Part shown: piece by piece, positions 1-58,733 of the stretch
Layout of the letters: each line of letters begins with the position of its first letter
Position numbering within the stretch: the first letter of the stretch is position 1
NCBI GenBank assembly: GCA_944380415.1
Contig: CALWHN010000002.1
Location: forward strand, 1 to 58,733
Origin: an uncultured Clostridia bacterium
GTDB lineage: Bacteria; Bacillota; Clostridia; Christensenellales; UBA1242
Direction: 5' to 3'
DNA length: 58,733 bases
The notes under the pieces: model-generated
Told to the model about the DNA's origin: nothing
What the model saw: only the letters and a program-made list of their open reading frames with translations
Databases searched by the model: none
Program-made: the position numbers and the translations under genes

Positions 1-525
1 CAAAGCGGAAGTGAAAGCGTTTTAAAGCGAATGAACAGACACTACACGCCAGAGGAATTTTACAGCAAAGTTGAGAGGCTTAGAAAGGCTTTTGACAATC
101 CGGCAATAACAACCGACATAATTGTTGGCTTTCCTGGCGAAACAGAACAGGAGTTTTTGGAAACTGTTTTATTTATTAAAAAAGTTGGCTTTTCCTCTCT
201 CCACGTCTTTCCATATTCCAAAAGAGAGGGAACGGTTGCGGCAAGAATGAAAGATTTGGACGGAGAAACAAAGAAGAGAAGAGCTTTAATTTTGGAAAAG
301 CTTAATTCAACTCTTCAAGAAAAATATATAAATCAGTCAAAGAAAATGATATTAAGCGTTTTGATTGAAGAAAAAATTGGAAAATATTATGTTGGCCACA
401 GCGAAAATTACATAAAATGTTATATTAAATCAAAAAAATTGGAACTAAACAGCTTTGTTAATGTTAAAATAAAGAAGAAATTTGCGGACGGAGCGCTTGC
501 AAAAATTGTTAAAAAGGAGAGGTAG
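1..525 (+). CDS. MiaB/MtaB-family radical-SAM methylthiotransferase, C-terminal part (5' end outside window)
   Basis: Frame 1 is open from nt 1 ([16 protein letters not shown]). [12 protein letters not shown] and [10 protein letters not shown] motifs are typical of the family and are followed by a TRAM-like C-terminal segment. Confidence 0.8.
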
Positions 526-531
526 AAAAAA

Positions 532-867
532 ATGGATTGTGTATTTTGTAAAATTATAAACGGAGAAATTCCGTCGGAAAAGGTCTATGAGGACGACACT
601 TGCATTATAATAAAGGACATTGAACCGATCGCGCCTGTTCATTACCTTATGATTCCAAAAAAGCACTATGCATACATCAAAGAGGCAACGGTTAGCGACG
701 CAATGGAGCTTTCTTTTATGCTCAACAAACTTTCTCAAATTGCAGATGAAATCGGTCTTGAAAAAGGTTTTCGTTTAATAATAAATCAAGGCGACGACGC
801 AGGACAAACGGTTAAACACCTTCATGTTCACATTCTTGGCGGGAAAAAACTTTCCTGGGAAGCTTAA
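532..867 (+). CDS. HIT (histidine triad) family nucleotide hydrolase
   Basis: 111 aa with the C-terminal HLHVHILGG histidine-triad motif. GGAG-type RBS upstream. Confidence 0.9.
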   Translation: MDCVFCKIINGEIPSEKVYEDDTCIIIKDIEPIAPVHYLMIPKKHYAYIKEATVSDAMELSFMLNKLSQIADEIGLEKGFRLIINQGDDAGQTVKHLHVHILGGKKLSWEA

Positions 868-909
868 AGTTATTAAATTTAAAAAACTTTCTGTGAAAAA
901 ATTTCCCTA

Positions 910-937
910 TTGACAAAATGATTATTACAAGTATAAT
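910..937 (+). promoter_or_regulatory. sigma-A-type promoter for the 963-2994 cassette
   Basis: TTGACA (910-915), 16-nt spacer, TATAAT (932-937). AAGGAG RBS follows at about 949-954 and the ATG at 963. Confidence 0.6.
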
Positions 938-962
938 AAAACTTGTAAGAAGGAGCCAATTT

Positions 963-2375
963 ATGCCAAAGAAACGTTACCTGTATGCCAACAAAAAAGT
1001 TTTGAAAGAGGGCAGAAATCAACAGGAAGAAGATTTTAACTATTTTTATTCTCCAAAATATGCGAAGCAAATTGGCATAAAATATGGTGAGAGCGGAAAG
1101 GCAATTGAAGTTGCTTTCAAGCAATATTTTGAAGCAATGAAACACCTTGGCCTAACAAAGCTCATTGATAAAGACAACCTTAGGAAAAAAATTGATAAGT
1201 TCATGTTCTATTATAACAATTCCTTTGGCGAAAATGGTTCTGGCGCGCTTGCAATGACAGACCTTGTGGAATTGTGTATTGAAATTAGAAAAAGCATTAA
1301 AGTTGGAGATTATGAAACCCTTTTCCACGAGTTCAACCACTTGATTTCTGCGCACGAGAGCAACGGCGACAATTGGCGCTATCAAAGAGATGAGGAAATT
1401 TTTTCAACTGGATATGACATAAAAAATGTTACTGAGGGAATTGAATATAACACGCTTTTTAATGAAGGGGTTACAGACCTTCTTGCGCTTCTTCAGTACT
1501 CATATTTAAAAAAGACAGTTGCGCTAAATTCCAGCGGCTATGAACTTGAGGTTGGCTTTTTGCATTCTCTTTATATGGTTTGTGGGAACGCGCTTTTTGA
1601 AGGATATTTTGGCGGCGGAAAATTTGGGCCTATTGCGCGCGCAATAGGTGAGCCGCAAGAAACTGACGACCTTGCGGCTGAATGTGTTTCAAATATTCAA
1701 ACGGACGAAATCAGCCTTGCAATTTTGTCGGACAGAATTTCTAACCTTGCATATAGCGAGCCTCTTGAGGCAATTGCGGAGTTTAACGATATTCAATATG
1801 ATTTGATTAATATCTTATATAAAAAAGTTTTTCTTGACATAACAAATAACCTTGACAAATTCAATGATTTTTCAGAAATTGAGGCAACTGTTTTTACGGC
1901 TTTTGCAAACTATGCTAAAACCCTTTATTTTGGAAGTGATAAATATTCAATTTACAACCCAACAAGAAATGATGTTTTTGAGTATTTAACTGAAACATAT
2001 TTTGGAACGCTTAACAACATTGGGTTTATAATTCAAGAAAGAGAAGATGCTCCAATTTCATACCAAGAACCTAGAAACAGCTTTGAAACAATTTTTGAAA
2101 ACTTTGTTAATATAAACGATTGTAGCTATGGGCTTATTGATTACAGACAAAAACCAATTGATGTTATAAGCAAGAATTATGTAATTTCAGTTTTTGAGCC
2201 AAATAAAGCGAACTATTTGAGAAAGAAAAACGGCTATGACAATGTTTCGGAAATGAAAAACGAATTTTTACATAAAAAGATTGTTGAATCTCTTGAAAAT
2301 GACGCAAAAAGCGCACATTTTAGAGCTTCAACTCAAGACCAGAATTTTGGAGAAAACTATGATTATTCCTTTTGA
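963..2375 (+). CDS. hypothetical cytoplasmic protein with gluzincin-like HExxH...NExxTD motifs (putative zinc metallopeptidase, unclassified)
   Basis: The ORF track starts at 918, but the promoter -10 lies at 932-937, so the ATG at 963 (MPKKRY) is chosen. HEFNH is followed 42 residues later by NEGVTD. No signal peptide or TM segment is visible. Confidence 0.6.
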   Translation: MPKKRYLYANKKVLKEGRNQQEEDFNYFYSPKYAKQIGIKYGESGKAIEVAFKQYFEAMKHLGLTKLIDKDNLRKKIDKFMFYYNNSFGENGSGALAMTDLVELCIEIRKSIKVGDYETLFHEFNHLISAHESNGDNWRYQRDEEIFSTGYDIKNVTEGIEYNTLFNEGVTDLLALLQYSYLKKTVALNSSGYELEVGFLHSLYMVCGNALFEGYFGGGKFGPIARAIGEPQETDDLAAECVSNIQTDEISLAILSDRISNLAYSEPLEAIAEFNDIQYDLINILYKKVFLDITNNLDKFNDFSEIEATVFTAFANYAKTLYFGSDKYSIYNPTRNDVFEYLTETYFGTLNNIGFIIQEREDAPISYQEPRNSFETIFENFVNINDCSYGLIDYRQKPIDVISKNYVISVFEPNKANYLRKKNGYDNVSEMKNEFLHKKIVESLENDAKSAHFRASTQDQNFGENYDYSF

Positions 2376-2994
2376 TCAAAATAAATGGGAGAGGGCGGGA
2401 GCAGCAGTTAAAGTTGACAAATATTTAAGAAAAATTGGTTGCGACCCAAAACTTCCCGTAAACCTTTCAAACATCTTAGTTAACATGGGCTTTGACCTTT
2501 TTGTTTCAGACGACCCAAATTTTTTTGCAAAATTTAGGTATAGCGAAGACGACAAATTTTTGATTGTTAACAGAAGAATTCAGAAAGACAAAGCAAAATA
2601 TATTAAACTTAAAGCATATGTTATTTCAATTGTAAATCACTATCAAAGCATAGCTGAGCAGAACCTTAAAACAAGAACCAAAGAGGCGATTGAAAACGCG
2701 CGCTTTGTTTATGAAGAAACAGTTGATTTCAACGAAATTGACGAATATAGGGCGCTCCAGACGCATGAAGAGCGAAAGGCGTTTAAGAAAAAATATCTGG
2801 ACGATTTGGTTGAAACCTTTTTTGAGGATCACGCGCCAGACGATTTTGTTGAACTGGACATAAACATTCCTCGCAATTACAAGGAAAAAATTATATATGA
2901 CAATGACCAGGCAGAAAAAACTTTACTTTTGTTTGCAGAAGAGCTTGCTACGAGGGATTCAACACTTAAAGTAGTTAAAGGTTTGGAATTCTAA
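2359..2994 (+). CDS. hypothetical protein, translationally coupled partner of the HExxH protein
   Basis: ATG at 2359 preceded by GGAG and overlapping the upstream stop (2373-2375). 211 aa with no motif I recognise. Followed by a terminator. Confidence 0.6.
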   Translation: MIIPFDQNKWERAGAAVKVDKYLRKIGCDPKLPVNLSNILVNMGFDLFVSDDPNFFAKFRYSEDDKFLIVNRRIQKDKAKYIKLKAYVISIVNHYQSIAEQNLKTRTKEAIENARFVYEETVDFNEIDEYRALQTHEERKAFKKKYLDDLVETFFEDHAPDDFVELDINIPRNYKEKIIYDNDQAEKTLLLFAEELATRDSTLKVVKGLEF

Positions 2995-3018
2995 CGCGAA
3001 AAATTTTTCGCGTTTTTT
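2995..3018 (+). terminator. rho-independent terminator
   Basis: Perfect hairpin CGCGAAAAA/TTTTTCGCG followed by a T6 run. Confidence 0.75.
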
Positions 3019-3019
3019 G

Positions 3020-3048
3020 TTGACAACAGGGGGTTTTTGTGGTAAATT
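3020..3048 (+). promoter_or_regulatory. sigma-A-type promoter of the rplU-prp-rpmA operon
   Basis: TTGACA (3020-3025), 17-nt spacer, TAAATT (3043-3048). Confidence 0.6.
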
Positions 3049-3133
3049 AACTTCGTGCCGCGTTAAAGTGGTTTTTTATTAAGTTTCATTTTGAACACCA
3101 TAAGAGCGAGTTTGGTTAGAGGAGGTAAAAATA
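3049..3133 (+). promoter_or_regulatory. 5' leader of the L21 operon (candidate ribosomal-protein L21 leader element)
   Basis: An untranslated leader of about 85 nt lies between the promoter and the rplU RBS. Firmicutes are known to carry a structured L21 leader at this position. The structure was not verified here. Confidence 0.35.
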
Positions 3134-3439
3134 ATGTTTGCAGTTGTTCAAACCGGCGGAAAACAATATAAAGTTTCTGTTGGCCAAGAAATTTCTGTTG
3201 AAAAGATTGAGCGCAACGTTGGAGACAAAATTAAACTTGATGTTTTAATGATTTGTGACGGCGAAAACGTTAAAGCGGGAAATCCAATTCTTGATGGCGC
3301 TGTTTGCGAAGCAGAAGTTGTTGAGCATGGAAAAGGCGACAAGATTGTTGTTTTCAAATATAAAGCTAAGAAAAATGAACGTAAAAAACAAGGCCACAGA
3401 CAGCCTTACACAAAAATTAGAATTACGGCAATAAAATAA
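3134..3439 (+). CDS. rplU: 50S ribosomal protein L21
   Basis: MFAVVQTGGKQYKV N-terminus, 101 aa, GGAGG RBS. Confidence 0.95.
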   Translation: MFAVVQTGGKQYKVSVGQEISVEKIERNVGDKIKLDVLMICDGENVKAGNPILDGAVCEAEVVEHGKGDKIVVFKYKAKKNERKKQGHRQPYTKIRITAIK

Positions 3440-3765
3440 TGACGAAAATTACTATTTTTAAAAAGAATGACCTTTTTTTGGGGTTTGAATCAATTGGACA
3501 CAGCGGCTATGAAAACCGCGGGAAAGACATTGTCTGTTCAGCAATTTCAACCGCCCTTCAAATTTGTGTTATAGAACTTGGCGTTTTAAAACTAAAGTTC
3601 GACTTGAAAAAAGATGAAAAGAAAGGTTATTTATACTGCAAATTGAAAGAAGATGAGGCCCAAAAAGCTCAGGTTGCCTTTAAAACATTGGAAATTGCGC
3701 TTTTGGATTTGGAAAATCAATTTGCAAAATATCTAAAATTGGAGGTTAAAGATGAAGTTAATTAA
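3439..3765 (+). CDS. prp: ribosomal-processing cysteine protease Prp
   Basis: 108 aa located between rplU and rpmA. GHSGY and DIVCSAIS supply the His/Cys dyad context. The start overlaps the rplU stop. Confidence 0.85.
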
Positions 3766-4030
3766 TATTCAGCTTTTTGCTCATAAAAAGGGTGGCGGTT
3801 CAACTAAGAACGGAAGAGACAGCCAAGCTAAACGTCTTGGCGTTAAAGCTTCTGATGGTCAGTTTGTTCTTGCTGGTTCAATCATCGTTCGCCAAAGAGG
3901 AACAAGAGTTTATCCAGGAAGCAATGTTGGACTTGGGAAAGATCACACACTTTTTGCTCTCAAAGACGGAAAGGTTAAATTTGGGCAGAGCGGAAGCAAA
4001 AAATTTGCGTCAATCGTTGAGGAAAAATAA
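3752..4030 (+). CDS. rpmA: 50S ribosomal protein L27 with cleavable N-terminal extension
   Basis: [24 protein letters not shown]. The 9-residue pro-sequence ending in F-A is the known Prp cleavage context in Firmicutes. Confidence 0.95.
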
Positions 4031-4051
4031 GCGGAAAATTCCGCTTTTTTT
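4030..4051 (+). terminator. rho-independent terminator after rpmA
   Basis: Hairpin AGCGGAA-AATT-CCGCT followed by a T7 run. Confidence 0.75.
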
Positions 4052-4058
4052 ATTTTTA

Positions 4059-4067
4059 TGATATAAT
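4059..4067 (+). promoter_or_regulatory. extended -10 element (TGaTATAAT) directly upstream of ogg
   Basis: TG at 4059-4060 and TATAAT at 4062-4067. Only 6 nt (TTCTTC, no SD) separate it from the ogg ATG at 4074. Confidence 0.45.
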
Positions 4068-4073
4068 TTCTTC

Positions 4074-4991
4074 ATGAATTACATAGTTGATGAAAATAAA
4101 ATCATTGTCAAAACAGAAAACTTTGACCCAAAGAGCATATTTGAATGTGGCCAAACTTTTTCGTTTAGAAAAATTGGGGATGTATATTTTACATTTCCAG
4201 AAGACAAACTTGCAGCAGTGTATTTAGACGGCGAAAATTATGTTGTTGAATGTTTGGCGGGAGATACAAAATTTTTTATAAATTATTTTGACTTGGAAAG
4301 AGATTATCAAAAAATTATTTTAGAAATTGAAAAAATTAATGCTAGCCAAGAGGACTTTGACAGGAAGCTAATTGAAAAATCCCTTAAATTTGGAAGGGGA
4401 ATTAGAATTTTGAAACAGGAGCTTGTTGAAACAATTGTTTCGTTCATCTTCTCAGCTAACAACAACATTAAAAGGTTTACCGCCTCACTAAATCAGTTAA
4501 GACAAGATTTTGGAAATGAAATTTCGATTGAAAATGAAGCTTCTCAGAGAATAAAGGAATTAATTTCAAGTCAAAAATTTTTTAGCTTTCCCTCTTTAAA
4601 GGCGCTTTTAAAACTTGACGAGGCCTATTTTTCAAAAATTGGCGCAGGCTATCGCGCGCCATATCTTTTTGAAACGATAAAAGCTCTTCCAAACTTTTTG
4701 GCCGAAGATTTTAGCTTTATGTCAACAGATCAACTTTTAAAGGAGCTGGTAAGCCTTAAGGGAATTGGAAGGAAGGTTGCCCAGTGTGTTATGCTTTTTG
4801 GCTTTGGAAGAGTTGACTGCTTTCCCGTTGACACCTGGATTAAACAGGTTTACAATGACTTAAACAGGGGAGAAGGTGAAAAAAATGAGCAACAAATTTC
4901 AAGCCATTTATTAAAGATTTTTGGCAATTATTCCGGATATGCTCAGCAATATTTGTTCTATTATAAACGCGAATTAAAGCAACTTGTTTAA
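4074..4991 (+). CDS. ogg: 8-oxoguanine DNA glycosylase / HhH-GPD family glycosylase
   Basis: 305 aa. HhH-GPD signature LKGIGRKVAQCVMLFGFGRVDCFPVDTWI with the catalytic Lys/Asp context. Confidence 0.8.
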   Translation: MNYIVDENKIIVKTENFDPKSIFECGQTFSFRKIGDVYFTFPEDKLAAVYLDGENYVVECLAGDTKFFINYFDLERDYQKIILEIEKINASQEDFDRKLIEKSLKFGRGIRILKQELVETIVSFIFSANNNIKRFTASLNQLRQDFGNEISIENEASQRIKELISSQKFFSFPSLKALLKLDEAYFSKIGAGYRAPYLFETIKALPNFLAEDFSFMSTDQLLKELVSLKGIGRKVAQCVMLFGFGRVDCFPVDTWIKQVYNDLNRGEGEKNEQQISSHLLKIFGNYSGYAQQYLFYYKRELKQLV

Positions 4992-5026
4992 TTTTTGGTT
5001 ATTTTGCACAAAAAAATTTTTAGTGG

Positions 5027-5055
5027 TTGACAAAACCAATCAAATTTGATATTAT
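5027..5055 (+). promoter_or_regulatory. sigma-A-type promoter of an orphan short transcript
   Basis: TTGACA (5027-5032), 17-nt spacer, TATTAT (5050-5055). Confidence 0.55.
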
Positions 5056-5061
5056 AATAGC

Positions 5062-5140
5062 GGAAGCAACCCCCAATAAAAATATTGTTTCCACGAAGAG
5101 AGTGTTTTTATAATTTTTTCGCTCTCTTCTCCTTTTTTTT
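5062..5140 (+). ncRNA. candidate small RNA (about 80 nt, two hairpins, C-rich loop)
   Basis: No ATG or ORF is present. Hairpin 1 pairs 5062-5069 with 5085-5092 and exposes CCCCCAAUAAAAAUA in the loop. Hairpin 2 pairs 5095-5104 with 5120-5129 (10 bp) and is followed by UCCU9, an intrinsic terminator. The downstream nfeD has its own TGaTATAAT promoter (5188-5196). Confidence 0.45.
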
Positions 5141-5216
5141 ATTGAAAATAATTTTTTTTAAAAAGTATTCACTTTTTATAAAATATATGATATAATACCC
5201 TCAGAGGAGGGCTAGT

Positions 5217-5741
5217 ATGGGACAAGAGATTGCTGAAATTTTTACATCGATGCCGTGGTATATCATTCTTCCGCTTTGCTTGGGCGTTTTATTCTTGTTT
5301 ATTGAATGTTTTATTCCCGACTTTGGTTTTTTTGGAATTACTGGCTTAGTGTGTTTAGTTGGCGGAATTATTGCAAACGCGGTTTTAACTAAATCAATTG
5401 CCCAAACCTTGTTTTTAATTGCTTTATTTATCGTTGTTTTGTTTATACTATTTTTAATCTTTATTCGGTCTGCTAAATATGGCTTAATTAGTAAAACGCC
5501 GTTTGTAGAGACAAAAACAGCCGTTCCGATTGATTATGCAGATAAGAATAAAAATAAGTATAAAGATTTAATTGGCCAGCGTGGCGTTGCAATAACCCCG
5601 TTCACGCCGTCTGGTAAGTTTATGATTGACGATCAAGTTTATGACGGAATAACACGGGGAGAGGCTCTTGACAAAGACTGTGTTATCAAAGTTATCGATG
5701 TTGAGGGAAACAAAATTGAAATAGAAAAGGTGGAGGTGTAG
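5217..5741 (+). CDS. NfeD-family membrane protein
   Basis: N-terminal TM helices plus a C-terminal OB-like NfeD domain ([25 protein letters not shown]). It sits immediately upstream of floA, as is typical. Confidence 0.8.
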
Positions 5742-5745
5742 AAAA

Positions 5746-6753
5746 ATGGGAATGAACTTTTTAGGACTTTCAGGTGGAATGATTGCGCTAATCGTAGTGC
5801 TTTGTGTTCTTGCAGTAATTTGCATAGTTATATTGAGCTTGGTTCCAATTAAACAATGGTTTGTTGCGCTTGTTTCAGGTGCCCATGTTTCAATGGGAAG
5901 GCTAATTGGAATGAGGCTTAGAAGGGTTAAAGTTCCGCCAATTGTTTCAGCTTATATCCAAGCGAAAAAGGCAGGAATTGATATTGACATTGTTGACCTA
6001 GAGACTCACTACATGGCAGGAGGAGATATTGACAAAGTTATTGTTGCATTAATCTCTGCTCACAGTGCTAAGTTGCCGCTTTCTGTTGACCAGGCAAAGG
6101 CAATTGACCTCGCTGGACGTGATGTTGCAAAAGCAGTTAAAATGTGTGTTACCCCAATTGTTATTGAAACGCCATGGATCAGCGCTATTGCAAAGGACGG
6201 AATTGAGCTTAAAGTTAAAGCAAAAATAACTCTTAGAAGTAACCTTCCAAGGCTTGTTAGAGGAGCGGGAGAAGAAACAATTTTGGCTCGTGTTGGCGAA
6301 GGAATTGTTACAACAGTTGGTTCAGCGTTGACACACACGGAAGTTTTGGAAAACCCAGATATAATTTCTAAAACAGTTTTGAACAAAGGTCTTGACGTTT
6401 CAACTGCGTATGAAATTCTTTCAATTGAAATGGCGGACATTGATGTTGGACAAAACGTTGGTGCTAAACTTAACATAGATAGGGCGGAAGCAGACAAATC
6501 GATTGCTCAAGCTAAGGCAGAGGAAAGAAGGGCAATGGCAAGCGCTATCGAGCAAGAGATGAAGGCTAAAACTCAAGAAATGAAAGCAATGGTTCTTGCG
6601 GCAGAGGCTGAAGTTCCAAAAGCAATGGCAGACGCAATTAAGAGCGGAAACCTTGGAGTTATGGATTATTATAAAATTCAAAATTTAAACTCAGACACCG
6701 CAATGAGAAACTCAATTGCAGGGGTTGACAAAAAGAAACCAAGCGGAGATTAA
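5746..6753 (+). CDS. floA: flotillin-like protein FloA (YqfA family)
   Basis: Collinear with my recollection of B. subtilis YqfA ([71 protein letters not shown]). Confidence 0.9.
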
Positions 6754-6762
6754 TTAAATTGA

Positions 6763-6788
6763 AAGTGGCCGCAAGGCCACTTTATTTA
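6763..6788 (+). terminator. rho-independent terminator-like hairpin after floA
   Basis: AAGTGGCC-GCAA-GGCCACTT followed by TATTT. Confidence 0.55.
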
Positions 6789-6810
6789 AAATGTGAGAGG
6801 AAGCAAAATT

Positions 6811-7452
6811 ATGACCTGGCTAATTGTTGGAATTTGTGTTTTGGTTGTTGGAATTATAATTTATTATTCCATTCCTCTTTTTAAAAAATTTTTTGGAAAT
6901 CGAGACGCCAGCAAAAGCGCCGAAAGGGCAACTAAACGTGCAATTAAAAAAGAAGAGAAGCGCGCTGAAAAAGAGGAAAAGAACGCTTTAAAAAAGCGCA
7001 GAGAGCAAGCGCCAACTCCAGTTGCGCAAACAGAGCAGCAGGCAAGCGAAAACTCTTTGGTAAACGAAAATGCAATTGACCTCAAAGAAGACCCAGATGA
7101 AAAGGTCAATATGGAAAACTTGAGTTATGACGGATATTTCGACTCGCCGTCAATAGCACCTGCTCAACAAAAACCTATTACAGAAACCAATCCGCTTGAG
7201 GAAAATGTTGACGACCTTTTTAACAGAATTTTTAACATTGACAAGCCAGAAAGCAAAATTAGAAATCAAACTCCAACTTTTGTTTCGGACGGAACAATTG
7301 ACGGAAGAGATGAAGAGATTAGAGATTTTCTTGAAGAATTTGAAAGAATTAACAGCGGAAGCGATAAAAGTTCAATTGCCGAAGATTTTGAAAAGCTCTC
7401 GCCAGAGATGAAGGCGCTTATGATTTCAAATTTCTTAGACAGAAAAGAATAG
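6811..7452 (+). CDS. single-pass membrane protein with a K/E-rich and acidic cytoplasmic region
   Basis: ATG at 6811 (MTWLIVGICVLVVGIIIYY). One N-terminal TM followed by low-complexity KKEEKRAEKEEK. No recognisable domain. Confidence 0.55.
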   Translation: MTWLIVGICVLVVGIIIYYSIPLFKKFFGNRDASKSAERATKRAIKKEEKRAEKEEKNALKKRREQAPTPVAQTEQQASENSLVNENAIDLKEDPDEKVNMENLSYDGYFDSPSIAPAQQKPITETNPLEENVDDLFNRIFNIDKPESKIRNQTPTFVSDGTIDGRDEEIRDFLEEFERINSGSDKSSIAEDFEKLSPEMKALMISNFLDRKE

Positions 7453-7484
7453 TTGGCAGAAGATATTTACAAAGTGAATTTTGA

Positions 7485-7528
7485 CACCATATAATTTACG
7501 CGGAAATTAAATTATATGGTGTTTTTTT
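7485..7528 (+). terminator. strong rho-independent terminator at the left edge of the phage-like block
   Basis: 13-bp stem CACCATATAATTT/AAATTATATGGTG followed by a T7 run that extends up to the ATG at 7529. Confidence 0.75.
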
Positions 7529-7816
7529 ATGAGCAAAAAATTTTCAGAGAAAAAAATTGACGAGGCAATTTATAAAAAAGCCGTTGGCTATGAAGCAAAC
7601 GAAGTTGTTGAAGAATTTGTCTTGGACGAGAAGGGAGAATATAAATTAAATAAAAGAAAGATAACAAAAAAACACATTTCTCCCGATCTCTCAGCCGCAA
7701 AGCTTCTTTTAGAAAAAGCTGAGGCAAAAAAGGACAAATATTCAACAATGACAGACGAAGAGCTTTACCGCGAGAAGGTTAGGCTTTTGGAGCTTTTGGA
7801 AAGCTTGAAAGAATAA
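7529..7816 (+). CDS. terminase small-subunit-like remnant (C-terminal half only, no HTH)
   Basis: AVGYEANEVVEEF...KKHISPDLSAAKLLLEK resembles the recalled ...AxGYEYEE...TKHVPPDVTAxIFWLKNR segment of Firmicute-phage TerS proteins. The ORF is 95 aa with no SD, and its ATG abuts the T-run of the upstream terminator. Confidence 0.4.
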   Translation: MSKKFSEKKIDEAIYKKAVGYEANEVVEEFVLDEKGEYKLNKRKITKKHISPDLSAAKLLLEKAEAKKDKYSTMTDEELYREKVRLLELLESLKE

Positions 7817-7824
7817 ATTATTAG

Positions 7825-7850
7825 AATTGGAAGGGTTTCTTCCAATTTTT
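7825..7850 (+). terminator. terminator-like hairpin between the TerS-like ORF and the portal gene
   Basis: AATTGGAAG-GGTTT-CTTCCAATT followed by a T run. Confidence 0.45.
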
Positions 7851-7878
7851 GATAATTAAAACTTATTTAGGAGGAAAA

Positions 7879-9771
7879 ATGAAAAAAGAACAAATTAAAA
7901 AGCAAGAAATTTTTGAGGAGGATTTAGTTAGAGAAGTTTTAGAAGACTTTAAGCGCAGGCAATATGAGCGAAAAAACTTTGAAACCCAATGGGAACTAAA
8001 CATGAACTTTTTGATGGGAAATCAATATTGTTGCATTGGCCCATCTGGAGAAGTTGAAGAATATGACAAACAATTCTATTGGCAGGAGAGGGAGGTTTAT
8101 AACCACATTGCTCCAATTGTTGAAGCAAGGCTTGCACGTCTTTTAACTTTAAAACCGAATATGACGGTTGTTCCGGCTTCCGGCGACGAGCGCGATGTTA
8201 AAACGGCAAAGCTTTCTAAAAAAATTGTCAACGCGGTTTACAACAAGCTTTGTGTTAGTGGAGTCATATCTGAGGCAAACAACTGGAGCGAAGTTTGTGG
8301 AACAAGTTTTTACAAAGTTACTTGGAACCCAGAGAAGGGAACGCTTTTAAGAGAAGATGAAAGCGGAAAATATTTCAGCGGAGAGGTTGAGGTTACTGTT
8401 TGCCCTCCATTTGAGATTTATCCAGAAAGTTCAAGCTGCGGAGATGTTGGGAACTGCAAGTCAATTATCCACGCGAAGGCATATCACGTTGACGACATCA
8501 AGAAAAACTGGGGAGTTGAAGTTAAGGGCGAAGACATAAACGTTTTCTCTCTTGACAATGTTTCGGCAATTGGCAGCTATGGATATTTTGGAAACGTTGG
8601 AAAGGTTGTTAGCGGCGTTAGAAGCAACTATGCAATTGTTATAGAGAAATATGAAAGCCCTTCTGTTGATTTCCCTAATGGAAGGTTGATTATTGTTGCT
8701 GGCGACAAACTAGTTCACATTTCAGAACTTCCATATATCAATGGAAACGACGGCGAACGAGGTTTTCCATTTATCAAACAAACGTGTATTGACCATCCGG
8801 GCTGTTTCTGGGGCTCGTCAGTTATTGAGAGATTAATTCCAATTCAGCGCTCATTTAACACGCTTAAAAACAGAAAGCATGAGTTCATGAACAGGCTTTC
8901 AATGGGGGTTTTGACCGTTGAAGATGGCTCTGTTGACACAGATAATTTGCAAGATGATGGGCTTTCTCCTGGAAAGGTTTTGATTTACAGGCAGGGAGCA
9001 ACTCCGCCAAGGTTTATGAATTTTGACAGTGTTCCAATTGACTTTACAAACGAAGAGAATATGCTTTTGAACGAGTTCACATATGTTAGCGGCGTTTCAG
9101 ACCTTTTAAGAAATTCCGTTGCAAGCTATGCGAACATGTCGGGCGTTGCGCTTCAAGTTTTGGTTGAGCAAGATGAAACAAGAATTTCAATTACGGCGGA
9201 GCGAATTAGAGAAGCAATTAAGACAATGGCAAAGCAGGTTTTGAAGTTGTATCGCCAATTTGCAACCGTTCCGCGCCTTACAAAAATTGTTGGAGACAAT
9301 GGCGACATTGAAGTCTTCTACTTTACAGCTTCTGACATTTCAAGCGACGACATCGTTTTTGAAACAGGAAGCGAAATTGGAGAAACTGTTGCCCAGAAGC
9401 GCAGCATGGTTTTTGACCTTTTAAATGCAGGGCTTTTGCACGATGAAAATGGAAAACTTTCAAACAGAATGAGAGTTAAAGCCTTGGATTTACTTGGTTT
9501 TGGCGTTTGGGAAAACGCCCAGGATATAAACGAGCTTCACCTTAAAAAAGCTTCGAATGAGAATTTAAAGTTCATGGATGGTGAGGAAATCGAGCCTTTG
9601 GAAGTTGACGACCACAGCATTCACATAACAGAGCACACGGCGCTTCTTCTTGGAAGTGAATTTACCAAAAAAGCTGAGAGAAATAAAAAGCTTATGGAAA
9701 ATGTTTTAAAACACATTAGAAGACACAAACAAATGAGGGCGATTTCAGAATCCTTGGAAAATAACAATTAA
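7879..9771 (+). CDS. phage portal protein
   Basis: ATG at 7879 after AGGAGG. 630 aa. The N-terminal pattern RRQYERKNFETQWELNMNFLMGNQY, the size and the position before scaffold and capsid all fit portal proteins. Confidence 0.7.
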   Translation: MKKEQIKKQEIFEEDLVREVLEDFKRRQYERKNFETQWELNMNFLMGNQYCCIGPSGEVEEYDKQFYWQEREVYNHIAPIVEARLARLLTLKPNMTVVPASGDERDVKTAKLSKKIVNAVYNKLCVSGVISEANNWSEVCGTSFYKVTWNPEKGTLLREDESGKYFSGEVEVTVCPPFEIYPESSSCGDVGNCKSIIHAKAYHVDDIKKNWGVEVKGEDINVFSLDNVSAIGSYGYFGNVGKVVSGVRSNYAIVIEKYESPSVDFPNGRLIIVAGDKLVHISELPYINGNDGERGFPFIKQTCIDHPGCFWGSSVIERLIPIQRSFNTLKNRKHEFMNRLSMGVLTVEDGSVDTDNLQDDGLSPGKVLIYRQGATPPRFMNFDSVPIDFTNEENMLLNEFTYVSGVSDLLRNSVASYANMSGVALQVLVEQDETRISITAERIREAIKTMAKQVLKLYRQFATVPRLTKIVGDNGDIEVFYFTASDISSDDIVFETGSEIGETVAQKRSMVFDLLNAGLLHDENGKLSNRMRVKALDLLGFGVWENAQDINELHLKKASNENLKFMDGEEIEPLEVDDHSIHITEHTALLLGSEFTKKAERNKKLMENVLKHIRRHKQMRAISESLENNN

Positions 9772-9784
9772 TTGGAGAAAAAAT

Positions 9785-10462
9785 ATGGAAAAAGATGAAA
9801 TTATTAGGGAACAACCTTTTGAAAGCGAGCAAGCACAAGAGAGTATTGTTGATTTTGAAGAAAAAAGCGGTGCCACTACGTCGCAGCAAGAAGGCTCCCA
9901 ATTTGGAAAATTTTCTTGTGCAGAAGATTTGGTTAATGCATACAACAATCTTCAAGCGGAGTTTACAAGAAAATGCCAAAAACTTAGCGAAATTCAAAAG
10001 CATATTGCCGAAAAGGAAATTGAAGAAACTTCTTTAAAAGATGAAACAAAGGAAATTTCTCCGGCTTTTATGCAAGAGGACTGGCGAAGTCGCGTTTCAG
10101 AATTTCTTCAAAAAAACGAACGCGCCAGCGAATTTTCGCGCGAAATTTCAAACGAAATTTTGAAAGACAAAGACCTTCAAACTTCGCCAAATATGCTTGA
10201 AATTGCATATGGAAGGGTTTTGGCAAAGAAATATAAAACGCCAGACCAAATTGCAAGCGAATCTTCATTTATGGAAAAATATGTTCTTTCAAATGAAGAT
10301 GTCAGGCGAAAAATTTTTGGAAGCTACTTAAGCCAAATTCAAAAAGCGCCTCATGTAATTGGCGGAGAAATTAAAGGCGGAGTTAGTTTGCTTCCTAAAA
10401 GAAGTAAACCAGAAACATTAAATGACGCCAAAATTTTGGCAGAAAAATTTTTAAATAATTAA
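9785..10462 (+). CDS. putative capsid scaffolding protein
   Basis: 225 aa, acidic and helical. It lies between the portal and capsid genes. The EDLVNAYNNLQAEFTRK segment resembles scaffold N-termini as I recall them. Confidence 0.5.
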   Translation: MEKDEIIREQPFESEQAQESIVDFEEKSGATTSQQEGSQFGKFSCAEDLVNAYNNLQAEFTRKCQKLSEIQKHIAEKEIEETSLKDETKEISPAFMQEDWRSRVSEFLQKNERASEFSREISNEILKDKDLQTSPNMLEIAYGRVLAKKYKTPDQIASESSFMEKYVLSNEDVRRKIFGSYLSQIQKAPHVIGGEIKGGVSLLPKRSKPETLNDAKILAEKFLNN

Positions 10463-10556
10463 TTTTTTTTAAAAAATATTATTTATTTTTTATAAATGAT
10501 ATTAAAAACATAAAAAAAATAAAAAAATTAATTATTTATTTATTAAAAAATAAAAA
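10463..10556. other. almost pure A/T tract upstream of the capsid gene
   Basis: By eye only two G/C bases occur in about 94 nt, with several TATAAA/TATTAA-like hexamers. It ends at the AAGGAG RBS of the capsid gene. Confidence 0.8.
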
Positions 10557-10570
10557 AAAGGAGATAAAAA

Positions 10571-11794
10571 ATGGTTTCATTAACAAGCGCAAGCAACGCG
10601 CTTAAAAATGTTTATTTAGGCGTTGTTGCAAACCAATTAAACACAAATGCAAACCCTCTTCTTGGAAAGATTGAACAATCTACAAGTGATGTTTGGGGTA
10701 AGCAAATTATTAAACTTGCGCCTTTTGGAATTAACGGCGGTATTGGAGCAGGAACGGAAACAGGAACGCTTCCAATTGCAGCTGAAAACCAATATGTTCA
10801 GTTTGTTACAGACCTTAAAAACCTTTATGGAAGAATTTCAATTTCAGATAAGGCTATGAGGGCTTCTGCAAACAGCGCAGGCGCATTTGTAAATCTTTTA
10901 AATGCAGAAATGGAAGGGCTTGTAAAAGCAAGCAGCTTCAACTTTGGCCGTATGCTATATGGCGACGGCTCTGGCCTTTTGGCAACAGTTGTTTCTTTTG
11001 AAAGCTCAACAGGGGCAATCACGGTTGACAGCGTTAGAAATTTGATTGAAGGAATGGTCATTGATGTTTACAACACATCTGGAAAAGTTGCTGCTTCAAG
11101 CGGAAAGAGAATTTCCTATGTTGACAGAGCAAACAACAAATTCTATCTTGATGCAACAGCATCTGCACTAAGCTTTGCAAAGAACGATGAAATTTATGTT
11201 CAAAATTCAAAGGGCCTTGAAATTACCGGCCTTGGGGCAATTTTTGGCTCTGCTGAAAAGCTCTATGGCTTGACAAAAGCGGACTATCCTTGGCTTTCTC
11301 CATATGTTGATTCAACAACAAAAGAAATTTCTGATGAAACAATTCAGGCAGGTTTAGACAGCCTTGAAGAAAGCGGCGGACTTAGCGCAAACTTTATAAC
11401 ATGCTCCAGAGCAGTTAGAAAGGCATATCAAAAATATCTTTCATATTTTAGAAGGAATATTGATGTTATGGACCTTGCTGGCGGTTTTAAAGCAATTACA
11501 TACAACGGAACTCCAATCTACGCAGACAGGTTTGTTAAGGACGATGAAATGTATCTTTTAAACACAGACGAATTCACATTGCATCAACTTTGCGACTGGA
11601 AGTGGCTTGAGGGAGATGACGGAAAGGTTATCAAACAAAACCCAGACGAGGCAACTTATTGCGCAACATTGGTCAAATACGCAGATTTGATTTGTAACAA
11701 ACCAAATTCTCAGGGAAAAATTTCTGGAATTTCTGCAACTGTTACAAACCCATTTGCAAGCACAACAGTTTCTGATGACGGAGAATCAGCCTAA
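10571..11794 (+). CDS. major capsid protein (HK97-fold family type)
   Basis: 407 aa. ISISDKAMRAS...FVNLLNAEMEGLVKASSFNFGRMLYGDGSGLL matches the recalled conserved core of HK97-type capsid proteins. It follows the scaffold gene and has a strong RBS. Confidence 0.7.
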   Translation: MVSLTSASNALKNVYLGVVANQLNTNANPLLGKIEQSTSDVWGKQIIKLAPFGINGGIGAGTETGTLPIAAENQYVQFVTDLKNLYGRISISDKAMRASANSAGAFVNLLNAEMEGLVKASSFNFGRMLYGDGSGLLATVVSFESSTGAITVDSVRNLIEGMVIDVYNTSGKVAASSGKRISYVDRANNKFYLDATASALSFAKNDEIYVQNSKGLEITGLGAIFGSAEKLYGLTKADYPWLSPYVDSTTKEISDETIQAGLDSLEESGGLSANFITCSRAVRKAYQKYLSYFRRNIDVMDLAGGFKAITYNGTPIYADRFVKDDEMYLLNTDEFTLHQLCDWKWLEGDDGKVIKQNPDEATYCATLVKYADLICNKPNSQGKISGISATVTNPFASTTVSDDGESA

Positions 11795-12126
11795 TGTTAT
11801 ATGAAATTTTAAACGATGTTTTTTTCATTAGCGATAGAATTAAAGAAATTGATGAAAATTATAAAATCTATTTTAATTCCGAAAAAAATAAGTTTGAAAT
11901 TCACAATATTGGTCAAATTGGGGACAGTTATTGTTTAACTGTCCCTTTCCAATATTTGGATTTTCGAACTATTGATTTAGTTAAAAAAACTCTTTCAATA
12001 AATGGAGAAAAATTGCTTGAAGAAATAGATTTAAATAATAAAAAAATTAGTGAAATTAATGAAAAAATAATTTTTAATAAGGCCAAAGACCAATTATTTG
12101 ACGAAATTAAATATTCTAAAAATTAA
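11794..12126 (+). CDS. hypothetical small protein, markedly AT-rich ORF
   Basis: The start overlaps the capsid stop (TAATG). 110 aa, rich in N/K/I. Visibly lower GC than neighbouring genes. Confidence 0.5.
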   Translation: MLYEILNDVFFISDRIKEIDENYKIYFNSEKNKFEIHNIGQIGDSYCLTVPFQYLDFRTIDLVKKTLSINGEKLLEEIDLNNKKISEINEKIIFNKAKDQLFDEIKYSKN

Positions 12127-12137
12127 AAGGAGGAAAT

Positions 12138-12707
12138 ATGACGGCAAAAGATGTTATTAAAGTTGTTTGCGTTTTTTTGCAAAAGGAAGAGCTTTTGGAA
12201 CTTGAAGACCTTGGAGGAACAGAGGAGGCAACCGAATCTCAAACAAAAGAACTTGAACACATGCTTAGATGTTTAAATCTCGTTGTAAACGAAATTGCAA
12301 CGGATTACATTCCGCTTTTGTTTAAAGAAACGGTTTTTCCAACGGGCGGCCAAGTTCTGCTTAGTTCGCTTACGAAAAATCCAATTGATATTTTAAGAGT
12401 TGAAGACAGGTTTGGAATTAGAGTTAACTATAAGCTTTTTCCAGACTATTTAGAAACAATTGACGGCGAAGTTAAAATTCTTTATTCTTATGAGCCGGCG
12501 GAGTCCACAGCGCTTTCGCAAGCCCTTGAAAACTTTTCACAAAAAATTGGCGAAAGGGTAATTGCATATGGCGTTGCAATGGAATATTGTTTCATATGTG
12601 GTCTTCATGACGACGCATCAATTTGGGAGAAACGCTTTAAAGATGCGCTTTTAATTGCATCTAGAAAAAAATCGGAAATTAAGCTTCCGAAACGGAGGTG
12701 GAATTGA
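12138..12707 (+). CDS. putative head-tail adaptor / head completion protein
   Basis: 189 aa with an AGGAGG RBS. The assignment rests on its position after the capsid gene only. Confidence 0.35.
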   Translation: MTAKDVIKVVCVFLQKEELLELEDLGGTEEATESQTKELEHMLRCLNLVVNEIATDYIPLLFKETVFPTGGQVLLSSLTKNPIDILRVEDRFGIRVNYKLFPDYLETIDGEVKILYSYEPAESTALSQALENFSQKIGERVIAYGVAMEYCFICGLHDDASIWEKRFKDALLIASRKKSEIKLPKRRWN

Positions 12708-14212
12708 TGTTTTATCAAAATTCTTTGCTTTTAAAAAACAAATCAACATATAAGCTTTCTCTCTCAACTTTCAAAAACGGAATCAACACAGAAATTGAAG
12801 AAAACTCGCTTCCTTTTAAATATGCAAAGGTTACCTACAACTATAATTTTAAAAGAGGCGCTTTGCAAACTGGGCACGGCTTTGACGACCTTTATCTTCC
12901 AGAATCCAGCAGTGAAAACCCAGTTATGAGAAAGGTTGCCGTTAGCGGAGAATATACAAAGCTCAACCGAATTTGGCTTTTTCCATATTATAACCACATA
13001 ATGAACGTTCGCGACCACATGCTTCTTCTAAGCCAGGACGACAAAGTTTTGTATGCTAGAATAATTGCGGTTAATCCATATTTTTATGATGTCAGTTACA
13101 GCGGCCAGACCTTTGAGTCCGAGCCAAACGCTGTTTACTATAACATCAATGGCGAAGATGTCATGCTTGTCACGTCTGAAACAGATGGAATGTATGTTTT
13201 CTCTCCAACACTTGAAGAAGAAATTTTGGATGAACCAAAAATTATCTCAATCTGTAGGCACTATGAAAGAGTTTTTGCAATTGAGGAAGGAAAGCGGAAC
13301 AAACTTATTTTCAGCGCAAACTTGGACCCAACAAATTGGAATGTTGACATTGACGAGGCAGGATATATTGAAATTATTGACGACAGAGGAAGATTGGAAA
13401 AGGTTGTTAGTTTTAACGATTATGTTTACATATTCAAAGAATATGGAATTTCAAGGCTTTCAGCATATGGCGATCAAACTGAATTTAGCTTGTCAAGCGT
13501 CTTTGTAACAAGCGGGAAGATCTATGCCAATTCTGTTTGTGTTTGTGGAGATAGAATTATGTTCCTTGCGCGCGATGGAATATATTCTTTCAATGGTTAC
13601 AGTGCAACGAAACTCACGCTAAACATTGAATCTCTTTTTGAGGAACACAACGACAACTGCTGTTCTGCCTACCACAACGGCAAATATTATTTGGGTTGCA
13701 AGCTGAAATATGACGACGGAGAAGTTATTGGCTGCGAGGGCTATTCAGACGGCTATGTCAACAACACTTTAATTGAATATGACCTTAAAACAGGCGAAAT
13801 CAATCTTACGAGAGGAGTTGACCTAAAGTGGCTAATTTCAATTGAATATGACACCGTTAACAAGCTTGCCGTGCTCTTTAACGGCGAGCATAAGAAAAAA
13901 ATTGGCGAGATGAATGATTCCGGAGAGGTTTTTGGAACGCCGCTAAAAAAGATTTGGACATCTTCATATTCCAACCTTGGCTATCCAGGGAAGATTAAAA
14001 AGATTGAAAAGTTTTCATTGATTTCTAAGCACGAATGTAAAATTAAAATTAAAACCGATGTTGAAAGCGAAACATTCGAAGTCAAGGGCAAGGATTCAAC
14101 AACGACAATTTATCCAAATTTAAAGGGTGAAATGTTTCAATTTTCAATTGAATCTGACGGGTCAGATGCCCATGTTGCATGCCCAGAAATTTCAATTGGG
14201 ATTAGCCAATGA
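12707..14212 (+). CDS. putative tail/nozzle structural protein (repetitive beta-rich)
   Basis: ATG at 12707 overlaps the upstream TGA and has a GGAGG 8 nt upstream. 501 aa with recurring hydrophobic-Y/F-x-G strands (VYIFKEYGISRLS, IMFLARDGIYSFNGY, NGKYYLGCK) that suggest a propeller-like or beta-sandwich fold. Confidence 0.4.
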   Translation: MFYQNSLLLKNKSTYKLSLSTFKNGINTEIEENSLPFKYAKVTYNYNFKRGALQTGHGFDDLYLPESSSENPVMRKVAVSGEYTKLNRIWLFPYYNHIMNVRDHMLLLSQDDKVLYARIIAVNPYFYDVSYSGQTFESEPNAVYYNINGEDVMLVTSETDGMYVFSPTLEEEILDEPKIISICRHYERVFAIEEGKRNKLIFSANLDPTNWNVDIDEAGYIEIIDDRGRLEKVVSFNDYVYIFKEYGISRLSAYGDQTEFSLSSVFVTSGKIYANSVCVCGDRIMFLARDGIYSFNGYSATKLTLNIESLFEEHNDNCCSAYHNGKYYLGCKLKYDDGEVIGCEGYSDGYVNNTLIEYDLKTGEINLTRGVDLKWLISIEYDTVNKLAVLFNGEHKKKIGEMNDSGEVFGTPLKKIWTSSYSNLGYPGKIKKIEKFSLISKHECKIKIKTDVESETFEVKGKDSTTTIYPNLKGEMFQFSIESDGSDAHVACPEISIGISQ

Positions 14213-15213
14213 TTTCTCTTTCAAGCGTTAAAAAAATTGTTGATGAAAAAAACAAAAAAAATTTCAATGAGTTAGGAGGAATAAAAATGTATTCTTACAA
14301 GACAACCAATTCAGATTCAAATTTTGATGAGGCAAAACAAAATGTTCTAAACAAACTTCAAGAAATTGAAGATAAGTACACTATTTTAGAGTTTGTTCCA
14401 GAGGAAACAACCTCTCTTGGCCTTGAGAAACAGGAGTTCACCGCGCCAACGGAGGATGAAATTAGGCTGGAAGCTGAAAAATCTTTAAGCGCTCAAAAAG
14501 AAAATGAACGAGAGGAAATTGAAAACACCTATGAAGGCAAGTTCAACAATTTAAACAACGAAGTTGAGGACGTTGCTCTTGAAAGGGACGAGGATGTTGA
14601 AGCCGCGGCTTCAAATTTTCGCTCTTCGCTTAGAGATGCAACAAATTCAAGCATCAAACAGGGAATTTCAAGAAGTTCAATTTATGATGAGGCGGTTAAA
14701 GCAATTGAGGGCGAGCGAAATTCTTTAATTAGCGCAGCAGAAGAGGAGTTTAACAGGGAAATGAGCAGGCTTGAAAAGGAAATTGACCTTTTGCAAAGAC
14801 AAAAGGACAACGCCCTAGAGGCCTTTGATATTTCCTATGCAATTAAGCTTGAAGACAAAATTGCAGACATAAACAAGGACATTGCAAACAAACAAAAAGA
14901 GGTTGAAAAATATAACGAAAATGTTGACAAGCTTGAAGCGGAAAATTTAAAAGCTCAAGAACAGGCAAACGCTCAAAGGCAACAGGAAATTGAAAAACAC
15001 AACGAAGAACTTTTAAAGCAAATTGAAAAACTTGGCGAAGCAGGGGTTACCCAACAAAAACTAAGGGAAAGATATCAAGTTGTTTTAGATTTTCTTATGT
15101 CAATTCCAAAAGATGTTGCTTTAAGCGAGCTTACAAAAGACAACTATTATGAAACTCTTTTAAGCAATTACTATCCTTCTGTCTACGCTCAAATTTTGCG
15201 AAGAGACGACTAA
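14209..15213 (+). CDS. coiled-coil virion protein (function unknown)
   Basis: ATGA overlap with the upstream stop. An alternative start at 14287 has a strong AGGAGG RBS. Long heptad-like E/K/Q-rich stretches. Confidence 0.45.
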   Translation: MISLSSVKKIVDEKNKKNFNELGGIKMYSYKTTNSDSNFDEAKQNVLNKLQEIEDKYTILEFVPEETTSLGLEKQEFTAPTEDEIRLEAEKSLSAQKENEREEIENTYEGKFNNLNNEVEDVALERDEDVEAAASNFRSSLRDATNSSIKQGISRSSIYDEAVKAIEGERNSLISAAEEEFNREMSRLEKEIDLLQRQKDNALEAFDISYAIKLEDKIADINKDIANKQKEVEKYNENVDKLEAENLKAQEQANAQRQQEIEKHNEELLKQIEKLGEAGVTQQKLRERYQVVLDFLMSIPKDVALSELTKDNYYETLLSNYYPSVYAQILRRDD

Positions 15214-15221
15214 GAGAAAAA

Positions 15222-15653
15222 ATGTGGGAAGACATTTTAAATATAGTAATTTCTAACGGAATTTTCGCAACCCTTTTCGTTGGGCTTTTGCTCTATCTTT
15301 TAAAGGACAGCAGCAAGCGTGAGGACAAATATACAAACACAATAAATTCTTTAAATGAAAATTTAAACAGCGCCCTTGACATTGGCGAAAAGGTTGACGA
15401 GGTTAAAATGAGTGTTGAGGACATGAAGGATGAACTCGACGAAAACAACCAGGAGATTGGAAAGGTTTCGTCAATTGCAAAGGACATTGGCGGAAAGCTT
15501 GAGGAAACAACCATTTCACTAAACTCTCTTGACGAAAGCCTTAAAAATCACACAAAAATTATTAAAAAAGTTTCAGCAGATGTTAAGGTTGTTAAAAAGG
15601 ACGTTAAAGAAATTAAAAAACATGTTTTTCCAAAAGAGGAGGAAACAAAATGA
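15222..15653 (+). CDS. BhlA/UviB-family holin-like protein with a coiled-coil tail
   Basis: NGIFATLFVGLLLYLLKDSSKREDKYTNTINSLNENL aligns with my recollection of BhlA (QGPFAVLFCWLLFYVMKTSKERESKLYNQIDSQNEVL). Confidence 0.6.
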   Translation: MWEDILNIVISNGIFATLFVGLLLYLLKDSSKREDKYTNTINSLNENLNSALDIGEKVDEVKMSVEDMKDELDENNQEIGKVSSIAKDIGGKLEETTISLNSLDESLKNHTKIIKKVSADVKVVKKDVKEIKKHVFPKEEETK

Positions 15654-15940
15654 AAGATAGAATAAAATCTTATAGCTTTTGGGTTGGCCTTTCTGGCGCA
15701 ATTGTTGCGTTTGTTTCTGCAATTGGAAAGGCGGTTGGCTTCATTCCAAACGAGGAACTAATCAGCAGCATAATCTTGGGATTTGCTGGAGTTTTAGTTG
15801 CGCTTGGAGTTGTTTCCAAGCCAAAATCGGCAGGGGAGGAAAAAACAGAAGAAACCTTGGCCGAGGAAAACGCCGAAAGCGAAACAAAAGCCGAAGAGGA
15901 AACAGGCGAAGGCCAAAGCGAAGAAACAAAAATTAATTAG
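15650..15940 (+). CDS. phage holin (two-TM, phage_holin_1-like)
   Basis: ATGA overlap with the upstream gene. SFWVGLSGAIVAFVSAIGKAVGF...IILGFAGVLVALGVVSKP gives two TM helices, followed by a charged C-tail. Confidence 0.55.
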   Translation: MKDRIKSYSFWVGLSGAIVAFVSAIGKAVGFIPNEELISSIILGFAGVLVALGVVSKPKSAGEEKTEETLAEENAESETKAEEETGEGQSEETKIN

Positions 15941-15961
15941 AAGACGCTAAAATAGTTAAAA

Positions 15962-15987
15962 GAAGAGGCCAAGTGGCCTCTTTTTTT
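15962..15987. terminator. bidirectional terminator between the holin gene and the convergent deacetylase gene
   Basis: AAGAGGCC-AAGT-GGCCTCTT flanked by an A-run and a T7 run. Confidence 0.7.
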
Positions 15988-16726
15988 AAGCAATTGTTTC
16001 TGAAACGGTTGTTAAATTAAAACCCTGATCTTTCAACGTTTTAATTATATCTGGAAGGGCGTTTGCTGTTTCTTTGGTTGGGTGCATCAAAATTAAATCT
16101 CCGCCTGCTGCGTTTTTAACCGCGCGCGAATATATAAGTTCGCGGTCTTGGTCGCGCCAGTCAATTGTGTCGCGCGTCCACATAATTGTTGTGTATCCAA
16201 GTTCTTTGGCAACTTGAAGTGTTGTTTCGCTGTAGGAGCCGCTTGGCGGAGCAAAAAGCGTCATTTCAACATTTAAAAGCTCTTTTATTATGTCGGTTGT
16301 CTTTGAAATTTCGGTTTTGTTTATTTCAAGGCTTTTTTCCTTAAGGTCTGGGTGAGAATAGGCATGGTTTGCAATTTCGTGGCCGCCATCATAAATTTCC
16401 TTTAAAATTTCTGGATAGTCCTCGGCCCAAGAGCCGCCAATGAAGAACGTTGTTTTAACATCGTTTTCTTCAAGCGTTTCGAGCATTTTTGGAATGTATT
16501 CATTTCCCCAATAGACGTTTATCATGAGGCAGATGTTGTTGGATTCCGTGTTTCCTTGATAGATTGCCTCCTCTTGGGAAGAACTTGTAACATTTAAAAT
16601 TCCGCCTGCATAGGTTAGTGCAAAAAGTCCGATTAAAACGAAGCCAATTACACAGTTTGCAAAAATATTTCTAAACAAATTTGCCTTGTTCTTTTTGCTG
16701 TTATTAAAAAACCCACATATTTTCAT
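15986..16726 (-). CDS. polysaccharide deacetylase (NodB domain), sporulation PdaB-like
   Basis: N-terminal TM. INVYWGNEY...TTFFIGGSWAE...GHEIANHAYSHPDL is the NodB motif set with the PdaB-like first motif. Confidence 0.7.
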   Translation of the reverse strand: MKICGFFNNSKKNKANLFRNIFANCVIGFVLIGLFALTYAGGILNVTSSSQEEAIYQGNTESNNICLMINVYWGNEYIPKMLETLEENDVKTTFFIGGSWAEDYPEILKEIYDGGHEIANHAYSHPDLKEKSLEINKTEISKTTDIIKELLNVEMTLFAPPSGSYSETTLQVAKELGYTTIMWTRDTIDWRDQDRELIYSRAVKNAAGGDLILMHPTKETANALPDIIKTLKDQGFNLTTVSETIA

Positions 16727-16764
16727 ACATGGGTAATTTATGCTTTTTATTTCGCTAATAAAAC

Positions 16765-17028
16765 CTATTCTTTTGAAATTTTTTCCAAATATTGTTTAAC
16801 TGCCTGTGCTGCTTCTTGACTTTTAAAAGACTCTAAAATTTCTTTTGAAGCTTGGAGCTTTATTTTTTTGTCCTTTTCTTTTACAAAGTTGTAAGCAACA
16901 AGATTCAGCGGGGCAGAGCAGAACGGACAGAAATTGAAAATTTGATTTGGAACTTCAATCTTTAATTCTTTTCCGCAACTTTTACAGAAACTTTTTTTGT
17001 CAACTGTTTCAACACCAAATTTCATTGC
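16765..17028 (-). CDS. zinc-ribbon protein (CxxC...CxxC)
   Basis: Start chosen at 17028 (MKFGVE), after AAGGAG. CKSCG...CPFCS. 87 aa with a helical C-tail. Confidence 0.6.
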   Translation of the reverse strand, partial: AMKFGVETVDKKSFCKSCGKELKIEVPNQIFNFCPFCSAPLNLVAYNFVKEKDKKIKLQASKEILESFKSQEAAQAVKQYLEKISKE

Positions 17029-17035
17029 TTTCTCC

Positions 17036-18175
17036 TTATTCGAAAGTATATTGCTCTGTTCTTGGCGAAGGTTTTGCTTCTGGTTGAGCTGGTTTTGAAG
17101 TTCTGTAAATTTCAGATTCTTTTGTTTTGTAGGACTTGTCAACATAGAAGTCAATTGATCTTTCAAGGTCTTCTCTCATAACCATGTTTTCAAGCATTAC
17201 ATCGTTTAGCTTTCTGTAAAGTTCTTCGTCAATGTATGTGTCGTGGTTAACGCCAATTGTTAAGCAAATTGCTGTTCTGTCAAATGGGTCATCTTTAATT
17301 GTGTTTGTTGTTCTAATTGAATCTTGGTGGAGATCTTGGTTTTTCTCTTCAATTTTAAGTTCGATATATCTTTGATTAATTCCATATTTATCAACTTTTT
17401 GAGAAGGAGCAATTTGAGGCATGTCCGTGTAGCCAGTTGGGCTTATTAGCGTTTGCTCACGGAATTCTGAAATTCCTCTAACTTTTGAAGATGCTGTTAT
17501 AATTCTCTTTTTGGTGTAGAACCTTGAAGAACTTGTGTCAACAATGAGATGTTTTTCAACATTTGAATTGGAAAGTTTTGTCAACTTTGTTGCAATTGCG
17601 TTCGTTGTTGCAGAAATTGGAGCAGTGCTTGTAAAAAGCGAGGTCATATATTTATTTTCGTTTCCAGTAAGTTCGTTGTTGAAAATAAAATTTAGTTCAA
17701 CTTTTATGTCGCCATAATATCTGTCTAAAATTCCTAAATTTTGTGCAACAAGCTTGCTTGTTTCAATTGGCCATTTTAACTTTCTGTCGTCAAGATATTT
17801 TGTTTCTGTAATTCCGTTATACATGAACAAAATTTTTCTTTTATCTGCCTTGCGCAAAACTTCGGAAAGGTCGTTTGCAAAGATTTGAGCATAGTTGGAT
17901 TTTTCTTCGGTTGTTCCAGCAGGGTAGTAGAACAAATTTCCGCCAAGGAAAAATGCGCCGTCTTCCATATCGTTGATTCTCTTAATCTGATCCAAAAGAA
18001 TTTCAAGCCTTGGAGGGGTTTGAGGGTTTCCATAGAACAAATTTTGAATTGGAAGAAGCTCAATTTTTCTTTGACCTTTTGGAAGAACAATTGTTCCATA
18101 AAGGCCTTTTGCCTTTCTCTCTTCGGAAAGCCTTTGACTATAGGCCTTGTTGAGGACTCGTTGAAGTTTGTCCAT
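17036..18175 (-). CDS. degenerate (probably catalytically inactive) calcineurin-like phosphoesterase paralogue
   Basis: Strong GGAGGG RBS. Motif positions parallel the upstream gene, but the metal ligands are replaced: LLPIQNLFYG for TDNHWG, LGGNLF for NGDN, YNGITE for GNHD, VDTSS for DHGN. Confidence 0.5.
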   Translation of the reverse strand: MDKLQRVLNKAYSQRLSEERKAKGLYGTIVLPKGQRKIELLPIQNLFYGNPQTPPRLEILLDQIKRINDMEDGAFFLGGNLFYYPAGTTEEKSNYAQIFANDLSEVLRKADKRKILFMYNGITETKYLDDRKLKWPIETSKLVAQNLGILDRYYGDIKVELNFIFNNELTGNENKYMTSLFTSTAPISATTNAIATKLTKLSNSNVEKHLIVDTSSSRFYTKKRIITASSKVRGISEFREQTLISPTGYTDMPQIAPSQKVDKYGINQRYIELKIEEKNQDLHQDSIRTTNTIKDDPFDRTAICLTIGVNHDTYIDEELYRKLNDVMLENMVMREDLERSIDFYVDKSYKTKESEIYRTSKPAQPEAKPSPRTEQYTFE

Positions 18176-19316
18176 TTTTCCCTCCAGTTTTGTAGTAGTT
18201 ATTAATTAAATCGCGAACGGCTTTTCTATTGCCTGGGTTGAAATTGTTTCTTAGCTCTTCATATTTTTCCTTAAGCCTGTTCGCCTCTTCCATTCCAAAC
18301 CTCCAAAGTTCGTTTGGAATTGGCCTACAATCACAATAGACAGAGGTTTTGCTAAGGCTGCGCCTTTCTTTTTGGGTTGAACCAAGTAAATGTTCGTTCT
18401 TCTTTGTTCCAATTGTTATAAGCTTTAAATCGCTTGGAGCAGCTTCATATCTCTCTTCCAAAGCATACATTTCTTGGCCCATTGTTGCTGGAAGAATTAT
18501 AACAGAGATGTCATCGTTTATTGATTTTCCAGTTTCTGGGTCAATAACACGTTTGGTTCTATATTCTGCCATCATGTCTTGGTGGACATGGCCAAAGATT
18601 GCAACGTTTGCACCTTCGGATTTTGCAAGGTTAAGGCCCTTATCAAGCTTTGTTCCATCTCCGCCTTTTAAGCTGTTTCCGTGGTCTATAAAGATTTTAA
18701 CATCCTCATAGCCCTTTCTGTTGTCTGCTTTAAGCCTGATTGTTAGAAGCGTTGAAAATCTTGAATATTTTTCATAATAGGGCGTTCCAGCAAAGAAAGT
18801 TGCCAAAATATCCGTTCCAAAACTTTGGGTTCGCTTTCCGTTGTCGTGGTTTCCTGAATTTATGAAAAGCGTTTTGTTTTTAACTATTTCGTCCATGAAA
18901 ATTTCATACCAAAGTTTAAGTTCGATAACAGGAGAAAGGGCGTTGTCCAGCGGGCTGGAAACGCATTCTTCCGTGTTTATTGCATTGTTTCTGTTATCTC
19001 CGTTATAACCGAGATAGATGTTTGGACAATATTTTGCAATTAGCTGGGCAACGATTGAGGGCATGAAGTGGGATGAGATTGAACCCCAGTGGTTGTCTGT
19101 TAAAACTAAAAGACTGAAGTTGTCTCTGTTAGACATGTCATAGAAAAGGTGGTTAATTTGCTTTGGGGCTTCGTTTTTAATAATTTCGTTATAGGCCTTT
19201 GCAGCGGGATATTCCGGAAGTTCATCAGCTCTGAAAATGTTGGAAGTGAACCCTTTTTTTGTTGTAATTTTGGTGTTTTTCGCACCTGAAAAATCTTCAA
19301 TTGGTGGTGTTGCCAT
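18138..19316 (-). CDS. calcineurin-like metallophosphoesterase
   Basis: Start at 19316 (MATPPIE) after GAGGG, because the longer ORF-track start would lie inside the promoter -35. The motifs LTDNHWGS, NGDNRNN, SGNHDNG, IDHGN and FGHVHQD are intact. Confidence 0.7.
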   Translation of the reverse strand: MATPPIEDFSGAKNTKITTKKGFTSNIFRADELPEYPAAKAYNEIIKNEAPKQINHLFYDMSNRDNFSLLVLTDNHWGSISSHFMPSIVAQLIAKYCPNIYLGYNGDNRNNAINTEECVSSPLDNALSPVIELKLWYEIFMDEIVKNKTLFINSGNHDNGKRTQSFGTDILATFFAGTPYYEKYSRFSTLLTIRLKADNRKGYEDVKIFIDHGNSLKGGDGTKLDKGLNLAKSEGANVAIFGHVHQDMMAEYRTKRVIDPETGKSINDDISVIILPATMGQEMYALEERYEAAPSDLKLITIGTKKNEHLLGSTQKERRSLSKTSVYCDCRPIPNELWRFGMEEANRLKEKYEELRNNFNPGNRKAVRDLINNYYKTGGKNGQTSTSPQQGL

Positions 19317-19347
19317 GTGTCCCTCGCTAAGCTTTTTTTCTGAAAAT

Positions 19348-19376
19348 ATGATACTATAAATTTGAGAAAAAGTCAA
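19348..19376 (-). promoter_or_regulatory. sigma-A-type promoter of the phosphoesterase operon
   Basis: On the minus strand: TTGACT, 17-nt spacer, TATCAT. Confidence 0.55.
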
Positions 19377-19477
19377 TAGTTGTTTTGTTTTGAAGGCGGG
19401 ATTTGTCGAATTTTGTAGTTTTTAAACAAAATAAAAAAATCCCAAAATAGGCTCAAATGCCGGCGTTATGGGAAAGT

Positions 19478-20320
19478 TTAACTGTTTTTGTTTGTTGGAT
19501 ATTCATAAATATTTGCCCGCTTAGTTTCAGTTTCAATGTCAACTTGGCTTTGGTCTACAACAAGCGAGAAAATTTTGTTTGAGAGTTTGCTTTGTTTTGA
19601 ATGTTCTGCCTCCATAATGTGGTCTAAAAGCCCAGACGAATAGAAACTGAAATATGAATCCTTTGAAATGATAATGTGATCAACAAGGCCAACGCCAAGG
19701 ACGGAGAGGGCAGAGAAGATTTTTGATGTTGCAGAGATGTCTTCTCCGGAAGGTTGGGGATTTCCGTCTGGGTGGTTGTGGGTAACAATTACAAGGCTTG
19801 CGTTGTTTTTTATTGCAAATTCTGAAATTTTTCTGATGTCAAGCGAAATTTTGTTAACTGTTCCATCTGCAATTTTGTCAACTTTAATAAGTTCACTTTT
19901 CGGCGTTAGGCTTGCCATGTAAAAATTTTCGTTTGTTTTCTTGTCTAAAAACGCTCTAAAGAAATCTATAATCTGAGCGGGATTTGAAAGAAGCTGGGTT
20001 TGCTTTGTTTTTGTCTGTTCCATGTTGTAGTGAAAAATTTTACAGATTGATTTTAGCGTTCTTGCCGCAACTGGGCCAATTCCTTTGACGCTTAAAATTC
20101 TGTCATAGTCCGCTTCTAAAACATCGCCGATTGTTCCAAACTCATCTAAAAGGTTGTGGGCGAGGGGATTTGTGTCCTTCCTTGGAATGCAAAAGGTTAA
20201 AATATATTCCAAAATTTGAATTTCGCTCAAATTTTTTAAATCGGAAGTGTAAATCAAATTTTGAAGCCTTTTTCTGTGGTTAGCGTGGATTTGGCTTTTG
20301 TTTTTCTCTTTTGTCTCCAT
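19478..20320 (-). CDS. radC: RadC-like JAB/MPN domain protein
   Basis: HhH region (SVKGIGPVAARTL) plus the JAB motif HNHPDGNPQPSGEDI. About 50 extra residues at the C-terminus. Confidence 0.8.
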   Translation of the reverse strand: METKEKNKSQIHANHRKRLQNLIYTSDLKNLSEIQILEYILTFCIPRKDTNPLAHNLLDEFGTIGDVLEADYDRILSVKGIGPVAARTLKSICKIFHYNMEQTKTKQTQLLSNPAQIIDFFRAFLDKKTNENFYMASLTPKSELIKVDKIADGTVNKISLDIRKISEFAIKNNASLVIVTHNHPDGNPQPSGEDISATSKIFSALSVLGVGLVDHIIISKDSYFSFYSSGLLDHIMEAEHSKQSKLSNKIFSLVVDQSQVDIETETKRANIYEYPTNKNS

Positions 20321-20415
20321 TCTTCTTTATTATAACTTAAAGACAAAATTAAACAAAATTTTTAAAGTTTATTTTTTTAATTTGATTAAATTTAAATTTA
20401 TTATATAATCAAGAT

Positions 20416-20898
20416 ATGAGAATTCTTGGAATAGACCCAGGCTATGGAATTGTTGGATTTGGAATTATTGACTATGAAAATTCAAACTACAAAGTTGTTG
20501 ACTATGGCGTTATTGAAACGCCAAAGGAAGAGGATATTTCCGTTAGGCTTGCAATGATTTACGATGCAATTGGAAAGCTAACAGAAACGTTTAAGCCGGA
20601 CCAAATTGCCGTTGAGGAGCTTTTCTATTTCAAAAATCAAACAACTGTTATTCCAGTTGCAGAGGCAAGGGGCGTTATTCTTCTTGCGGCCGTTCACAGC
20701 TGCGGCGAAATTTTTGAATACACTCCGCTTCAAATTAAACAGGCCCTAACGGGAAATGGGCGAGCAGAAAAAGCCCAAGTTCAGTTCATGGTTAAGGCAA
20801 TTTTGGGGCTTGAAAAAATTCCAAAGCCAGATGATGCGGCAGACGCTCTTGCAGTTGCAATTTGCCATGCAAACTTTAATCAAACAATTGTTAGATAA
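20416..20898 (+). CDS. ruvC: crossover junction endodeoxyribonuclease RuvC
   Basis: MRILGIDPGYGIVGFG N-terminus, 160 aa, upstream of ruvAB. Confidence 0.9.
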   Translation: MRILGIDPGYGIVGFGIIDYENSNYKVVDYGVIETPKEEDISVRLAMIYDAIGKLTETFKPDQIAVEELFYFKNQTTVIPVAEARGVILLAAVHSCGEIFEYTPLQIKQALTGNGRAEKAQVQFMVKAILGLEKIPKPDDAADALAVAICHANFNQTIVR

Positions 20899-20922
20899 AA
20901 TAAAAGGTGTTATAATTTAGTT

Positions 20923-21507
20923 ATGATTAATTACTTAGTTGGAGAAATTGCTTATAAAAGCGAAAATTTAATTGTTATTGAAATTGGCGGCGTTGGATAT
21001 GAAATTAGCGTTTCTATGACAACGCTTGACAGCCTTCCTCCGGTTGGTTCTGTTTGCAAGGTTTACACATATCTAAACGTTAGAGAAGACGAACTTAGCC
21101 TCTTTGGTTTCTCTTCGGTTGAAGAGAAGGAAATGTTTTTAAAGCTGATTTCAGTTTCTGGAATTGGGCCAAGAGTTGCGCTTTCAATTCTTTCTGGAAT
21201 TAGGCTTTCGGATTTGGCCGTTGCAATTAAAACTGGCGACACAAAACTTCTTTCAACAATTAAAGGCCTTGGGAAAAAGACGGCAGAGAGAATTGTTTTG
21301 GAGCTTAAAGACAAAATTTCTGTTGTTGGCCTCTCTCACGAGCAGTTTGAAGAGCCTTTAAACGAGAGCATGATTGACGAAGCAACAGAGGCGCTTATTT
21401 CTCTTGGAATTAACAAAAACGAAGCATATAGGCTTGCAAGAGAGAACTCAAGCATGTGTGAAACAACAGAGGAAATAATTAGAAAAGTTTTCCAAAATTT
21501 GGGATAA
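20923..21507 (+). CDS. ruvA: Holliday junction helicase subunit RuvA
   Basis: [10 protein letters not shown]-terminus and HhH repeats ([22 protein letters not shown]). Confidence 0.9.
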
Positions 21508-21517
21508 GAGGAAAGAG

Positions 21518-22525
21518 ATGGATAACACAAGATTCATAACTAGCACAAAGAACATAACCGACAGCGAAATAGAAAATCGCCTTCGCCCAACAACAATGGA
21601 CGAATATGTTGGGCAAGAAAAAGTTAAGGCCAATTTAGAGGTTTACATTAAAGCCGCAAGGGAAAGAAAGGAGGCGCTTGACCACGTTCTTCTATATGGC
21701 CCTCCTGGCCTTGGAAAGACAACAATTTCCCACATAATCGCAAGTGAACTTGGAAGCCAAATTAAGGTTACTTCTGGTCCTGCAATTGAACATGCAGCAG
21801 ATTTAGCAGCAATTTTAACGAATTTAAATACGAACGATGTTTTGTTTATCGACGAAATCCACAGGCTTAACAAAAGCGTTGAGGAAATTTTATATCCAGC
21901 AATGGAGGATTTTGCGCTTGATTTCATCGTTGGAAAGGGCCCGTCTGCGCGAAACATGCGCCTTAAAATTAAACCGTTCACTTTAATTGGCGCAACAACC
22001 AGAGCGGGAATGATTTCAAGCCCTTTGCGAGACAGGTTTGGCGTTATTGCTCGCCTTGAGCTGTATTCGGACAAAGAGCTTGCAACAATCGTCTCTCGCT
22101 CGGCAAAAATTCTTTCAATTGAAATAGAGCCGGAGGCAACTCTTGAAATTGCAAAAAGAAGCCGTGGAACGCCAAGAATTGCAAACAGGCTTTTAAAGCG
22201 TGTTAGAGATTTTGCCCAAGTTATTGGAGAGGGAAAAATAACATATGAACTTGCAGACAAAGCACTTGGCCTTATGGAAGTTGATAAACTTGGGCTGGAC
22301 CACATTGACAGGCGAATTTTGGAAACAATGATAGACAAGTTTGGCGGCGGCCCGGTTGGCCTTGAAACTTTGGCTGCGGCAACGGGAGAGGAGGCCGCAA
22401 CAATTGAGGACGTTTATGAGCCATATCTAATTCAACTTGGCTACATTGCAAGGACGCCGCGAGGAAGAGTCGTTCTAGAGCCGGCGTATAATCACCTTGG
22501 AAAACCATTTCCACAACAAAATTAA
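21518..22525 (+). CDS. ruvB: Holliday junction helicase subunit RuvB
   Basis: [12 protein letters not shown], Walker [13 protein letters not shown], and DEIHRL. Confidence 0.95.
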
Positions 22526-22562
22526 CTAAAAGGAGCGGTCGCGTGGATTTGCGGCAGAGCTT

Positions 22563-24799
<2,237 letters not shown>

Positions 24800-24892
24800 T
24801 GTCGAATTTAACCTATAATTAAAAAAAACACAGAAAAAAATTTTGATAAAAAGAAATTGTATGTTATAAATTAATAAAAGAAGGAGAAAACA

Positions 24893-24994
24893 ATGATAAC
24901 AGCTGCGCTTTTAGGATTAACTGCAACACAAATTGTCGTTCCAATTTTGGCTGTTTTGGTTGTTGTCGTTTTGGTTTTTGCATTTTCATTATAG
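24893..24994 (+). CDS. 33-aa hydrophobic micro-protein (not in the ORF track)
   Basis: AAGGAG RBS 6 nt upstream of the ATG. MITAALLGLTATQIVVPILAVLVVVVLVFAFSL. Its stop overlaps the RBS of yajC. A TTGATA-16-TATAAA promoter lies upstream (24843-24870). Confidence 0.4.
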   Translation: MITAALLGLTATQIVVPILAVLVVVVLVFAFSL

Positions 24995-25003
24995 GAGATT
25001 TAT

Positions 25004-25597
25004 ATGTACTTTTTATTGGATTCAAACCCAGATGGAATAACACAATGGATTTTACCAATTGTTCTTTTGGTTTTAGTTGTTGGAATTTTTGTTTTAAATT
25101 ATTTTAGAAGCAAAAAAAGCCAAGAGTCAATGAAGAACATGGTTGACAGCCTTAAGGTTGGCGACAATGTCAAAACATACAGTGGCCTTTATGGAAAGAT
25201 CATCGAAATTGTTGAAACAACGGACGGAAAGGTTGCAATTTTGGAAACTGGAAGCGAGAAAAACAAGGGAATTTTTAGCATAGACATCAATGCAATCTAT
25301 GGAATAGATGAGAAAAAGCCTGTTGTTTATGATGCTGAAGGCAACATTGTTGACCCAGAGGGCGAGGCAAAAGAGGGCGAGGCTTCGGCCGAAGAAAAGC
25401 CAGCAGAACAGCAGCCAAAAGAGGAAAAGAAAAAGGGAAGAAAGAAAAGAGAAGCTGCTGCTGAACCTGTTGTTGCTGCTGAACCGGTTGAAACTGCTAA
25501 AGAGGCAGAGCCAGAGGTTGAAAAAGAGCCAGAGGCAGCGGAAACACCCGTTGCAGAAGAAAAGCCAAAAGCAAAGAAAAAATCTAAAAAACAATAA
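25004..25597 (+). CDS. yajC: preprotein translocase subunit YajC with a long E/K/A/P-rich C-terminal extension
   Basis: TM plus VGDNVKTYSGLYGKIIEI, the YajC core. About 90 extra low-complexity residues. Confidence 0.8.
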   Translation: MYFLLDSNPDGITQWILPIVLLVLVVGIFVLNYFRSKKSQESMKNMVDSLKVGDNVKTYSGLYGKIIEIVETTDGKVAILETGSEKNKGIFSIDINAIYGIDEKKPVVYDAEGNIVDPEGEAKEGEASAEEKPAEQQPKEEKKKGRKKREAAAEPVVAAEPVETAKEAEPEVEKEPEAAETPVAEEKPKAKKKSKKQ

Positions 25598-25695
25598 AGC
25601 CAATTAGGCTTTATTTTTTTGCAAAAATATTTTTATAAAACGCTTGTAAAATGAAAAAATAGTGATAAAATATATCCGTAACAAAGGAGAAGTTT

Positions 25696-26802
25696 ATGGA
25701 TTGGGGAGAAATTTGGAATACAATTAAAAACTTTTTTACAGACAACGTTTGGAACATAGTTGCATTTTTTGCAGCGCTAATAATTGGCCTTATTGTTATA
25801 AAACTTTTGCTAAATTTAACAAGAAAACTTTTTAGCAAAACAAGAATGGAAAAAGTTTCGCAAAAATTTTTATATAACATAATAAAATTCTGTTTATATC
25901 TTGTTTTAATCTTAATTTTGCTAAGCTTGCTTGGCGTTTCAATGACAGGCGTTTTGGCGGCGGTTAGCGCAGCAGTTTTGGCAATTGGCCTTGCCCTTCA
26001 AAACAACATTGCAAACCTTGCAAACGGAATTATAATTGTAACTTCAAAAATGTTTAAAAAGGGAGATTATATTGTTGTTGACGGCGTTGAGGGAAGCGTT
26101 GAGGAAATTAACTTTTTGTTTACAACAATTATGACGTCGGACAACAAGAAAATTACAATTCCAAATTCAACAATTATAAACAGTTCTGTTATCAACTCTG
26201 GTGCAAACGCAACGAGAAGAATTGATTTAACTTTTAGCGTTGCCTATGAAAGCGATGTTGAAAAAGTTAAAAAAATTGTTGTTGATGTTATGAAAAGCGA
26301 TGGCCGCGTTCTTTTGGACCCAGCGCCATTTTGCCGCCTTAAAACTCTTGGCGCTAGCAGCATAGATTTTTTTGCAAACTGTTGGGTTGATGGCGAAGAT
26401 TATTGGGATGTTTATTACTACATTATGGAAACAGTTTACAATGAGTTCAAAAAGAACAAAATTTCAATTCCATACAATCAAATTGAAGTTAGAAACAGAA
26501 CGGATAAAGTTGTTCTTCCATATGACAAAGAGCCGCTTCAAAAGCGAGTTGAAAAGGTTAGGGTTGAGAAGAAACACAGAATAAACCTTGAAACAGATAG
26601 TTTATCTGACATTTTTAAACACAAGAAAAAAGAAAAGAAGAGAAAGGGCAAAGTTCAGGAAGAAAAGTCTTTAAATGAAAAAGAAGAACCTCAGCTTGAA
26701 ATTTCAAAAATAAACATAGCGCCAGAAGAAAAGAAAGAGAGCGAGAAAGCTCTTGAAACAAAGCCCGAACAAAAAAAGAGAAAAAAGAAAAACGCCGAAT
26801 AA
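25696..26802 (+). CDS. MscS-family mechanosensitive channel
   Basis: Three TMs plus GDYIVVDGVEGSVEEINFLFTTIMTSDNKKITIPNS. K/E-rich tail. Confidence 0.85.
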   Translation: MDWGEIWNTIKNFFTDNVWNIVAFFAALIIGLIVIKLLLNLTRKLFSKTRMEKVSQKFLYNIIKFCLYLVLILILLSLLGVSMTGVLAAVSAAVLAIGLALQNNIANLANGIIIVTSKMFKKGDYIVVDGVEGSVEEINFLFTTIMTSDNKKITIPNSTIINSSVINSGANATRRIDLTFSVAYESDVEKVKKIVVDVMKSDGRVLLDPAPFCRLKTLGASSIDFFANCWVDGEDYWDVYYYIMETVYNEFKKNKISIPYNQIEVRNRTDKVVLPYDKEPLQKRVEKVRVEKKHRINLETDSLSDIFKHKKKEKKRKGKVQEEKSLNEKEEPQLEISKINIAPEEKKESEKALETKPEQKKRKKKNAE

Positions 26803-26839
26803 GGCGTTTTTTACTTATTACTTATAGTTTGACTATTTT

Positions 26840-27274
26840 TTAATTTACTTCAATCAAAACTGAAACTGGGCCGTCGTTTGTTTGGGTTATTTGCATGTTT
26901 GCGCCAAAAACGCCGGAAAAGACGCGTTTAGGGCAGTTTGCTTTCAAAATTTCAACAAACTTTTCAAACAGCGGTTTTGCCTTTTCCGGCGAAAGCGCCT
27001 GGGAAAAGCTTGGCCTAAAGCCGTGGGAAGTTTGGGCATAAAGAGTGAAGTTTGGAATAATTAAAAAGCTTCCGCTGTTTGGATTGTTTATCTTTCCGTT
27101 TTGATCTTGAAAAATTCTAAGCCCCAAAAGTTTGTTTGCAGCGCTTGGAAGATGGCCTTCAAAATCGCCCTCTTTAAAGCCAACATATGCAACAATTCCT
27201 CTTTCTATTTGACAAATTTTTTCTCCGCCTATTTCAAGCTTTGCGTTAAGAACTCTTTGAACCAAAATTCTCAT
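26840..27274 (-). CDS. dtd: D-aminoacyl-tRNA deacylase
   Basis: MRILVQRV N-terminus, 144 aa, SQFTLYA-like NFTLYAQ motif and GPV near the C-terminus. Confidence 0.9.
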   Translation of the reverse strand: MRILVQRVLNAKLEIGGEKICQIERGIVAYVGFKEGDFEGHLPSAANKLLGLRIFQDQNGKINNPNSGSFLIIPNFTLYAQTSHGFRPSFSQALSPEKAKPLFEKFVEILKANCPKRVFSGVFGANMQITQTNDGPVSVLIEVN

Positions 27275-27282
27275 CTATTCTC

Positions 27283-28854
27283 CTAATTTTCAACATACTC
27301 TTCAAAAGTGCATTTCTTGTCTATAATTGTGTTCTCGTCGACAATGTCGATTATTCTATTTGCAACTGTTTCAACAATCTCCTGGTCGTGAGAGGCAAAA
27401 ATCATTACGCCTTTGAAGTTTATCATTCCTTTGTTGAGCGAGGTTATGCTTTCAAGGTCCAAGTGGTTTGTTGGTTCGTCTAAAAGAAGAACATTTCCGC
27501 CTTCAAGCATCATCTTTGCCATCATGCATCTAACTTTTTCTCCTCCTGAAAGAACGTTTGCCTCTTTTAAAGCCTCTTCGCCAGAGAAGAGCATTCTTCC
27601 AAGCCAGCTTCGAATGTAAGTTTCCGTTTGGTCTTTTGAAAACTGCCTAAGCCAGTCGACAAGAGAAAGCTTGCATCCTTCAAAAAAGCTTCTGTTATCT
27701 TGGGGAAGATAGGTTGGTTTTATTGTCTTTCCCCAATTTACGCTTCCAGAATCTGGCTGTTCAATTCCCATTAATATGTTGAAGAGCGTTGTAACAGCAA
27801 GGCCATTTGAACAAAGAATTGCAACTTTGTCGTCCCGGCCAAGCGTGAAGGAAAGGTTGTTGAACATTCCCTTTTTCGTCAAGTTTTTAACATTTAAAAT
27901 TTCCTTTCCAATTTCTTGGGTATATTCAAAATTGATGTAAGGATATTTTCTTGAAGATGGTTTAAAGTCGTCAATAGTAAGTTTTTCAAGCTCCTTCTTT
28001 CTTGAAGTTGCCTGTTTGGACTTTGAGGCATTTGCTGCAAATCGTGCAATGAATTCCTTAAGTTCCTTTGCCCGTTGTTCCGCTTTTTTGTTCTGTTCCT
28101 TTGCCTGTCTTGCCATAAGCTGGCTTGTTTCATACCAGAAATCGTAGTTTCCAAGATACATGTTGATTTCGCCAAAGTCAACGTCGCAAGTGTGGGTGCA
28201 AACTTTGTTTAAAAAGTGGCGGTTGTGGGAGACGATTATGACGATGTTTTCAAAATTTAAAAGATAGTTTTCAAGCCACCTTGTTGTTTTAAAATCCAAA
28301 TTGTTCGTAGGCTCGTCCAAAATTAAAATGTCTGGGTTTAGAAAGAGCGATTGGGCAAGCAAAACTTTGACCTTTTGTTTTGGGTCAATTTCTTTCATCA
28401 AAACGTCAAAAAGGTCCTCTGAAATTCCAATTCCAGACAGGAGGGTTTTTGCTTCGCTTTCCGCTTCCCAGCCGCCAAGTTCTGCAAACTCTGTTTCAAG
28501 CTCTGCCGCCTTCATTCCGTCTTCTTCGTTAAAATCTGGCTTTGCATAAAGTTCGTCCTTTAATCGTTGAACTTCCATAAGGCGCCTGTGGCCCAAAAGA
28601 ACTGTTTCAAGAACCGTTTTGTCGTCATATTTATTCTGATTTTGTTCCAAAACGGACATTCTTTCGCTTGGGTCAATTAAAACTTCGCCCTTGTTTGGTT
28701 CAATTTCTCCCGTTAAAATCTTTAAAAAGGTTGACTTGCCTGCGCCGTTTGCGCCAATTATTCCATAGCAGTTTCCCTTTGAAAACTTTAAATTAACGTC
28801 CTTAAACAAGACCCTTCCGCCAAATTGAAGCGTTACGTTAACAACTTGAATCAT
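27283..28854 (-). CDS. ABC-F family ATPase (two ABC domains, no TM)
   Basis: Two Walker A and signature sets (GANGAGKST, LSGGEK, DEPTNHLD), 523 aa. Confidence 0.85.
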   Translation of the reverse strand: MIQVVNVTLQFGGRVLFKDVNLKFSKGNCYGIIGANGAGKSTFLKILTGEIEPNKGEVLIDPSERMSVLEQNQNKYDDKTVLETVLLGHRRLMEVQRLKDELYAKPDFNEEDGMKAAELETEFAELGGWEAESEAKTLLSGIGISEDLFDVLMKEIDPKQKVKVLLAQSLFLNPDILILDEPTNNLDFKTTRWLENYLLNFENIVIIVSHNRHFLNKVCTHTCDVDFGEINMYLGNYDFWYETSQLMARQAKEQNKKAEQRAKELKEFIARFAANASKSKQATSRKKELEKLTIDDFKPSSRKYPYINFEYTQEIGKEILNVKNLTKKGMFNNLSFTLGRDDKVAILCSNGLAVTTLFNILMGIEQPDSGSVNWGKTIKPTYLPQDNRSFFEGCKLSLVDWLRQFSKDQTETYIRSWLGRMLFSGEEALKEANVLSGGEKVRCMMAKMMLEGGNVLLLDEPTNHLDLESITSLNKGMINFKGVMIFASHDQEIVETVANRIIDIVDENTIIDKKCTFEEYVEN

Positions 28855-28992
28855 ATTTTCTCCGTGTAAAAATTTAAGTTTTTATAAGTATAACATATCC
28901 TTTTTTTATAATCAACTTTAAATTGGGCAAAAATTATTTTTTATTTTTCTGCTATTGTGTTAAAATTAGACTATTAGGAGGGGCATTTTAAC

Positions 28993-29316
28993 GTGGAGAA
29001 AGATTTTGAAATTCAAAGCGAGCAAACTTTTGAAGGGGAAATTGACCCAAAAAAATATTTTGACGAAATTGAAAAATTGGCAAACGACATGATGACGGAA
29101 ATTGACTATTCAACCCGTCTTAGAAGCGACATAAGAGAGGAAGCATATATAATTTTGGATGCAATTGTAAACGCGTGCGAAATTCAAAACTTGAAAATTC
29201 TAAATGGGCTTGTCGTTGGCTTTGACTATGTTGCTTCCAACATAAAAGCAATTAAATTTTTATATAAGGAAATGAAGAACGTTCTTGTGGATTTCTATGA
29301 GGAGCTTCAATCCTAA
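28993..29316 (+). CDS. hypothetical acidic protein
   Basis: GTG start after AGGAGGGG. 107 aa with no recognisable motif. Confidence 0.4.
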   Translation: MEKDFEIQSEQTFEGEIDPKKYFDEIEKLANDMMTEIDYSTRLRSDIREEAYIILDAIVNACEIQNLKILNGLVVGFDYVASNIKAIKFLYKEMKNVLVDFYEELQS

Positions 29317-29350
29317 GGGCGCCGCAGCGTCCTTTTTATTTGAGGAAGAT

Positions 29351-30136
29351 ATGGACACAAAATTTAGTTTAGATGAAATTGAAAAAACATTTGTTAAATT
29401 TGGAAAAGAAAAGCTTGTTGAAGGCGTGGTAATTGCAATTCGTCCAGATGGGCTTGTTTTCAACCTTGGCGGGAAAGCAGACGCCTTTATTCCAGTTGGA
29501 GAAGTTGAAAATTTTAACGACAGAAAAATTGGAGACAGGTTTAGCGTTGTTACAACTGGGGGAAAGAGCGAAGAGGGAATGGTTTTATGTTCTCAAACAC
29601 GCGCGGCAAAAATTGAACTTGAAAGCCAAAATGCAAGGGCAATCAAGCTTGGGGGAACGTTTCAGGTTGTGATTTCAAAGCTCTTTGAAAGCGGCGCTCT
29701 TGGCGGAAAGATGGGAGATTTTGAAATTTTCATTCCAGAAGACGAAGTTTCTTCAAGAAATAAAAACCCAAGAAGCTTTTTAAACAAAAAAGTTGAAGCA
29801 ATTGCAACTTCAATCAATTTGGAAGAAAAGAGGATTGTTGGTTCAATTAAGATTTTAGACGATAAAATTCGCGCTGCAAACGAAGAGGTTTTTTGGAGAA
29901 CAAACTTCATCAACAAAGTTGTTGACGGAACGGTTAAGCGTTTTGTTCCATATGGCGCGTTTGTTGACGTTGGAGGAGTTAGCTGTCTTCTCCACATTTC
30001 CAACATATCTTACAATAAAATCAACTCTCCAGCAGATGTTTTGGAAATTGGGAAAACATATAAATTTAGAATTTTGCAGATGGACAGAGATTCCAAAAAG
30101 GTTTCGCTTGGATATAAACAACTCCACAAAAAATGA
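29351..30136 (+). CDS. S1 RNA-binding domain protein
   Basis: ATG at 29351 (MDTKF). C-terminal S1 motif GTVKRFVPYGAFVDVGGVSCLLHISN. Confidence 0.7.
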   Translation: MDTKFSLDEIEKTFVKFGKEKLVEGVVIAIRPDGLVFNLGGKADAFIPVGEVENFNDRKIGDRFSVVTTGGKSEEGMVLCSQTRAAKIELESQNARAIKLGGTFQVVISKLFESGALGGKMGDFEIFIPEDEVSSRNKNPRSFLNKKVEAIATSINLEEKRIVGSIKILDDKIRAANEEVFWRTNFINKVVDGTVKRFVPYGAFVDVGGVSCLLHISNISYNKINSPADVLEIGKTYKFRILQMDRDSKKVSLGYKQLHKK

Positions 30137-30189
30137 TTGAAGGAGAAAGCATGTAAAATAAAAAAATCCTGAAAAGTTCAGGAAGGGAT

Positions 30190-30265
30190 TGGAGCTAACG
30201 GCGAGACTCGAACTCGCGACCTATTGATTACGAATCAATTGCTCTACCGCCTGAGCTACGTTAGC
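30190..30265 (-). tRNA. tRNA-Thr (anticodon CGT), CCA encoded
   Basis: Reverse complement GCTAACGTAGCTCAGGCGGTAGAGCAATTGATTCGTAATCAATAGGTCGCGAGTTCGAGTCTCGCCGTTAGCTCCA. Cloverleaf with a 7-bp acceptor stem and anticodon loop TTCGTAA. TTGACA-17-ATATTA promoter upstream and a hairpin plus T-run downstream. Confidence 0.9.
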
Positions 30266-30323
30266 AAGCTTAGAATAATATATCACAAAAAAAATTTTTG
30301 TCAAACAAAACAGGAGAGATATT

Positions 30324-30989
30324 ATGCCAATTAATATTGCAATTGACGGAACGGCTGGAAGCGGGAAGGGAACGCTTGCCAAGCAGCTTGCAAAAAAACT
30401 TGGGTTTGGCTGTTTGGACACGGGCGCAATTTATCGAAGCGTTGCATATTACATGGTTGAAAATGGCGTTGACCTTTCTAAAGGCGAAAACATTGCAAAG
30501 GCAGTTAAAAAAATTAACTTCAAAGTCGTCTTTGAAGCTGACGAAAACGGAAACAAAGTTCAAAAGAACATTTTAGATGGAACAGATTTGGGCGAAAAAA
30601 TTAGGACGGAGGAGATTAGCCTTGCCTCTTCAATTGTTTCCCAAGTTAAGGAAGTTAGAGAATTTGCAACAAAAATTCAACACGAAATTGCAGGCAGCTT
30701 TGATGTTGTTGTTGAAGGACGAGATATTGGAACGGTTGTCCTTCCAAATGCAAACTACAAATTTTTCCTAACAGCTTCGCCAGAGGTTAGGGCAAGGCGA
30801 AGGCTTAAACAGTTGAATCTTCCAGAAGAAAATTATGAAAGCATCCTTGAAGAAATTGTTGAAAGAGATAGGAGAGACATGACAAGAGCCCTCTCTCCGC
30901 TTAAAGCTGCAGAAGACGCTGTTTATATCGACAACTCAAATCAATTGCCAGAGGAAACCTTAAGGGAAATGTTGTCTTACATTAAATAG
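30324..30989 (+). CDS. cmk: cytidylate kinase
   Basis: IAIDGTAGSGKGTLAK P-loop, 221 aa. Confidence 0.9.
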   Translation: MPINIAIDGTAGSGKGTLAKQLAKKLGFGCLDTGAIYRSVAYYMVENGVDLSKGENIAKAVKKINFKVVFEADENGNKVQKNILDGTDLGEKIRTEEISLASSIVSQVKEVREFATKIQHEIAGSFDVVVEGRDIGTVVLPNANYKFFLTASPEVRARRRLKQLNLPEENYESILEEIVERDRRDMTRALSPLKAAEDAVYIDNSNQLPEETLREMLSYIK

Positions 30990-31708
30990 CCGCCATCAAC
31001 AACAATTGTTTGGCCAGTTATATATTTTTGTGTTGCCAAAAAAAGAATTGTTTCGGCAACTTCCCTCGGGGTTCCAAAGCGGCCAAGAGATGTTTCAGAT
31101 GAGAACATCTCTTTTTCTTCTTGCGAAAGGTTTTTGTTCATTTCTGTTTCAATTGCTCCTGGGGCAACGCAGTTGACCAATATGTTGGAGGGTCCAAGCT
31201 CTTTAGAGAGAGCAGAGCAAAGGCCAATTACGCCCGCTTTAGAGGCAGAATAAAGGCTTTCTAACGCCGCGCCGCTGACACCCCAAATTGAAGAGACGGC
31301 AACAATGTTCCCTTCCTTGTTTGAAAGCATCGACGGAACGGTTGCCTTTGTTATGTTGTAAACCCCTTTTAAATTTGTTCCAATAACCCTGTCAAAATCG
31401 TCATCGCTTGTGTCTATAAAAAGTTTTGGTTGAGAAATTCCGGCGTTTGCAACAAGAACATCAATCTTTCCAAAAATTGAAAGAGCAAAGTTAATCATTT
31501 TTTCGCAATCCTCAAAATTTGTAACATCGCATTTGTAGGCTTCGCAAATGAGGCTTGGGAATTTTTCTTTAATTTCTTGCCTTAGGGCAAAGGCCTCTCT
31601 TTCTGAGGTTTTGTAATTTATTAAAACATTGAACCCATTTTCTGCAAAAACTCTTGCACACTCTGCGCCAATTCCCTTGGATGCGCCCGTTATAATTACA
31701 CTTTTCAT
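30977..31708 (-). CDS. short-chain dehydrogenase/reductase (FabG-like)
   Basis: TGASKGIG, NAG and YSASKAG motifs. It overlaps the cmk 3' end convergently by 13 nt. Confidence 0.8.
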   Translation of the reverse strand: MKSVIITGASKGIGAECARVFAENGFNVLINYKTSEREAFALRQEIKEKFPSLICEAYKCDVTNFEDCEKMINFALSIFGKIDVLVANAGISQPKLFIDTSDDDFDRVIGTNLKGVYNITKATVPSMLSNKEGNIVAVSSIWGVSGAALESLYSASKAGVIGLCSALSKELGPSNILVNCVAPGAIETEMNKNLSQEEKEMFSSETSLGRFGTPREVAETILFLATQKYITGQTIVVDGGYLM

Positions 31709-31744
31709 AAGGCCAATATATCACAAATTGCGCTAATTTCAAAT

Positions 31745-33331
31745 TTATTTAACCAAAATTACATCTCCGTTTATCCATGCATTAAAGTAAGATTGAAGGC
31801 TGACATTTGAAGTTTTTTCAAAGGAGGCAATCAAGTGGCTTGGCGTTACGTTTTGAAACTTATATTCCTCAAAGTAGTTCTGCAAACATTTGATAAAGGT
31901 CTTTTCGCCCAAAATTTCTCTTAGAGAGTCGAACAAAAGAAGTCCTTTAACATAGGCAATGTAAACATATTCCTGCTCGCTGCTATATTCATCAAGCGGC
32001 CTGTTCATTGAAGTGTCAACTTCTCCATAAACATTTTGATAGAGCGTTACAAAGAGCGAAAAAGATGAGTATGCGTTGGAAATGAGCTTGTCGAAAGAAA
32101 TGTCATATTCCTCATGTTGCTCAAAGAAGAGAGCAGTTGAATATTCCGTTAACCCTTCGTCCAGCCAGCCATAGTCAAACGCGCTGCTTCCAACGAGGTT
32201 ATACCACCACTGGTGTGCAATTTCATGAACAATGACTTGGTTGTATGAAACTCTGTCGGTAACATCGTTTGAAATGTAGACAAGATTTGGAAACTCCATT
32301 CCGCCGTGAACAAAGTTCGCCTCAACAACGTTTAGCGTTGGATATGGATAATCTCCAATTGTGTCGTTGAAGAAGGAAAGGGCCTTTGCAGAAATTTCAA
32401 GCGACTGGTTGGGGTCTGTGTCGGAAAAATAAAAATAATTGACTTCCGTTTTACCAACGGTTTTCGAAATTAAAGTAAATTCACTAGAGAGAACAATTGC
32501 AAAATCCCTAACGGAGTTTGCGCTATATTGGTATGTTGAACTGTTTTCGCCTTGTGTTTGGCCGGTTTGCTTTCCCGTTGAGGCAACAACAAAATTGCTT
32601 GGGCAAGTTAAGGTTACATTGTAGTTTGCCATGTCTGAAAAGAAGGGGTCTCCGTTGTAATGATATAACTCTTTAACAAAGTCTCCCTCTTGATAGACGC
32701 AGGCAATTGGATAGAAATTTGCAAGGTTGACCGTGTTTTCGCCGTAGCCAAAACGGTGATTTATGTTTGGAAGAACAACTTCGAAATTGATTTCAATTTC
32801 TCTTCTTTCGTCTGGATAGAGCGGTGTTTTAAAGATTATATATAGAATGTTATCATCCTCGCCGCCAATAAAATATCCATCATTTTGCATAGCACTTGTT
32901 TTTGTAAATTCAGCAATTTCACTATATGTTGGTTGTGCTACGCCAATGCTATTACAACATGTTGCGGTGTTCTGCAAAACAGAGACGCCATTTATAGTAA
33001 TGTAGCCATAACTTTTTCCGTTTGGATAGGCTTTGTGTTGATTTGCCAGGCTAACGGGAGGGGAAATTGATTCTTCTCTAAAAGCATTTGGATATAGATT
33101 TAAACACACGAAGTTTAAAGTTGTGTCCGTGTTGTTTTTATAGGAGAGAACTTCGCTGCATAAAAGCGTTTTATTCTCATCGTTATATTCAATTTCAATT
33201 TCATAGTTGTTGTAATTTTCGTTGTAAAGCCCAGAATTTGAGCAGCCAACGAAGATTACAACAACAAGCGCAATGATGCTTATGGCGCAGAGCGCCATTA
33301 GAGATTTTGCTAAAATTTTTTTAAATTTCAT
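31745..33331 (-). CDS. M1-family zinc aminopeptidase, lipoprotein-anchored
   Basis: Start at 33331 (MKFKK) after AGGTGA. Lipobox FVGC. HEIAHQWWY...WLDEGLTEY gluzincin signature. Confidence 0.8.
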   Translation of the reverse strand: MKFKKILAKSLMALCAISIIALVVVIFVGCSNSGLYNENYNNYEIEIEYNDENKTLLCSEVLSYKNNTDTTLNFVCLNLYPNAFREESISPPVSLANQHKAYPNGKSYGYITINGVSVLQNTATCCNSIGVAQPTYSEIAEFTKTSAMQNDGYFIGGEDDNILYIIFKTPLYPDERREIEINFEVVLPNINHRFGYGENTVNLANFYPIACVYQEGDFVKELYHYNGDPFFSDMANYNVTLTCPSNFVVASTGKQTGQTQGENSSTYQYSANSVRDFAIVLSSEFTLISKTVGKTEVNYFYFSDTDPNQSLEISAKALSFFNDTIGDYPYPTLNVVEANFVHGGMEFPNLVYISNDVTDRVSYNQVIVHEIAHQWWYNLVGSSAFDYGWLDEGLTEYSTALFFEQHEEYDISFDKLISNAYSSFSLFVTLYQNVYGEVDTSMNRPLDEYSSEQEYVYIAYVKGLLLFDSLREILGEKTFIKCLQNYFEEYKFQNVTPSHLIASFEKTSNVSLQSYFNAWINGDVILVK

Positions 33332-33428
33332 ATCGTCACCTAAAACCATGTATATGCTCGGTTCTATTTTCTTATTTCAACAGTTTATTTTTATTTGAAA
33401 ATTTTTTAGTTTTAGATATAATAATTTT

Positions 33429-34052
33429 GTGAGAATAGATATTTTAACCCTGTTTCCAAAGATGTTTGCGCCGCTTTTTGAAAGTATAGTTGGGCGCGCT
33501 GTTTCAAGCGGAAAAATTGAAATTAACATTATTGACATAAGGGAGTTTTCAAAGGACAAACACAAAAAGTGTGACGATGCGCCGTTTGGTGGCGGAGCGG
33601 GAATGGTTATGATGGCCCAGCCAATTTATGATGCAATAAAAAGCGTTTTAAAAGAAGATTCAAAGCTAATCTATCTTTCTCCAAAAGGAAGCATATTTAG
33701 CCAAAGCCAAGCGGTTGAGCTTTCAAAGGAGGATCATTTAATTTTGCTTTGTGGCCACTATGAGGGAATTGACGAAAGGATTATTGAAATTTTCAACCCA
33801 ATTCAAATTTCAATTGGAGATTATGTTTTAACCGGCGGAGAGCTTCCGGCAATGGTTGTTGTTGACGCTGTTTCAAGGTATGTAAGCGGCGTGATTTCAA
33901 AGGATTCTCTTGAAGAAGAAAGCCACACAAGCGGGCTTTTGGAATATCCTCAATACACAAGGCCAAACGTGTTTATGGGGCTTGAAGTTCCGCCTGTTTT
34001 GCTAAGCGGAAATCACGAGGAGATCCGGAAGTTTAGAAGGCAAGCAGCCTAA
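33429..34052 (+). CDS. trmD: tRNA (guanine37-N1)-methyltransferase
   Basis: GTG start. RIDILTLFPKMF, GGGAGMVM and CGHYEGIDERI. Confidence 0.9.
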   Translation: MRIDILTLFPKMFAPLFESIVGRAVSSGKIEINIIDIREFSKDKHKKCDDAPFGGGAGMVMMAQPIYDAIKSVLKEDSKLIYLSPKGSIFSQSQAVELSKEDHLILLCGHYEGIDERIIEIFNPIQISIGDYVLTGGELPAMVVVDAVSRYVSGVISKDSLEEESHTSGLLEYPQYTRPNVFMGLEVPPVLLSGNHEEIRKFRRQAA

Positions 34053-34090
34053 AAAAAAAATAAAAAGCGAAGGGAGGACATGTTTGAAAA

Positions 34091-34921
34091 ATGGAAAAAA
34101 TAAACTGGTTTCCCGGCCACATGAAAAAAGCGCTTGACATGATGAGAAGCGAGGTTTCTAAGGTTGATGTTTTAATTTATGTTTTGGACGGGCGGGCTCC
34201 TCTTGCTTGCCTTAATCCAGAGTTTGTCAAGATTATAAACGAAAAGCCAATTTTGTTTGTTTTAAATAAAATTGATATGTCCGATGAAGAAAAGCTTTCG
34301 GAGGTTGAAAAATCTCTTTTGGGCGAAAACAGGAAGGTTATAAGGCTTAACAGCACGGCTTCCGGCGCTCAGAAAAAGGTTTTGGAGAAGTTAAAACAGC
34401 TTTGCCTTCCGCTTCTTGAAAGGTTTAAGAAAAAGGGAGTTTCGGGCTTTATTCGAGCAATGGTTATTGGCGTTCCAAACTGCGGGAAAAGCACGCTTGT
34501 CAACAACCTTTGCGGGGCATACAAGGCTCAAACTGGGAACAAGCCGGGGGTTACAAAAACAAAACAGTGGGTTAAACTTCCAGGGAATTTTGAGCTTTTG
34601 GATACGCCGGGAACGCTTTGGCCAAACCTGTCCGACCAAAAAGCGGGAATGTTTTTGGCCTTTATTGGAAGCATTAAGGACGAAGTTGTTGCCGTTGAAG
34701 AGCTTTCGCTTATGCTTATTGAAAGGCTTGTTTCTGACTATCCAAAATTTTTTGAAGAGAGGTTTGGAAAGGCAAGTGGAACTGGGCTTGAGATTTTGGA
34801 GTTTATAGCAGCTAGCAGAAAATTTCTTTTAAAGGGAAATGAAATTGATTACACAAGGGCGGCTCGCGCTGTTTTAGACGATTTTAGAAAGGGTCGAATT
34901 GGGAAAATAACTTTGATTTAA
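34091..34921 (+). CDS. rbgA: ribosome biogenesis GTPase A (YlqF)
   Basis: INWFPGHMKKA, NKIDM and GVPNCGKSTL, the circularly permuted GTPase order. Confidence 0.9.
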   Translation: MEKINWFPGHMKKALDMMRSEVSKVDVLIYVLDGRAPLACLNPEFVKIINEKPILFVLNKIDMSDEEKLSEVEKSLLGENRKVIRLNSTASGAQKKVLEKLKQLCLPLLERFKKKGVSGFIRAMVIGVPNCGKSTLVNNLCGAYKAQTGNKPGVTKTKQWVKLPGNFELLDTPGTLWPNLSDQKAGMFLAFIGSIKDEVVAVEELSLMLIERLVSDYPKFFEERFGKASGTGLEILEFIAASRKFLLKGNEIDYTRAARAVLDDFRKGRIGKITLI

Positions 34922-34931
34922 AGAGAGAAAA

Positions 34932-35270
34932 ATGAACACAAAAATTTTGGGAACAACAGGGGAAGAAGTTGCCACAAACTATTTAAAGAAAAGCGGATAT
35001 AAAATTTTGGCAAGAAACTATTCAAACCAAATTGGCGAAATTGATATAATTGCAAAGGAAAAGGGTACGATTGTTTTTGTTGAAGTTAAAGCGCGATCCT
35101 CGCTTGCATTCGGTTTTCCGCGCGAAGCTGTTGGAAGCGTTAAGCAAGAGCGAATTAGGAAAATTGCAACCTCATATTTAAAGGAAACAAAGAATATTGG
35201 GCTTCCATGCCGCTTTGATGTTGTTGAAATTTTGGGCGAAAAATTAACCCACATTAAGAACGCTTTTTAA
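34932..35270 (+). CDS. YraN-family (UPF0102) endonuclease-like protein
   Basis: GEIDIIA...VFVEVKAR...FDVV. 112 aa. Confidence 0.8.
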   Translation: MNTKILGTTGEEVATNYLKKSGYKILARNYSNQIGEIDIIAKEKGTIVFVEVKARSSLAFGFPREAVGSVKQERIRKIATSYLKETKNIGLPCRFDVVEILGEKLTHIKNAF

Positions 35271-36292
35271 AGCAGAAGAAATCCCAGGCCAAAACAGATT
35301 ACAAAGGTTAAAATGGCGTGGGAAGTTTTTTGAATGAAATAGAATTTTTTTGAAACATCAAAGTTTTTTAAAAACGCAAATGCTTGAAAGGAAATTGCAA
35401 GGCCACCAAACGAAATTAAAAGAGAGCAGAGCGCGGTTTTAATGGCAAGGCTTGCCGTAGAAGCTGAAATTAAAAGGCAGCCGTTTGTCATTTCAAAAAG
35501 ACCAATTATAATTCCATTTGAAAGGGCGCTTTCAATTCCAAAATTTTCTAAAAGCCCAGTTAGCGGAGAGAAAATTCCAATGCTCAAAAGAACTTCGCCA
35601 ATTATAAAGAAAATTGTTATATAGCCGCCAATTAAAAGGCAGGAAGAAATTGAACTCATCATTGTTTCCGTTAAAAAATCTTCCGTTTCAACCTTTGTTT
35701 GAAACTTTTTCCCAGTGGCCGTTTCTCTTGGCGAATAATTTCGGTATAGAAGGCCGTTTATTATCGCGGCAAAAATGTGGGAAATTAAAATTATGTAGCC
35801 CGCTTCCTTTGAAAGAAGCATTCCAACCCCAACTGTTCCAACTATAAACATTGGTCCAGAGTTTGAAGTGAAAGAAACAATTCTGTGGGCCTCTGCGCGC
35901 GAAATATAGTTTCCAGAATATAAATCTGCTGTCAACTTTGCGCCAAGCGGATAGCCGGAGAGAATGCTCATCAAAAAAACATAGGAAGAAATTCCCGGGG
36001 CATGATAAAATTTTTTTGTCATTGGAGAGAAGAGGCGAGAGGCCTCTTTAACATAACCAGTTTCAACCAAAAGCTTTGTGAAGATCATAAACGGAAAGAG
36101 GGCGGGGAGAATTTGAGTTCCCCAAATTAAAATTCCCTTTAGTGCAACGGAAATATACTTCTCGGGCGAACTTACAATTGCAATTATCAAAACAACCAAA
36201 AAAACTGCAAAAAACAATTTTGTGCTGAGTTTAATTTTTGCAAGTTTGCTGAAAAACAAGCGCGCTTTGTTTGACAAATTGGCTTTATTCAT
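35267..36292 (-). CDS. polytopic membrane protein, nucleoside-recognition/YlbJ-like (sporulation)
   Basis: 341 aa, multi-TM, with Gate-domain-like repeats. The assignment is by recalled resemblance only. Confidence 0.5.
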   Translation of the reverse strand: MNKANLSNKARLFFSKLAKIKLSTKLFFAVFLVVLIIAIVSSPEKYISVALKGILIWGTQILPALFPFMIFTKLLVETGYVKEASRLFSPMTKKFYHAPGISSYVFLMSILSGYPLGAKLTADLYSGNYISRAEAHRIVSFTSNSGPMFIVGTVGVGMLLSKEAGYIILISHIFAAIINGLLYRNYSPRETATGKKFQTKVETEDFLTETMMSSISSCLLIGGYITIFFIIGEVLLSIGIFSPLTGLLENFGIESALSNGIIIGLFEMTNGCLLISASTASLAIKTALCSLLISFGGLAISFQAFAFLKNFDVSKKFYFIQKTSHAILTFVICFGLGFLLL

Positions 36293-36340
36293 TTAAAATA
36301 ATTTACGAAACTTTTGCTTATTATATGAACAGGAGAAAAA

Positions 36341-37321
36341 ATGTTTAGTGAGAAACAGATTCTAAAGCTTGCAAAGCAGCGCCAAAAATCAATTGTCTTT
36401 CCAGAGGCAAGTTTTTCAAATGTTGTTATGGAAGCGGCAATGGACCTAAACAAGAAAAAAATTGTTAAGGTAATTTTGCTTGGCGATGAAAGTGCGCTTG
36501 TTTTAAGATATAAAGAAAAAATTAAGGGAATGACAATTATAAACCCAAAAACTTCAGATGTTTATGAAGACCTTGTCAACCTTCTCTATGAGAAAAGAAA
36601 GGAAAAGGGGTTAAAGCTTGAAGAGGCGAAAAAGCTTGCGCTGGACCCAATTTATTTTGGAACGCTCTTAGTTGAAGCGGGTTTTGCAGACGGAATGGTT
36701 GCGGGCGCAGCAACAACAAGCGCCGACGTAATTAGGCCCGCGCTTCAAATCATTAAATCAAAAGCTAGCGATGAAATAGTTTCTTCGTTTATGATTTTCT
36801 ATGGAAAGGGCGAAATTTTTAAGGAGAATGGGCCAATTTTTGGCGCAGACATAAGCTTGAATGTAAACCCTTCTTCAGAGCAGCTTGCTCAAATTGCAAA
36901 ACAAACGGCAGAGAGCTATAAAACTTTTGTAAAAGATGAGCCAAAAATTGCAATGCTTTCCTATTCAACCTTTGGTTCCGGAAAGGGAGAGCAGACGGAA
37001 AAAGTTAAAACGGCAACGGCAATTTTAAAACAGAAGACAAAGTTTTTAGTGGATGGAGAAATTCAGCTTGACGCTGCAATTTGCCCAAGAGTTTCCAAAA
37101 TTAAAGTCCAATCTTCAAATATTCTTGGAAGGGCAAACGTCTTGATCTTTCCAGATTTAAACAGCGGAAACATCTGTTACAAAGCAATTCAATATTTTGG
37201 CCGCGTAAAAACAATTGGGCCAATTTTACAAAATTTAAACAAGCCAGTTAACGACCTTTCGCGCGGGGCAACAAAGAAAGATGTTGTTCTTGTTGCGGCA
37301 ATAACTGCGCTTCAGGCATAG
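36341..37321 (+). CDS. pta: phosphate acetyltransferase
   Basis: 326 aa. IVFPE, GMVAGA and FPDLNSGNICYK motifs. Confidence 0.85.
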   Translation: MFSEKQILKLAKQRQKSIVFPEASFSNVVMEAAMDLNKKKIVKVILLGDESALVLRYKEKIKGMTIINPKTSDVYEDLVNLLYEKRKEKGLKLEEAKKLALDPIYFGTLLVEAGFADGMVAGAATTSADVIRPALQIIKSKASDEIVSSFMIFYGKGEIFKENGPIFGADISLNVNPSSEQLAQIAKQTAESYKTFVKDEPKIAMLSYSTFGSGKGEQTEKVKTATAILKQKTKFLVDGEIQLDAAICPRVSKIKVQSSNILGRANVLIFPDLNSGNICYKAIQYFGRVKTIGPILQNLNKPVNDLSRGATKKDVVLVAAITALQA

Positions 37322-37325
37322 AGAA

Positions 37326-38381
37326 ATGTATTTTGAAAGAGCAAAGGAAAAGTTTGAAAAATTAAGGGAGAAAAATTCCGTTAAAATTTTGGCAATTGAA
37401 AGTTCGTGCGACGAAACAAGCATTTCAATTGTTGAAAATGGGCGGAAAATTCTTTCAAACATTGTTGCATCACAAATTGAAATTCACAAGCGCTTTGGCG
37501 GTGTTGTTCCAGAAATCGCTTCAAGAAACCACGTTAGTGCAATTTCAAACGTCTATAAAGAGGCGCTAAAAAAGGCGAACCTTTCTGAAAAGGACATAGA
37601 TGCAATTGCCGTAACCTATGGCGCGGGCCTTGTTGGCGCGCTTTTGGTTGGGGTTAATTTTGCAAAGGCGCTTGCCTTTTCGCTGGATTTGCCGCTTATT
37701 GCTGTTAGCCACATAATGGGCCACATTGCGGCCAATTATTTGACCTATCAGGAGCTTGTTCCGCCGTTTATGTGTTTGATGGTTAGCGGGGGGCACACTG
37801 CAATTTTGAAAGTAAATTCCTATAACGACCACGAGCTTGTTGGAACAACCGTTGATGACGCGGCGGGAGAGGCTTTTGACAAAGTTGCTCGTGTTTTGGG
37901 GCTTGGTTATCCCGGCGGGCCAAGCGTTGATAAATTTGCAAAAGAGGGCAAGGACAACATTAAATTTGTTTCCCACACGCCAATGCAAAACAGCTTCAAT
38001 TTTAGTTTCAGCGGCCTTAAAACTGCTGTGATAAACTATGTTAACAACCAAAAGCAAAGGGGAAGGGAAATAAGCGTTCCAGACGTTTGCGCAAGTTTTC
38101 AAAGCCAGGCAGCAACGGAACTTGTTTCAAAGGCAATTGGCGCAACAAAAAAGTTTGGAGAAAAAAAACTTGTTGTTGCCGGCGGAGTTTCTGCAAATTC
38201 ATTTCTCAAAGAAATGCTTTCAAAAAGTTGCAACGAAAACGGAATTTCGCTTTACATGCCAAACCTTTCGCTTTGCACGGACAACGCAGCAATGATTGCA
38301 AGTGCAGCATATTTCATGCTTAAAGACGGCCTTGGGCTCAGCGACCTTTCACTGACGGCAAAGGCAACAATTCCGCTTTAA
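37326..38381 (+). CDS. tsaD: tRNA N6-adenosine threonylcarbamoyltransferase
   Basis: ILAIESSCDETS, HIMGH, SGGHT and VAGGVSAN. Confidence 0.9.
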   Translation: MYFERAKEKFEKLREKNSVKILAIESSCDETSISIVENGRKILSNIVASQIEIHKRFGGVVPEIASRNHVSAISNVYKEALKKANLSEKDIDAIAVTYGAGLVGALLVGVNFAKALAFSLDLPLIAVSHIMGHIAANYLTYQELVPPFMCLMVSGGHTAILKVNSYNDHELVGTTVDDAAGEAFDKVARVLGLGYPGGPSVDKFAKEGKDNIKFVSHTPMQNSFNFSFSGLKTAVINYVNNQKQRGREISVPDVCASFQSQAATELVSKAIGATKKFGEKKLVVAGGVSANSFLKEMLSKSCNENGISLYMPNLSLCTDNAAMIASAAYFMLKDGLGLSDLSLTAKATIPL

Positions 38382-38422
38382 TTTGGGAATTAAAAAGATA
38401 AGTTTTGGAGAAGATATAGATT

Positions 38423-38992
38423 ATGGAAAGTCTATATCTTCTTTTCGTTTTATTTTTCACAGTTCTTCTCGTCTTTCCTTTTACATTCACGCTTAAATTT
38501 GCGTATGATGTCAAAAATAACTGTGGCGCAGTTTCACTTGGCCTTTTTTTTAATTTCTTTGTTGCAAAGCTTAAGAGAAAGGGGACGGAAATTCTTTTAA
38601 TAACGCAAAAGAGGAACACGAACGTCAACCTTGAAGTTGGAGAAAAACAACTTAAATTTGTTAAACACTTTAAGGAAGAAATTCAAAACAAGGTTAAGAT
38701 AAGAAAAGTTAATGTCTATTCAAAACTTGGCTCGGAAAATCCTTTTGTTGCGTCAATGTTTTCCTCAACCTTTTCAATTGCCGTTTCAATTTTTTTAAGT
38801 AGGCTTAAAATCAAACAGCCAACTGGAAGCTTTGTTTACAGGCCAACAACAATTTTTTCAGAGGGTTTTTGCGCGGCGGCGGTAACGGCAAAAGTTGCCG
38901 TTTCGCTCTTTGATGTTTTGTTTAGTTTTATCATGGCAGTTTTAAAGACGAGAAAGGATAGAAAACAAGAGGAAAGTTTTAAAAATGTATAA
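38423..38992 (+). CDS. DUF2953/YtfI-like sporulation membrane protein
   Basis: N-terminal TM. It sits immediately upstream of ytfJ, the conserved pair. Confidence 0.5.
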   Translation: MESLYLLFVLFFTVLLVFPFTFTLKFAYDVKNNCGAVSLGLFFNFFVAKLKRKGTEILLITQKRNTNVNLEVGEKQLKFVKHFKEEIQNKVKIRKVNVYSKLGSENPFVASMFSSTFSIAVSIFLSRLKIKQPTGSFVYRPTTIFSEGFCAAAVTAKVAVSLFDVLFSFIMAVLKTRKDRKQEESFKNV

Positions 38993-39036
38993 ATAAAAAT
39001 TGGTCATCATGGACAAAATACAATTTGAGGTGAATC

Positions 39037-39459
39037 ATGAAAGAATATGAAAAAACAAGTTCGTTAGATAACATAATTGAAAAGACGCTTTCATCGCTTA
39101 AAACAATTGGAGAATGTGAGACAATTTTTGGCAAGCCAACAAGGCTTTTTGATGGAACGGAGGTCATTCCGGTTTCAAAAGTCACAATTGGATTTGTTGT
39201 TGGAGGAGGAGAATATTCCGACCTTTCAACAAGGCGCGTTGCAACCCACTATCCAATGGCAGGTGGAAGCGGCGGCGCGGCGGTTCTTTCCCCAGTTGGC
39301 TTCTTGGTTTCAACGGAAAGCGAAGTTAAATATATAAGCACAGAAAATGAGACAAACTATCAAAAAATTTTAGAATTGCTTGCAAAAGCCTCAACAAAAG
39401 TTGCAAAATACATGGCAAAAAAGGAGGAAAAGAGAAGTGAGAACAAAGCAAAAAGTTAG
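39037..39459 (+). CDS. ytfJ: sporulation protein YtfJ
   Basis: IFGKPTRLFDGTEVIPVSKVTIGFVVGGGEY...GGSGGAAVLSPVGFLV. Confidence 0.8.
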   Translation: MKEYEKTSSLDNIIEKTLSSLKTIGECETIFGKPTRLFDGTEVIPVSKVTIGFVVGGGEYSDLSTRRVATHYPMAGGSGGAAVLSPVGFLVSTESEVKYISTENETNYQKILELLAKASTKVAKYMAKKEEKRSENKAKS

Positions 39460-40639
39460 ATTTTTAATAATTGCGCTTTTAATTTTTATCATGGTTTCCT
39501 CTTACATAACAACAACGGTGATAGCAAAAAAATATATGCAAGTTAGCGCCGAAAAGGCGGAAGGTGCAGTTGTTTTAGATGCGACGACAACAACAACTTC
39601 ATATGCAAGCGGAATGGTTGTTATCGAGGCCGAGAGCGGAAGAATTCTATATCAAAAAAACTGCAATGAGCGCCTTGCAATGGCTTCCACAACAAAAATT
39701 ATGACGGCGCTTTTGGCGCTTGAAAGTGGGCTTGATTTAGACGAGGAATTTACTGTTGACGAGCGCAGCGTTGGAATTGAAGGAACAAGCCTCTACCTTA
39801 GAAAAGGAGAGAAGAAAACGCTTAAAGAGCTTTTATATGGGCTTATGCTCCCTTCCGGGAATGACGCAGCTGTTGCAATTGCTTGCCGCGTTAGTGGAAG
39901 CGAGGAAGAGTTTGTTAAGCTTATGAATCAAAAGGCAAGTGAACTTGGCCTTAAAAACACGTCCTTTGCAAACTCTCATGGCCTGGACAGCGAAGGACAT
40001 TACACAAGCGCATATGACCTAGCAATGATAACAGCAGAAGCAATGAAAAACCCAACCTTTTGTGATATTGTCAAAACAAAGAATGTGACGGTTAGTGGAA
40101 ACGAGGAGGTTTCTGGAAAGGCGCTTAAAAACAAGAACAAACTTCTTTGGAGCATGGAAGGTTGTGACGGCGTTAAAACTGGCTTTACCGACAATGCAAA
40201 GCGCTGTTTTGTTTGCAGCGCGAAGCGCGATGGAATGAGGCTTATTTGCGTTGTTTTGAACTGTGGACCAATGTTTGAAGAGGCAGAAAGGCTTTTGAAC
40301 ATGGGCTTTGACAATTTTAAGAAATACACGCTTCTAAGTTCCTATCAGCCAAATGAAACAGTTCCGGTTAAAGACGGGGTAAGCGAAACAGTTAAAACGC
40401 TTACTAGAAGACATTTTTCAATTCCCCTAACAGTTGAGGAGCGCTCGAACGTTGAATATGAAGTTGACCTTCCAAAGGAAATTCAAGCGCCGGTTGAAAA
40501 GGAGCAGGAACTTGGCGAGGTTAAAGTTAAACTTGGAGACAAGGTTTTGTTCACGGAAAAGATTTATGCAATGGAAGAAGTTGAGTCAACAAGGTTCTTT
40601 GACAAGGTTGAACAGATTACAGATTACTGGAACATTTGA
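39437..40639 (+). CDS. D-alanyl-D-alanine carboxypeptidase (S11 PBP)
   Basis: GTG at 39437 after AAGGAGG. ASTTK (SxxK), SGN and KTG motifs. N-terminal TM. Confidence 0.85.
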   Translation: MRTKQKVRFLIIALLIFIMVSSYITTTVIAKKYMQVSAEKAEGAVVLDATTTTTSYASGMVVIEAESGRILYQKNCNERLAMASTTKIMTALLALESGLDLDEEFTVDERSVGIEGTSLYLRKGEKKTLKELLYGLMLPSGNDAAVAIACRVSGSEEEFVKLMNQKASELGLKNTSFANSHGLDSEGHYTSAYDLAMITAEAMKNPTFCDIVKTKNVTVSGNEEVSGKALKNKNKLLWSMEGCDGVKTGFTDNAKRCFVCSAKRDGMRLICVVLNCGPMFEEAERLLNMGFDNFKKYTLLSSYQPNETVPVKDGVSETVKTLTRRHFSIPLTVEERSNVEYEVDLPKEIQAPVEKEQELGEVKVKLGDKVLFTEKIYAMEEVESTRFFDKVEQITDYWNI

Positions 40640-40694
40640 TTTTTATTTGCAATTAATTGATAAATCCTTTAAAATATCTTTAAAGGATTTTTTT

Positions 40695-41396
40695 ATGAGG
40701 CTTAACAAATTTTTAAGTTCATGTGGAATTTCTTCCAGAAGAAAGGCAGAGCAGCTTATTTTAGACGGAAAGGTCAAAGTTAATGGCGTTGTTGTTTCAA
40801 GCCTTGGAACTGTTGTTAACGAAGAAAAGGACGATGTTTTTTGCGAAGGAAAAAAGCTTTCGCTTCCAAATTCCTTTGTTTACTATAAATTAAACAAACC
40901 AAAGGGATACATTTGTTCAAACAGCGATGAAAAGGGGCGAAAGACAATTTTTTCAATTTTGCCCTCTTCCCAGCGCCTTTTTTCTGTTGGAAGGTTGGAC
41001 TATAATACGGAAGGATTAATTATAATAACTAATGACGGCAACTTTGCAAACGCTTTAATCCATCCAAACAGTGAAATTGAAAAGGAATATATCGTTACAA
41101 TTGAAGGAAAAATTTCCGAAAGCGAGCTTGCCGTTTTGCGCGCAGGCGTTGTTGAAAAGGGTGTTAGAATGCCAAAGGCAAGGGTTAGCCCAATTAAGTT
41201 TGACGGCAAGCTAACACGCCTTTCTGTTGTTATTTTCGAAGGGCAAAACAGGCAAATTAGAAGAATGTTCGAGGCAATTGGAAAAACAATTGTTCTTCTA
41301 AAAAGAATTAGAATTGGGAAAATTGTTCTTGGCGGCCTTGTCCGCGGGAAATTCAAGCCTCTTACAAAAGATGAAATTTCTTGGGTTTTAAATTAG
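40695..41396 (+). CDS. pseudouridine synthase, RsuA/RluB family
   Basis: ATG at 40695 (MRLNKFLSSCGISSRR, S4 domain). GRLDYNTEGL catalytic Asp motif. Confidence 0.85.
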   Translation: MRLNKFLSSCGISSRRKAEQLILDGKVKVNGVVVSSLGTVVNEEKDDVFCEGKKLSLPNSFVYYKLNKPKGYICSNSDEKGRKTIFSILPSSQRLFSVGRLDYNTEGLIIITNDGNFANALIHPNSEIEKEYIVTIEGKISESELAVLRAGVVEKGVRMPKARVSPIKFDGKLTRLSVVIFEGQNRQIRRMFEAIGKTIVLLKRIRIGKIVLGGLVRGKFKPLTKDEISWVLN

Positions 41397-41404
41397 GAGA
41401 GAAT

Positions 41405-41977
41405 ATGCTTATTATTTTAAAAATTTTGTTATTTCCGCTTGTTATTTTGCTTTTTCCAACGGCGTTTAAAGGGAACAAAAATATCCCAAAGGGAAAGTGC
41501 ATTTTTGTTTGCAACCACACTAGCAATGTTGACCCAGTTTTAATGGTTCTTTCAACGTGGAGGAAGCAATATTTTCTTGCAAAAAAGGAACTTTTTAAAT
41601 GCTGGATTATGCGCCTTATAATGAAAATTGCCCACGGAATTCCAATCGACCGCGGGAAAACGGATTTAAAGGCAATTAAGGAAAGCTTAAAAGTTTTAAA
41701 TAAAGGAAAAGTTTTAACAATTTTTCCGGAGGGAACGAGAAACAAGGAGCAAACAGAACTTGGAGAGGTTAAGGCGGGAGCTGCAATGTTTGCAATTAAA
41801 ACAAAAACGCCAATCGTTCCCGTTTGGATTTCAAAAAAACCAAGGCTTTTTAGGCCAAACAAGCTAAAGTTTGGAAAGCCGTTTACCCTTGATGAGTTTT
41901 ACGACAAAAAACTTGATGCGGCCACATTGGAAGAAGCCGGACAAATTGTTGCAAAAAAACTTTTAGAAAACAAATAA
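41405..41977 (+). CDS. plsC: 1-acyl-sn-glycerol-3-phosphate acyltransferase
   Basis: NHTSNVD (Hx4D) and FPEGTR motifs. Confidence 0.85.
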   Translation: MLIILKILLFPLVILLFPTAFKGNKNIPKGKCIFVCNHTSNVDPVLMVLSTWRKQYFLAKKELFKCWIMRLIMKIAHGIPIDRGKTDLKAIKESLKVLNKGKVLTIFPEGTRNKEQTELGEVKAGAAMFAIKTKTPIVPVWISKKPRLFRPNKLKFGKPFTLDEFYDKKLDAATLEEAGQIVAKKLLENK

Positions 41978-42014
41978 AAAAAAGCGGCCGAGGCCGCAAC
42001 AAAAAAACGGCTTA

Positions 42015-42290
42015 TTAGCCGTTTGCTTTTTTTGCATTGTCCAAAATTTTTGAAAGGCTTGCCTTTTTAGCGTTTGCCTTGTTTTTGTGGATTACATTGT
42101 CTTTAGCAGCAGTATCTAAAAGAGAAAAAACTTCGCTTAAAAGTTTTGCTGCATCATCAAGCTTTCCTTCTTTAACAGCGTTTTTATAGCTTTTTGTGAA
42201 GGTTGAAATTTTAGACTTAATCATTCTGTTTTCCAAGTTTTTCTTTTCATTAACAGAAACTCTTTTAATAGCTGATTTAATGTTTGGCAC
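42015..42290 (-). CDS. rpsT: 30S ribosomal protein S20
   Basis: MPNIKSAIKRV N-terminus, 91 aa. Confidence 0.95.
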   Translation of the reverse strand: MPNIKSAIKRVSVNEKKNLENRMIKSKISTFTKSYKNAVKEGKLDDAAKLLSEVFSLLDTAAKDNVIHKNKANAKKASLSKILDNAKKANG

Positions 42291-42399
42291 GTTGTTTTCT
42301 CCTTAACTAATTTTCTTACTTTGCAAATTCTATCACAAAGCAAATCAAATTGCAAGCAAAAAATATAATATTTTAAAAAATTTTTCAAACACTAACTCT

Positions 42400-43170
42400 A
42401 TGAAAAGAAATCTAACAGACATGGCAGACGAGACCCAAGAGGGTTTTGCAGAGCAAAAAAATTTTGATTACGGAATTAGCATTAAGCGAAGTAAAAACAA
42501 AAAAACTTCCGTTCTAAGCGCAGAGGCGTTAAACCTTTTTGGCGCCAAGTTGGAGGAATATTTAACGGAAATTTTAAAGGAAGAATTGAAGAAAAATTTT
42601 AAACTTTCAAAATTTAAAAGAATTTTGGTTGTTGGACTTGGAAACAAGGATATATTCAACGATTCACTTGGCCCTCAAACAATTGAAAAACTTTTGATTT
42701 CACGCGGGCTTGATTTAAAGCCAGAGGTTTGTGCAATTGCGCCAAATGTTTTTTCCAACACCGGGATTGAAACATTCGATATAATTAGCAGCATTGTTAA
42801 AGTTGTTGAGCCGGACTTGGTAATTTTAATTGACTCATTGGCAACGCTTTCAGTTGAGCGGCTTTGCACGTGCATTCAGGTTTCAAAAGGCGGCCTTGTT
42901 GCAGGAAGCGGAGCCAACTTGAAGAACAAGAAAATTTCGAAAACAAGCTTGAATGTTAAAAATTTAATTTCAATTGGCGTTCCAATGCTAATCTACGCTG
43001 AAAATTTGTTGAAGGAAACAAAGGGGAGCGCAGGCGGAACGAACCTAATTCTCTCTCCAGTTAACATAAAGAAAAGCTTAGCGCTTCTTTCAAACATTAT
43101 TTCTTCCGCAATCAATGGAGCAATTTTTAAAGGCATGAGCAAGGAGGAGATTGACGCACTAACAAAATAA
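42400..43170 (+). CDS. gpr: GPR-type (A25) spore germination protease, short form
   Basis: VVGLGNKDIFNDSLGP and IDSLATLSVERLCTCIQVSKGGLVAGSGA parallel the GPR motifs as recalled. The divergent neighbour is rpsT, as in Bacillus. Confidence 0.6.
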   Translation: MKRNLTDMADETQEGFAEQKNFDYGISIKRSKNKKTSVLSAEALNLFGAKLEEYLTEILKEELKKNFKLSKFKRILVVGLGNKDIFNDSLGPQTIEKLLISRGLDLKPEVCAIAPNVFSNTGIETFDIISSIVKVVEPDLVILIDSLATLSVERLCTCIQVSKGGLVAGSGANLKNKKISKTSLNVKNLISIGVPMLIYAENLLKETKGSAGGTNLILSPVNIKKSLALLSNIISSAINGAIFKGMSKEEIDALTK

Positions 43171-43189
43171 GTTTTTCATATATAACTAC

Positions 43190-43930
43190 ATGTCAAAAAT
43201 TGTTGTTTTAGACAGTGGTATTGGCGGTGCAAGCATTTTAAAAGCAATAAGAGGGCGAATTCCAAAGGCAAATTATCTATATTTTGCCGATACGTTGAAT
43301 GCGCCTTATGGCGAGAAAAGCGAGCAGGACCTTTATAGAATTTTAACAGGGATAATCGACAAGCTAAACAAAAAAGGGGACGTTTTTGCCCTTGTTTTGG
43401 CCTGTAACACGGCTTCAAGCCTTTGCGGCGCGCGGCTTAGGCGGCGCTATGATTTTCCAATCATCTGCGTGGAGCCTCCAATCAAAGTTGCCGCGCAGAT
43501 GGGTTTTAAAAAAATTTCCGTTCTTGCAACGCCTCAAACTCTCAACACTAATAAAACAATAAAAAAATTTGAACAAGACAAAAATTTAAAAATTGAAAAA
43601 GTCCCTTTAAAAAATCTTGCAAAAGAAATAGATGAAAACGCCTTAAATTTAAATTATCTCTTTTTAGAACTTTCAAAATGCTTAAAAGGCGTTAAAACAG
43701 AATGTGCGGTAATTGGCTGCACGCACTACAATTTTATAAAAAGCCAAATAGAAACGATTTTAAGATGTAAGGTTGTTTCTTGCGAAGAAGCAGTTGCAAT
43801 TCAAACAGAAAAAGTTTTGGCGGGAAGCTGCTATTGCTGCGCTAAACCAAAACTAAAGATTGTTTTAAGTAAACCAAACTCTAAAATTCGTCGTTTCCTG
43901 AAAACCTATTTGAATTCCGACCAAAGTTAA
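43190..43930 (+). CDS. murI: glutamate racemase
   Basis: VLDSGIGG, LACNTAS and GCTHY motifs. Confidence 0.9.
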   Translation: MSKIVVLDSGIGGASILKAIRGRIPKANYLYFADTLNAPYGEKSEQDLYRILTGIIDKLNKKGDVFALVLACNTASSLCGARLRRRYDFPIICVEPPIKVAAQMGFKKISVLATPQTLNTNKTIKKFEQDKNLKIEKVPLKNLAKEIDENALNLNYLFLELSKCLKGVKTECAVIGCTHYNFIKSQIETILRCKVVSCEEAVAIQTEKVLAGSCYCCAKPKLKIVLSKPNSKIRRFLKTYLNSDQS

Positions 43931-44189
43931 ATCCACCCAAAAACCAAATTAGATTGGGGTTGATGCAAGGTTGACAATTACACTGTTGTGGCGGGCATGG
44001 GAAATTTGGCGAGCAATTGCATGGTGGACAGTCAAAACAATCTGGCACACAACAATTTGGCGGACAATCAAAACAATTTGGCGGCGGGCAAGAAAACCTT
44101 GGGCAAGGCGTTATGCTTGTTATTGGCCTTAAATTGCAATATGGCTTGTTTATGTAGCCACATTCAAAGCGATTGCAGTTGTCAAACAT
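43881..44189 (-). CDS. Cys/Pro-rich small protein (candidate spore coat/exosporium protein)
   Basis: AAGGAGG RBS 7 nt before the ATG. 102 aa with repeated CPPxC/FDCPP units. It overlaps the murI 3' end by 50 nt. Confidence 0.6.
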   Translation of the reverse strand: MFDNCNRFECGYINKPYCNLRPITSITPCPRFSCPPPNCFDCPPNCCVPDCFDCPPCNCSPNFPCPPQQCNCQPCINPNLIWFLGGFNFGRNSNRFSGNDEF

Positions 44190-44208
44190 AGAGACACCTC
44201 CTTCGCTT

Positions 44209-44236
44209 CATACTATGAAAAAAGCCGAACATGTGT
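44209..44236 (-). promoter_or_regulatory. possible mother-cell (sigma-K/E-like) promoter for the Cys-rich ORF
   Basis: On the minus strand: AC, 17 nt, then CATAGTATG (consensus recalled as AC-N16/17-CATAnnnTA, one mismatch). It is embedded in the terminator of the upstream gene. Confidence 0.25.
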
Positions 44237-44240
44237 TCGG

Positions 44241-44954
44241 CTAATTTATTTGCACTAGTTTGTTTTCAACAAGGTCACAAGAGGTCAAATAATATTTAAC
44301 ACCTTCCATTTCTGTTATAAATTTAAAGCGGCTTCTATTTCCGTGGAGGTGGCCATAGACAACTGAACTTACGCCATATTTTTTAAACAGGTCTGTAAAT
44401 GCGCTTCTTTCAAGTTTTGAATTGAAGGGAGGGTAGTGGATCATACAAATAAGCTTGGCGTCCTTTCCTTCTTCTAAAAGTTTTTCCCTTGCTGCGTTTG
44501 CACTTGAAAGTGAAAGTTCAAGCCGTATTATTTCGCGGTTAAAAATTTTTTCGTCTTCAGCAGTTTTGAAGTTGTTTTCAGGAACTTGCCAGCCCCTTGT
44601 CCCGCAAAATATGTAGTTTTCAATCACAACATGGTCGTTTTGAAGGGCAAAGAAATTTTCCGGAAGAAGCGCCCTTACGCCCGAAATGCTTTTCCACCAA
44701 TAATCGTGGTTACCTCTGATTATAATTTTCTTTCCCGGCAAGGCGGAAATTAGGTCAATGTCTGGCTTTGCATCTTCCAGTTTCATGGCCCAACTGATAT
44801 CGCCAGCAATTAAAACAACGTCTTCGTCTGAAACTTTTTCTTTCCAATCTTCAATAATTTTGTCAACATAATTGTCCCAAGCAGGGCCAAAGATGTCCAT
44901 TGGCTTGGGATTGTTGATGCTAAGGTGCAGATCGCTGATTGAAAAAATTTTCAA
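44241..44954 (-). CDS. metallophosphoesterase
   Basis: SDLHLS, AGDISW, RGNHDYWW and GHLHG motifs. Confidence 0.8.
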   Translation of the reverse strand: MKIFSISDLHLSINNPKPMDIFGPAWDNYVDKIIEDWKEKVSDEDVVLIAGDISWAMKLEDAKPDIDLISALPGKKIIIRGNHDYWWKSISGVRALLPENFFALQNDHVVIENYIFCGTRGWQVPENNFKTAEDEKIFNREIIRLELSLSSANAAREKLLEEGKDAKLICMIHYPPFNSKLERSAFTDLFKKYGVSSVVYGHLHGNRSRFKFITEMEGVKYYLTSCDLVENKLVQIN

Positions 44955-44962
44955 GGGAACTC

Positions 44963-45385
44963 CTAAAATCTTCTTGCAACTTCGCTAACAGTTTTCATGT
45001 CGCATTTGCCAGCATAGTTTGCCTTAAAGTGTTTCATGACGCTTGGAATTGATTTGTCTTCCAAAGAGGAAATAACTTCTCTAATTTCCTCTTCGCTCAT
45101 CATCTTTGGAAGGTATGCTTCAATTATTTCGCGTTGTTTTAAAATGTTGTCTCTTTGTTCAGTGTTTCCAACTTTTTCATAGCCTTCTGCTTCTTCAGTC
45201 AATTCTTTGATTGTCTTTTGAATTATTGAAACCATGTCAACGTCCGTTAATTCTTCGCCTTTTTCGCGTTTTTTAATTGTCTCTAACATTGCTTTGTTTG
45301 AAACAACGCCATAAATTGTCCTTGCAATCGCATTTTTGTCCTTTAACGCCTGAATGTTTGCCTTTTTAATTTCATCTAAAATCAT
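44963..45385 (-). CDS. GatB/YqeY domain protein
   Basis: Start at 45385 (MILDEIKK) after AAGGAG. Collinear with my recollection of B. subtilis YqeY (YLPKMMSEEEIREVI). Confidence 0.8.
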   Translation of the reverse strand: MILDEIKKANIQALKDKNAIARTIYGVVSNKAMLETIKKREKGEELTDVDMVSIIQKTIKELTEEAEGYEKVGNTEQRDNILKQREIIEAYLPKMMSEEEIREVISSLEDKSIPSVMKHFKANYAGKCDMKTVSEVARRF

Positions 45386-45398
45386 GTTCTTTCTCCTT

Positions 45399-46808
45399 TT
45401 ATTTCTTTTTCTTGTTTTTCTTTGCAAGCATAAGTTCAAACTCTTTGTGTTCTTTTTCCTCAAAGGCTCGGCTTTCTGCTTCCAGCGCCCAGCGCTTTTT
45501 TGTCCATTCAAGTTTTTTGTTGCCGTGTAAATAGTCATAAGCCGTTACAAAGAAGCCCTGGAAAATGTAGATATAATATGTGAAGAATCTCCAAATCAAA
45601 AGCGCCCAGATTAAATCTCCGCCCTCAAAAATTGAGGCGAACAAAACAGAGAAGGAAAGTTCGCTTGCGCCCGTTCCACCAGGAAGAGGGAAGAAACTTG
45701 CCGTAAGATCAATCATCGCGCAGTATATGAAAATTTGGCCAAAAAGCTCAAAATGGAAGCCGTAGAAAGATGCGTGAATTAAAAACGGAATGCTGTAGTG
45801 GAGGAAATAGAACAAAAATGAAAAGCCAAGTTGAAAGAAAAATGTTCCCTTTTCTTTGGCATATTTTTTCATTGTTGATTGATAGTCTGAAACAACTTTT
45901 TGAATTTTGTTATAATGTTTTTCATAGTTTTTAACTATTTTAATTTTGTGAAGGAATTTCAAAATTCCGGAAACAAGTTTGTTTCCAACAGTTTTGTTGA
46001 TTGAAACCAGAGCAACAACGATAATTAAAAACGAATTTAAGGCAAAACCAACCCAGCTTGTTGCAGTAACAACAGTTCCTCCAATTGTGTTAATTTGAGA
46101 AAGCGATATGCTTAAGATCATAATAATAAATGTGAAAATGACATAAGCCAATTGTTGGGTAACATATTTGCCCATGCAAACGGAAAGCGCATTACGCCCA
46201 GAAAGCCCTCGTTTTGACATGTAGTAAATTTGAAAGGGTTCGCCGCCAGCTGAAAGAGGAGTTAAAGAATCATAATATTTTCCGAGGGCGGCAGTTTTGT
46301 AAGAAAGAGCCGGGTGATGGGTTTTGGTTGTTGAATAAATCAAATTCCAAAATCTTGACGACTCTGAAAACATTAAAAGCGCGTAAAGCACGATTATCAA
46401 AAAGAAAATTCCCCAATTTATGTTACAAAAAAGCGTTCCTATTGACGAGATGTCAACATCTTCACTTGAAAATTGATAGGCCAAAATTCCAACAACAACG
46501 CCAATGTTGATAAAGAGAAACAAAATGTTAAGCCATTTTTTCTTTTTGCTTCCAAGCTTTTTAACTTTTTCTTCAGCCTCTTCAAGTTGTTCTTGCTCAT
46601 TTTGTGGGATATATTCTTCTACTTGTTCTTTTTGGGAAGCTGGCAGTGGCTCAGAATTTTCAACTGGGTTTTCGGCGCTGTCCTGGCTTGTTTGCTCTGT
46701 GTCAAGTGAAAGCTGCTCAAACTTTTCATTCTTCTTAAATGAAAAACCTTCGGAACTTAACTGTTCCGGTGTTTTTTCAACTTCCTTTCTCTTGCCCTTT
46801 AACTTCAT
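45399..46808 (-). CDS. multi-TM flippase-like / lysyl-PG-synthase TM-domain family protein with an acidic N-terminal region
   Basis: About 90 acidic residues followed by 8 or more TM helices. The family call is by recalled resemblance only. Confidence 0.5.
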   Translation of the reverse strand: MKLKGKRKEVEKTPEQLSSEGFSFKKNEKFEQLSLDTEQTSQDSAENPVENSEPLPASQKEQVEEYIPQNEQEQLEEAEEKVKKLGSKKKKWLNILFLFINIGVVVGILAYQFSSEDVDISSIGTLFCNINWGIFFLIIVLYALLMFSESSRFWNLIYSTTKTHHPALSYKTAALGKYYDSLTPLSAGGEPFQIYYMSKRGLSGRNALSVCMGKYVTQQLAYVIFTFIIMILSISLSQINTIGGTVVTATSWVGFALNSFLIIVVALVSINKTVGNKLVSGILKFLHKIKIVKNYEKHYNKIQKVVSDYQSTMKKYAKEKGTFFFQLGFSFLFYFLHYSIPFLIHASFYGFHFELFGQIFIYCAMIDLTASFFPLPGGTGASELSFSVLFASIFEGGDLIWALLIWRFFTYYIYIFQGFFVTAYDYLHGNKKLEWTKKRWALEAESRAFEEKEHKEFELMLAKKNKKKK

Positions 46809-46887
46809 TTACATAATATTCTATCAAAAAAAATGTTTTTGTCAAATATATATTTATTAATTTTTAATAAAGTATATTGGCGTGATA

Positions 46888-48348
46888 TTATTTTTTAAAT
46901 TTTTTTAAAGAATATGCAAGCTCGTTTATGTCTCCAGCGCCCAAAATTAAAATGCAGCCAAATTTTTTTGCTTCGTTCAAAATTTTTTCTCTTGCTTGGT
47001 CGAAGGTTTCGAAATATGAAATTTTTATTAAATTTGAGTTATATTTTTTGTGTATATTTTGACTAAAATTAATTTTATTGTTTTTTTGTATGAAATAACT
47101 ATAATTTATAAGTTTATAAATATGGTTACTTTTTACATATATTTTGTTTTCATTTTTAAATTTTAAAATTCTATTCTTATTTATAATTTTTTCAAACAAA
47201 TCCTTTCCAGTTGCGCCTTTAATTTCTTCTTCACGAGCGGGATAGGTTTTGAGAAGTATAAGCTGGTTAGATTGATTAAAGCAGGTTGTAAACTGGCTTA
47301 AAAGCTTTTTCGTTCGCGAGAATGTGTGTGGCTGAAAAACAGTTAAAATTCTTCCATAGCGCTTTGCTTGTTCAATTACTTTCTCAATTTCTGTTGGGTG
47401 GTGGGCATAGTCGTGAATTACAACTGCGCCAGATATTTTTGTTATTCTTTCAAAGCGCCGTTTAACTCCCTTAAAATTTTTAATTGCGCGTTTGATGGTT
47501 TGAATTCTAATTTTATAGAAGTTTGCAACAATTGCTGCAACTAGCGCATTTTTTGCATTGTGTTCGCCTTGAAAGTTTGTTTGAATTCGTCCAATTAAAT
47601 TTTCATTTTCATAAAAATCAAAGAAAAATCCAATGTCATTTTTTTTGACATTTTTTGCAAAATAATTTTTTTGAAATTTTTGTGTTTTTAAGCAATATTC
47701 AAATTCGTTTATTTTAAACAATTTTGCTTTTGAATTTTCCAAAAATTTATTGAAACTTTGCTTGATTTCTGAAAGGTTTTTAAAAAAATCCAAATGGTCC
47801 GGTTCAACGTTTAAAACAACGCCAAGCGAGGGCGAAAGAGTTAAAAAGCTGTTTTTATATTCGCAGGCTTCCGTTATAAAAAACTTCCTGTCGCCAATTA
47901 AAAAATTGCTGCAACAGCTTTTTAAAACTCCGCCAATATGAACTGTTGGATGTAAATTTGCCTCTCTCATTATTTCTGAGATTAGAGCAGTTGTTGTTGT
48001 CTTCCCGTGGGTTCCGCTGATTGCAATAACATTTTTAAATCCCTTGCAAATGATAGCTAGCGCCTCTGCGCGAGAAATTATCTTTTTTTTCTTTTTGATT
48101 GCCCAGGCAAGTTCTGGGTTTTCTTCATTTATTGCCGAGTTATAAACAACTATGTTTGGGTTAAAATCTTTTATGTTTTTTTCATAGTGGCCAATGTTAT
48201 ATTTAATTCCAAACTGGCAAAGGGAACTTAGGTTTTCGCAGTTTTGAAGGTCGCTTCCCTCAACCAAATTTCCCTTAACTGCAAAAAAAACGGCAAGGCT
48301 GCTCATGCTGATTCCGCCAATTCCAATAAAATAAATTCGTTTAGGCAT
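46888..48348 (-). CDS. murC: UDP-N-acetylmuramate--L-alanine ligase with an AT-rich insertion in the C-terminal domain
   Basis: FIGIGGISMS, GTHGKTTTT, DYAHHPTE and GAGDI motifs. There are about 95 residues between ARE and GAGDI, against about 55 in E. coli MurC as recalled. Confidence 0.85.
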   Translation of the reverse strand: MPKRIYFIGIGGISMSSLAVFFAVKGNLVEGSDLQNCENLSSLCQFGIKYNIGHYEKNIKDFNPNIVVYNSAINEENPELAWAIKKKKKIISRAEALAIICKGFKNVIAISGTHGKTTTTALISEIMREANLHPTVHIGGVLKSCCSNFLIGDRKFFITEACEYKNSFLTLSPSLGVVLNVEPDHLDFFKNLSEIKQSFNKFLENSKAKLFKINEFEYCLKTQKFQKNYFAKNVKKNDIGFFFDFYENENLIGRIQTNFQGEHNAKNALVAAIVANFYKIRIQTIKRAIKNFKGVKRRFERITKISGAVVIHDYAHHPTEIEKVIEQAKRYGRILTVFQPHTFSRTKKLLSQFTTCFNQSNQLILLKTYPAREEEIKGATGKDLFEKIINKNRILKFKNENKIYVKSNHIYKLINYSYFIQKNNKINFSQNIHKKYNSNLIKISYFETFDQAREKILNEAKKFGCILILGAGDINELAYSLKKFKK

Positions 48349-48473
48349 ATTAATTATTATGAAATCATGGCTAAAATTGTTTTGAGAAATTGCCGTTAAA
48401 TGTTATTATATAAACGACTTAAAGGCCGGCAGGTTTTAAATTAAGTTAAATTTAAAAAAGGAAGGATAAAAAA

Positions 48474-48749
48474 TTGAAAATAACAGACGTTAGAGTTAGA
48501 CTTGTTGAAAAAGATGGAAGCAAACTTAAAGCAGTTGCTTCAATGACAATTGATGAGTGCTTTGTTGTTCACGACATCAAAATTATTGAAGGAAAAGATG
48601 GCTATTTTATTTCAATGCCAAGCAGAAAAACGCCAGATGGCGAATATCGCGACATTGTTCACCCAATCAACACAGAAACACGCGAGCAGGTTATAAGTGA
48701 AATTTTAAAAGCTTTTGAAAAGGCTGAGGCTTCTTCATCAGAAGAATAA
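48474..48749 (+). CDS. spoVG: SpoVG
   Basis: TTG start. [11 protein letters not shown]...[36 protein letters not shown]. Confidence 0.95.
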
Positions 48750-48830
48750 TTTTAAACAGATAAAAAAAGATGTTTTGGGGGAAAATAATAACAATTTCGC
48801 CCAGTTTATCTTTCGCTAACAAGGAGAAAA

Positions 48831-49556
48831 ATGGAAAAAGCTCGAACAAACGCAAGAAGATTTATAAAGGCATATAATTCAATAGATTATGCAATTAGAG
48901 TTCAACACAACTTTAAAAGAAGCATGAGTTTTTCTGAGGTTGTTCGAAAAGCTGTTCCGCTCAACTATTTAGTTAGAAAATATGAGGACGACTTGGTTGA
49001 TTTCGGTCGCCTTAGAAACGCAATTATCCACAGTAGCAACGATGAATATGTAATTGCAGAGCCTCATGACGACGTTGTTGAAAAAATTGAACATATAGCA
49101 GCGCTTATAACAACGCCGCCAAAGGCAATTGACGCAATTGTTGACAGAAACGTCCTTTGCGTTCAAAATGATGTAACGCTAAGAGATGTAATTCGCCTAA
49201 TTGCAACATCAAATTACAGCAACATTCCTGTTTTTAAAGACGGGGGACTAATTGGAGTTGCAAATGGTCAAAGAATTCTAGATGCAATTGGAAGGCAAAT
49301 TGAAAAAAACAACAGTGTTGAAGACTACATAAACACCACCACAATTGAACAAGTTATTTTAGAGCCAGCGCCATATAAAAGTTATGACATAGTTTCAAAA
49401 GATGCAACGATTGAAGAGGTTTTAAATCTCTTTAACAGAAATAGAAAGCTTCTTTCCGTTCTCATAACCAAGGGAGGGACGATTAACGAAACTCCAATTG
49501 GAATTATAACAGCGGCAGATGTAATCTATCTAAACGATATATTAGATAATTATTGA
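48831..49556 (+). CDS. CBS-pair protein with an N-terminal Rx4H (HEPN-like) domain
   Basis: Residues about 1-95 are helical and contain FGRLRNAIIHS (R-x4-H). They are followed by two CBS motifs (NIPVFKDGGLIGV, PIGIITAADV). Confidence 0.6.
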   Translation: MEKARTNARRFIKAYNSIDYAIRVQHNFKRSMSFSEVVRKAVPLNYLVRKYEDDLVDFGRLRNAIIHSSNDEYVIAEPHDDVVEKIEHIAALITTPPKAIDAIVDRNVLCVQNDVTLRDVIRLIATSNYSNIPVFKDGGLIGVANGQRILDAIGRQIEKNNSVEDYINTTTIEQVILEPAPYKSYDIVSKDATIEEVLNLFNRNRKLLSVLITKGGTINETPIGIITAADVIYLNDILDNY

Positions 49557-49659
49557 GATTTTGTTTTGAAGAAACAAGTTTTGTTAAAAGCCATTAAAAA
49601 AATGGCTTTTTTTAGTGGGGGGCGAGGGCAATAAAAAAATCTGCGAATTTGCAGATTTC

Positions 49660-50007
49660 TTATTCTTTTGCAGCTTTTGTTTTTGCCTTTTTCCCAGTTA
49701 ACGCACGAAGATAGTAAAGCTTTGCTCTTCTTGCCCTTCCGCGGCGCGTTACTTCAACATGGTCGATAAGTGGGCTGTGGTATGGGAAAGTTCTTTCAAC
49801 CCCAACGCCATAGGAGATTCTTCTAACTGTAAAAGTTTCGCGAACAGAACCGTTTCGCTTTGCAATTACAACACCTTCATAGGCTTGAAGACGCTCTTTA
49901 TCTCCCTCCTTAATCTTAACGAAAACTTTAACAGTGTCGCCAATGTTAAAAGGAGCAATTTCATTTTTCCTGAGATTTTCGCTTTCAATTGTTTCGATAA
50001 TGTTCAT
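49660..50007 (-). CDS. rplS: 50S ribosomal protein L19
   Basis: Start at 50007 (MNIIETIE) after AAGGAGG. GDTVKV...[12 protein letters not shown]...FTVRR. Confidence 0.95.
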
Positions 50008-50075
50008 TAGCTTTTCCTCCTTACTAAACATAGCGTTCATGATAAAAAATCAGCGGACCGCTCGAAGCCATGATA
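50008..50075 (-). promoter_or_regulatory. rplS 5' leader (candidate L19 leader element)
   Basis: TTGTAA-17-TATAAA promoter further upstream on the minus strand. The leader holds a small GC hairpin plus a U-run. Firmicutes are known to have an L19 autoregulatory leader. Not verified here. Confidence 0.3.
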
Positions 50076-50220
50076 ATTTATAACACAAATTTATTTTAAT
50101 TACAAGTGTTTTTAACAATTTTTTTAAAATTTAGTTGAAGCTATTTTGTCGTTTTTTCGTAAATTCATTTTGAAAGAAAATGCCACATGGGATATAATTA
50201 AAAAAACGGAAGAGGAAAAA

Positions 50221-51756
50221 ATGTTATCAAAAGTTTTAAGTTTTGGGCTTTGCGGAATTGATGGTTTTTTGGTCACAAGCGAAATTGACATTTCCGCCGG
50301 CCTTCCAAGTTTTGAAATTGTTGGCCTTGGCGACACGGCAATTAAGGAGAGCAAAGAAAGAGTTAAGCTTGCAATAAAAAACTCTGGCTTTGACTATCCA
50401 ATTAACAGAATAACCGTTAACCTTGCCCCTGCGGACACTAAAAAAGAAGGCCCGCTTTTTGACCTTTCAATTGCGGTTGGAATTTTGGGCGCAACAAACC
50501 AGCTTCCAGTCGAATCAATTGGAAACACAATTTTTATTGGCGAACTTTCGCTAGACGGAGGAGTTAGGAGAGTTAATGGAGTTTTGCCAATTTTAATTGC
50601 GGCAAGAAAAGAGGGCTTTAAAAAATTTGTAATTCCATATGAAAACAGAAAGGAAGCCAGCTTCATTGAGGGAATTGAGGTTTATCCAGTTAAGAAACTT
50701 TCTGAAGTTGCAAAGTTTTTGAAAAAAGAAATTGAAATTGAGCCTGTTAAAATAACCAACTATCAAACCTTCTCTCGCGAACATCAAACGGGGCTGGATT
50801 TTAAATTTGTAAAAGGTCAAAAGAACGCAAAAAGAGCAATGGAAATTGCCGCTGCTGGCGGCCACAACATCTTGATGATTGGCCCTCCGGGAAGCGGAAA
50901 GACAATGCTTGCAAAGTGTTTCCCAACAATTCTTCCGGATTTAACGTTTGAAGAGGCGCTTGAAGTAACCAAAATCCACAGCGTTGCCGGAACATTGGAC
51001 GCACGCGAAGGAATTGTTTGCCGCCGCCCATTTAGAAGCCCACACCACACAGCAACGCTTGTCAGCTTAACTGGCGGTGGAAGGCATGCAAAACCCGGGG
51101 AAATAAGCCTTGCCCACAATGGCGTTTTGTTCTTGGACGAAATGCCAGAATATAACAGAAGTGCAATTGAAGCCCTTCGCCAGCCGCTTGAAGACGGCGT
51201 TATAACAGTTGCAAGGGCGGAGCTAACAGTTACATATCCAGCAAATTTCACGCTTATTGCAAGCATGAACCCATGCCCATGTGGCCACTATGGTTCAAAA
51301 GATGCGGAATGTAAGTGCACCCAAAGTCAAATCCACAAATACCTTGGAAAACTTTCCGGCCCGCTTATGGATAGAATAGACCTCCACATTGAGGTTGACA
51401 ATGTAACCTATGAGGAACTTACGGACAAGGTTGACAACGAAGAGCCTTCTGTTGAAATTAAAAAACGCGTTGATCAAGCGCGTGAAATTCAGCTTGAAAG
51501 GTTTAAAGGCGACGATTGTTTCTCGAATGCAAGCATGTCTGTTAAACAATGTAAGGAATTTTGTAAGTTGGACGATCAAAGCGAAGAACTTTTAAAAGCG
51601 GCCTTCTCAACCCTTAAACTCTCTGCGCGCGCCCACAACAGAATTTTGCGCGTTGCAAGAACAATTGCAGATTTAGATGGAAGCAAAGACATAAAAGTTG
51701 AGCACATTGCAGAAGCAATTCAATATCGCTCGCTGGATAAAAAGTATTGGATTTAA
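50221..51756 (+). CDS. comM: YifB/ComM-family Mg-chelatase-like AAA+ protein
   Basis: ATG at 50221 (MLSKVLS). MIGPPGSGKTMLA, GVLFLDEM and a Cys cluster NPCPCG. Confidence 0.9.
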   Translation: MLSKVLSFGLCGIDGFLVTSEIDISAGLPSFEIVGLGDTAIKESKERVKLAIKNSGFDYPINRITVNLAPADTKKEGPLFDLSIAVGILGATNQLPVESIGNTIFIGELSLDGGVRRVNGVLPILIAARKEGFKKFVIPYENRKEASFIEGIEVYPVKKLSEVAKFLKKEIEIEPVKITNYQTFSREHQTGLDFKFVKGQKNAKRAMEIAAAGGHNILMIGPPGSGKTMLAKCFPTILPDLTFEEALEVTKIHSVAGTLDAREGIVCRRPFRSPHHTATLVSLTGGGRHAKPGEISLAHNGVLFLDEMPEYNRSAIEALRQPLEDGVITVARAELTVTYPANFTLIASMNPCPCGHYGSKDAECKCTQSQIHKYLGKLSGPLMDRIDLHIEVDNVTYEELTDKVDNEEPSVEIKKRVDQAREIQLERFKGDDCFSNASMSVKQCKEFCKLDDQSEELLKAAFSTLKLSARAHNRILRVARTIADLDGSKDIKVEHIAEAIQYRSLDKKYWI

Positions 51757-51781
51757 AAAAAGCCACAAAATGTGGTTTTTT
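51757..51781. terminator. bidirectional terminator between comM and sigG
   Basis: A7-GCCACA-AAA-TGTGGT-T7. Confidence 0.7.
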
Positions 51782-52554
51782 TATGTTATTTTTTTGCGAA
51801 TGTTTTCAAGGGCATTTTTTTCAAGGCGGCTAACTTGCGCCTGGGAAATTCCAATTTCATGGCTGACTTCCATTTGAGTTTTTCCAATGTAATATCTGAG
51901 CATTATAATTTCCTTTTCTCTTTGTGAAAGGTTTGAAAGCGCTTCTTTTAAAGCAAATTGTTCGATTAGAGAATCAACGTCATTTTTGGTGTCTGCAATT
52001 TGGTCCATAACTCTAACATTTTCGCCCTTGCTTGCATAAACAGGGTCAGAGAGAGAAACCGTGTCGGAAATTGCGTCAAGGGCAAGGGCAATAGTTTTAA
52101 CTTCTTCATTCATGTCCTCGGCAATCTCGTCAAGGGTTGGGTCACAGTTTTGAGAAGATGTCAACTTTTCTCGGCTTTGAAGCGCGCGATAGGCTATGTC
52201 TCTCAAACTTCTTGTAACTCTAACCGGCGTGTTATCTCTTAGATATCTTCTAATTTCGCCAATTATCATTGGAACTGCATAAGTTGAAAATTTAACATTT
52301 AAGTCCATGTTAAAATTTTCCATTGCCTTAATCAGTCCAACGCAGCCAACTTGGAACATGTCGTCTGCCTTAGATTTGTTCGAACCAAAGCGCTGAACAA
52401 CGCTTAGAACAAGTCGCAAGTTTGCAACGATAAATTCATCTCGCGCAAATTCGTCGCCGTCCTTAACTTTTCTTAAAAGCTCCATAAGTTCTGAATTTTT
52501 AAGCTTTGGAAGTTTGGACGTGTTAACGCCTGTTACCGAAACTATGTTTGCCAT
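51781..52554 (-). CDS. sigG: sporulation sigma factor SigG
   Basis: Collinear with my recollection of B. subtilis SigG (GVNTSKLPKLKN, NLRLVLSVVQRF, KFSTYAVPMIIGEIRRYLRDN, GISQAQVSRLEK). Monocistronic, so SigF (the spoIIA operon) is less likely. Confidence 0.8.
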   Translation of the reverse strand: MANIVSVTGVNTSKLPKLKNSELMELLRKVKDGDEFARDEFIVANLRLVLSVVQRFGSNKSKADDMFQVGCVGLIKAMENFNMDLNVKFSTYAVPMIIGEIRRYLRDNTPVRVTRSLRDIAYRALQSREKLTSSQNCDPTLDEIAEDMNEEVKTIALALDAISDTVSLSDPVYASKGENVRVMDQIADTKNDVDSLIEQFALKEALSNLSQREKEIIMLRYYIGKTQMEVSHEIGISQAQVSRLEKNALENIRKKIT

Positions 52555-52585
52555 CTATTTACCCCTTGAAACAAAGTCTTCAAGG

Positions 52586-52614
52586 TATTTTTTCCTTTAA
52601 AAATTTTTTTATTC
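52586..52614 (-). promoter_or_regulatory. possible forespore (sigma-F/G-type) promoter of sigG
   Basis: On the minus strand: GAATA, 14 nt, then GGAAAAAATA, compared with the recalled GHATR and GGnnAnAnTA-like elements. The match is imperfect in register. Confidence 0.3.
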
Positions 52615-52665
52615 TATTGCAATAAAAAAAGAGGGCAAAAACCCTCTTAAAAAAATAACGGGAAA

Positions 52666-53223
52666 TTAATAATCGCTTCTAAGTTCAATTATAACAACGT
52701 TTTCGCGCTTTGTTCCAACTTTGCTGCTGAAAATTGCAAATTCAACAACTATGTCATAAAGATTAAATCTGTTGATATAGTCAATTAATTTTTCAAAGCC
52801 GGGAACATCCCAAAGCCTGTCGTCAAAAAGTTCGCAGTTTAACATGATTTGAGGATTGTCATAAATGTTCCTGTGGTTGGCGGAGGAGTCTTTACTTGCG
52901 CTTAGTGAAACCATGTTGTCTTTAACATAGATATCCCCAAGTAAAATTCGGCCGGGAATTGTTCGAAAGGACACGGAAACGCAAAACCTGTCCGCCTTGA
53001 TTGTTGAAACATATTCCAAACACTCTTCAAGGCCGCTAACGAACTTGTATTTTCCCATTGGAGAAAAAATGTCTCGAACAACATATTCTTTTGCTGGGTT
53101 CTTCTTAAAGAAATTTTCAATTCCCTCTGGGTCCGTTTTATCTAAAACAGATTGTGGCATTGAGTTCAGCCCCATTTGCTTAATTAAATTTATGCTGTGT
53201 TCTTTGTTTTTAACTTTTATCAT
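52666..53223 (-). CDS. hypothetical protein
   Basis: 185 aa from the ATG at 53223 (MIKVKNKEH). TGTTATACT extended -10 lies 8 nt upstream with no SD. No recognisable motif. Confidence 0.45.
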   Translation of the reverse strand: MIKVKNKEHSINLIKQMGLNSMPQSVLDKTDPEGIENFFKKNPAKEYVVRDIFSPMGKYKFVSGLEECLEYVSTIKADRFCVSVSFRTIPGRILLGDIYVKDNMVSLSASKDSSANHRNIYDNPQIMLNCELFDDRLWDVPGFEKLIDYINRFNLYDIVVEFAIFSSKVGTKRENVVIIELRSDY

Positions 53224-53321
53224 ACTTTTATAGTATAACACAATTTTCTTTTTTAAAAAATTATTTTTTGGGGGTTTACAAATTAAAATTTTTATGTTAA
53301 ATTTCTTTTAGGAGAATTTAT

Positions 53322-54047
53322 ATGAGAAGAGTTTTTATAACAGGGGATATACATTGCGACTTAACAGACCTTTTTGACAGGGTTAAAAATTTAAACTTAA
53401 AGAAGGAAGATGTTCTAATTTTGCTTGGCGATAGCGGGCTTGAATATTATTCTTTCTTTTCCAAACCAAATCTTTCTTCTTGGGACGATCGCGTTCAAAA
53501 GAGGCTTAGAGAAATGATTCCTTCAACAATCATATGTGTTCAGGGAAATCATGAAGTTCCTTTTAAAGAAATGCACGGAAATGATTCAAGAATTTTTGGC
53601 GCAAGCGCTAAGGAAAGCAACGGAATTTACTTTGTTCACAGCGGCCAAGTTTTATATATCGACGGAAAATCTTTCCTTGTTATCGGCGGGGCATATTCAA
53701 TTGACAAAGAATATCGCCAAAGAAAGAACCACCCATATTGGGAAGGAGAGGAGCTTTCAAACAATGAAATGAAAGAAATCTTTTCAAAAATTAGAGGAAA
53801 GAAGTTCAACTATGTTTTAAGCCATACATCTCCGCGTTCTGTAATGCCAGAGGAGGCTCTTTTCGATTTAAATGAGGAGCCAGAAAACAGGACAGAAAAC
53901 TTTTTGGAGATTGTTAAAAATAACATTGAATTTGACAGATGGTTTTGCGGTCATTTCCACATTAACAAAACAGAAAATAAATTTAATTTTCTCTCGGACA
54001 AAGTTGAAACAATTGTTCTTTCTAAAAACCAAGAACTTTCAGATTAA
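53322..54047 (+). CDS. metallophosphoesterase
   Basis: TGDIHCD, LGDSGLEY, QGNHE and CGHFH motifs. TTTACA-17-TAAATT promoter upstream. Confidence 0.8.
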   Translation: MRRVFITGDIHCDLTDLFDRVKNLNLKKEDVLILLGDSGLEYYSFFSKPNLSSWDDRVQKRLREMIPSTIICVQGNHEVPFKEMHGNDSRIFGASAKESNGIYFVHSGQVLYIDGKSFLVIGGAYSIDKEYRQRKNHPYWEGEELSNNEMKEIFSKIRGKKFNYVLSHTSPRSVMPEEALFDLNEEPENRTENFLEIVKNNIEFDRWFCGHFHINKTENKFNFLSDKVETIVLSKNQELSD

Positions 54048-54066
54048 TTGAAGATTGGATTAAATA

Positions 54067-54097
54067 AAAAAAACTCAGCGGGGGAGCTGAGTTTTTT
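54067..54097. terminator. bidirectional terminator (phosphoesterase gene / tRNA operon)
   Basis: A-run, CTCAGC-GGGGGA-GCTGAG, T6. Confidence 0.7.
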
Positions 54098-54099
54098 CT

Positions 54100-54174
54100 T
54101 GGTGATCCCGACGGGATTCGAACCCATGATACCGCCGTGAAAGGGCGGTGTCTTAACCACTTGACCACGGGACC
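54100..54174 (-). tRNA. tRNA-Glu (anticodon TTC), CCA encoded
   Basis: Reverse complement GGTCCCGTGGTCAAGTGGTTAAGACACCGCCCTTTCACGGCGGTATCATGGGTTCGAATCCCGTCGGGATCACCA. Confidence 0.9.
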
Positions 54175-54178
54175 AAAC

Positions 54179-54255
54179 TGGTAGCGACGGAAAGATTTGA
54201 ACCTTCGACCTTTCGGGTATGAACCGAACGCTCTAGCCAACTGAGCTACGTCGCC
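54179..54255 (-). tRNA. tRNA-Met elongator (anticodon CAT), CCA encoded
   Basis: Reverse complement GGCGACGTAGCTCAGTTGGCTAGAGCGTTCGGTTCATACCCGAAAGGTCGAAGGTTCAAATCTTTCCGTCGCTACCA. The anticodon stem lacks the initiator GGG/CCC. Confidence 0.85.
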
Positions 54256-54284
54256 ATCCGGCTTTCGTCTTTTGCCTTAAAATT

Positions 54285-54361
<77 letters not shown>

Positions 54362-54375
54362 ACAAGGCTTTTTAT

Positions 54376-54404
54376 ATAATAATATAATTAAATCGCTTTG
54401 TCAA
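54376..54404 (-). promoter_or_regulatory. sigma-A-type promoter of the fMet-Met-Glu tRNA operon
   Basis: On the minus strand: TTGACA, 17-nt spacer, TATTAT, about 15 nt upstream of the fMet 5' end. Confidence 0.6.
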
Positions 54405-54496
54405 CCATTTTTCCAAAAAAATTTAAAATAAAAAACGCTTGAAATTTCTTTGTTTTTGTTATAAACTTAATTTATAAAGTTTTTAAGTGGTGGAGT

Positions 54497-55522
54497 ATGG
54501 ATAAATTGGTTTCTGAAATTAAATCTAAATTTGAGCAGGCTAGCAGAGTTGCGCTCTTCACGCATGTTAGCTGCGATTGCGATGGAATTGGCTCTATGCT
54601 TGGGTTATACAGCTTTTTAACTGAGAATGGAAAAAATGTTAGCCTTTTTTGTGATAGTGACATTCCAGCCCGCCTTTCCTTTTTAAATGGAATTGAAAAC
54701 ATAAACAAAGACGAAAACCCAAGCCAAAATTCATCACTCAAAGAAGAGTTAAAAATTGAACTTGACGTTAATTTTGACAATTTCGATTTGCTTGTTTCTC
54801 TTGACACATCAACAGCTTCAAGGCTTGGAAAATATCAGGAGATTTTTGAAAATTTTGAAAACACAATAAACATTGACCACCACATAAGCAATTCAAACTA
54901 TGCAAAAATTAATTATGTTAAACCATATTCGTCCTGCGGAGAGGTTGTTTATGAGCTTTTAAAAGAAGCCGGCTGTAAAATTGAGCCAAATGTTGCAACT
55001 TGCCTTTTTGCAGCAATTAGCTCTGACACAAATTGTTTTACAAACGCCAACATCTCTTCGCGAACCCACTTTTGTGCTGGAGAGCTTTTGGACCTTGGGG
55101 CGGACCACAATTTGGTAAATCTTTCTCTCCACAAAAACAAAAGCAAGAACCAATTAAGGCTAATTGCTTACATGGCAAAAAATCTTAAGTTTTATAAGGG
55201 TATAACATATTTTTATTCAAGCTTAAAAATGCTAAAAAAACTAGGCGTAAAATCTAACGATGTTTCAACTTTTATGCACATTATTTGCAACACTGCTGAG
55301 TCCAAAATTAACATTGTAATTAAGGAGCGTGGAAACGGCGAATATAGGCTTAGTTTGCGCTCTGTTGGAGATTATGACGTAAACAGGGTTACAAAAATCT
55401 TTGGCGGCGGCGGGCATAAAAACGCCGGGGGTTGTGTTCTTAAAGGCAATTTCAAGAAGGAATTTAAAAAGCTTGTTTCCGAATGTCTTGCGGAAATAAA
55501 ACGAGTTGATTTAAAACCATAA
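54497..55522 (+). CDS. nrnA: DHH/DHHA1 phosphoesterase (NrnA-like oligoribonuclease / pAp phosphatase)
   Basis: HVSCDCDGIGS, NIDHH and GGGGHKNAGG motifs. Confidence 0.85.
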   Translation: MDKLVSEIKSKFEQASRVALFTHVSCDCDGIGSMLGLYSFLTENGKNVSLFCDSDIPARLSFLNGIENINKDENPSQNSSLKEELKIELDVNFDNFDLLVSLDTSTASRLGKYQEIFENFENTINIDHHISNSNYAKINYVKPYSSCGEVVYELLKEAGCKIEPNVATCLFAAISSDTNCFTNANISSRTHFCAGELLDLGADHNLVNLSLHKNKSKNQLRLIAYMAKNLKFYKGITYFYSSLKMLKKLGVKSNDVSTFMHIICNTAESKINIVIKERGNGEYRLSLRSVGDYDVNRVTKIFGGGGHKNAGGCVLKGNFKKEFKKLVSECLAEIKRVDLKP

Positions 55523-55537
55523 TTTTTTGGGGGATTT

Positions 55538-56476
55538 GTGAACGGAATAATTGTTGTTGACAAACCGGCAGGGCTAAGCTCCAACACAGTAGTTGGAATT
55601 GTTAAAAGAGCTGTTGGCGCAAAAAAGGCCGGCCATTTGGGAACTCTTGACGTTTTGGGGGACGGAGTTCTTCCGGTTACAATTGGAAAGGCAACGCGCC
55701 TTTTCGACTTTTTTTTATCTAAATCTAAAACATATGTTGCAACGTTTGTTTTTGGCTTTGAAACGGAAACACTTGACGCCGAGGGAAGAATTGTTAAAAC
55801 GTGTAAAAGGGGAGTTGAACTTGACGACATTCAAGATGCACTTTGCAAGTTTGTTGGAAAACAGCTTCAGCTTCCGCCGCAATTTAGCAGCAAGAAAATT
55901 GGAGGTAAATCGGCCTACCTTTTGGCAAGAAAGGGGGAGGAGGTTTTGCTAAAAGAAAAAGAAATTGAAATTTTTTCCTTTAAATTTTTGGGCGAAGCCA
56001 GAGAAGAGGAGCGCAAAATTCTTTTAGAAAGGTTTTCAAAGTTTCATAGCGATGATGAGCTTAAAAAATTAAACTTATTGCCAATCTACAAGTTTGAAAT
56101 CTCATGCAGCGCCGGAACATATATTAGAAGTTTGTGTCGAGATTTTGCACAGCACCTCGGAACATGTGGTACTATGCTTAGCATAACACGCACAAGATGT
56201 GGTGTTTTTGACCTTTCTGGCGCATCTTCGCTTGAAGATGTTAAAAATGGGAACTACGTTCTTGTCAAGCCCGAAGAGGCCGTTGACCTTCCTTCGATAG
56301 AAATTTCATCTGAGCAAAAAAGAGATCTTTTGAATGGAAAAATTGTTACAATTGAAAAACCCTCTGGCCAGTTTAAGCTTTTTTGCGGAGGGGACTTTTT
56401 GGGAATTGTTGAGGTTAATAATTTTAAGTTAAAAATTAAAACTTTTCTTTTGGAGGAGGAAAATGAACAAGGTTAA
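55538..56476 (+). CDS. truB: tRNA pseudouridine-55 synthase
   Basis: GTG start. GIIVVDKPAGLSS and GHLGTLDVLGDGVLPV. Confidence 0.9.
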   Translation: MNGIIVVDKPAGLSSNTVVGIVKRAVGAKKAGHLGTLDVLGDGVLPVTIGKATRLFDFFLSKSKTYVATFVFGFETETLDAEGRIVKTCKRGVELDDIQDALCKFVGKQLQLPPQFSSKKIGGKSAYLLARKGEEVLLKEKEIEIFSFKFLGEAREEERKILLERFSKFHSDDELKKLNLLPIYKFEISCSAGTYIRSLCRDFAQHLGTCGTMLSITRTRCGVFDLSGASSLEDVKNGNYVLVKPEEAVDLPSIEISSEQKRDLLNGKIVTIEKPSGQFKLFCGGDFLGIVEVNNFKLKIKTFLLEEENEQG

Positions 56477-57311
56477 ATTTGGCCCGTCTGGGAACAGTGA
56501 GTTATTCTATCAACTTGGATACAAGTCAAGCGTAGAGGCGCCGGCTTGGCTTAGGTCGCTTGGCCTTAGCGCATATGAATATTCCTTTGGCCGAGGCTAT
56601 AACATGAGCCAGGAAAAGGCAATTGAAATTGGGAAGGAGGCTTGCGCCAACGAAATTGAAATTAGCGTACATGCGCCATATTACATAAACTTTGCCAATG
56701 AAAGCGAGGAGATGGTTGAAAAGTCCTATAACTATGTTTTAACAGGGCTTAAAATGCTTAGGGCAATGGGCGGGAAACACCTTGTTTTTCACGCAAGCTC
56801 CCAGGGCAAACTTCCAAGAGAAAGGGCCCTTGAGCTGACGCGTGAAAGGCTTAAAATTCTTGCAAAAAAGGTTTATGAAAGCGGATATTCGGATATGATG
56901 CTTTGCCCAGAAACAATGGGAAAGCCGCTTCAAATTGGAACGTTTAAAGAAATTGTTGACCTATGCACAGTTGACAAGATTTTTGTTCCAACTTTTGACT
57001 TTGGCCACATCTATTCTCTTTCTCTTGGAAAGTTTGGAAGTTATGAAGACTATGTTGAGGTTTTTTCGTATGCGCTTGAAAAACTTGGCGAAAGAGCAAG
57101 GTTTTGCCACATCCACTTTTCTCAGATTGAATATGGGCAAAAGGGGGAAGTTAGGCATTTAAATTTTGGGAATGGAAAGTTTGGCCCTGCTTTTGAGCCG
57201 ATGTTAAAAGCAATTTCGGACCTTGGCCTCTTTCCAACAGTTATTTGCGAAAGCCACAGCAACATGGCAACAGATGCGCTTGAAATGAAACAGTTCTTTG
57301 AAAAAATTTAA
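56463..57311 (+). CDS. endonuclease IV-like TIM-barrel protein (AP endonuclease family 2)
   Basis: SVHAPYYINFAN, HLVFHAS, CPETMG, FDFGHIY and HIHFS parallel Nfo metal-ligand motifs as recalled. Confidence 0.6.
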   Translation: MNKVKFGPSGNSELFYQLGYKSSVEAPAWLRSLGLSAYEYSFGRGYNMSQEKAIEIGKEACANEIEISVHAPYYINFANESEEMVEKSYNYVLTGLKMLRAMGGKHLVFHASSQGKLPRERALELTRERLKILAKKVYESGYSDMMLCPETMGKPLQIGTFKEIVDLCTVDKIFVPTFDFGHIYSLSLGKFGSYEDYVEVFSYALEKLGERARFCHIHFSQIEYGQKGEVRHLNFGNGKFGPAFEPMLKAISDLGLFPTVICESHSNMATDALEMKQFFEKI

Positions 57312-57381
57312 AGTTTTTTCTTTACAAAAGATTGGCTTTGTGTTAAACTCAATTAAAGATTATATTTTTTAAGGAGATTTT

Positions 57382-57942
57382 ATGATTACAGCAGGAGATT
57401 TTAGAAAGGGAGTTACTTTTGAAATGGATGGAAACATCTATTTGGTTGTTGATTTCCTTCATGTTAAGCCAGGAAAGGGTTCTCCGTTCGTCAGGGCAAA
57501 AATTAAAAACATTGTAACCGGCCAAGTTTTGGAAAGAACTTTCAACCCATCTGACAAATTCCAAGTTGCAGTTATTGAAAGAAAAGAAATGCAATATCTT
57601 TACAACGAGGGCGAAATTTACTATTTCATGGACATGGAGACATATGACCAAATTCCTCTCAACAAAAGCCAAGTTGAAGATGCGTTAAACTTCATAACAG
57701 AAAACATGATGGCAAACATTCAATTCTACAAAGGAGCGGCTTTTTCTGTTGAGCCACCAAACTTTGTTGAACTGACAATTACAAATTGCGAACCAGGAAT
57801 TCAGGGGGACACTTCTAAAGCCGGCTATAAGCCAGCAACGCTTGAAACTGGATATACGCTAAACGTTCCTCTTTTCGTCAACCAGGGCGATAGAATTAGG
57901 GTTGACACAAGAACTGGAACATACATGGAGAGAATTAAGTAA
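57382..57942 (+). CDS. efp: elongation factor P
   Basis: [43 protein letters not shown]. Confidence 0.95.
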
Positions 57943-57970
57943 TTTTAAAAAACCTTTAAACAAAACAAAA

Positions 57971-58005
57971 AACTGCGAAATAAACCAAATTTCGCAGTTT
58001 TTTTT
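57971..58005 (+). terminator. rho-independent terminator after efp
   Basis: AACTGCGAAA...TTTCGCAGTT followed by a T-run. Confidence 0.75.
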
Positions 58006-58030
58006 ATCTGCTTAAAAAATACCTTACAAT

Positions 58031-58733
58031 ATGACAACAAACAGCGAAGAGAAAAGAATTTTTGCTTCAATTTTGCCGCCCAAAATTTTTTCTCCACTAA
58101 TTGAAAAAATCAACTATTCTCAGTTGAATGAAATTAGGCTTAGAGCAAACAAGCCGATAACAATTTCACTTGGCGGGCGAACATATTTTCTTGGCGAAAA
58201 CGGAATTACAAACAATCTAAGCGAGGCAATCTATTGCACGAAAGAAGACATTGAAAACATTGTCTTTCGCGCAAGCGAATGTTCAATTTATGCCGTCAAT
58301 GAACAAATTAAACAGGGCTTTTTAACAATTGGAATGGGAATTAGAATTGGGCTTGCGGGCGTTGTTGTTTGCGAGGGAGAGGAAGTTAAAACAATTAAAA
58401 ACTTCTCCTCGCTTGTTATAAGAATCCCACACAGAGTTAGAAACTGTAGCCTTAGCGCCTTCAAGCATATTTTAAAGGAAGACAAGTTTTGTAACACGCT
58501 GATAATTTCTCCGCCAGGGTGTGGAAAGACAACATTTTTAAGGGACATTCTTTTCCAACTTTCCTCGCGAAACATTTGTTTTAATGTTTTGGTTTTAGAT
58601 GAGCGGGGGGAAATTTTCGGCAACAGCGAATCCAACCTTTTGGAAAGCAATTTTTGCGATGTTTTGTCCTTCATTTCAAAGCCAGAAGGCTTTTTGTTTG
58701 GAATTAGGGCGCTTTCGCCTTCGCTTATTTTTT
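58031..58733 (+). CDS. spoIIIAA: stage III sporulation protein AA (3' end outside window; absent from the ORF track)
   Basis: Open from the ATG at 58031 to the window end. LNEIRLRANKP, Walker A SPPGCGKTTFLRD and LDERGEI. Confidence 0.8.
   Translation, partial: MTTNSEEKRIFASILPPKIFSPLIEKINYSQLNEIRLRANKPITISLGGRTYFLGENGITNNLSEAIYCTKEDIENIVFRASECSIYAVNEQIKQGFLTIGMGIRIGLAGVVVCEGEEVKTIKNFSSLVIRIPHRVRNCSLSAFKHILKEDKFCNTLIISPPGCGKTTFLRDILFQLSSRNICFNVLVLDERGEIFGNSESNLLESNFCDVLSFISKPEGFLFGIRALSPSLIF

Follow-up and report, generated by a model that had tools for sequence, protein, structure and literature searches.

Gene content of the block

The window, the 58.7-kb stretch of DNA analyzed here, carries an 8.4-kb block of ten + strand ORFs at positions 7529-15940 (Table 1). 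A preliminary description of this DNA had reported a phage module of ten co-directional ORFs among housekeeping genes, and that overall observation was confirmed. All ten ORFs are present and intact at the positions it gave, the four junctions it regarded as coupled match its strings exactly (TAATG at 11792-11796, TGATG at 12705-12709, ATGA at 14209-14212 and ATGA at 15650-15653), and 62 nt do separate the end of the TerS-like ORF from the portal ATG at 7879. NfeD, FloA and a 219-aa ORF (g219) lie on the 5' side of the block, and a convergent polysaccharide deacetylase gene lies on the 3' side. As had been claimed, both flanks are sealed by terminators. The hairpin on the 5' side overlaps the -10 hexamer of the operon's promoter and is kept in related loci L001-L007, while the terminator on the 3' side closes both the operon and the deacetylase gene. 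The promoter itself is the top-scoring promoter-like site within positions 6500-17500, and its arrangement is kept in eight sister species. The ten ORFs form one operon, running from a strong promoter to a bidirectional terminator, and no other part of the 58.7 kb resembles phage DNA. Composition is likewise host-like apart from two AT-rich inserts, as described: the GC content of the module is 37.0%, compared to 37.5% for the rest of the window, and the AT-rich spots are g110 and the spacer at 10463-10570.

Table 1. Coordinates of the operon's genes and signals within the window.
Feature	Positions	Strand	Remark
TTGGCAG upstream element, candidate activator site	7455..7461	+	4 nt before -35 hexamer
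Sigma-70-type promoter of the operon, TTTACA-18-TATAAT	7466..7495	+	11/12 matches
Perfect 15-bp hairpin (ACACCATATAATTTA/TAAATTATATGGTGT), then T7	7484..7528	+	terminator of floA/g219 unit
Short TerS-like protein, 95 aa	7529..7816	+	partial match to small-terminase profiles
Portal protein, P22 type, 630 aa	7879..9771	+	Pfam and PHROG profile matches
Scaffold-position protein, 225 aa	9785..10462	+	flanked by portal and capsid genes, as in P22
Major capsid protein, podovirus family, 407 aa	10571..11794	+	profile matches
g110, 110-aa protein in P22 orf69 position	11794..12126	+	73 loci; GC 21%
g189, 189-aa protein, candidate head-to-tail adaptor	12138..12707	+	position only; 73 loci
Tail nozzle/hub protein, 501 aa, P22 gp10 / T7 gp12 fold class	12707..14212	+	structure model
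Coiled-coil DUF7934 protein, 334 aa	14209..15213	+	Pfam PF25588, 8.9e-35
BhlA-family holin-like protein, 143 aa	15222..15653	+	N-terminal TM and coiled coil
Two-TM holin, 96 aa	15650..15940	+	phrog_297
Bidirectional intrinsic terminator	15956..15989	.	15-pair stem and T run, both strands

Head, tail and holin proteins

The portal and capsid assignments both held in profile searches. The portal is of P22 type (Pfam PF16510 (P22_portal), 1.1e-15; phrog_156, 1.5e-33), and the capsid protein belongs to a podovirus family (phrog_14242, 5.9e-56; NCBIfam NF033394 capsid_maj_Podo, 263 bits with a cut-off of 80) whose profile matches the solved capsid protein 6j3q_A (1.8e-7). The first ORF had been taken for a TerS-like fragment. 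It is instead a full, conserved protein, kept at ~100 aa in 62 loci, of which residues 3-63 match positions 191-244 of the 319 in phrog_309 (terminase small subunit, E 4.5e-6). The scaffold-position protein, kept in 78 loci, matched no family among the Pfam, PHROG and NCBIfam profiles; by its place in the gene order, it may be the scaffold.

Evidence for the tail came principally from a structure model. The likeliest start of a 504-aa ORF is the ATG at 12707, and the AlphaFold2 model of the resulting protein (pLDDT 86.2, pTM 0.88) matched the Pa223 tail protein 9nwi_Y (E 1.6e-21, TM 0.73), VP1 8zkk_O (TM 0.71), P22 gp10 8eap_D (E 7.5e-14) and the T7 nozzle in Foldseek, with BFVD matches carrying the name 'P22 Gp10'. 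The protein also matches phrog_3287 (virion structural protein, 2e-11), and its sequence similarity to P22 gp10 is not detectable. The analogy to podovirus head-tail modules that had been proposed is therefore borne out structurally, by the nozzle fold. Upstream of the nozzle gene, g110 gave no informative family or PDB match, and g189, whose single-sequence structure model reached a pLDDT of 39.9, occupies the place of P22 gp4 (166 aa) between the capsid and nozzle genes, with no similarity to gp4 detected by hhalign. Downstream, the DUF7934 gene stands at the position of the P22 coiled-coil needle gp26, again with no similarity detected by hhalign; its position suggests that the protein may be a tail needle, a plug or another part of the virion, and 47 of the 80 related loci cluster with the window's copy. 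The roles suggested for g110, g189, the DUF7934 protein and the scaffold-position protein are accordingly putative. The two final genes encode holins, one of the BhlA family (Pfam PF10960, 3.4e-13; phrog_2429, 1.6e-15) and one with two TM segments (phrog_297 holin, 4.4e-9; Pfam Phage_holin_1, 3.3e-4, slightly below the cut-off). Taken together, these findings identify the portal, capsid, nozzle and holin proteins of the operon.

Several phage functions had been listed as missing from the window. Consistent with that list, tblastn with TerL proteins of relatives as queries found no TerL in the 58.7 kb, and Pfam searches of the ten largest ORFs outside the module returned housekeeping families only. 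Endolysin, integrase and fibre genes were likewise not seen when the window's translations were read by eye (a reading rather than an exhaustive HMM scan), the remaining ORFs appearing to be housekeeping and sporulation genes. Genes for a regulator and a receptor-binding protein were not found in the 58.7 kb, nor were att-like direct repeats, replication genes or helper-interference genes found around the block. The missing prohead protease, tail tube, sheath and tape measure do not constitute an anomaly, as these are normally absent from P22-type podoviruses.

Distribution, selection and inheritance

We examined 80 GTDB species-representative loci out of at least 308 matched species. The module was present in identical order in all 80 genomes, mostly of Christensenellales, and nearly all copies were full length. 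Nine species in which dS is saturated have it at an identical position next to floA, and the layout without TerL beside floA is shared by this entire clade. The dN/dS was 0.04-0.06 for portal, 0.04-0.12 for capsid, 0.055-0.15 for nozzle and, across the clade, about 0.13-0.15 for the TerS-like gene, compared to 0.04-0.07 for FloA and 0.05-0.065 for RuvC, values that are approximate because dS is saturated. Purifying selection on portal and capsid thus equals that on the two housekeeping references. Capsid identity follows that of the adjacent RNase J (rho 0.66) and c15 (rho 0.80), and mean conservation of the capsid (0.71) exceeds that of RNase J (0.64). These sequence comparisons indicate that the module co-diverges with neighbouring housekeeping genes.

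These results bear on two rival explanations. The first is a decaying prophage remnant, namely a P22-like prophage that has shed its early, terminase and tailspike regions. Although many phage functions are indeed absent and housekeeping genes stand on either side, ten intact ORFs with their coupling kept, near-complete lengths in all 80 species representatives, dN/dS as low as that of FloA and RuvC, and host-like composition render decay exceedingly unlikely; moreover, neither frameshifts nor neutral substitution patterns were seen in close relatives. Decay had been named the worst fit before, and the intact order in the 80 genomes, the selection and the co-divergence all agree with that judgement. 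The second is an assembly or binning artefact, whereby misassembly would have dropped the other genes of an ordinary prophage or phage to which the block belongs. Related sequences are mostly MAG contigs, as such an artefact would have it, yet the floA junctions are identical in eight MAGs that different studies assembled independently, contigs of 100-700 kb carry related modules deep in their interior, and promoter and terminator structures seal both ends. We attach almost no likelihood to this explanation.

Terminase and regulator genes of the same system

The module had also been called an orphan, a description that misleads. In 32 of 50 determinable relatives the TerS-like gene is immediately preceded by a TerL gene (Terminase_6N, 1.2e-18; phrog_2, 6e-32), and a sigma70-r4-like regulator gene adjoins TerL in relatives. 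For 3 of 5 TerL proteins looked up, the gene sits instead in an orphan locus with the order regulator, c12, TerL, c14, which is surrounded by housekeeping genes and has no head gene in the nearest 10 kb; these orphan loci and the head loci lacking TerL were seen in different genomes. TerL thus belongs to the same conserved system, either upstream of the head genes or at a separate locus with the regulator. The two families are of comparable size, with at least 5274 TerL proteins vs at least 6283 capsid proteins, and about alike in conservation.

A shared upstream element points in the same direction. Of the related loci, 19 have the motif T[TG]GGCA[GCT] no more than 160 nt ahead of the TerS-like gene, as does the window, and the motif also occurs upstream of TerL (4-5 loci) and of the regulator gene (L066, L095). 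About 27 of the ~108 intergenic copies in 1.3 Mb are located at TerS-like, TerL or regulator genes. The promoter element TTTGGCAG is common to the upstream regions of all three, and the window's TTGGCAG may, judging from its sequence and position, be an activator binding site. The window's clade has the split layout, and TerL is probably present in this lineage, outside the 58.7 kb covered here.

Two further explanations must be weighed against these findings. TerL may truly have been lost in the window's lineage, leaving a domesticated capsid without DNA packaging: a portal-bearing capsid with a stubby tail used for delivery of protein or other cargo, a bacteriocin-like particle, or a lysis-released structure. 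The lack of TerL in 58.7 kb and beside floA in all nine species would fit, as would the still more dispersed case of Anaerofustis, in which the capsid gene and one neighbour stand alone among housekeeping genes, and the annotation of phrog_2429, which ties BhlA-type proteins to bacteriocin release as well. However, the TerS-like gene is intact and constrained across the clade, and we know of no role for TerS without a terminase. Furthermore, orphan TerL loci in other genomes imply that a split layout is normal for the system, and the TerL family is roughly as numerous as the capsid family, yet adjacent to it in only ~2/3 of determinable head loci. We therefore consider loss of TerL unlikely.

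Alternatively, the block may be a phage satellite (PICI or capsid-forming-PICI-like) that makes its own capsid and depends on a helper phage for terminase, fibres and lysin. Its small size (8.4 kb), the combination of its own head genes with a lack of TerL, fibre and endolysin, and the flagging of a few related fragments as viral in IMG/VR are in keeping with a satellite. Against it, there is no integrase, att-like repeat, replication or helper-interference gene; nine species with saturated synonymous sites share an identical chromosomal position; all 80 related genomes examined carry the module, which co-diverges with host genes; and most relatives have the element's own conserved TerL adjacent. 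Nor did we find a close autonomous phage that might act as helper, cultured phages being at most 27% identical (nearest 25-27%) and IMG/VR containing only 12 short fragments. A satellite, which had been among the readings put forward earlier, is very unlikely.

A probable GTA-like particle system

Taken together, the findings discussed above suggest that the block is probably the operon for head, short tail and lysis in a podovirus-derived, GTA-like ('viriform') element that is fixed in the chromosome of Christensenellales. It is most likely one half of a GTA-like system, with the genes for the DNA-packaging motor at another site in the genome. The earlier interpretation is upheld in its domesticated, GTA-like reading, which conservation in all 80 genomes, purifying selection and co-divergence favour, and in its view of decay; it is not upheld as regards the orphan status, the satellite and several of the items deemed missing.

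We propose that a host-controlled signal would turn on the sigma-region-4-like regulator, which would in turn activate promoters bearing the TTTGGCAG element right upstream of the -35 hexamer, including that at 7455-7495; this regulatory link is suggested by the shared element. Portal, scaffold-position and capsid proteins would build a small procapsid, into which the TerS-like protein and a Terminase_6-type TerL, supplied in this clade from a second locus outside the window, would load cellular DNA. The candidate adaptor g189, the gp10/gp12-type nozzle and the coiled-coil DUF7934 protein would then shut the portal and make a stubby tail, and the two holins would release the particles. The presumed outcome would be that host DNA is packaged and passed on to other cells.

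Comparison with known systems

Salmonella phage P22 (Lederbergvirus) resembles the block in its P22_portal family portal, its gp10-fold nozzle and its lack of a prohead protease, and the order and sizes of portal, scaffold, coat, orf69, gp4, gp10 and gp26 are collinear. In contrast to P22, the block lacks TerL, the ejection proteins (gp7/gp20/gp16), the tailspike, and lysogeny or replication genes, and its g189, nozzle and DUF7934 proteins have no detectable similarity to gp4, gp10 and gp26. It differs from P22-like podoviruses at large in the distance of its capsid from that of any cultured phage and in being inherited vertically with the host. The cf-PICIs are likewise small chromosomal elements with their own capsid and portal and an incomplete virion. 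They possess an integrase and att sites as well as replication genes and a terminase of their own, and are mobile and sporadic, whereas the window's block has none of these genes or sites and neither mobility nor sporadic occurrence.

RcGTA of Alphaproteobacteria is also a phage-derived structural cluster that is fixed in the chromosome across an order under purifying selection. It is siphovirus-like, with a tail tube, tape measure and another capsid lineage, and belongs to another phylum. Its regulators, CtrA and GafA, are unrelated by sequence to that of the window's system, as far as tested. The genes of RcGTA-type agents are spread over several loci under host control (PMC12946183), and their TerS, according to Sherlock et al. 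2019 as cited there, lacks a DNA-binding domain.

The podovirus-like FpGTA of Faecalibacterium prausnitzii (PMC12946183, Nat Commun 2026) offers a recently described parallel in layout. Its operon opens with a short TerS that has no DNA-binding domain; TerL, portal, a small protein and capsid follow, and then come two small genes, a nozzle resembling P22 gp10 and an abundant coiled-coil-like protein (PMC12946183). A second locus carries further genes, and replication or lysogeny genes are absent (PMC12946183). Like FpGTA, the window's operon would be part of a chromosomal podovirus-like particle system of gut Clostridia with genes over two loci, and in each of the two systems a pair of genes separates the capsid gene from the nozzle gene. 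The capsid of FpGTA is annotated as N4-gp56 family, as opposed to NF033394 capsid_maj_Podo alone in the window, and a Prp-like protein stands against the 225-aa scaffold-position protein. FpGTA has TerL in operon I, and its operon II encodes holin, endolysin and fibres, whereas holins end the head operon of the window and TerL is the part able to be elsewhere. FpGTA particles, their 8.4-8.9 kb of DNA and their proteomics are experimental (PMC12946183), while the window's element is known from its genes; the parallel, drawn by setting annotations side by side, is one of architecture rather than of demonstrated common descent. GTA-like packaging of ~4-7 kb host fragments has been reported for Christensenellaceae MAGs, with no genes identified (PMC12946183). 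By taxonomy, the sole link, the element described here is a candidate source of that packaging.

Gene content and boundaries of the operon

All ten plus-strand ORFs claimed in the preliminary description were recovered where they had been placed, and the sequence at the four junctions where genes overlap or abut reads exactly as it was described there. One assignment had to be revised: the first ORF, previously taken for a TerS-like fragment, is a conserved protein of ~100 aa and not a fragment. The prohead protease, tail tube, sheath and tape measure reported as missing are indeed absent, but this is no anomaly, since P22-type podoviruses normally lack them. The block is a phage-derived virion cluster in the chromosome that consists of head, tail and holin genes only, with none for phage replication, integration or lysogeny, a property by which gene transfer agents (GTAs) and viriforms are recognized.

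Features of the operon in the window, and loci of the large terminase in relatives (L numbers denote related loci)
Feature	Position	Strand	Evidence or remark
Sigma-70-type promoter TTTACA-18-TATAAT	7466-7495	+	best-scoring of the region
Perfect 15-bp hairpin + T7	7484-7528	+	ends the upstream floA/g219 unit; overlaps the operon promoter
TerS-like protein, 95 aa	7529-7816	+	phrog_309 4.5e-6, covering only profile positions 191-244 of 319
Portal, 630 aa	7879-9771	+	Pfam P22_portal 1.1e-15; phrog_156 1.5e-33
Scaffold-position protein, 225 aa	9785-10462	+	position only; no family match
Capsid protein, 407 aa	10571-11794	+	phrog_14242 5.9e-56; NCBIfam capsid_maj_Podo 263 bits (cut-off 80); family profile matches solved capsid 6j3q_A at 1.8e-7
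g110 (110 aa)	11794-12126	+	no informative family
g189 (189 aa)	12138-12707	+	no informative family
Nozzle, 501 aa	12707-14212	+	structural match of AlphaFold2 model; start probably ATG 12707
DUF7934 coiled-coil protein, 334 aa	14209-15213	+	Pfam PF25588 8.9e-35
BhlA-type holin	15222-15653	+	Pfam 3.4e-13
Two-TM holin	15650-15940	+	phrog_297 4.4e-9
Bidirectional terminator, 15-pair	15956-15989		closes the operon
TerL and companions	L016:612-6917		
TerL and companions	L094:8720-14114		
TerL and companions	L095:8657-13872		
TerL and companions	L104:8658-13857		

The -10 hexamer of the operon promoter sits within the left arm of the hairpin that terminates the floA/g219 unit (7484-7522), and this arrangement is kept in all sister species, with G-U replacing an A-U stem pair in some of them. 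The overlap may couple upstream termination with promoter use, or may serve as an operator. A second promoter candidate ahead of the capsid gene, TTTGGCAG at 10436, was rejected because it lies in coding sequence and occurs in only 6 of 80 loci.

Base composition was found to be host-like, as had been judged by eye (GC 37.0% vs 37.5%), with the exceptions of g110 and of the 108-nt spacer ahead of the capsid gene. The g110 gene has a GC content of 21% and a GC3 of 16%, yet is kept in 73 loci with a dN/dS of ~0.2-0.25, while the spacer (10463-10570) consists almost wholly of A+T and contains several palindromes. In 38 related loci a 70-75-aa Cys-rich (CxxC...CxxC) ORF separates the TerS-like gene from the portal gene, e.g. 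L016:7331-7555. The window clade has a 62-nt spacer in its place (7817-7878 in the window), with the hairpin TTGGAAGGGTTTCTTCCAA at 7827-7845 followed by TTTTTG.

Housekeeping genes flank the block on both sides, as previously proposed. Upstream lie genes for NfeD, FloA and a 219-aa membrane or charged protein (g219); downstream and convergent are a polysaccharide deacetylase gene, three overlapping minus-strand ORFs (16765-19376), RadC and RuvCAB. The three ORFs, kept alongside the window in L003, L004 and L006, encode a Zn-ribbon protein (listed at 133 aa but probably shorter), a 379-aa protein that matched no family and a calcineurin-like metallophosphoesterase of 412 aa (phrog_7339 'DNA repair exonuclease' 5e-8). 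PADLOC returned no defence-system match for the 379-aa, metallophosphoesterase and 219-aa genes, or for the recurrent neighbours c12 and c13 of related loci. The deacetylase adjoins the system in two layouts, being convergent and downstream of the holins in the window (15986-16726) and upstream of the regulator gene in L057 (242-1006), L066-L073 (~2260-3400) and L079; since the two sets of deacetylases are only 26-33% identical, the shared adjacency may be coincidence.

Outside the block the window holds housekeeping genes only, the remaining ORFs reading in translation as ribosomal, cell-wall, tRNA-modification and sporulation genes. A germination-protease-like ORF (42400-43170) and an ORF for a SigF/SigG-like sporulation sigma factor (51781-52554), both identified by reading translations, point to a host that forms spores. 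A 485-aa ORF (918-2375) without a Pfam or PADLOC match is flanked by a HIT-family gene and by rplU-prp-rpmA; it is kept in sister species only and is fast-evolving (dN/dS 0.27-0.46).

Tail proteins and resemblance to P22

A confident AlphaFold2 model of the nozzle protein built from 62 homologues (pLDDT 86.2, pTM 0.88) had podovirus tail nozzle or hub proteins throughout as its top structural matches. These were the tail of Pseudomonas phage Pa223 (E 1.6e-21, TM 0.73), the portal-tail complexes of Vibrio phage VP1 (E 3.4e-17, TM 0.71) and phage GP4 (E 3.3e-15, TM 0.55), and P22 gp10 (E 7.5e-14, TM 0.56-0.59), with further matches to SU10, T7 gp12, Sf6 gp8 and viral predicted structures named 'P22 Gp10'. 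The block resembles P22 in its P22-family portal, podovirus capsid protein, gp10/gp12-fold nozzle and collinear gene order. In P22 the genes run portal, scaffold, coat, orf69, gp4 (166 aa), gp10 (472 aa) and gp26 (a 233-aa coiled coil), and the products of the block follow in the same order and at similar sizes. This collinearity makes g189 a candidate for the gp4-position adaptor and DUF7934 a candidate for the gp26-position needle or plug, both by position only.

Searches directed at these small proteins returned nothing further. Alignment of the g189, nozzle and DUF7934 profiles with P22 gp4, gp10 and gp26 by hhalign gave a probability of ~0.1%; the g110, g189, nozzle and DUF7934 profiles found nothing significant among PDB sequences, and their HMMs had no match among the ORFs of Microbacterium phage Shocker and of an IMG/VR contig (L093). 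A PHROGs scan of all members of the g189 and g110 alignments was uninformative, and a single-sequence AlphaFold2 model of g189 was unusable (pLDDT 39.9). Single-sequence phmmer searches of PDB with the portal and capsid likewise gave no match, and only the broad capsid profile reached 6j3q_A.

Unlike P22, the block lacks tailspike or fibre and ejection proteins, which are absent from the whole window as well, and no receptor-binding protein is encoded in the block. In some lineages one or two extra large genes stand between the nozzle gene and DUF7934 (L075:13525-18066, L076:13746-18177, L057:13704-15272 and L064:13770-15080), one of them matching phrog_5302 'tail protein' at 3.7e-27. These are candidates for lineage-specific fibres or receptor-binding proteins, which the operon of the window wants.

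Distribution, selection and inheritance

More than 6000 capsid homologues, 57-93% identical, occur in MAGs that bear the label Christensenellales, Christensenella, Catabacter or Clostridia, and contigs of 100-700 kb carry many of them. The reading of the block as an assembly artefact is poorly supported. Among GTDB species-representative genomes at least 308 species were matched, and the best 80 of these loci, taken with 10-kb flanks, agree without exception in gene set and gene order, with nearly all genes at full length. The nearest cultured phages, with Arthrobacter and Microbacterium as hosts, have capsids of 25-27% identity, IMG/VR yielded only twelve short fragments and one contig at 26% identity, and other Clostridia hold more distant capsid relatives (~30%). 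One of these, in the closed 2.3-Mb genome of Anaerofustis stercorihominis (CP176644.1, 1328630-1349859; L100:9191-11230), is a capsid homologue of 31% identity which, together with a 262-aa upstream gene, stands alone amid housekeeping genes (PFL, GntR, glycolysis), with no portal gene within 10 kb. In this pair such a system is dispersed or reduced even further.

A conserved position under purifying selection had been named as a mark of domestication, and both were found. The floA-side context is common to eight species (L001-L007 and L054), and the position is fixed in nine. When the window was compared with six of the eight floA-context species, for which synonymous substitution has reached saturation (dS at or above 1), dN/dS was 0.04-0.06 for the portal, 0.04-0.12 for the capsid and 0.055-0.15 for the nozzle, so that these three genes are under purifying selection (0.04-0.15) despite the saturation. 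With the same saturation of dS, the TerS-like gene gave about 0.13-0.15, and the neighbouring genes for FloA, RuvC and the deacetylase gave 0.04-0.07, 0.05-0.065 and 0.12-0.15, respectively. In more distant genomes with downstream neighbours in common, the identity of the capsid tracks that of the neighbours RNase J (rho 0.66) and c15 (rho 0.80), and the mean conservation of the capsid exceeds that of RNase J (0.71 vs 0.64). The system is therefore vertically inherited across the host clade under purifying selection, which is likewise characteristic of GTAs and viriforms.

These results bear on two further explanations of a virion module that stands among housekeeping genes. A prophage remnant would be expected to show pseudogenes, a neutral substitution pattern and a sporadic distribution, and a phage satellite (PICI or cf-PICI) an integrase, att sites, a replication module and sporadic presence; none of these was found, and both readings are poorly supported. 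Taken together, the selection on these genes, their co-divergence with the host and the lack of att-like direct repeats flanking the block rule out a decaying remnant and weigh heavily against a mobile satellite.

The large terminase and the split layout

The reported absence of a large terminase (TerL) from the window withstood a tblastn search with the TerL of relatives, which gave no match, and the ten largest ORFs outside the block encode ordinary enzymes. Clustering of the flanking ORFs of the 80 loci revealed a recurrent upstream order of c13, c12, c11, often c14, TerS-like, c10 and portal, from which the window lacks c10-c14. Cluster c11 is TerL itself (~480 aa; Terminase_6N 1.2e-18, phrog_2 6.1e-32, Walker A and B motifs seen in the sequence). 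The others are a regulator of ~190 aa with sigma-70 region 4 and an HTH (c13; phrog_36 transcriptional regulator), a membrane protein of about 260-300 aa on the opposite strand and without a family (c12), a surface-anchored protein of about 790-1120 aa (c14) and a 72-aa Cys-rich ORF between the TerS-like and portal genes (c10).

Among the 50 loci with at least 6 kb of readable upstream sequence, TerL adjoins the module in 32 and does not in 18. The TerL family comprises at least 5274 proteins at 66-89% identity, and is about equal to the capsid family in size and conservation. Five TerL proteins, none of them from the eight sister MAGs, were traced to their contigs: two lie in joined clusters and three in orphan loci. 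In the orphan loci DinB, Tex, McsB and ClpC come after the regulator, c12, TerL and c14, and head genes are absent within 10 kb. The companions of TerL (the sigma70-r4-like regulator, the opposite-strand membrane protein and the large surface-anchored protein) are constant in joined and orphan loci.

The system therefore exists in a joined and a split form, and we infer that the window and its sister species carry the head-locus half of the latter, with TerL elsewhere in the window's own lineage. The presence of TerL in that lineage is supported by the purifying selection that still acts on the TerS-like and portal genes. The module singled out in the preliminary description is a real finding, and the split gene layout explains its orphan character. 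The main alternative, that the window's lineage has a domesticated capsid free of any terminase, agrees with the tblastn result, and we consider it unlikely in view of the selection on the TerS-like and portal genes. On this unlikely reading TerL would truly have been lost in the window's clade, and a portal-bearing, nozzle-capped capsid would have been retained under strong purifying selection for a role other than DNA packaging, e.g. to carry proteins or to kill, with its own holins releasing it; such a particle would represent a new kind of domesticated virion.

A shared promoter element

An element of the form TTTGGCA[GCT] precedes the -35 hexamer by a few nt (by 4 nt in the window) and is located ahead of the TerS-like gene in the window, in the sister species and in at least 10 other lineages. 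Four or five loci also have it ahead of TerL, and L066 and L095 ahead of the regulator gene, and about one quarter of its intergenic occurrences in 1.3 Mb sit at TerS-like, TerL or regulator genes. A sigma-54 site was rejected: TGGCA and TTG(C) are 1-2 nt too far apart and the -12 GC is for the most part absent, and TGGCA was therefore treated only as an upstream element. The motif is a putative shared activator site, possibly for the c13 regulator.

Comparison with known gene transfer agents

The system with split head and TerL loci probably serves to make small podovirus-like particles that package host DNA. If so, a GTA-like gene set would be common to hundreds of species of Christensenellales, which are heritable, health-associated gut bacteria, and the shared promoter element and sigma-like regulator would offer experimental handles. 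Given the split into a head-tail-lysis locus and a TerL-regulator locus, prophage finders will mislabel such loci as remnants.

GTA-like packaging to which no genes were assigned has been reported in two Christensenellaceae taxa, with fragments of about 4.1-7.1 kb at even coverage and peaks at ~6.3 kb (QANA01) and at ~4.1 and 7.1 kb (HGM11616) (PMC12946183). In GTAs at large, particles carry random pieces of host DNA that are too short to encode the particle; the head operon alone measures 8.4 kb. Since MAGs labelled Christensenella carry the module (L030-L037), the block is, by this link of taxonomy only, a candidate for the source of that activity, and would provide a gene-level candidate for the 4-7 kb host-DNA packaging. 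Our literature search found no publication on DUF7934 or on a Christensenellales GTA gene cluster.

Among the closest known systems is FpGTA of Faecalibacterium prausnitzii, described in January 2026 as the first podovirus-like GTA (PMC12946183); the present system would be only the second of podovirus type. Operon I of FpGTA (10.5 kb) encodes a TerS that has no DNA-binding domain, TerL, portal, a Prp-like protein, a capsid of the N4-gp56 family, a nozzle resembling P22 gp10 and an abundant protein annotated as 'TolA', and a second operon 125 kb away encodes fibres, holin and endolysin; the FpGTA particle measures 40 nm and contains host DNA of 8.4-8.9 kb (PMC12946183). The two systems share the series TerS, TerL, portal, small protein, capsid, two small genes, gp10-like nozzle and coiled-coil protein, a match that counts the adjacent TerL of relatives, the window itself having none. 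They differ in capsid family as judged by annotation (N4-gp56 in FpGTA, RCH50849.1 in Supplementary Data 2 of that paper, vs only NF033394 capsid_maj_Podo in NCBIfam for the window), in the protein encoded between portal and capsid, and in how genes are divided between loci. These three differences place the block outside the FpGTA lineage as a GTA-like element, and a capsid family seemingly other than that of FpGTA hints that short-tailed phages have been domesticated repeatedly in Clostridia.

Follow-up and report, generated by a model that had tools for sequence, protein, structure and literature searches.

A three-gene unit of a metallophosphoesterase, a predicted inactive paralogue and a zinc-ribbon protein in reduced-genome Christensenellales

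The locus and its three genes

We analyzed a 58,733-nucleotide stretch of DNA (the window) from a Clostridia bacterium of the chicken gut that has a small genome. Three genes on its minus strand, g1, g2 and g3 (together, the trio), encode a metallophosphoesterase (MPE), a related protein without the histidine ligands and a small zinc-ribbon protein (Table 1). The g1 and g2 reading frames overlap by 38 nt, a GGAGGG sequence lies four bases 5′ of the g2 ATG, and g2 is separated from g3 by 10 nt (TAA GGAGAAAGCA ATG). An earlier note on this DNA had already given the lengths of g1 and g2, the overlap and this ribosome-binding site, and we confirmed all of them; its 8-nt gap before g3 and its 87 aa for g3 need correction, the latter being a count of codons that includes the stop. 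The stop/start overlap and the spacing of the ribosome-binding site are consistent with an operon. In addition, RNA contigs from gut metatranscriptomes bridge both gene junctions, one contig running across g2/g3, and such contigs also cover g1. A deacetylase gene follows g3 after 38 nt on the same strand. Neither a signal peptide nor a membrane segment was found in the three proteins.

Table 1 Features of the trio locus in the window
Feature	Position	Strand	Description
g1	18138-19316	minus	metallophosphoesterase, 392 aa from the ATG of MATPPIEDF; ORF open from 19376
g2	17036-18175	minus	MPE-fold protein without histidine ligands, 379 aa
g3	16765-17025	minus	86 aa plus stop; CxxC...CxxC zinc ribbon with amphipathic helical tail
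predicted sigma-70-like promoter	19348-19376	minus	TTGACT-17-TATCAT, upstream of g1; 10 of 12 positions in a consensus scan

The promoter that the earlier note assigned to the operon is present as described, 32–60 nt 5′ of the g1 ATG and past the stop codon of the RadC gene and a T-run. The same scan found 11 promoter-type sites in the region, against 11.1 expected from shuffled sequence, so it is the position of the element, and not its resemblance to the consensus, that backs the prediction. No GAAC-N4-GTTC (LexA/Cheo) box was visible upstream of g1, and SOS regulation was rejected for this reason.

Fold, motifs and ancient paralogy of g1 and g2

By its motifs, g1 is predicted to be an intact MPE. 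It contains DNH (D74, H76), GDN (G106, D107), GNHD (G155–D158), H212 and GHVH (H243, H245). We aligned 14 very divergent homologues (alignment A5), which are 17–27% identical to the g1 of the window save for one close relative at 58%; D74, H76, G106, D107, G155, N156, H157, H243 and H245 were invariant, and H212 was retained in at least 90% of them. The protein scored 23.9 bits against Pfam PF00149 (Metallophos; cut-off 21.5), which 11 of 14 family members matched, and its residues 61–294 matched phrog_7339 at E = 4.5e-8. The MPE core (~60–295) is preceded by ~55 N-terminal residues of low confidence and followed by a β/helical extension (298–377). The AF2 model was mediocre (pLDDT 64), and its top fold matches in the PDB by Foldseek were Mre11, with a low TM of ~0.3.

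In g2, the sequences QNLF, GGNL, NGITE and DTSS fall column for column on the g1 motifs in a profile–profile alignment. All lineages have other residues in place of the motif I, III and V His and the motif III Asn; the GD motif survives in some lineages only. Although g2 matched no family, Pfam included, its AF2 model (pLDDT 80) has the MPE fold: Foldseek against the PDB gave YydB as the best match (9a6c_B, E = 2e-6), then GAP50, Mre11, DP1 and Dpb2, and nearly all matches down to E ~0.04 were MPE-fold proteins; TM values for PDB entries were low (~0.3). Against BFVD, the model matched small phage MPEs at E = 7.6e-14 with a target-normalized TM of 0.65–0.72. The C-terminus consists of a long helix (317–356) and a disordered tail, with a conserved terminal Y/F-x-F-E motif.

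A comparison of g1 with g2 within the close family returned an hhalign probability of only 0.4% (A1 vs A2), which had suggested an absence of paralogy. Broad profiles overturned this result (A5 vs A4; 99.5%, E = 2.9e-23), and in a sister genus the two proteins are recognizable as paralogues by BLASTP (P0064 vs P0065; E = 3e-11). A homologue search with P0065 as the query returned nothing, and PDB sequence searches with A1, A2 and A5 gave nothing meaningful. The closest relatives of both MPEs, in sequence and in fold, are small phage MPEs of ~260 aa (phrog_7339, annotated 'DNA repair exonuclease'), examples being Bacillus phage Slash gp29 and Eggerthella phage EL753P1 gp15. A g2-like profile matched hundreds of ~260-aa proteins, the phage MPEs branch among the trio sequences in the g1 tree, and phage and trio MPEs have the signature NGD..NNA..SVSN..P.EQ in common. 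Together, these data show an ancient paralogy between g1 and g2, both of the type of the small phage MPEs, and the sequences predict that g2 is an anciently inactivated, catalytically dead MPE-fold paralogue of g1.

The third protein, g3, matched the Pfam DZR/Zn_ribbon families weakly. Its homologues are 66–92 aa long and have the consensus CxxC...NFCPxCGxPL followed by a helix. The earlier note had read the three proteins as a phosphoesterase with every calcineurin-like motif, a pseudo-enzyme paralogue and a zinc ribbon with a helical tail, and the family, fold and profile comparisons agree with it on each.

Conservation, exchange and neighbors of the trio

The 22 loci that we inspected represent 12 genera, all within a single Christensenellales family with reduced genomes. 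The order g1-g2-g3 was kept in ~20 of the 22, among unrelated neighbors, with small g3-like proteins coming after g2. In four genomes of three genera, g1 and g2 are fused into proteins of 829–931 aa, again followed by g3. The tree of g1 agrees with that of g2. This co-conservation is far beyond chance, and the analysis shows that the three genes encode one predicted complex. The unit proposed in the earlier note thus stands where it might have failed: its genes are kept together across genera, g1 belongs to none of the housekeeping families, and the fold of g2 is that of a phosphoesterase.

The trio is carried by ~94 of 301 genomes of the family (~31%) and is missing from about two thirds, including genomes that are 97–100% complete; sampling of further Christensenellales families found no trio. 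All 14 genomes of the window's genus have it, as one of three types, A, B or C. An apparent absence from 8 of the 14 was rejected, as those genomes contain types B and C, which narrow profiles miss.

Within this genus, the three ancient types occupy the same slot, between RadC and the deacetylase. Between types, g1 is ~20% and g2 14–22% identical; in the flanks, RuvC is 79–92% and the deacetylase 58–74% identical, the deacetylase being conserved irrespective of the type that precedes it. Each type clusters with trios of other genera, with support of 99–100 for A and B and 84–93 for the long-branched C, and we therefore consider that whole cassettes were replaced. L003 contains a type A trio, yet its flanks resemble those of type B genomes more than they resemble those of the window. 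RadC was considered as a further member of the cassette and rejected: it evolves uniformly fast, being 36–50% identical within and between types alike, and is missing from the trio loci of other genera. From these comparisons, whole trio cassettes appear to have been swapped between related species at one chromosomal spot. Whole-cassette exchange at a single site is typical of genes in phage conflict. Retention and repeated replacement of a 2.6-kb module in genomes of only 0.8–1.3 Mb implies strong selection.

The surroundings of the trio give a different picture from the one drawn earlier, in which a phage-derived block and a RadC-like gene marked the locus as defense cargo. RadC scored above the TIGR00608 cut-off, like an ordinary RadC-family protein, and adjoins ruvCAB. 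Outside the window's genus, the trio is found without RadC, without the phage-like block and without the deacetylase, and the locus is therefore not a defense island. Housekeeping genes (nrdDG, lysS, recR, relA and eno, among others) make up most of the neighbors, and a restriction–modification system or PDC-S34 candidate lies next to the trio in 2 of ~17 loci sampled. The defense idea itself nevertheless retains plausibility from the cassette replacement, the patchy distribution, the phage ancestry and these two loci, even though the context argument fails. No Rad50/SbcC-type ABC ATPase was found in the operon or in ~25 neighborhoods, and no sensor, ATPase or toxin-like partner of a known nuclease defense kind accompanies the trio.

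Possible functions and comparison with known systems

Our leading, though still tentative, reading is that the trio forms a phage-derived MPE heterodimer that has a single active site, has a zinc ribbon as its adaptor and probably works as a nuclease when the cell is in conflict with phages or mobile elements. The g1 and g2 proteins would pair as a pseudo-symmetric, Mre11/DP1-like dimer, whose one binuclear-metal active site would sit in g1 and whose structural or regulatory half would be g2. The helical tail of g3 may dock on the C-terminal helices of g1 and g2, which the phage MPEs lack, so that g3 could serve as a nucleic-acid-binding or recognition adaptor. The substrate would most likely be DNA, in the form of ends or structures; this is a preference only, because MPE enzymes also act on nucleotides. 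It is because whole co-adapted cassettes have been exchanged between lineages that we infer a role in phage or mobile-DNA conflict and not in housekeeping repair or sporulation. On the other side, the presence of the trio in 14 of 14 genomes of the window's genus also fits a useful housekeeping role with fast evolution, and PADLOC gave no match, the neighbors are mostly housekeeping genes and no sensor, ATPase or toxin-like partner is seen. A more far-reaching version, which we put forward as a possibility that is open to considerable doubt, is that the trio is an unrecognized prokaryotic immune or exclusion module: a phage-derived single-site MPE nuclease whose target or partner specificity is set by the dead paralogue and the zinc ribbon, and whose allelic cassettes are exchanged at a fixed slot, with phages or the cell's own gene-transfer particles exerting balancing or diversifying selection.

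The MPE fold is also common to CpdA/Rv0805/YfcE-type phosphodiesterases, and the trio might accordingly be directed at nucleotides ((d)NTP/(d)NDP, NAD or cyclic (oligo)nucleotides), acting either as the effector of an immune response or to quench a signal, with g2 and g3 as regulatory or sensing parts. A weak match of g1 to YfcE (E = 0.023) and the label 'ApaH type' on the best BFVD matches of g2 agree with this, as do two HAD-family genes, one just upstream of the trio (L047; PDC-S34 match at 1e-115) and one divergent to it (L011). HAD adjacency is, however, limited to these two loci, PUA, CARF, SAVED or cyclase partners are absent, and the nearest solved folds are those of Mre11, DP1 and the polymerase B-subunits rather than of cNMP phosphodiesterases. 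We regard a nucleotide substrate as unlikely.

The trio could instead be a housekeeping accessory of DNA metabolism, a lineage-specific SbcD/Mre11- or DP1/B-subunit-like exonuclease module for repair, recombination or replication in these minimal genomes. Its types would then have diverged through fast evolution under relaxed constraint and not through conflict. Consistent with such a role, the trio lies beside ruvCAB and radC in the window's genus, where 14 of 14 genomes have it, its neighbors are housekeeping genes, and transcript contigs from the gut exist. Genome G000 lacks canonical SbcD: in a whole-genome TIGR00619 scan, the sole match was to a lipoprotein MPE on contig C32, which is unrelated and scored below the cut-off. 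Type B g1 matches the PolD small subunit weakly (PRK04036; E = 5e-5, 22.5 bits against a cut-off of 445), and B-subunits of the MPE fold are known to dock on Zn modules (3flo, 4y97). A housekeeping function is hard to reconcile with the absence of the trio from about two thirds of the family, nearly complete genomes included, with a cassette type that is independent of flank similarity and with types that interleave between genera; nor is a LexA box visible. Moreover, the trio and bona fide SbcD occur together in at least 11 genomes, and simple replacement of SbcD by the trio was rejected on this ground. We give this explanation, too, a low probability.

Much less probable is a role of the trio in DNA processing for the neighboring domesticated phage-particle (GTA-like) operon, in which case it would derive from the small MPE gene that many phages have in their packaging module. 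Type A trios do lie ~1–6 kb from the particle block, and the related 260-aa phage MPEs adjoin TerS, TerL or portal genes. In genome G004, however, trio and block are on different contigs, outside the window's genus the trio has no capsid or portal homologue within ~7 kb, and the capsid gene of the block is present in 31 of 41 relatives and in all 25 family genomes sampled, against ~31% for the trio. In the present sample, the presence of the trio and that of the block look uncorrelated.

The earlier note offered sporulation as an alternative. A trio that is co-expressed with the deacetylase behind it and serves sporulation or germination has hardly any probability left: the deacetylase resembles YlxY and PdaB below their cut-offs, SpoIIP follows the trio in one genome (G014) and Spo0A is uninformative because every family relative has it, many of them without the trio, while the trio neighborhoods of all other genera lack both deacetylase and SpoIIP, the deacetylase is conserved whichever type precedes it and the three proteins have no export or membrane signals.

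Returning to the nuclease heterodimer that we favor, we compared it with known systems. None of the three proteins matched PADLOC-DB v2 at E ≤ 1, no NCBIfam or specific Pfam match to a described system was obtained for the trio, and we found no paper that describes it. Thus, as the earlier note had supposed, the trio matches no described system. Its nearest relatives, the phage MPEs, are single genes that, unlike the trio, have no dead paralogue or zinc-ribbon partner and lack the N-terminal ~55-aa and C-terminal ~100-aa extensions of g1. If the trio is a defense or exclusion nuclease, it would add a compact, ATPase-free architecture to bacterial anti-phage systems and give a function to this widespread family of phage 'DNA repair exonucleases'.

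Mre11/SbcD has the MPE fold and the five motifs in common with g1 and is the best solved-structure match of g1 and among the best of g2, at TM ~0.3; motif I of g1, D-x-H-I/W-G, resembles that of SbcD/Mre11. Mre11 acts as a dimer, which the g1–g2 pair, fused in some genomes, could mimic. In contrast to Mre11/SbcD, the trio has no Rad50/SbcC-type ATPase and one half of its presumed dimer is dead, and g1 matched neither TIGR00619 nor SbcD_C in NCBIfam and Pfam. Calcineurin-like enzymes are proven immune effectors: in PUA-Cal-HAD/Metis, with Calcineurin-CE as the MPE effector, a PUA-like sensor is fused to a Cal domain that depletes dNTPs, and a HAD protein is the partner. Pfam detected no PUA domain in the trio. 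YydB, of the B. subtilis YydD–YydB pair, is the single best PDB match of g2, but the trio has neither the SMC-like ATPase, the PUA sensor nor the obligatory HAD partner of YydD–YydB and PUA-Cal-HAD/Metis, which in turn have no counterpart of the dead paralogue or the zinc ribbon.

It is mainly in archaeal and eukaryotic polymerases that MPE nucleases are known to have pseudo-enzyme partners. DP1, which is active, and the inactivated polymerase B-subunits are, like g1 and g2, MPE-fold subunits of complexes, and they are bound by their partners through a Zn module and helices; Foldseek matches include DP1, Dpb2, Pol31 and the Pol alpha B-subunit/CTD entries 3flo and 4y97. Here the analogy is architectural only. 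No polymerase catalytic subunit is present, no polymerase gene is adjacent to the trio and no OB-fold domain was detected. Should the trio prove to assist repair or replication, bacteria would have in it a counterpart of the interaction between DP1/B-subunits and their Zn module. Under either reading, the natural types A, B and C are a ready-made experiment on subunit co-adaptation. In the trio, one bacterial unit combines an active MPE, a dead one and a free zinc-ribbon subunit; some lineages have the two MPEs fused, and exchange involves the entire cassette.

Genes and products of the trio

The minus-strand operon encodes an intact metallophosphoesterase (MPE; g1), an MPE-fold protein lacking the histidine ligands (g2) and a small zinc-ribbon protein (g3), together termed the trio. 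The three genes are apparently co-transcribed. As the earlier note had read, g1 and g2 overlap by 38 nt. GGAGGG lies four bases ahead of the g2 ATG; the gap from the g2 stop to the g3 start is 10 nt, not the 8 nt first given, and GGAG follows the stop immediately. The promoter claimed for the operon was also located, but a consensus scan found equally many sites of this kind in shuffled sequence, its position being the sole support. Short contigs from four chicken-gut metatranscriptomes covered all three genes and both junctions, which fits co-transcription in vivo, DNA carry-over into the libraries being possible. No LexA-type box was seen upstream of g1, and SOS regulation was thus not visible. 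A terminator-like hairpin with a T-run overlaps the start codon (ATG at 16726) of the downstream PdaB/YlxY-like deacetylase gene and could tune read-through or translation from the trio into it; the 38-nt spacer between them contains a CATAAATTA element that resembles a SigE/SigK-type -10.

Coordinates of the trio and of other features discussed (window positions unless another contig is named)
Feature	Position	Strand	Basis or remark
g1, intact MPE, 392 aa	18138-19316	minus	ORF analysis
g2, dead MPE-fold protein, 379 aa	17036-18175	minus	ORF analysis
g3, zinc ribbon, 86 aa	16765-17025	minus	ORF analysis
TTGACT-17-TATCAT promoter-like site	19376-19348	minus	32-60 nt upstream of g1 ATG
Terminator-like hairpin and T-run	16711-16734		
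Terminal Y/F-x-F-E motif of g2	17036-17050		type A
RadC gene	19478-20320		above TIGR00608 cut-off
Further MPE gene	44241-44954		
Further MPE gene	53322-54047		
Further MPE gene	contig C32:1-1107		same genome (G000)
Spo0A_C-domain gene	contig C9:19313-19621		same genome (G000)
Spo0A_C-domain gene	contig C15:3250-3561		same genome (G000)
Trio by methyltransferase	locus L062:4296-7078		another family genome
Trio by PDC-S34 candidate	locus L047:5025-6996		another family genome

The calcineurin-like motifs reported for g1 (DNH, GDN, GNHD, H212 and GHVH) are all present, and with Pfam Metallophos g1 scored 23.9 bits, above the threshold of 21.5. Its best specific match was the phage family phrog_7339 ("DNA repair exonuclease"; E 4.5e-8). 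Among 14 g1-like proteins from across the reduced-genome Christensenellales family to which the window belongs (hereafter the family), the metal ligands are unchanged save H212, kept in at least 90%.

By contrast with g1, g2 had no match in Pfam, PHROGs, NCBIfam or PADLOC, and hhalign of close-family profiles (19 g1 against 27 g2 homologues) gave 0.4%. Three independent lines, namely structure, a sister genus and broader profiles, overturned this negative result on paralogy. The AlphaFold model of g2 (pLDDT 80) matched almost exclusively MPE-fold proteins in the PDB, including YydB (E 2e-6), inactive GAP50, many Mre11 entries, PolD DP1 and Dpb2, and in BFVD it matched small phage calcineurin-like phosphoesterases (E 7.6e-14; target-normalised TM 0.65-0.72). 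A sister-genus genome, G014, contains a diverged trio whose active protein (LSDLHIGS, NGD, GNHE, HGTG and GHTH) and dead protein (LNDLRIGS, NGG, SDDE, HGKG and GNFG) still align by BLASTP (E 3e-11; 22% identity over 276 residues). Family-wide alignments of 14 g1-like against 14 g2-like proteins gave 99.5% probability (E 2.9e-23) over 277 columns, with QNLF, GGNL, NGITE and DTSS of g2 exactly under the g1 motifs. The earlier reading of g2 as a pseudo-enzyme paralogue was thus borne out. As g1 keeps its ligands while g2-like proteins of every lineage lack the histidines, inactivation of g2 is ancient, yet g2 is conserved, with a mean column identity of 62% within its close family.

For g3, searches of Pfam, PHROGs, NCBIfam and PADLOC gave weak zinc-ribbon matches only. 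In their models g1 and g2 have long C-terminal helices (335-377 and 317-356, respectively), which phage enzymes of 260 aa lack. The tail of g3 is also helical, and a bundle joining the three would be a reasonable assembly model.

Inheritance of the trio and its phage relatives

The intact and dead paralogues and the zinc-ribbon protein form one inherited unit. Relatives in protein databases recur in the order RadC, g1, g2, g3, deacetylase, adjoining ruvC. Genomes of the whole family were searched and the ORFs inspected at about 22 loci from 12 genera; about 20 of these loci had the trio layout: a 365-420-aa MPE, a 360-430-aa second protein and a 66-92-aa CxxC...NFCPxCGxPL-helix protein. Co-conservation, which the earlier note had proposed to examine, thus holds among unrelated neighbours, mainly housekeeping genes (nrdDG, lysS, recR, relA, eno and prfA/prmC). 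Four genomes of three genera (G168, G120, G079 and G106; loci L085-L088) encode g1-g2 fusions of 829-931 aa with g3 still behind, a Rosetta-stone argument for physical association, and maximum-likelihood trees of g1-like and g2-like proteins share the same major clades.

The distribution of the unit is patchy. A census of 301 family genomes in 58 genera with three complementary profiles found a g1-like gene in all 14 genomes of the window's genus and in about 94 genomes overall (about two dozen genera); with the same profiles, many 97-100% complete family genomes had none. The window's genome (851 kb at 96% estimated completeness; family relatives, 0.8-1.3 Mb), whose stretch here occurs mostly in chicken-gut metagenomes, has exactly one trio copy. 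It encodes three further MPEs, none matched by the trio profiles: one with a weak resemblance to TIGR03729 (E 3e-9, well under the cut-off), one without an NCBIfam match, and that on C32 lipoprotein-like (lipobox-like SGC motif, then LQLTDIHIG).

In a search of 400 genomes across the order, all matches of the g2 profile outside the family were prophage MPEs of about 260 aa by terminase or portal genes. When 1.84 billion representative proteins were scanned exhaustively with HMMER, full-length g2-like clusters numbered only a few dozen and fusions only a few, the remainder being mostly proteins of about 250-280 aa. The 260-aa family, phrog_7339, lies repeatedly beside packaging genes in prophages and phages (L066-L073, L089 and L090), adjoining TerS/TerL or portal genes in the prophages. 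Its relatives in cultured phages (Bacillus phage Slash, Eggerthella phage EL753P1 and Geobacillus phages) are putative enzymes annotated as "DNA repair exonuclease" or "metallophosphoesterase". In Slash the gene lies about 2.5 kb ahead of HNH and TerL; in EL753P1 it is surrounded by unannotated genes that, by size and order, look like a head/packaging module.

Trio types at a fixed genomic slot

First tallies, in which 8 of 14 congeners lacked the trio, were wrong: every congener has a trio in one common slot, flanked by the deacetylase gene and by radC, which is divergent from ruvC. The trio takes three very different forms there. Type A occurs in the window, G001, G005, G007, G008 and G010, type B in G002-G004 and G009, and type C in G006 and G011-G013. 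Between types, identity is about 20% for g1 and 14-22% for g2, with no tblastn match for either at E 1e-3, against 79-92% for RuvC, 66-73% for RuvA and 58-74% for the deacetylase; inside type A, g1 identity is 58-79%. Trio type does not follow flank similarity: the flanks of a type A locus, L003, are closer to type B genomes (RuvC 92%, deacetylase 70-72%) than to the window (86% and 65%).

In the trees, type A clusters with genera g46, g29 and part of g31, type B with the rest of g31, part of g44 and g51, and type C with g59 and the rest of g44. Support is 98-100% for A and B. For the clade of type C it is 100% in the g2 tree, whereas the g1 tree, in which C forms a long branch, supports it weakly (46/90). 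Two types occur in each of the genera g31, g44 and g56. The types, each clustering with trios from several genera, are thus older than the genera, and whole cassettes have been replaced in situ. Restriction, capsule and immunity genes, among other conflict-related loci, typically show such replacement. RadC was rejected as a cassette member: it evolves uniformly fast whichever type is present, being 36-50% identical among congeners, within and between types, where RuvC is 79-92% identical.

Behind a variable low-complexity linker, type A g2 ends in a conserved Y/F-x-F-E motif resembling a short docking peptide; this motif is missing from types B and C and from G014.

Possible function and comparison with known systems

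The g1 and g2 proteins would form an Mre11/DP1-like pseudo-dimer with a single active site, on which g3 would dock via its helix, rather as zinc modules do on MPE-fold B-subunits, adding nucleic-acid or partner recognition. DNA is the probable substrate, given the closest folds and an SbcD-like motif I (D-x-H-I/W-G). Cassette dynamics, patchiness and phage ancestry point to a probable role in restricting or excluding incoming DNA, whether of phages or of other origin. As a full statement this is tentative, somewhat short of an even chance; that the trio complex exists is much more likely.

The main biochemical rival is a nucleotide-directed activity, by analogy with the Cal domain of PUA-Cal-HAD. 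The main biological rival is a housekeeping repair or replication accessory.

Among neighbours sampled at about 17 loci (20 proteins), only two were clear defence genes, each in a different genus. In one locus the trio lies directly downstream of a type II N6-methyltransferase and its possible endonuclease, an unannotated 373-aa ORF; in another it lies directly downstream of a HAD-family PDC-S34 candidate (E 1e-115) and an overlapping 376-aa unannotated gene. PADLOC had no match for the trio, which is not a known defence system.

The trio does not substitute for SbcD, since 11 of the 61 family genomes (of 301) with bona fide SbcD also carry it. The earlier argument for defence cargo from the position between a phage-derived block and a RadC-like gene was not supported: no capsid, portal, RadC or deacetylase homologues lie close to the trio in other genera, and in G004 block and trio are on separate contigs, so a link to the block was rejected. 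The block's capsid gene occurs in 31 of 41 relatives. In G004 (contig C1; L012) the block end (window 15940) joins a homologue of window 30977-31708 (~31000) directly. The 15-kb segment that carries the deacetylase, trio, radC, ruvCAB, queA and tgt has therefore undergone rearrangement in this genus. The sporulation alternative gains nothing from Spo0A, which every family relative encodes and which therefore does not separate trio-bearing from trio-free genomes; the window's genome has two Spo0A_C-domain genes.

A literature search found no description of the trio architecture. New here are the demonstration that g1 and g2 are paralogues, their fusion in nature, the replacement among three cassette types, the agreement of the g1 and g2 trees, the test of co-occurrence with SbcD and the expression evidence. 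The fold and chemistry are not new: the trio belongs to the MPE nuclease/phosphoesterase world.
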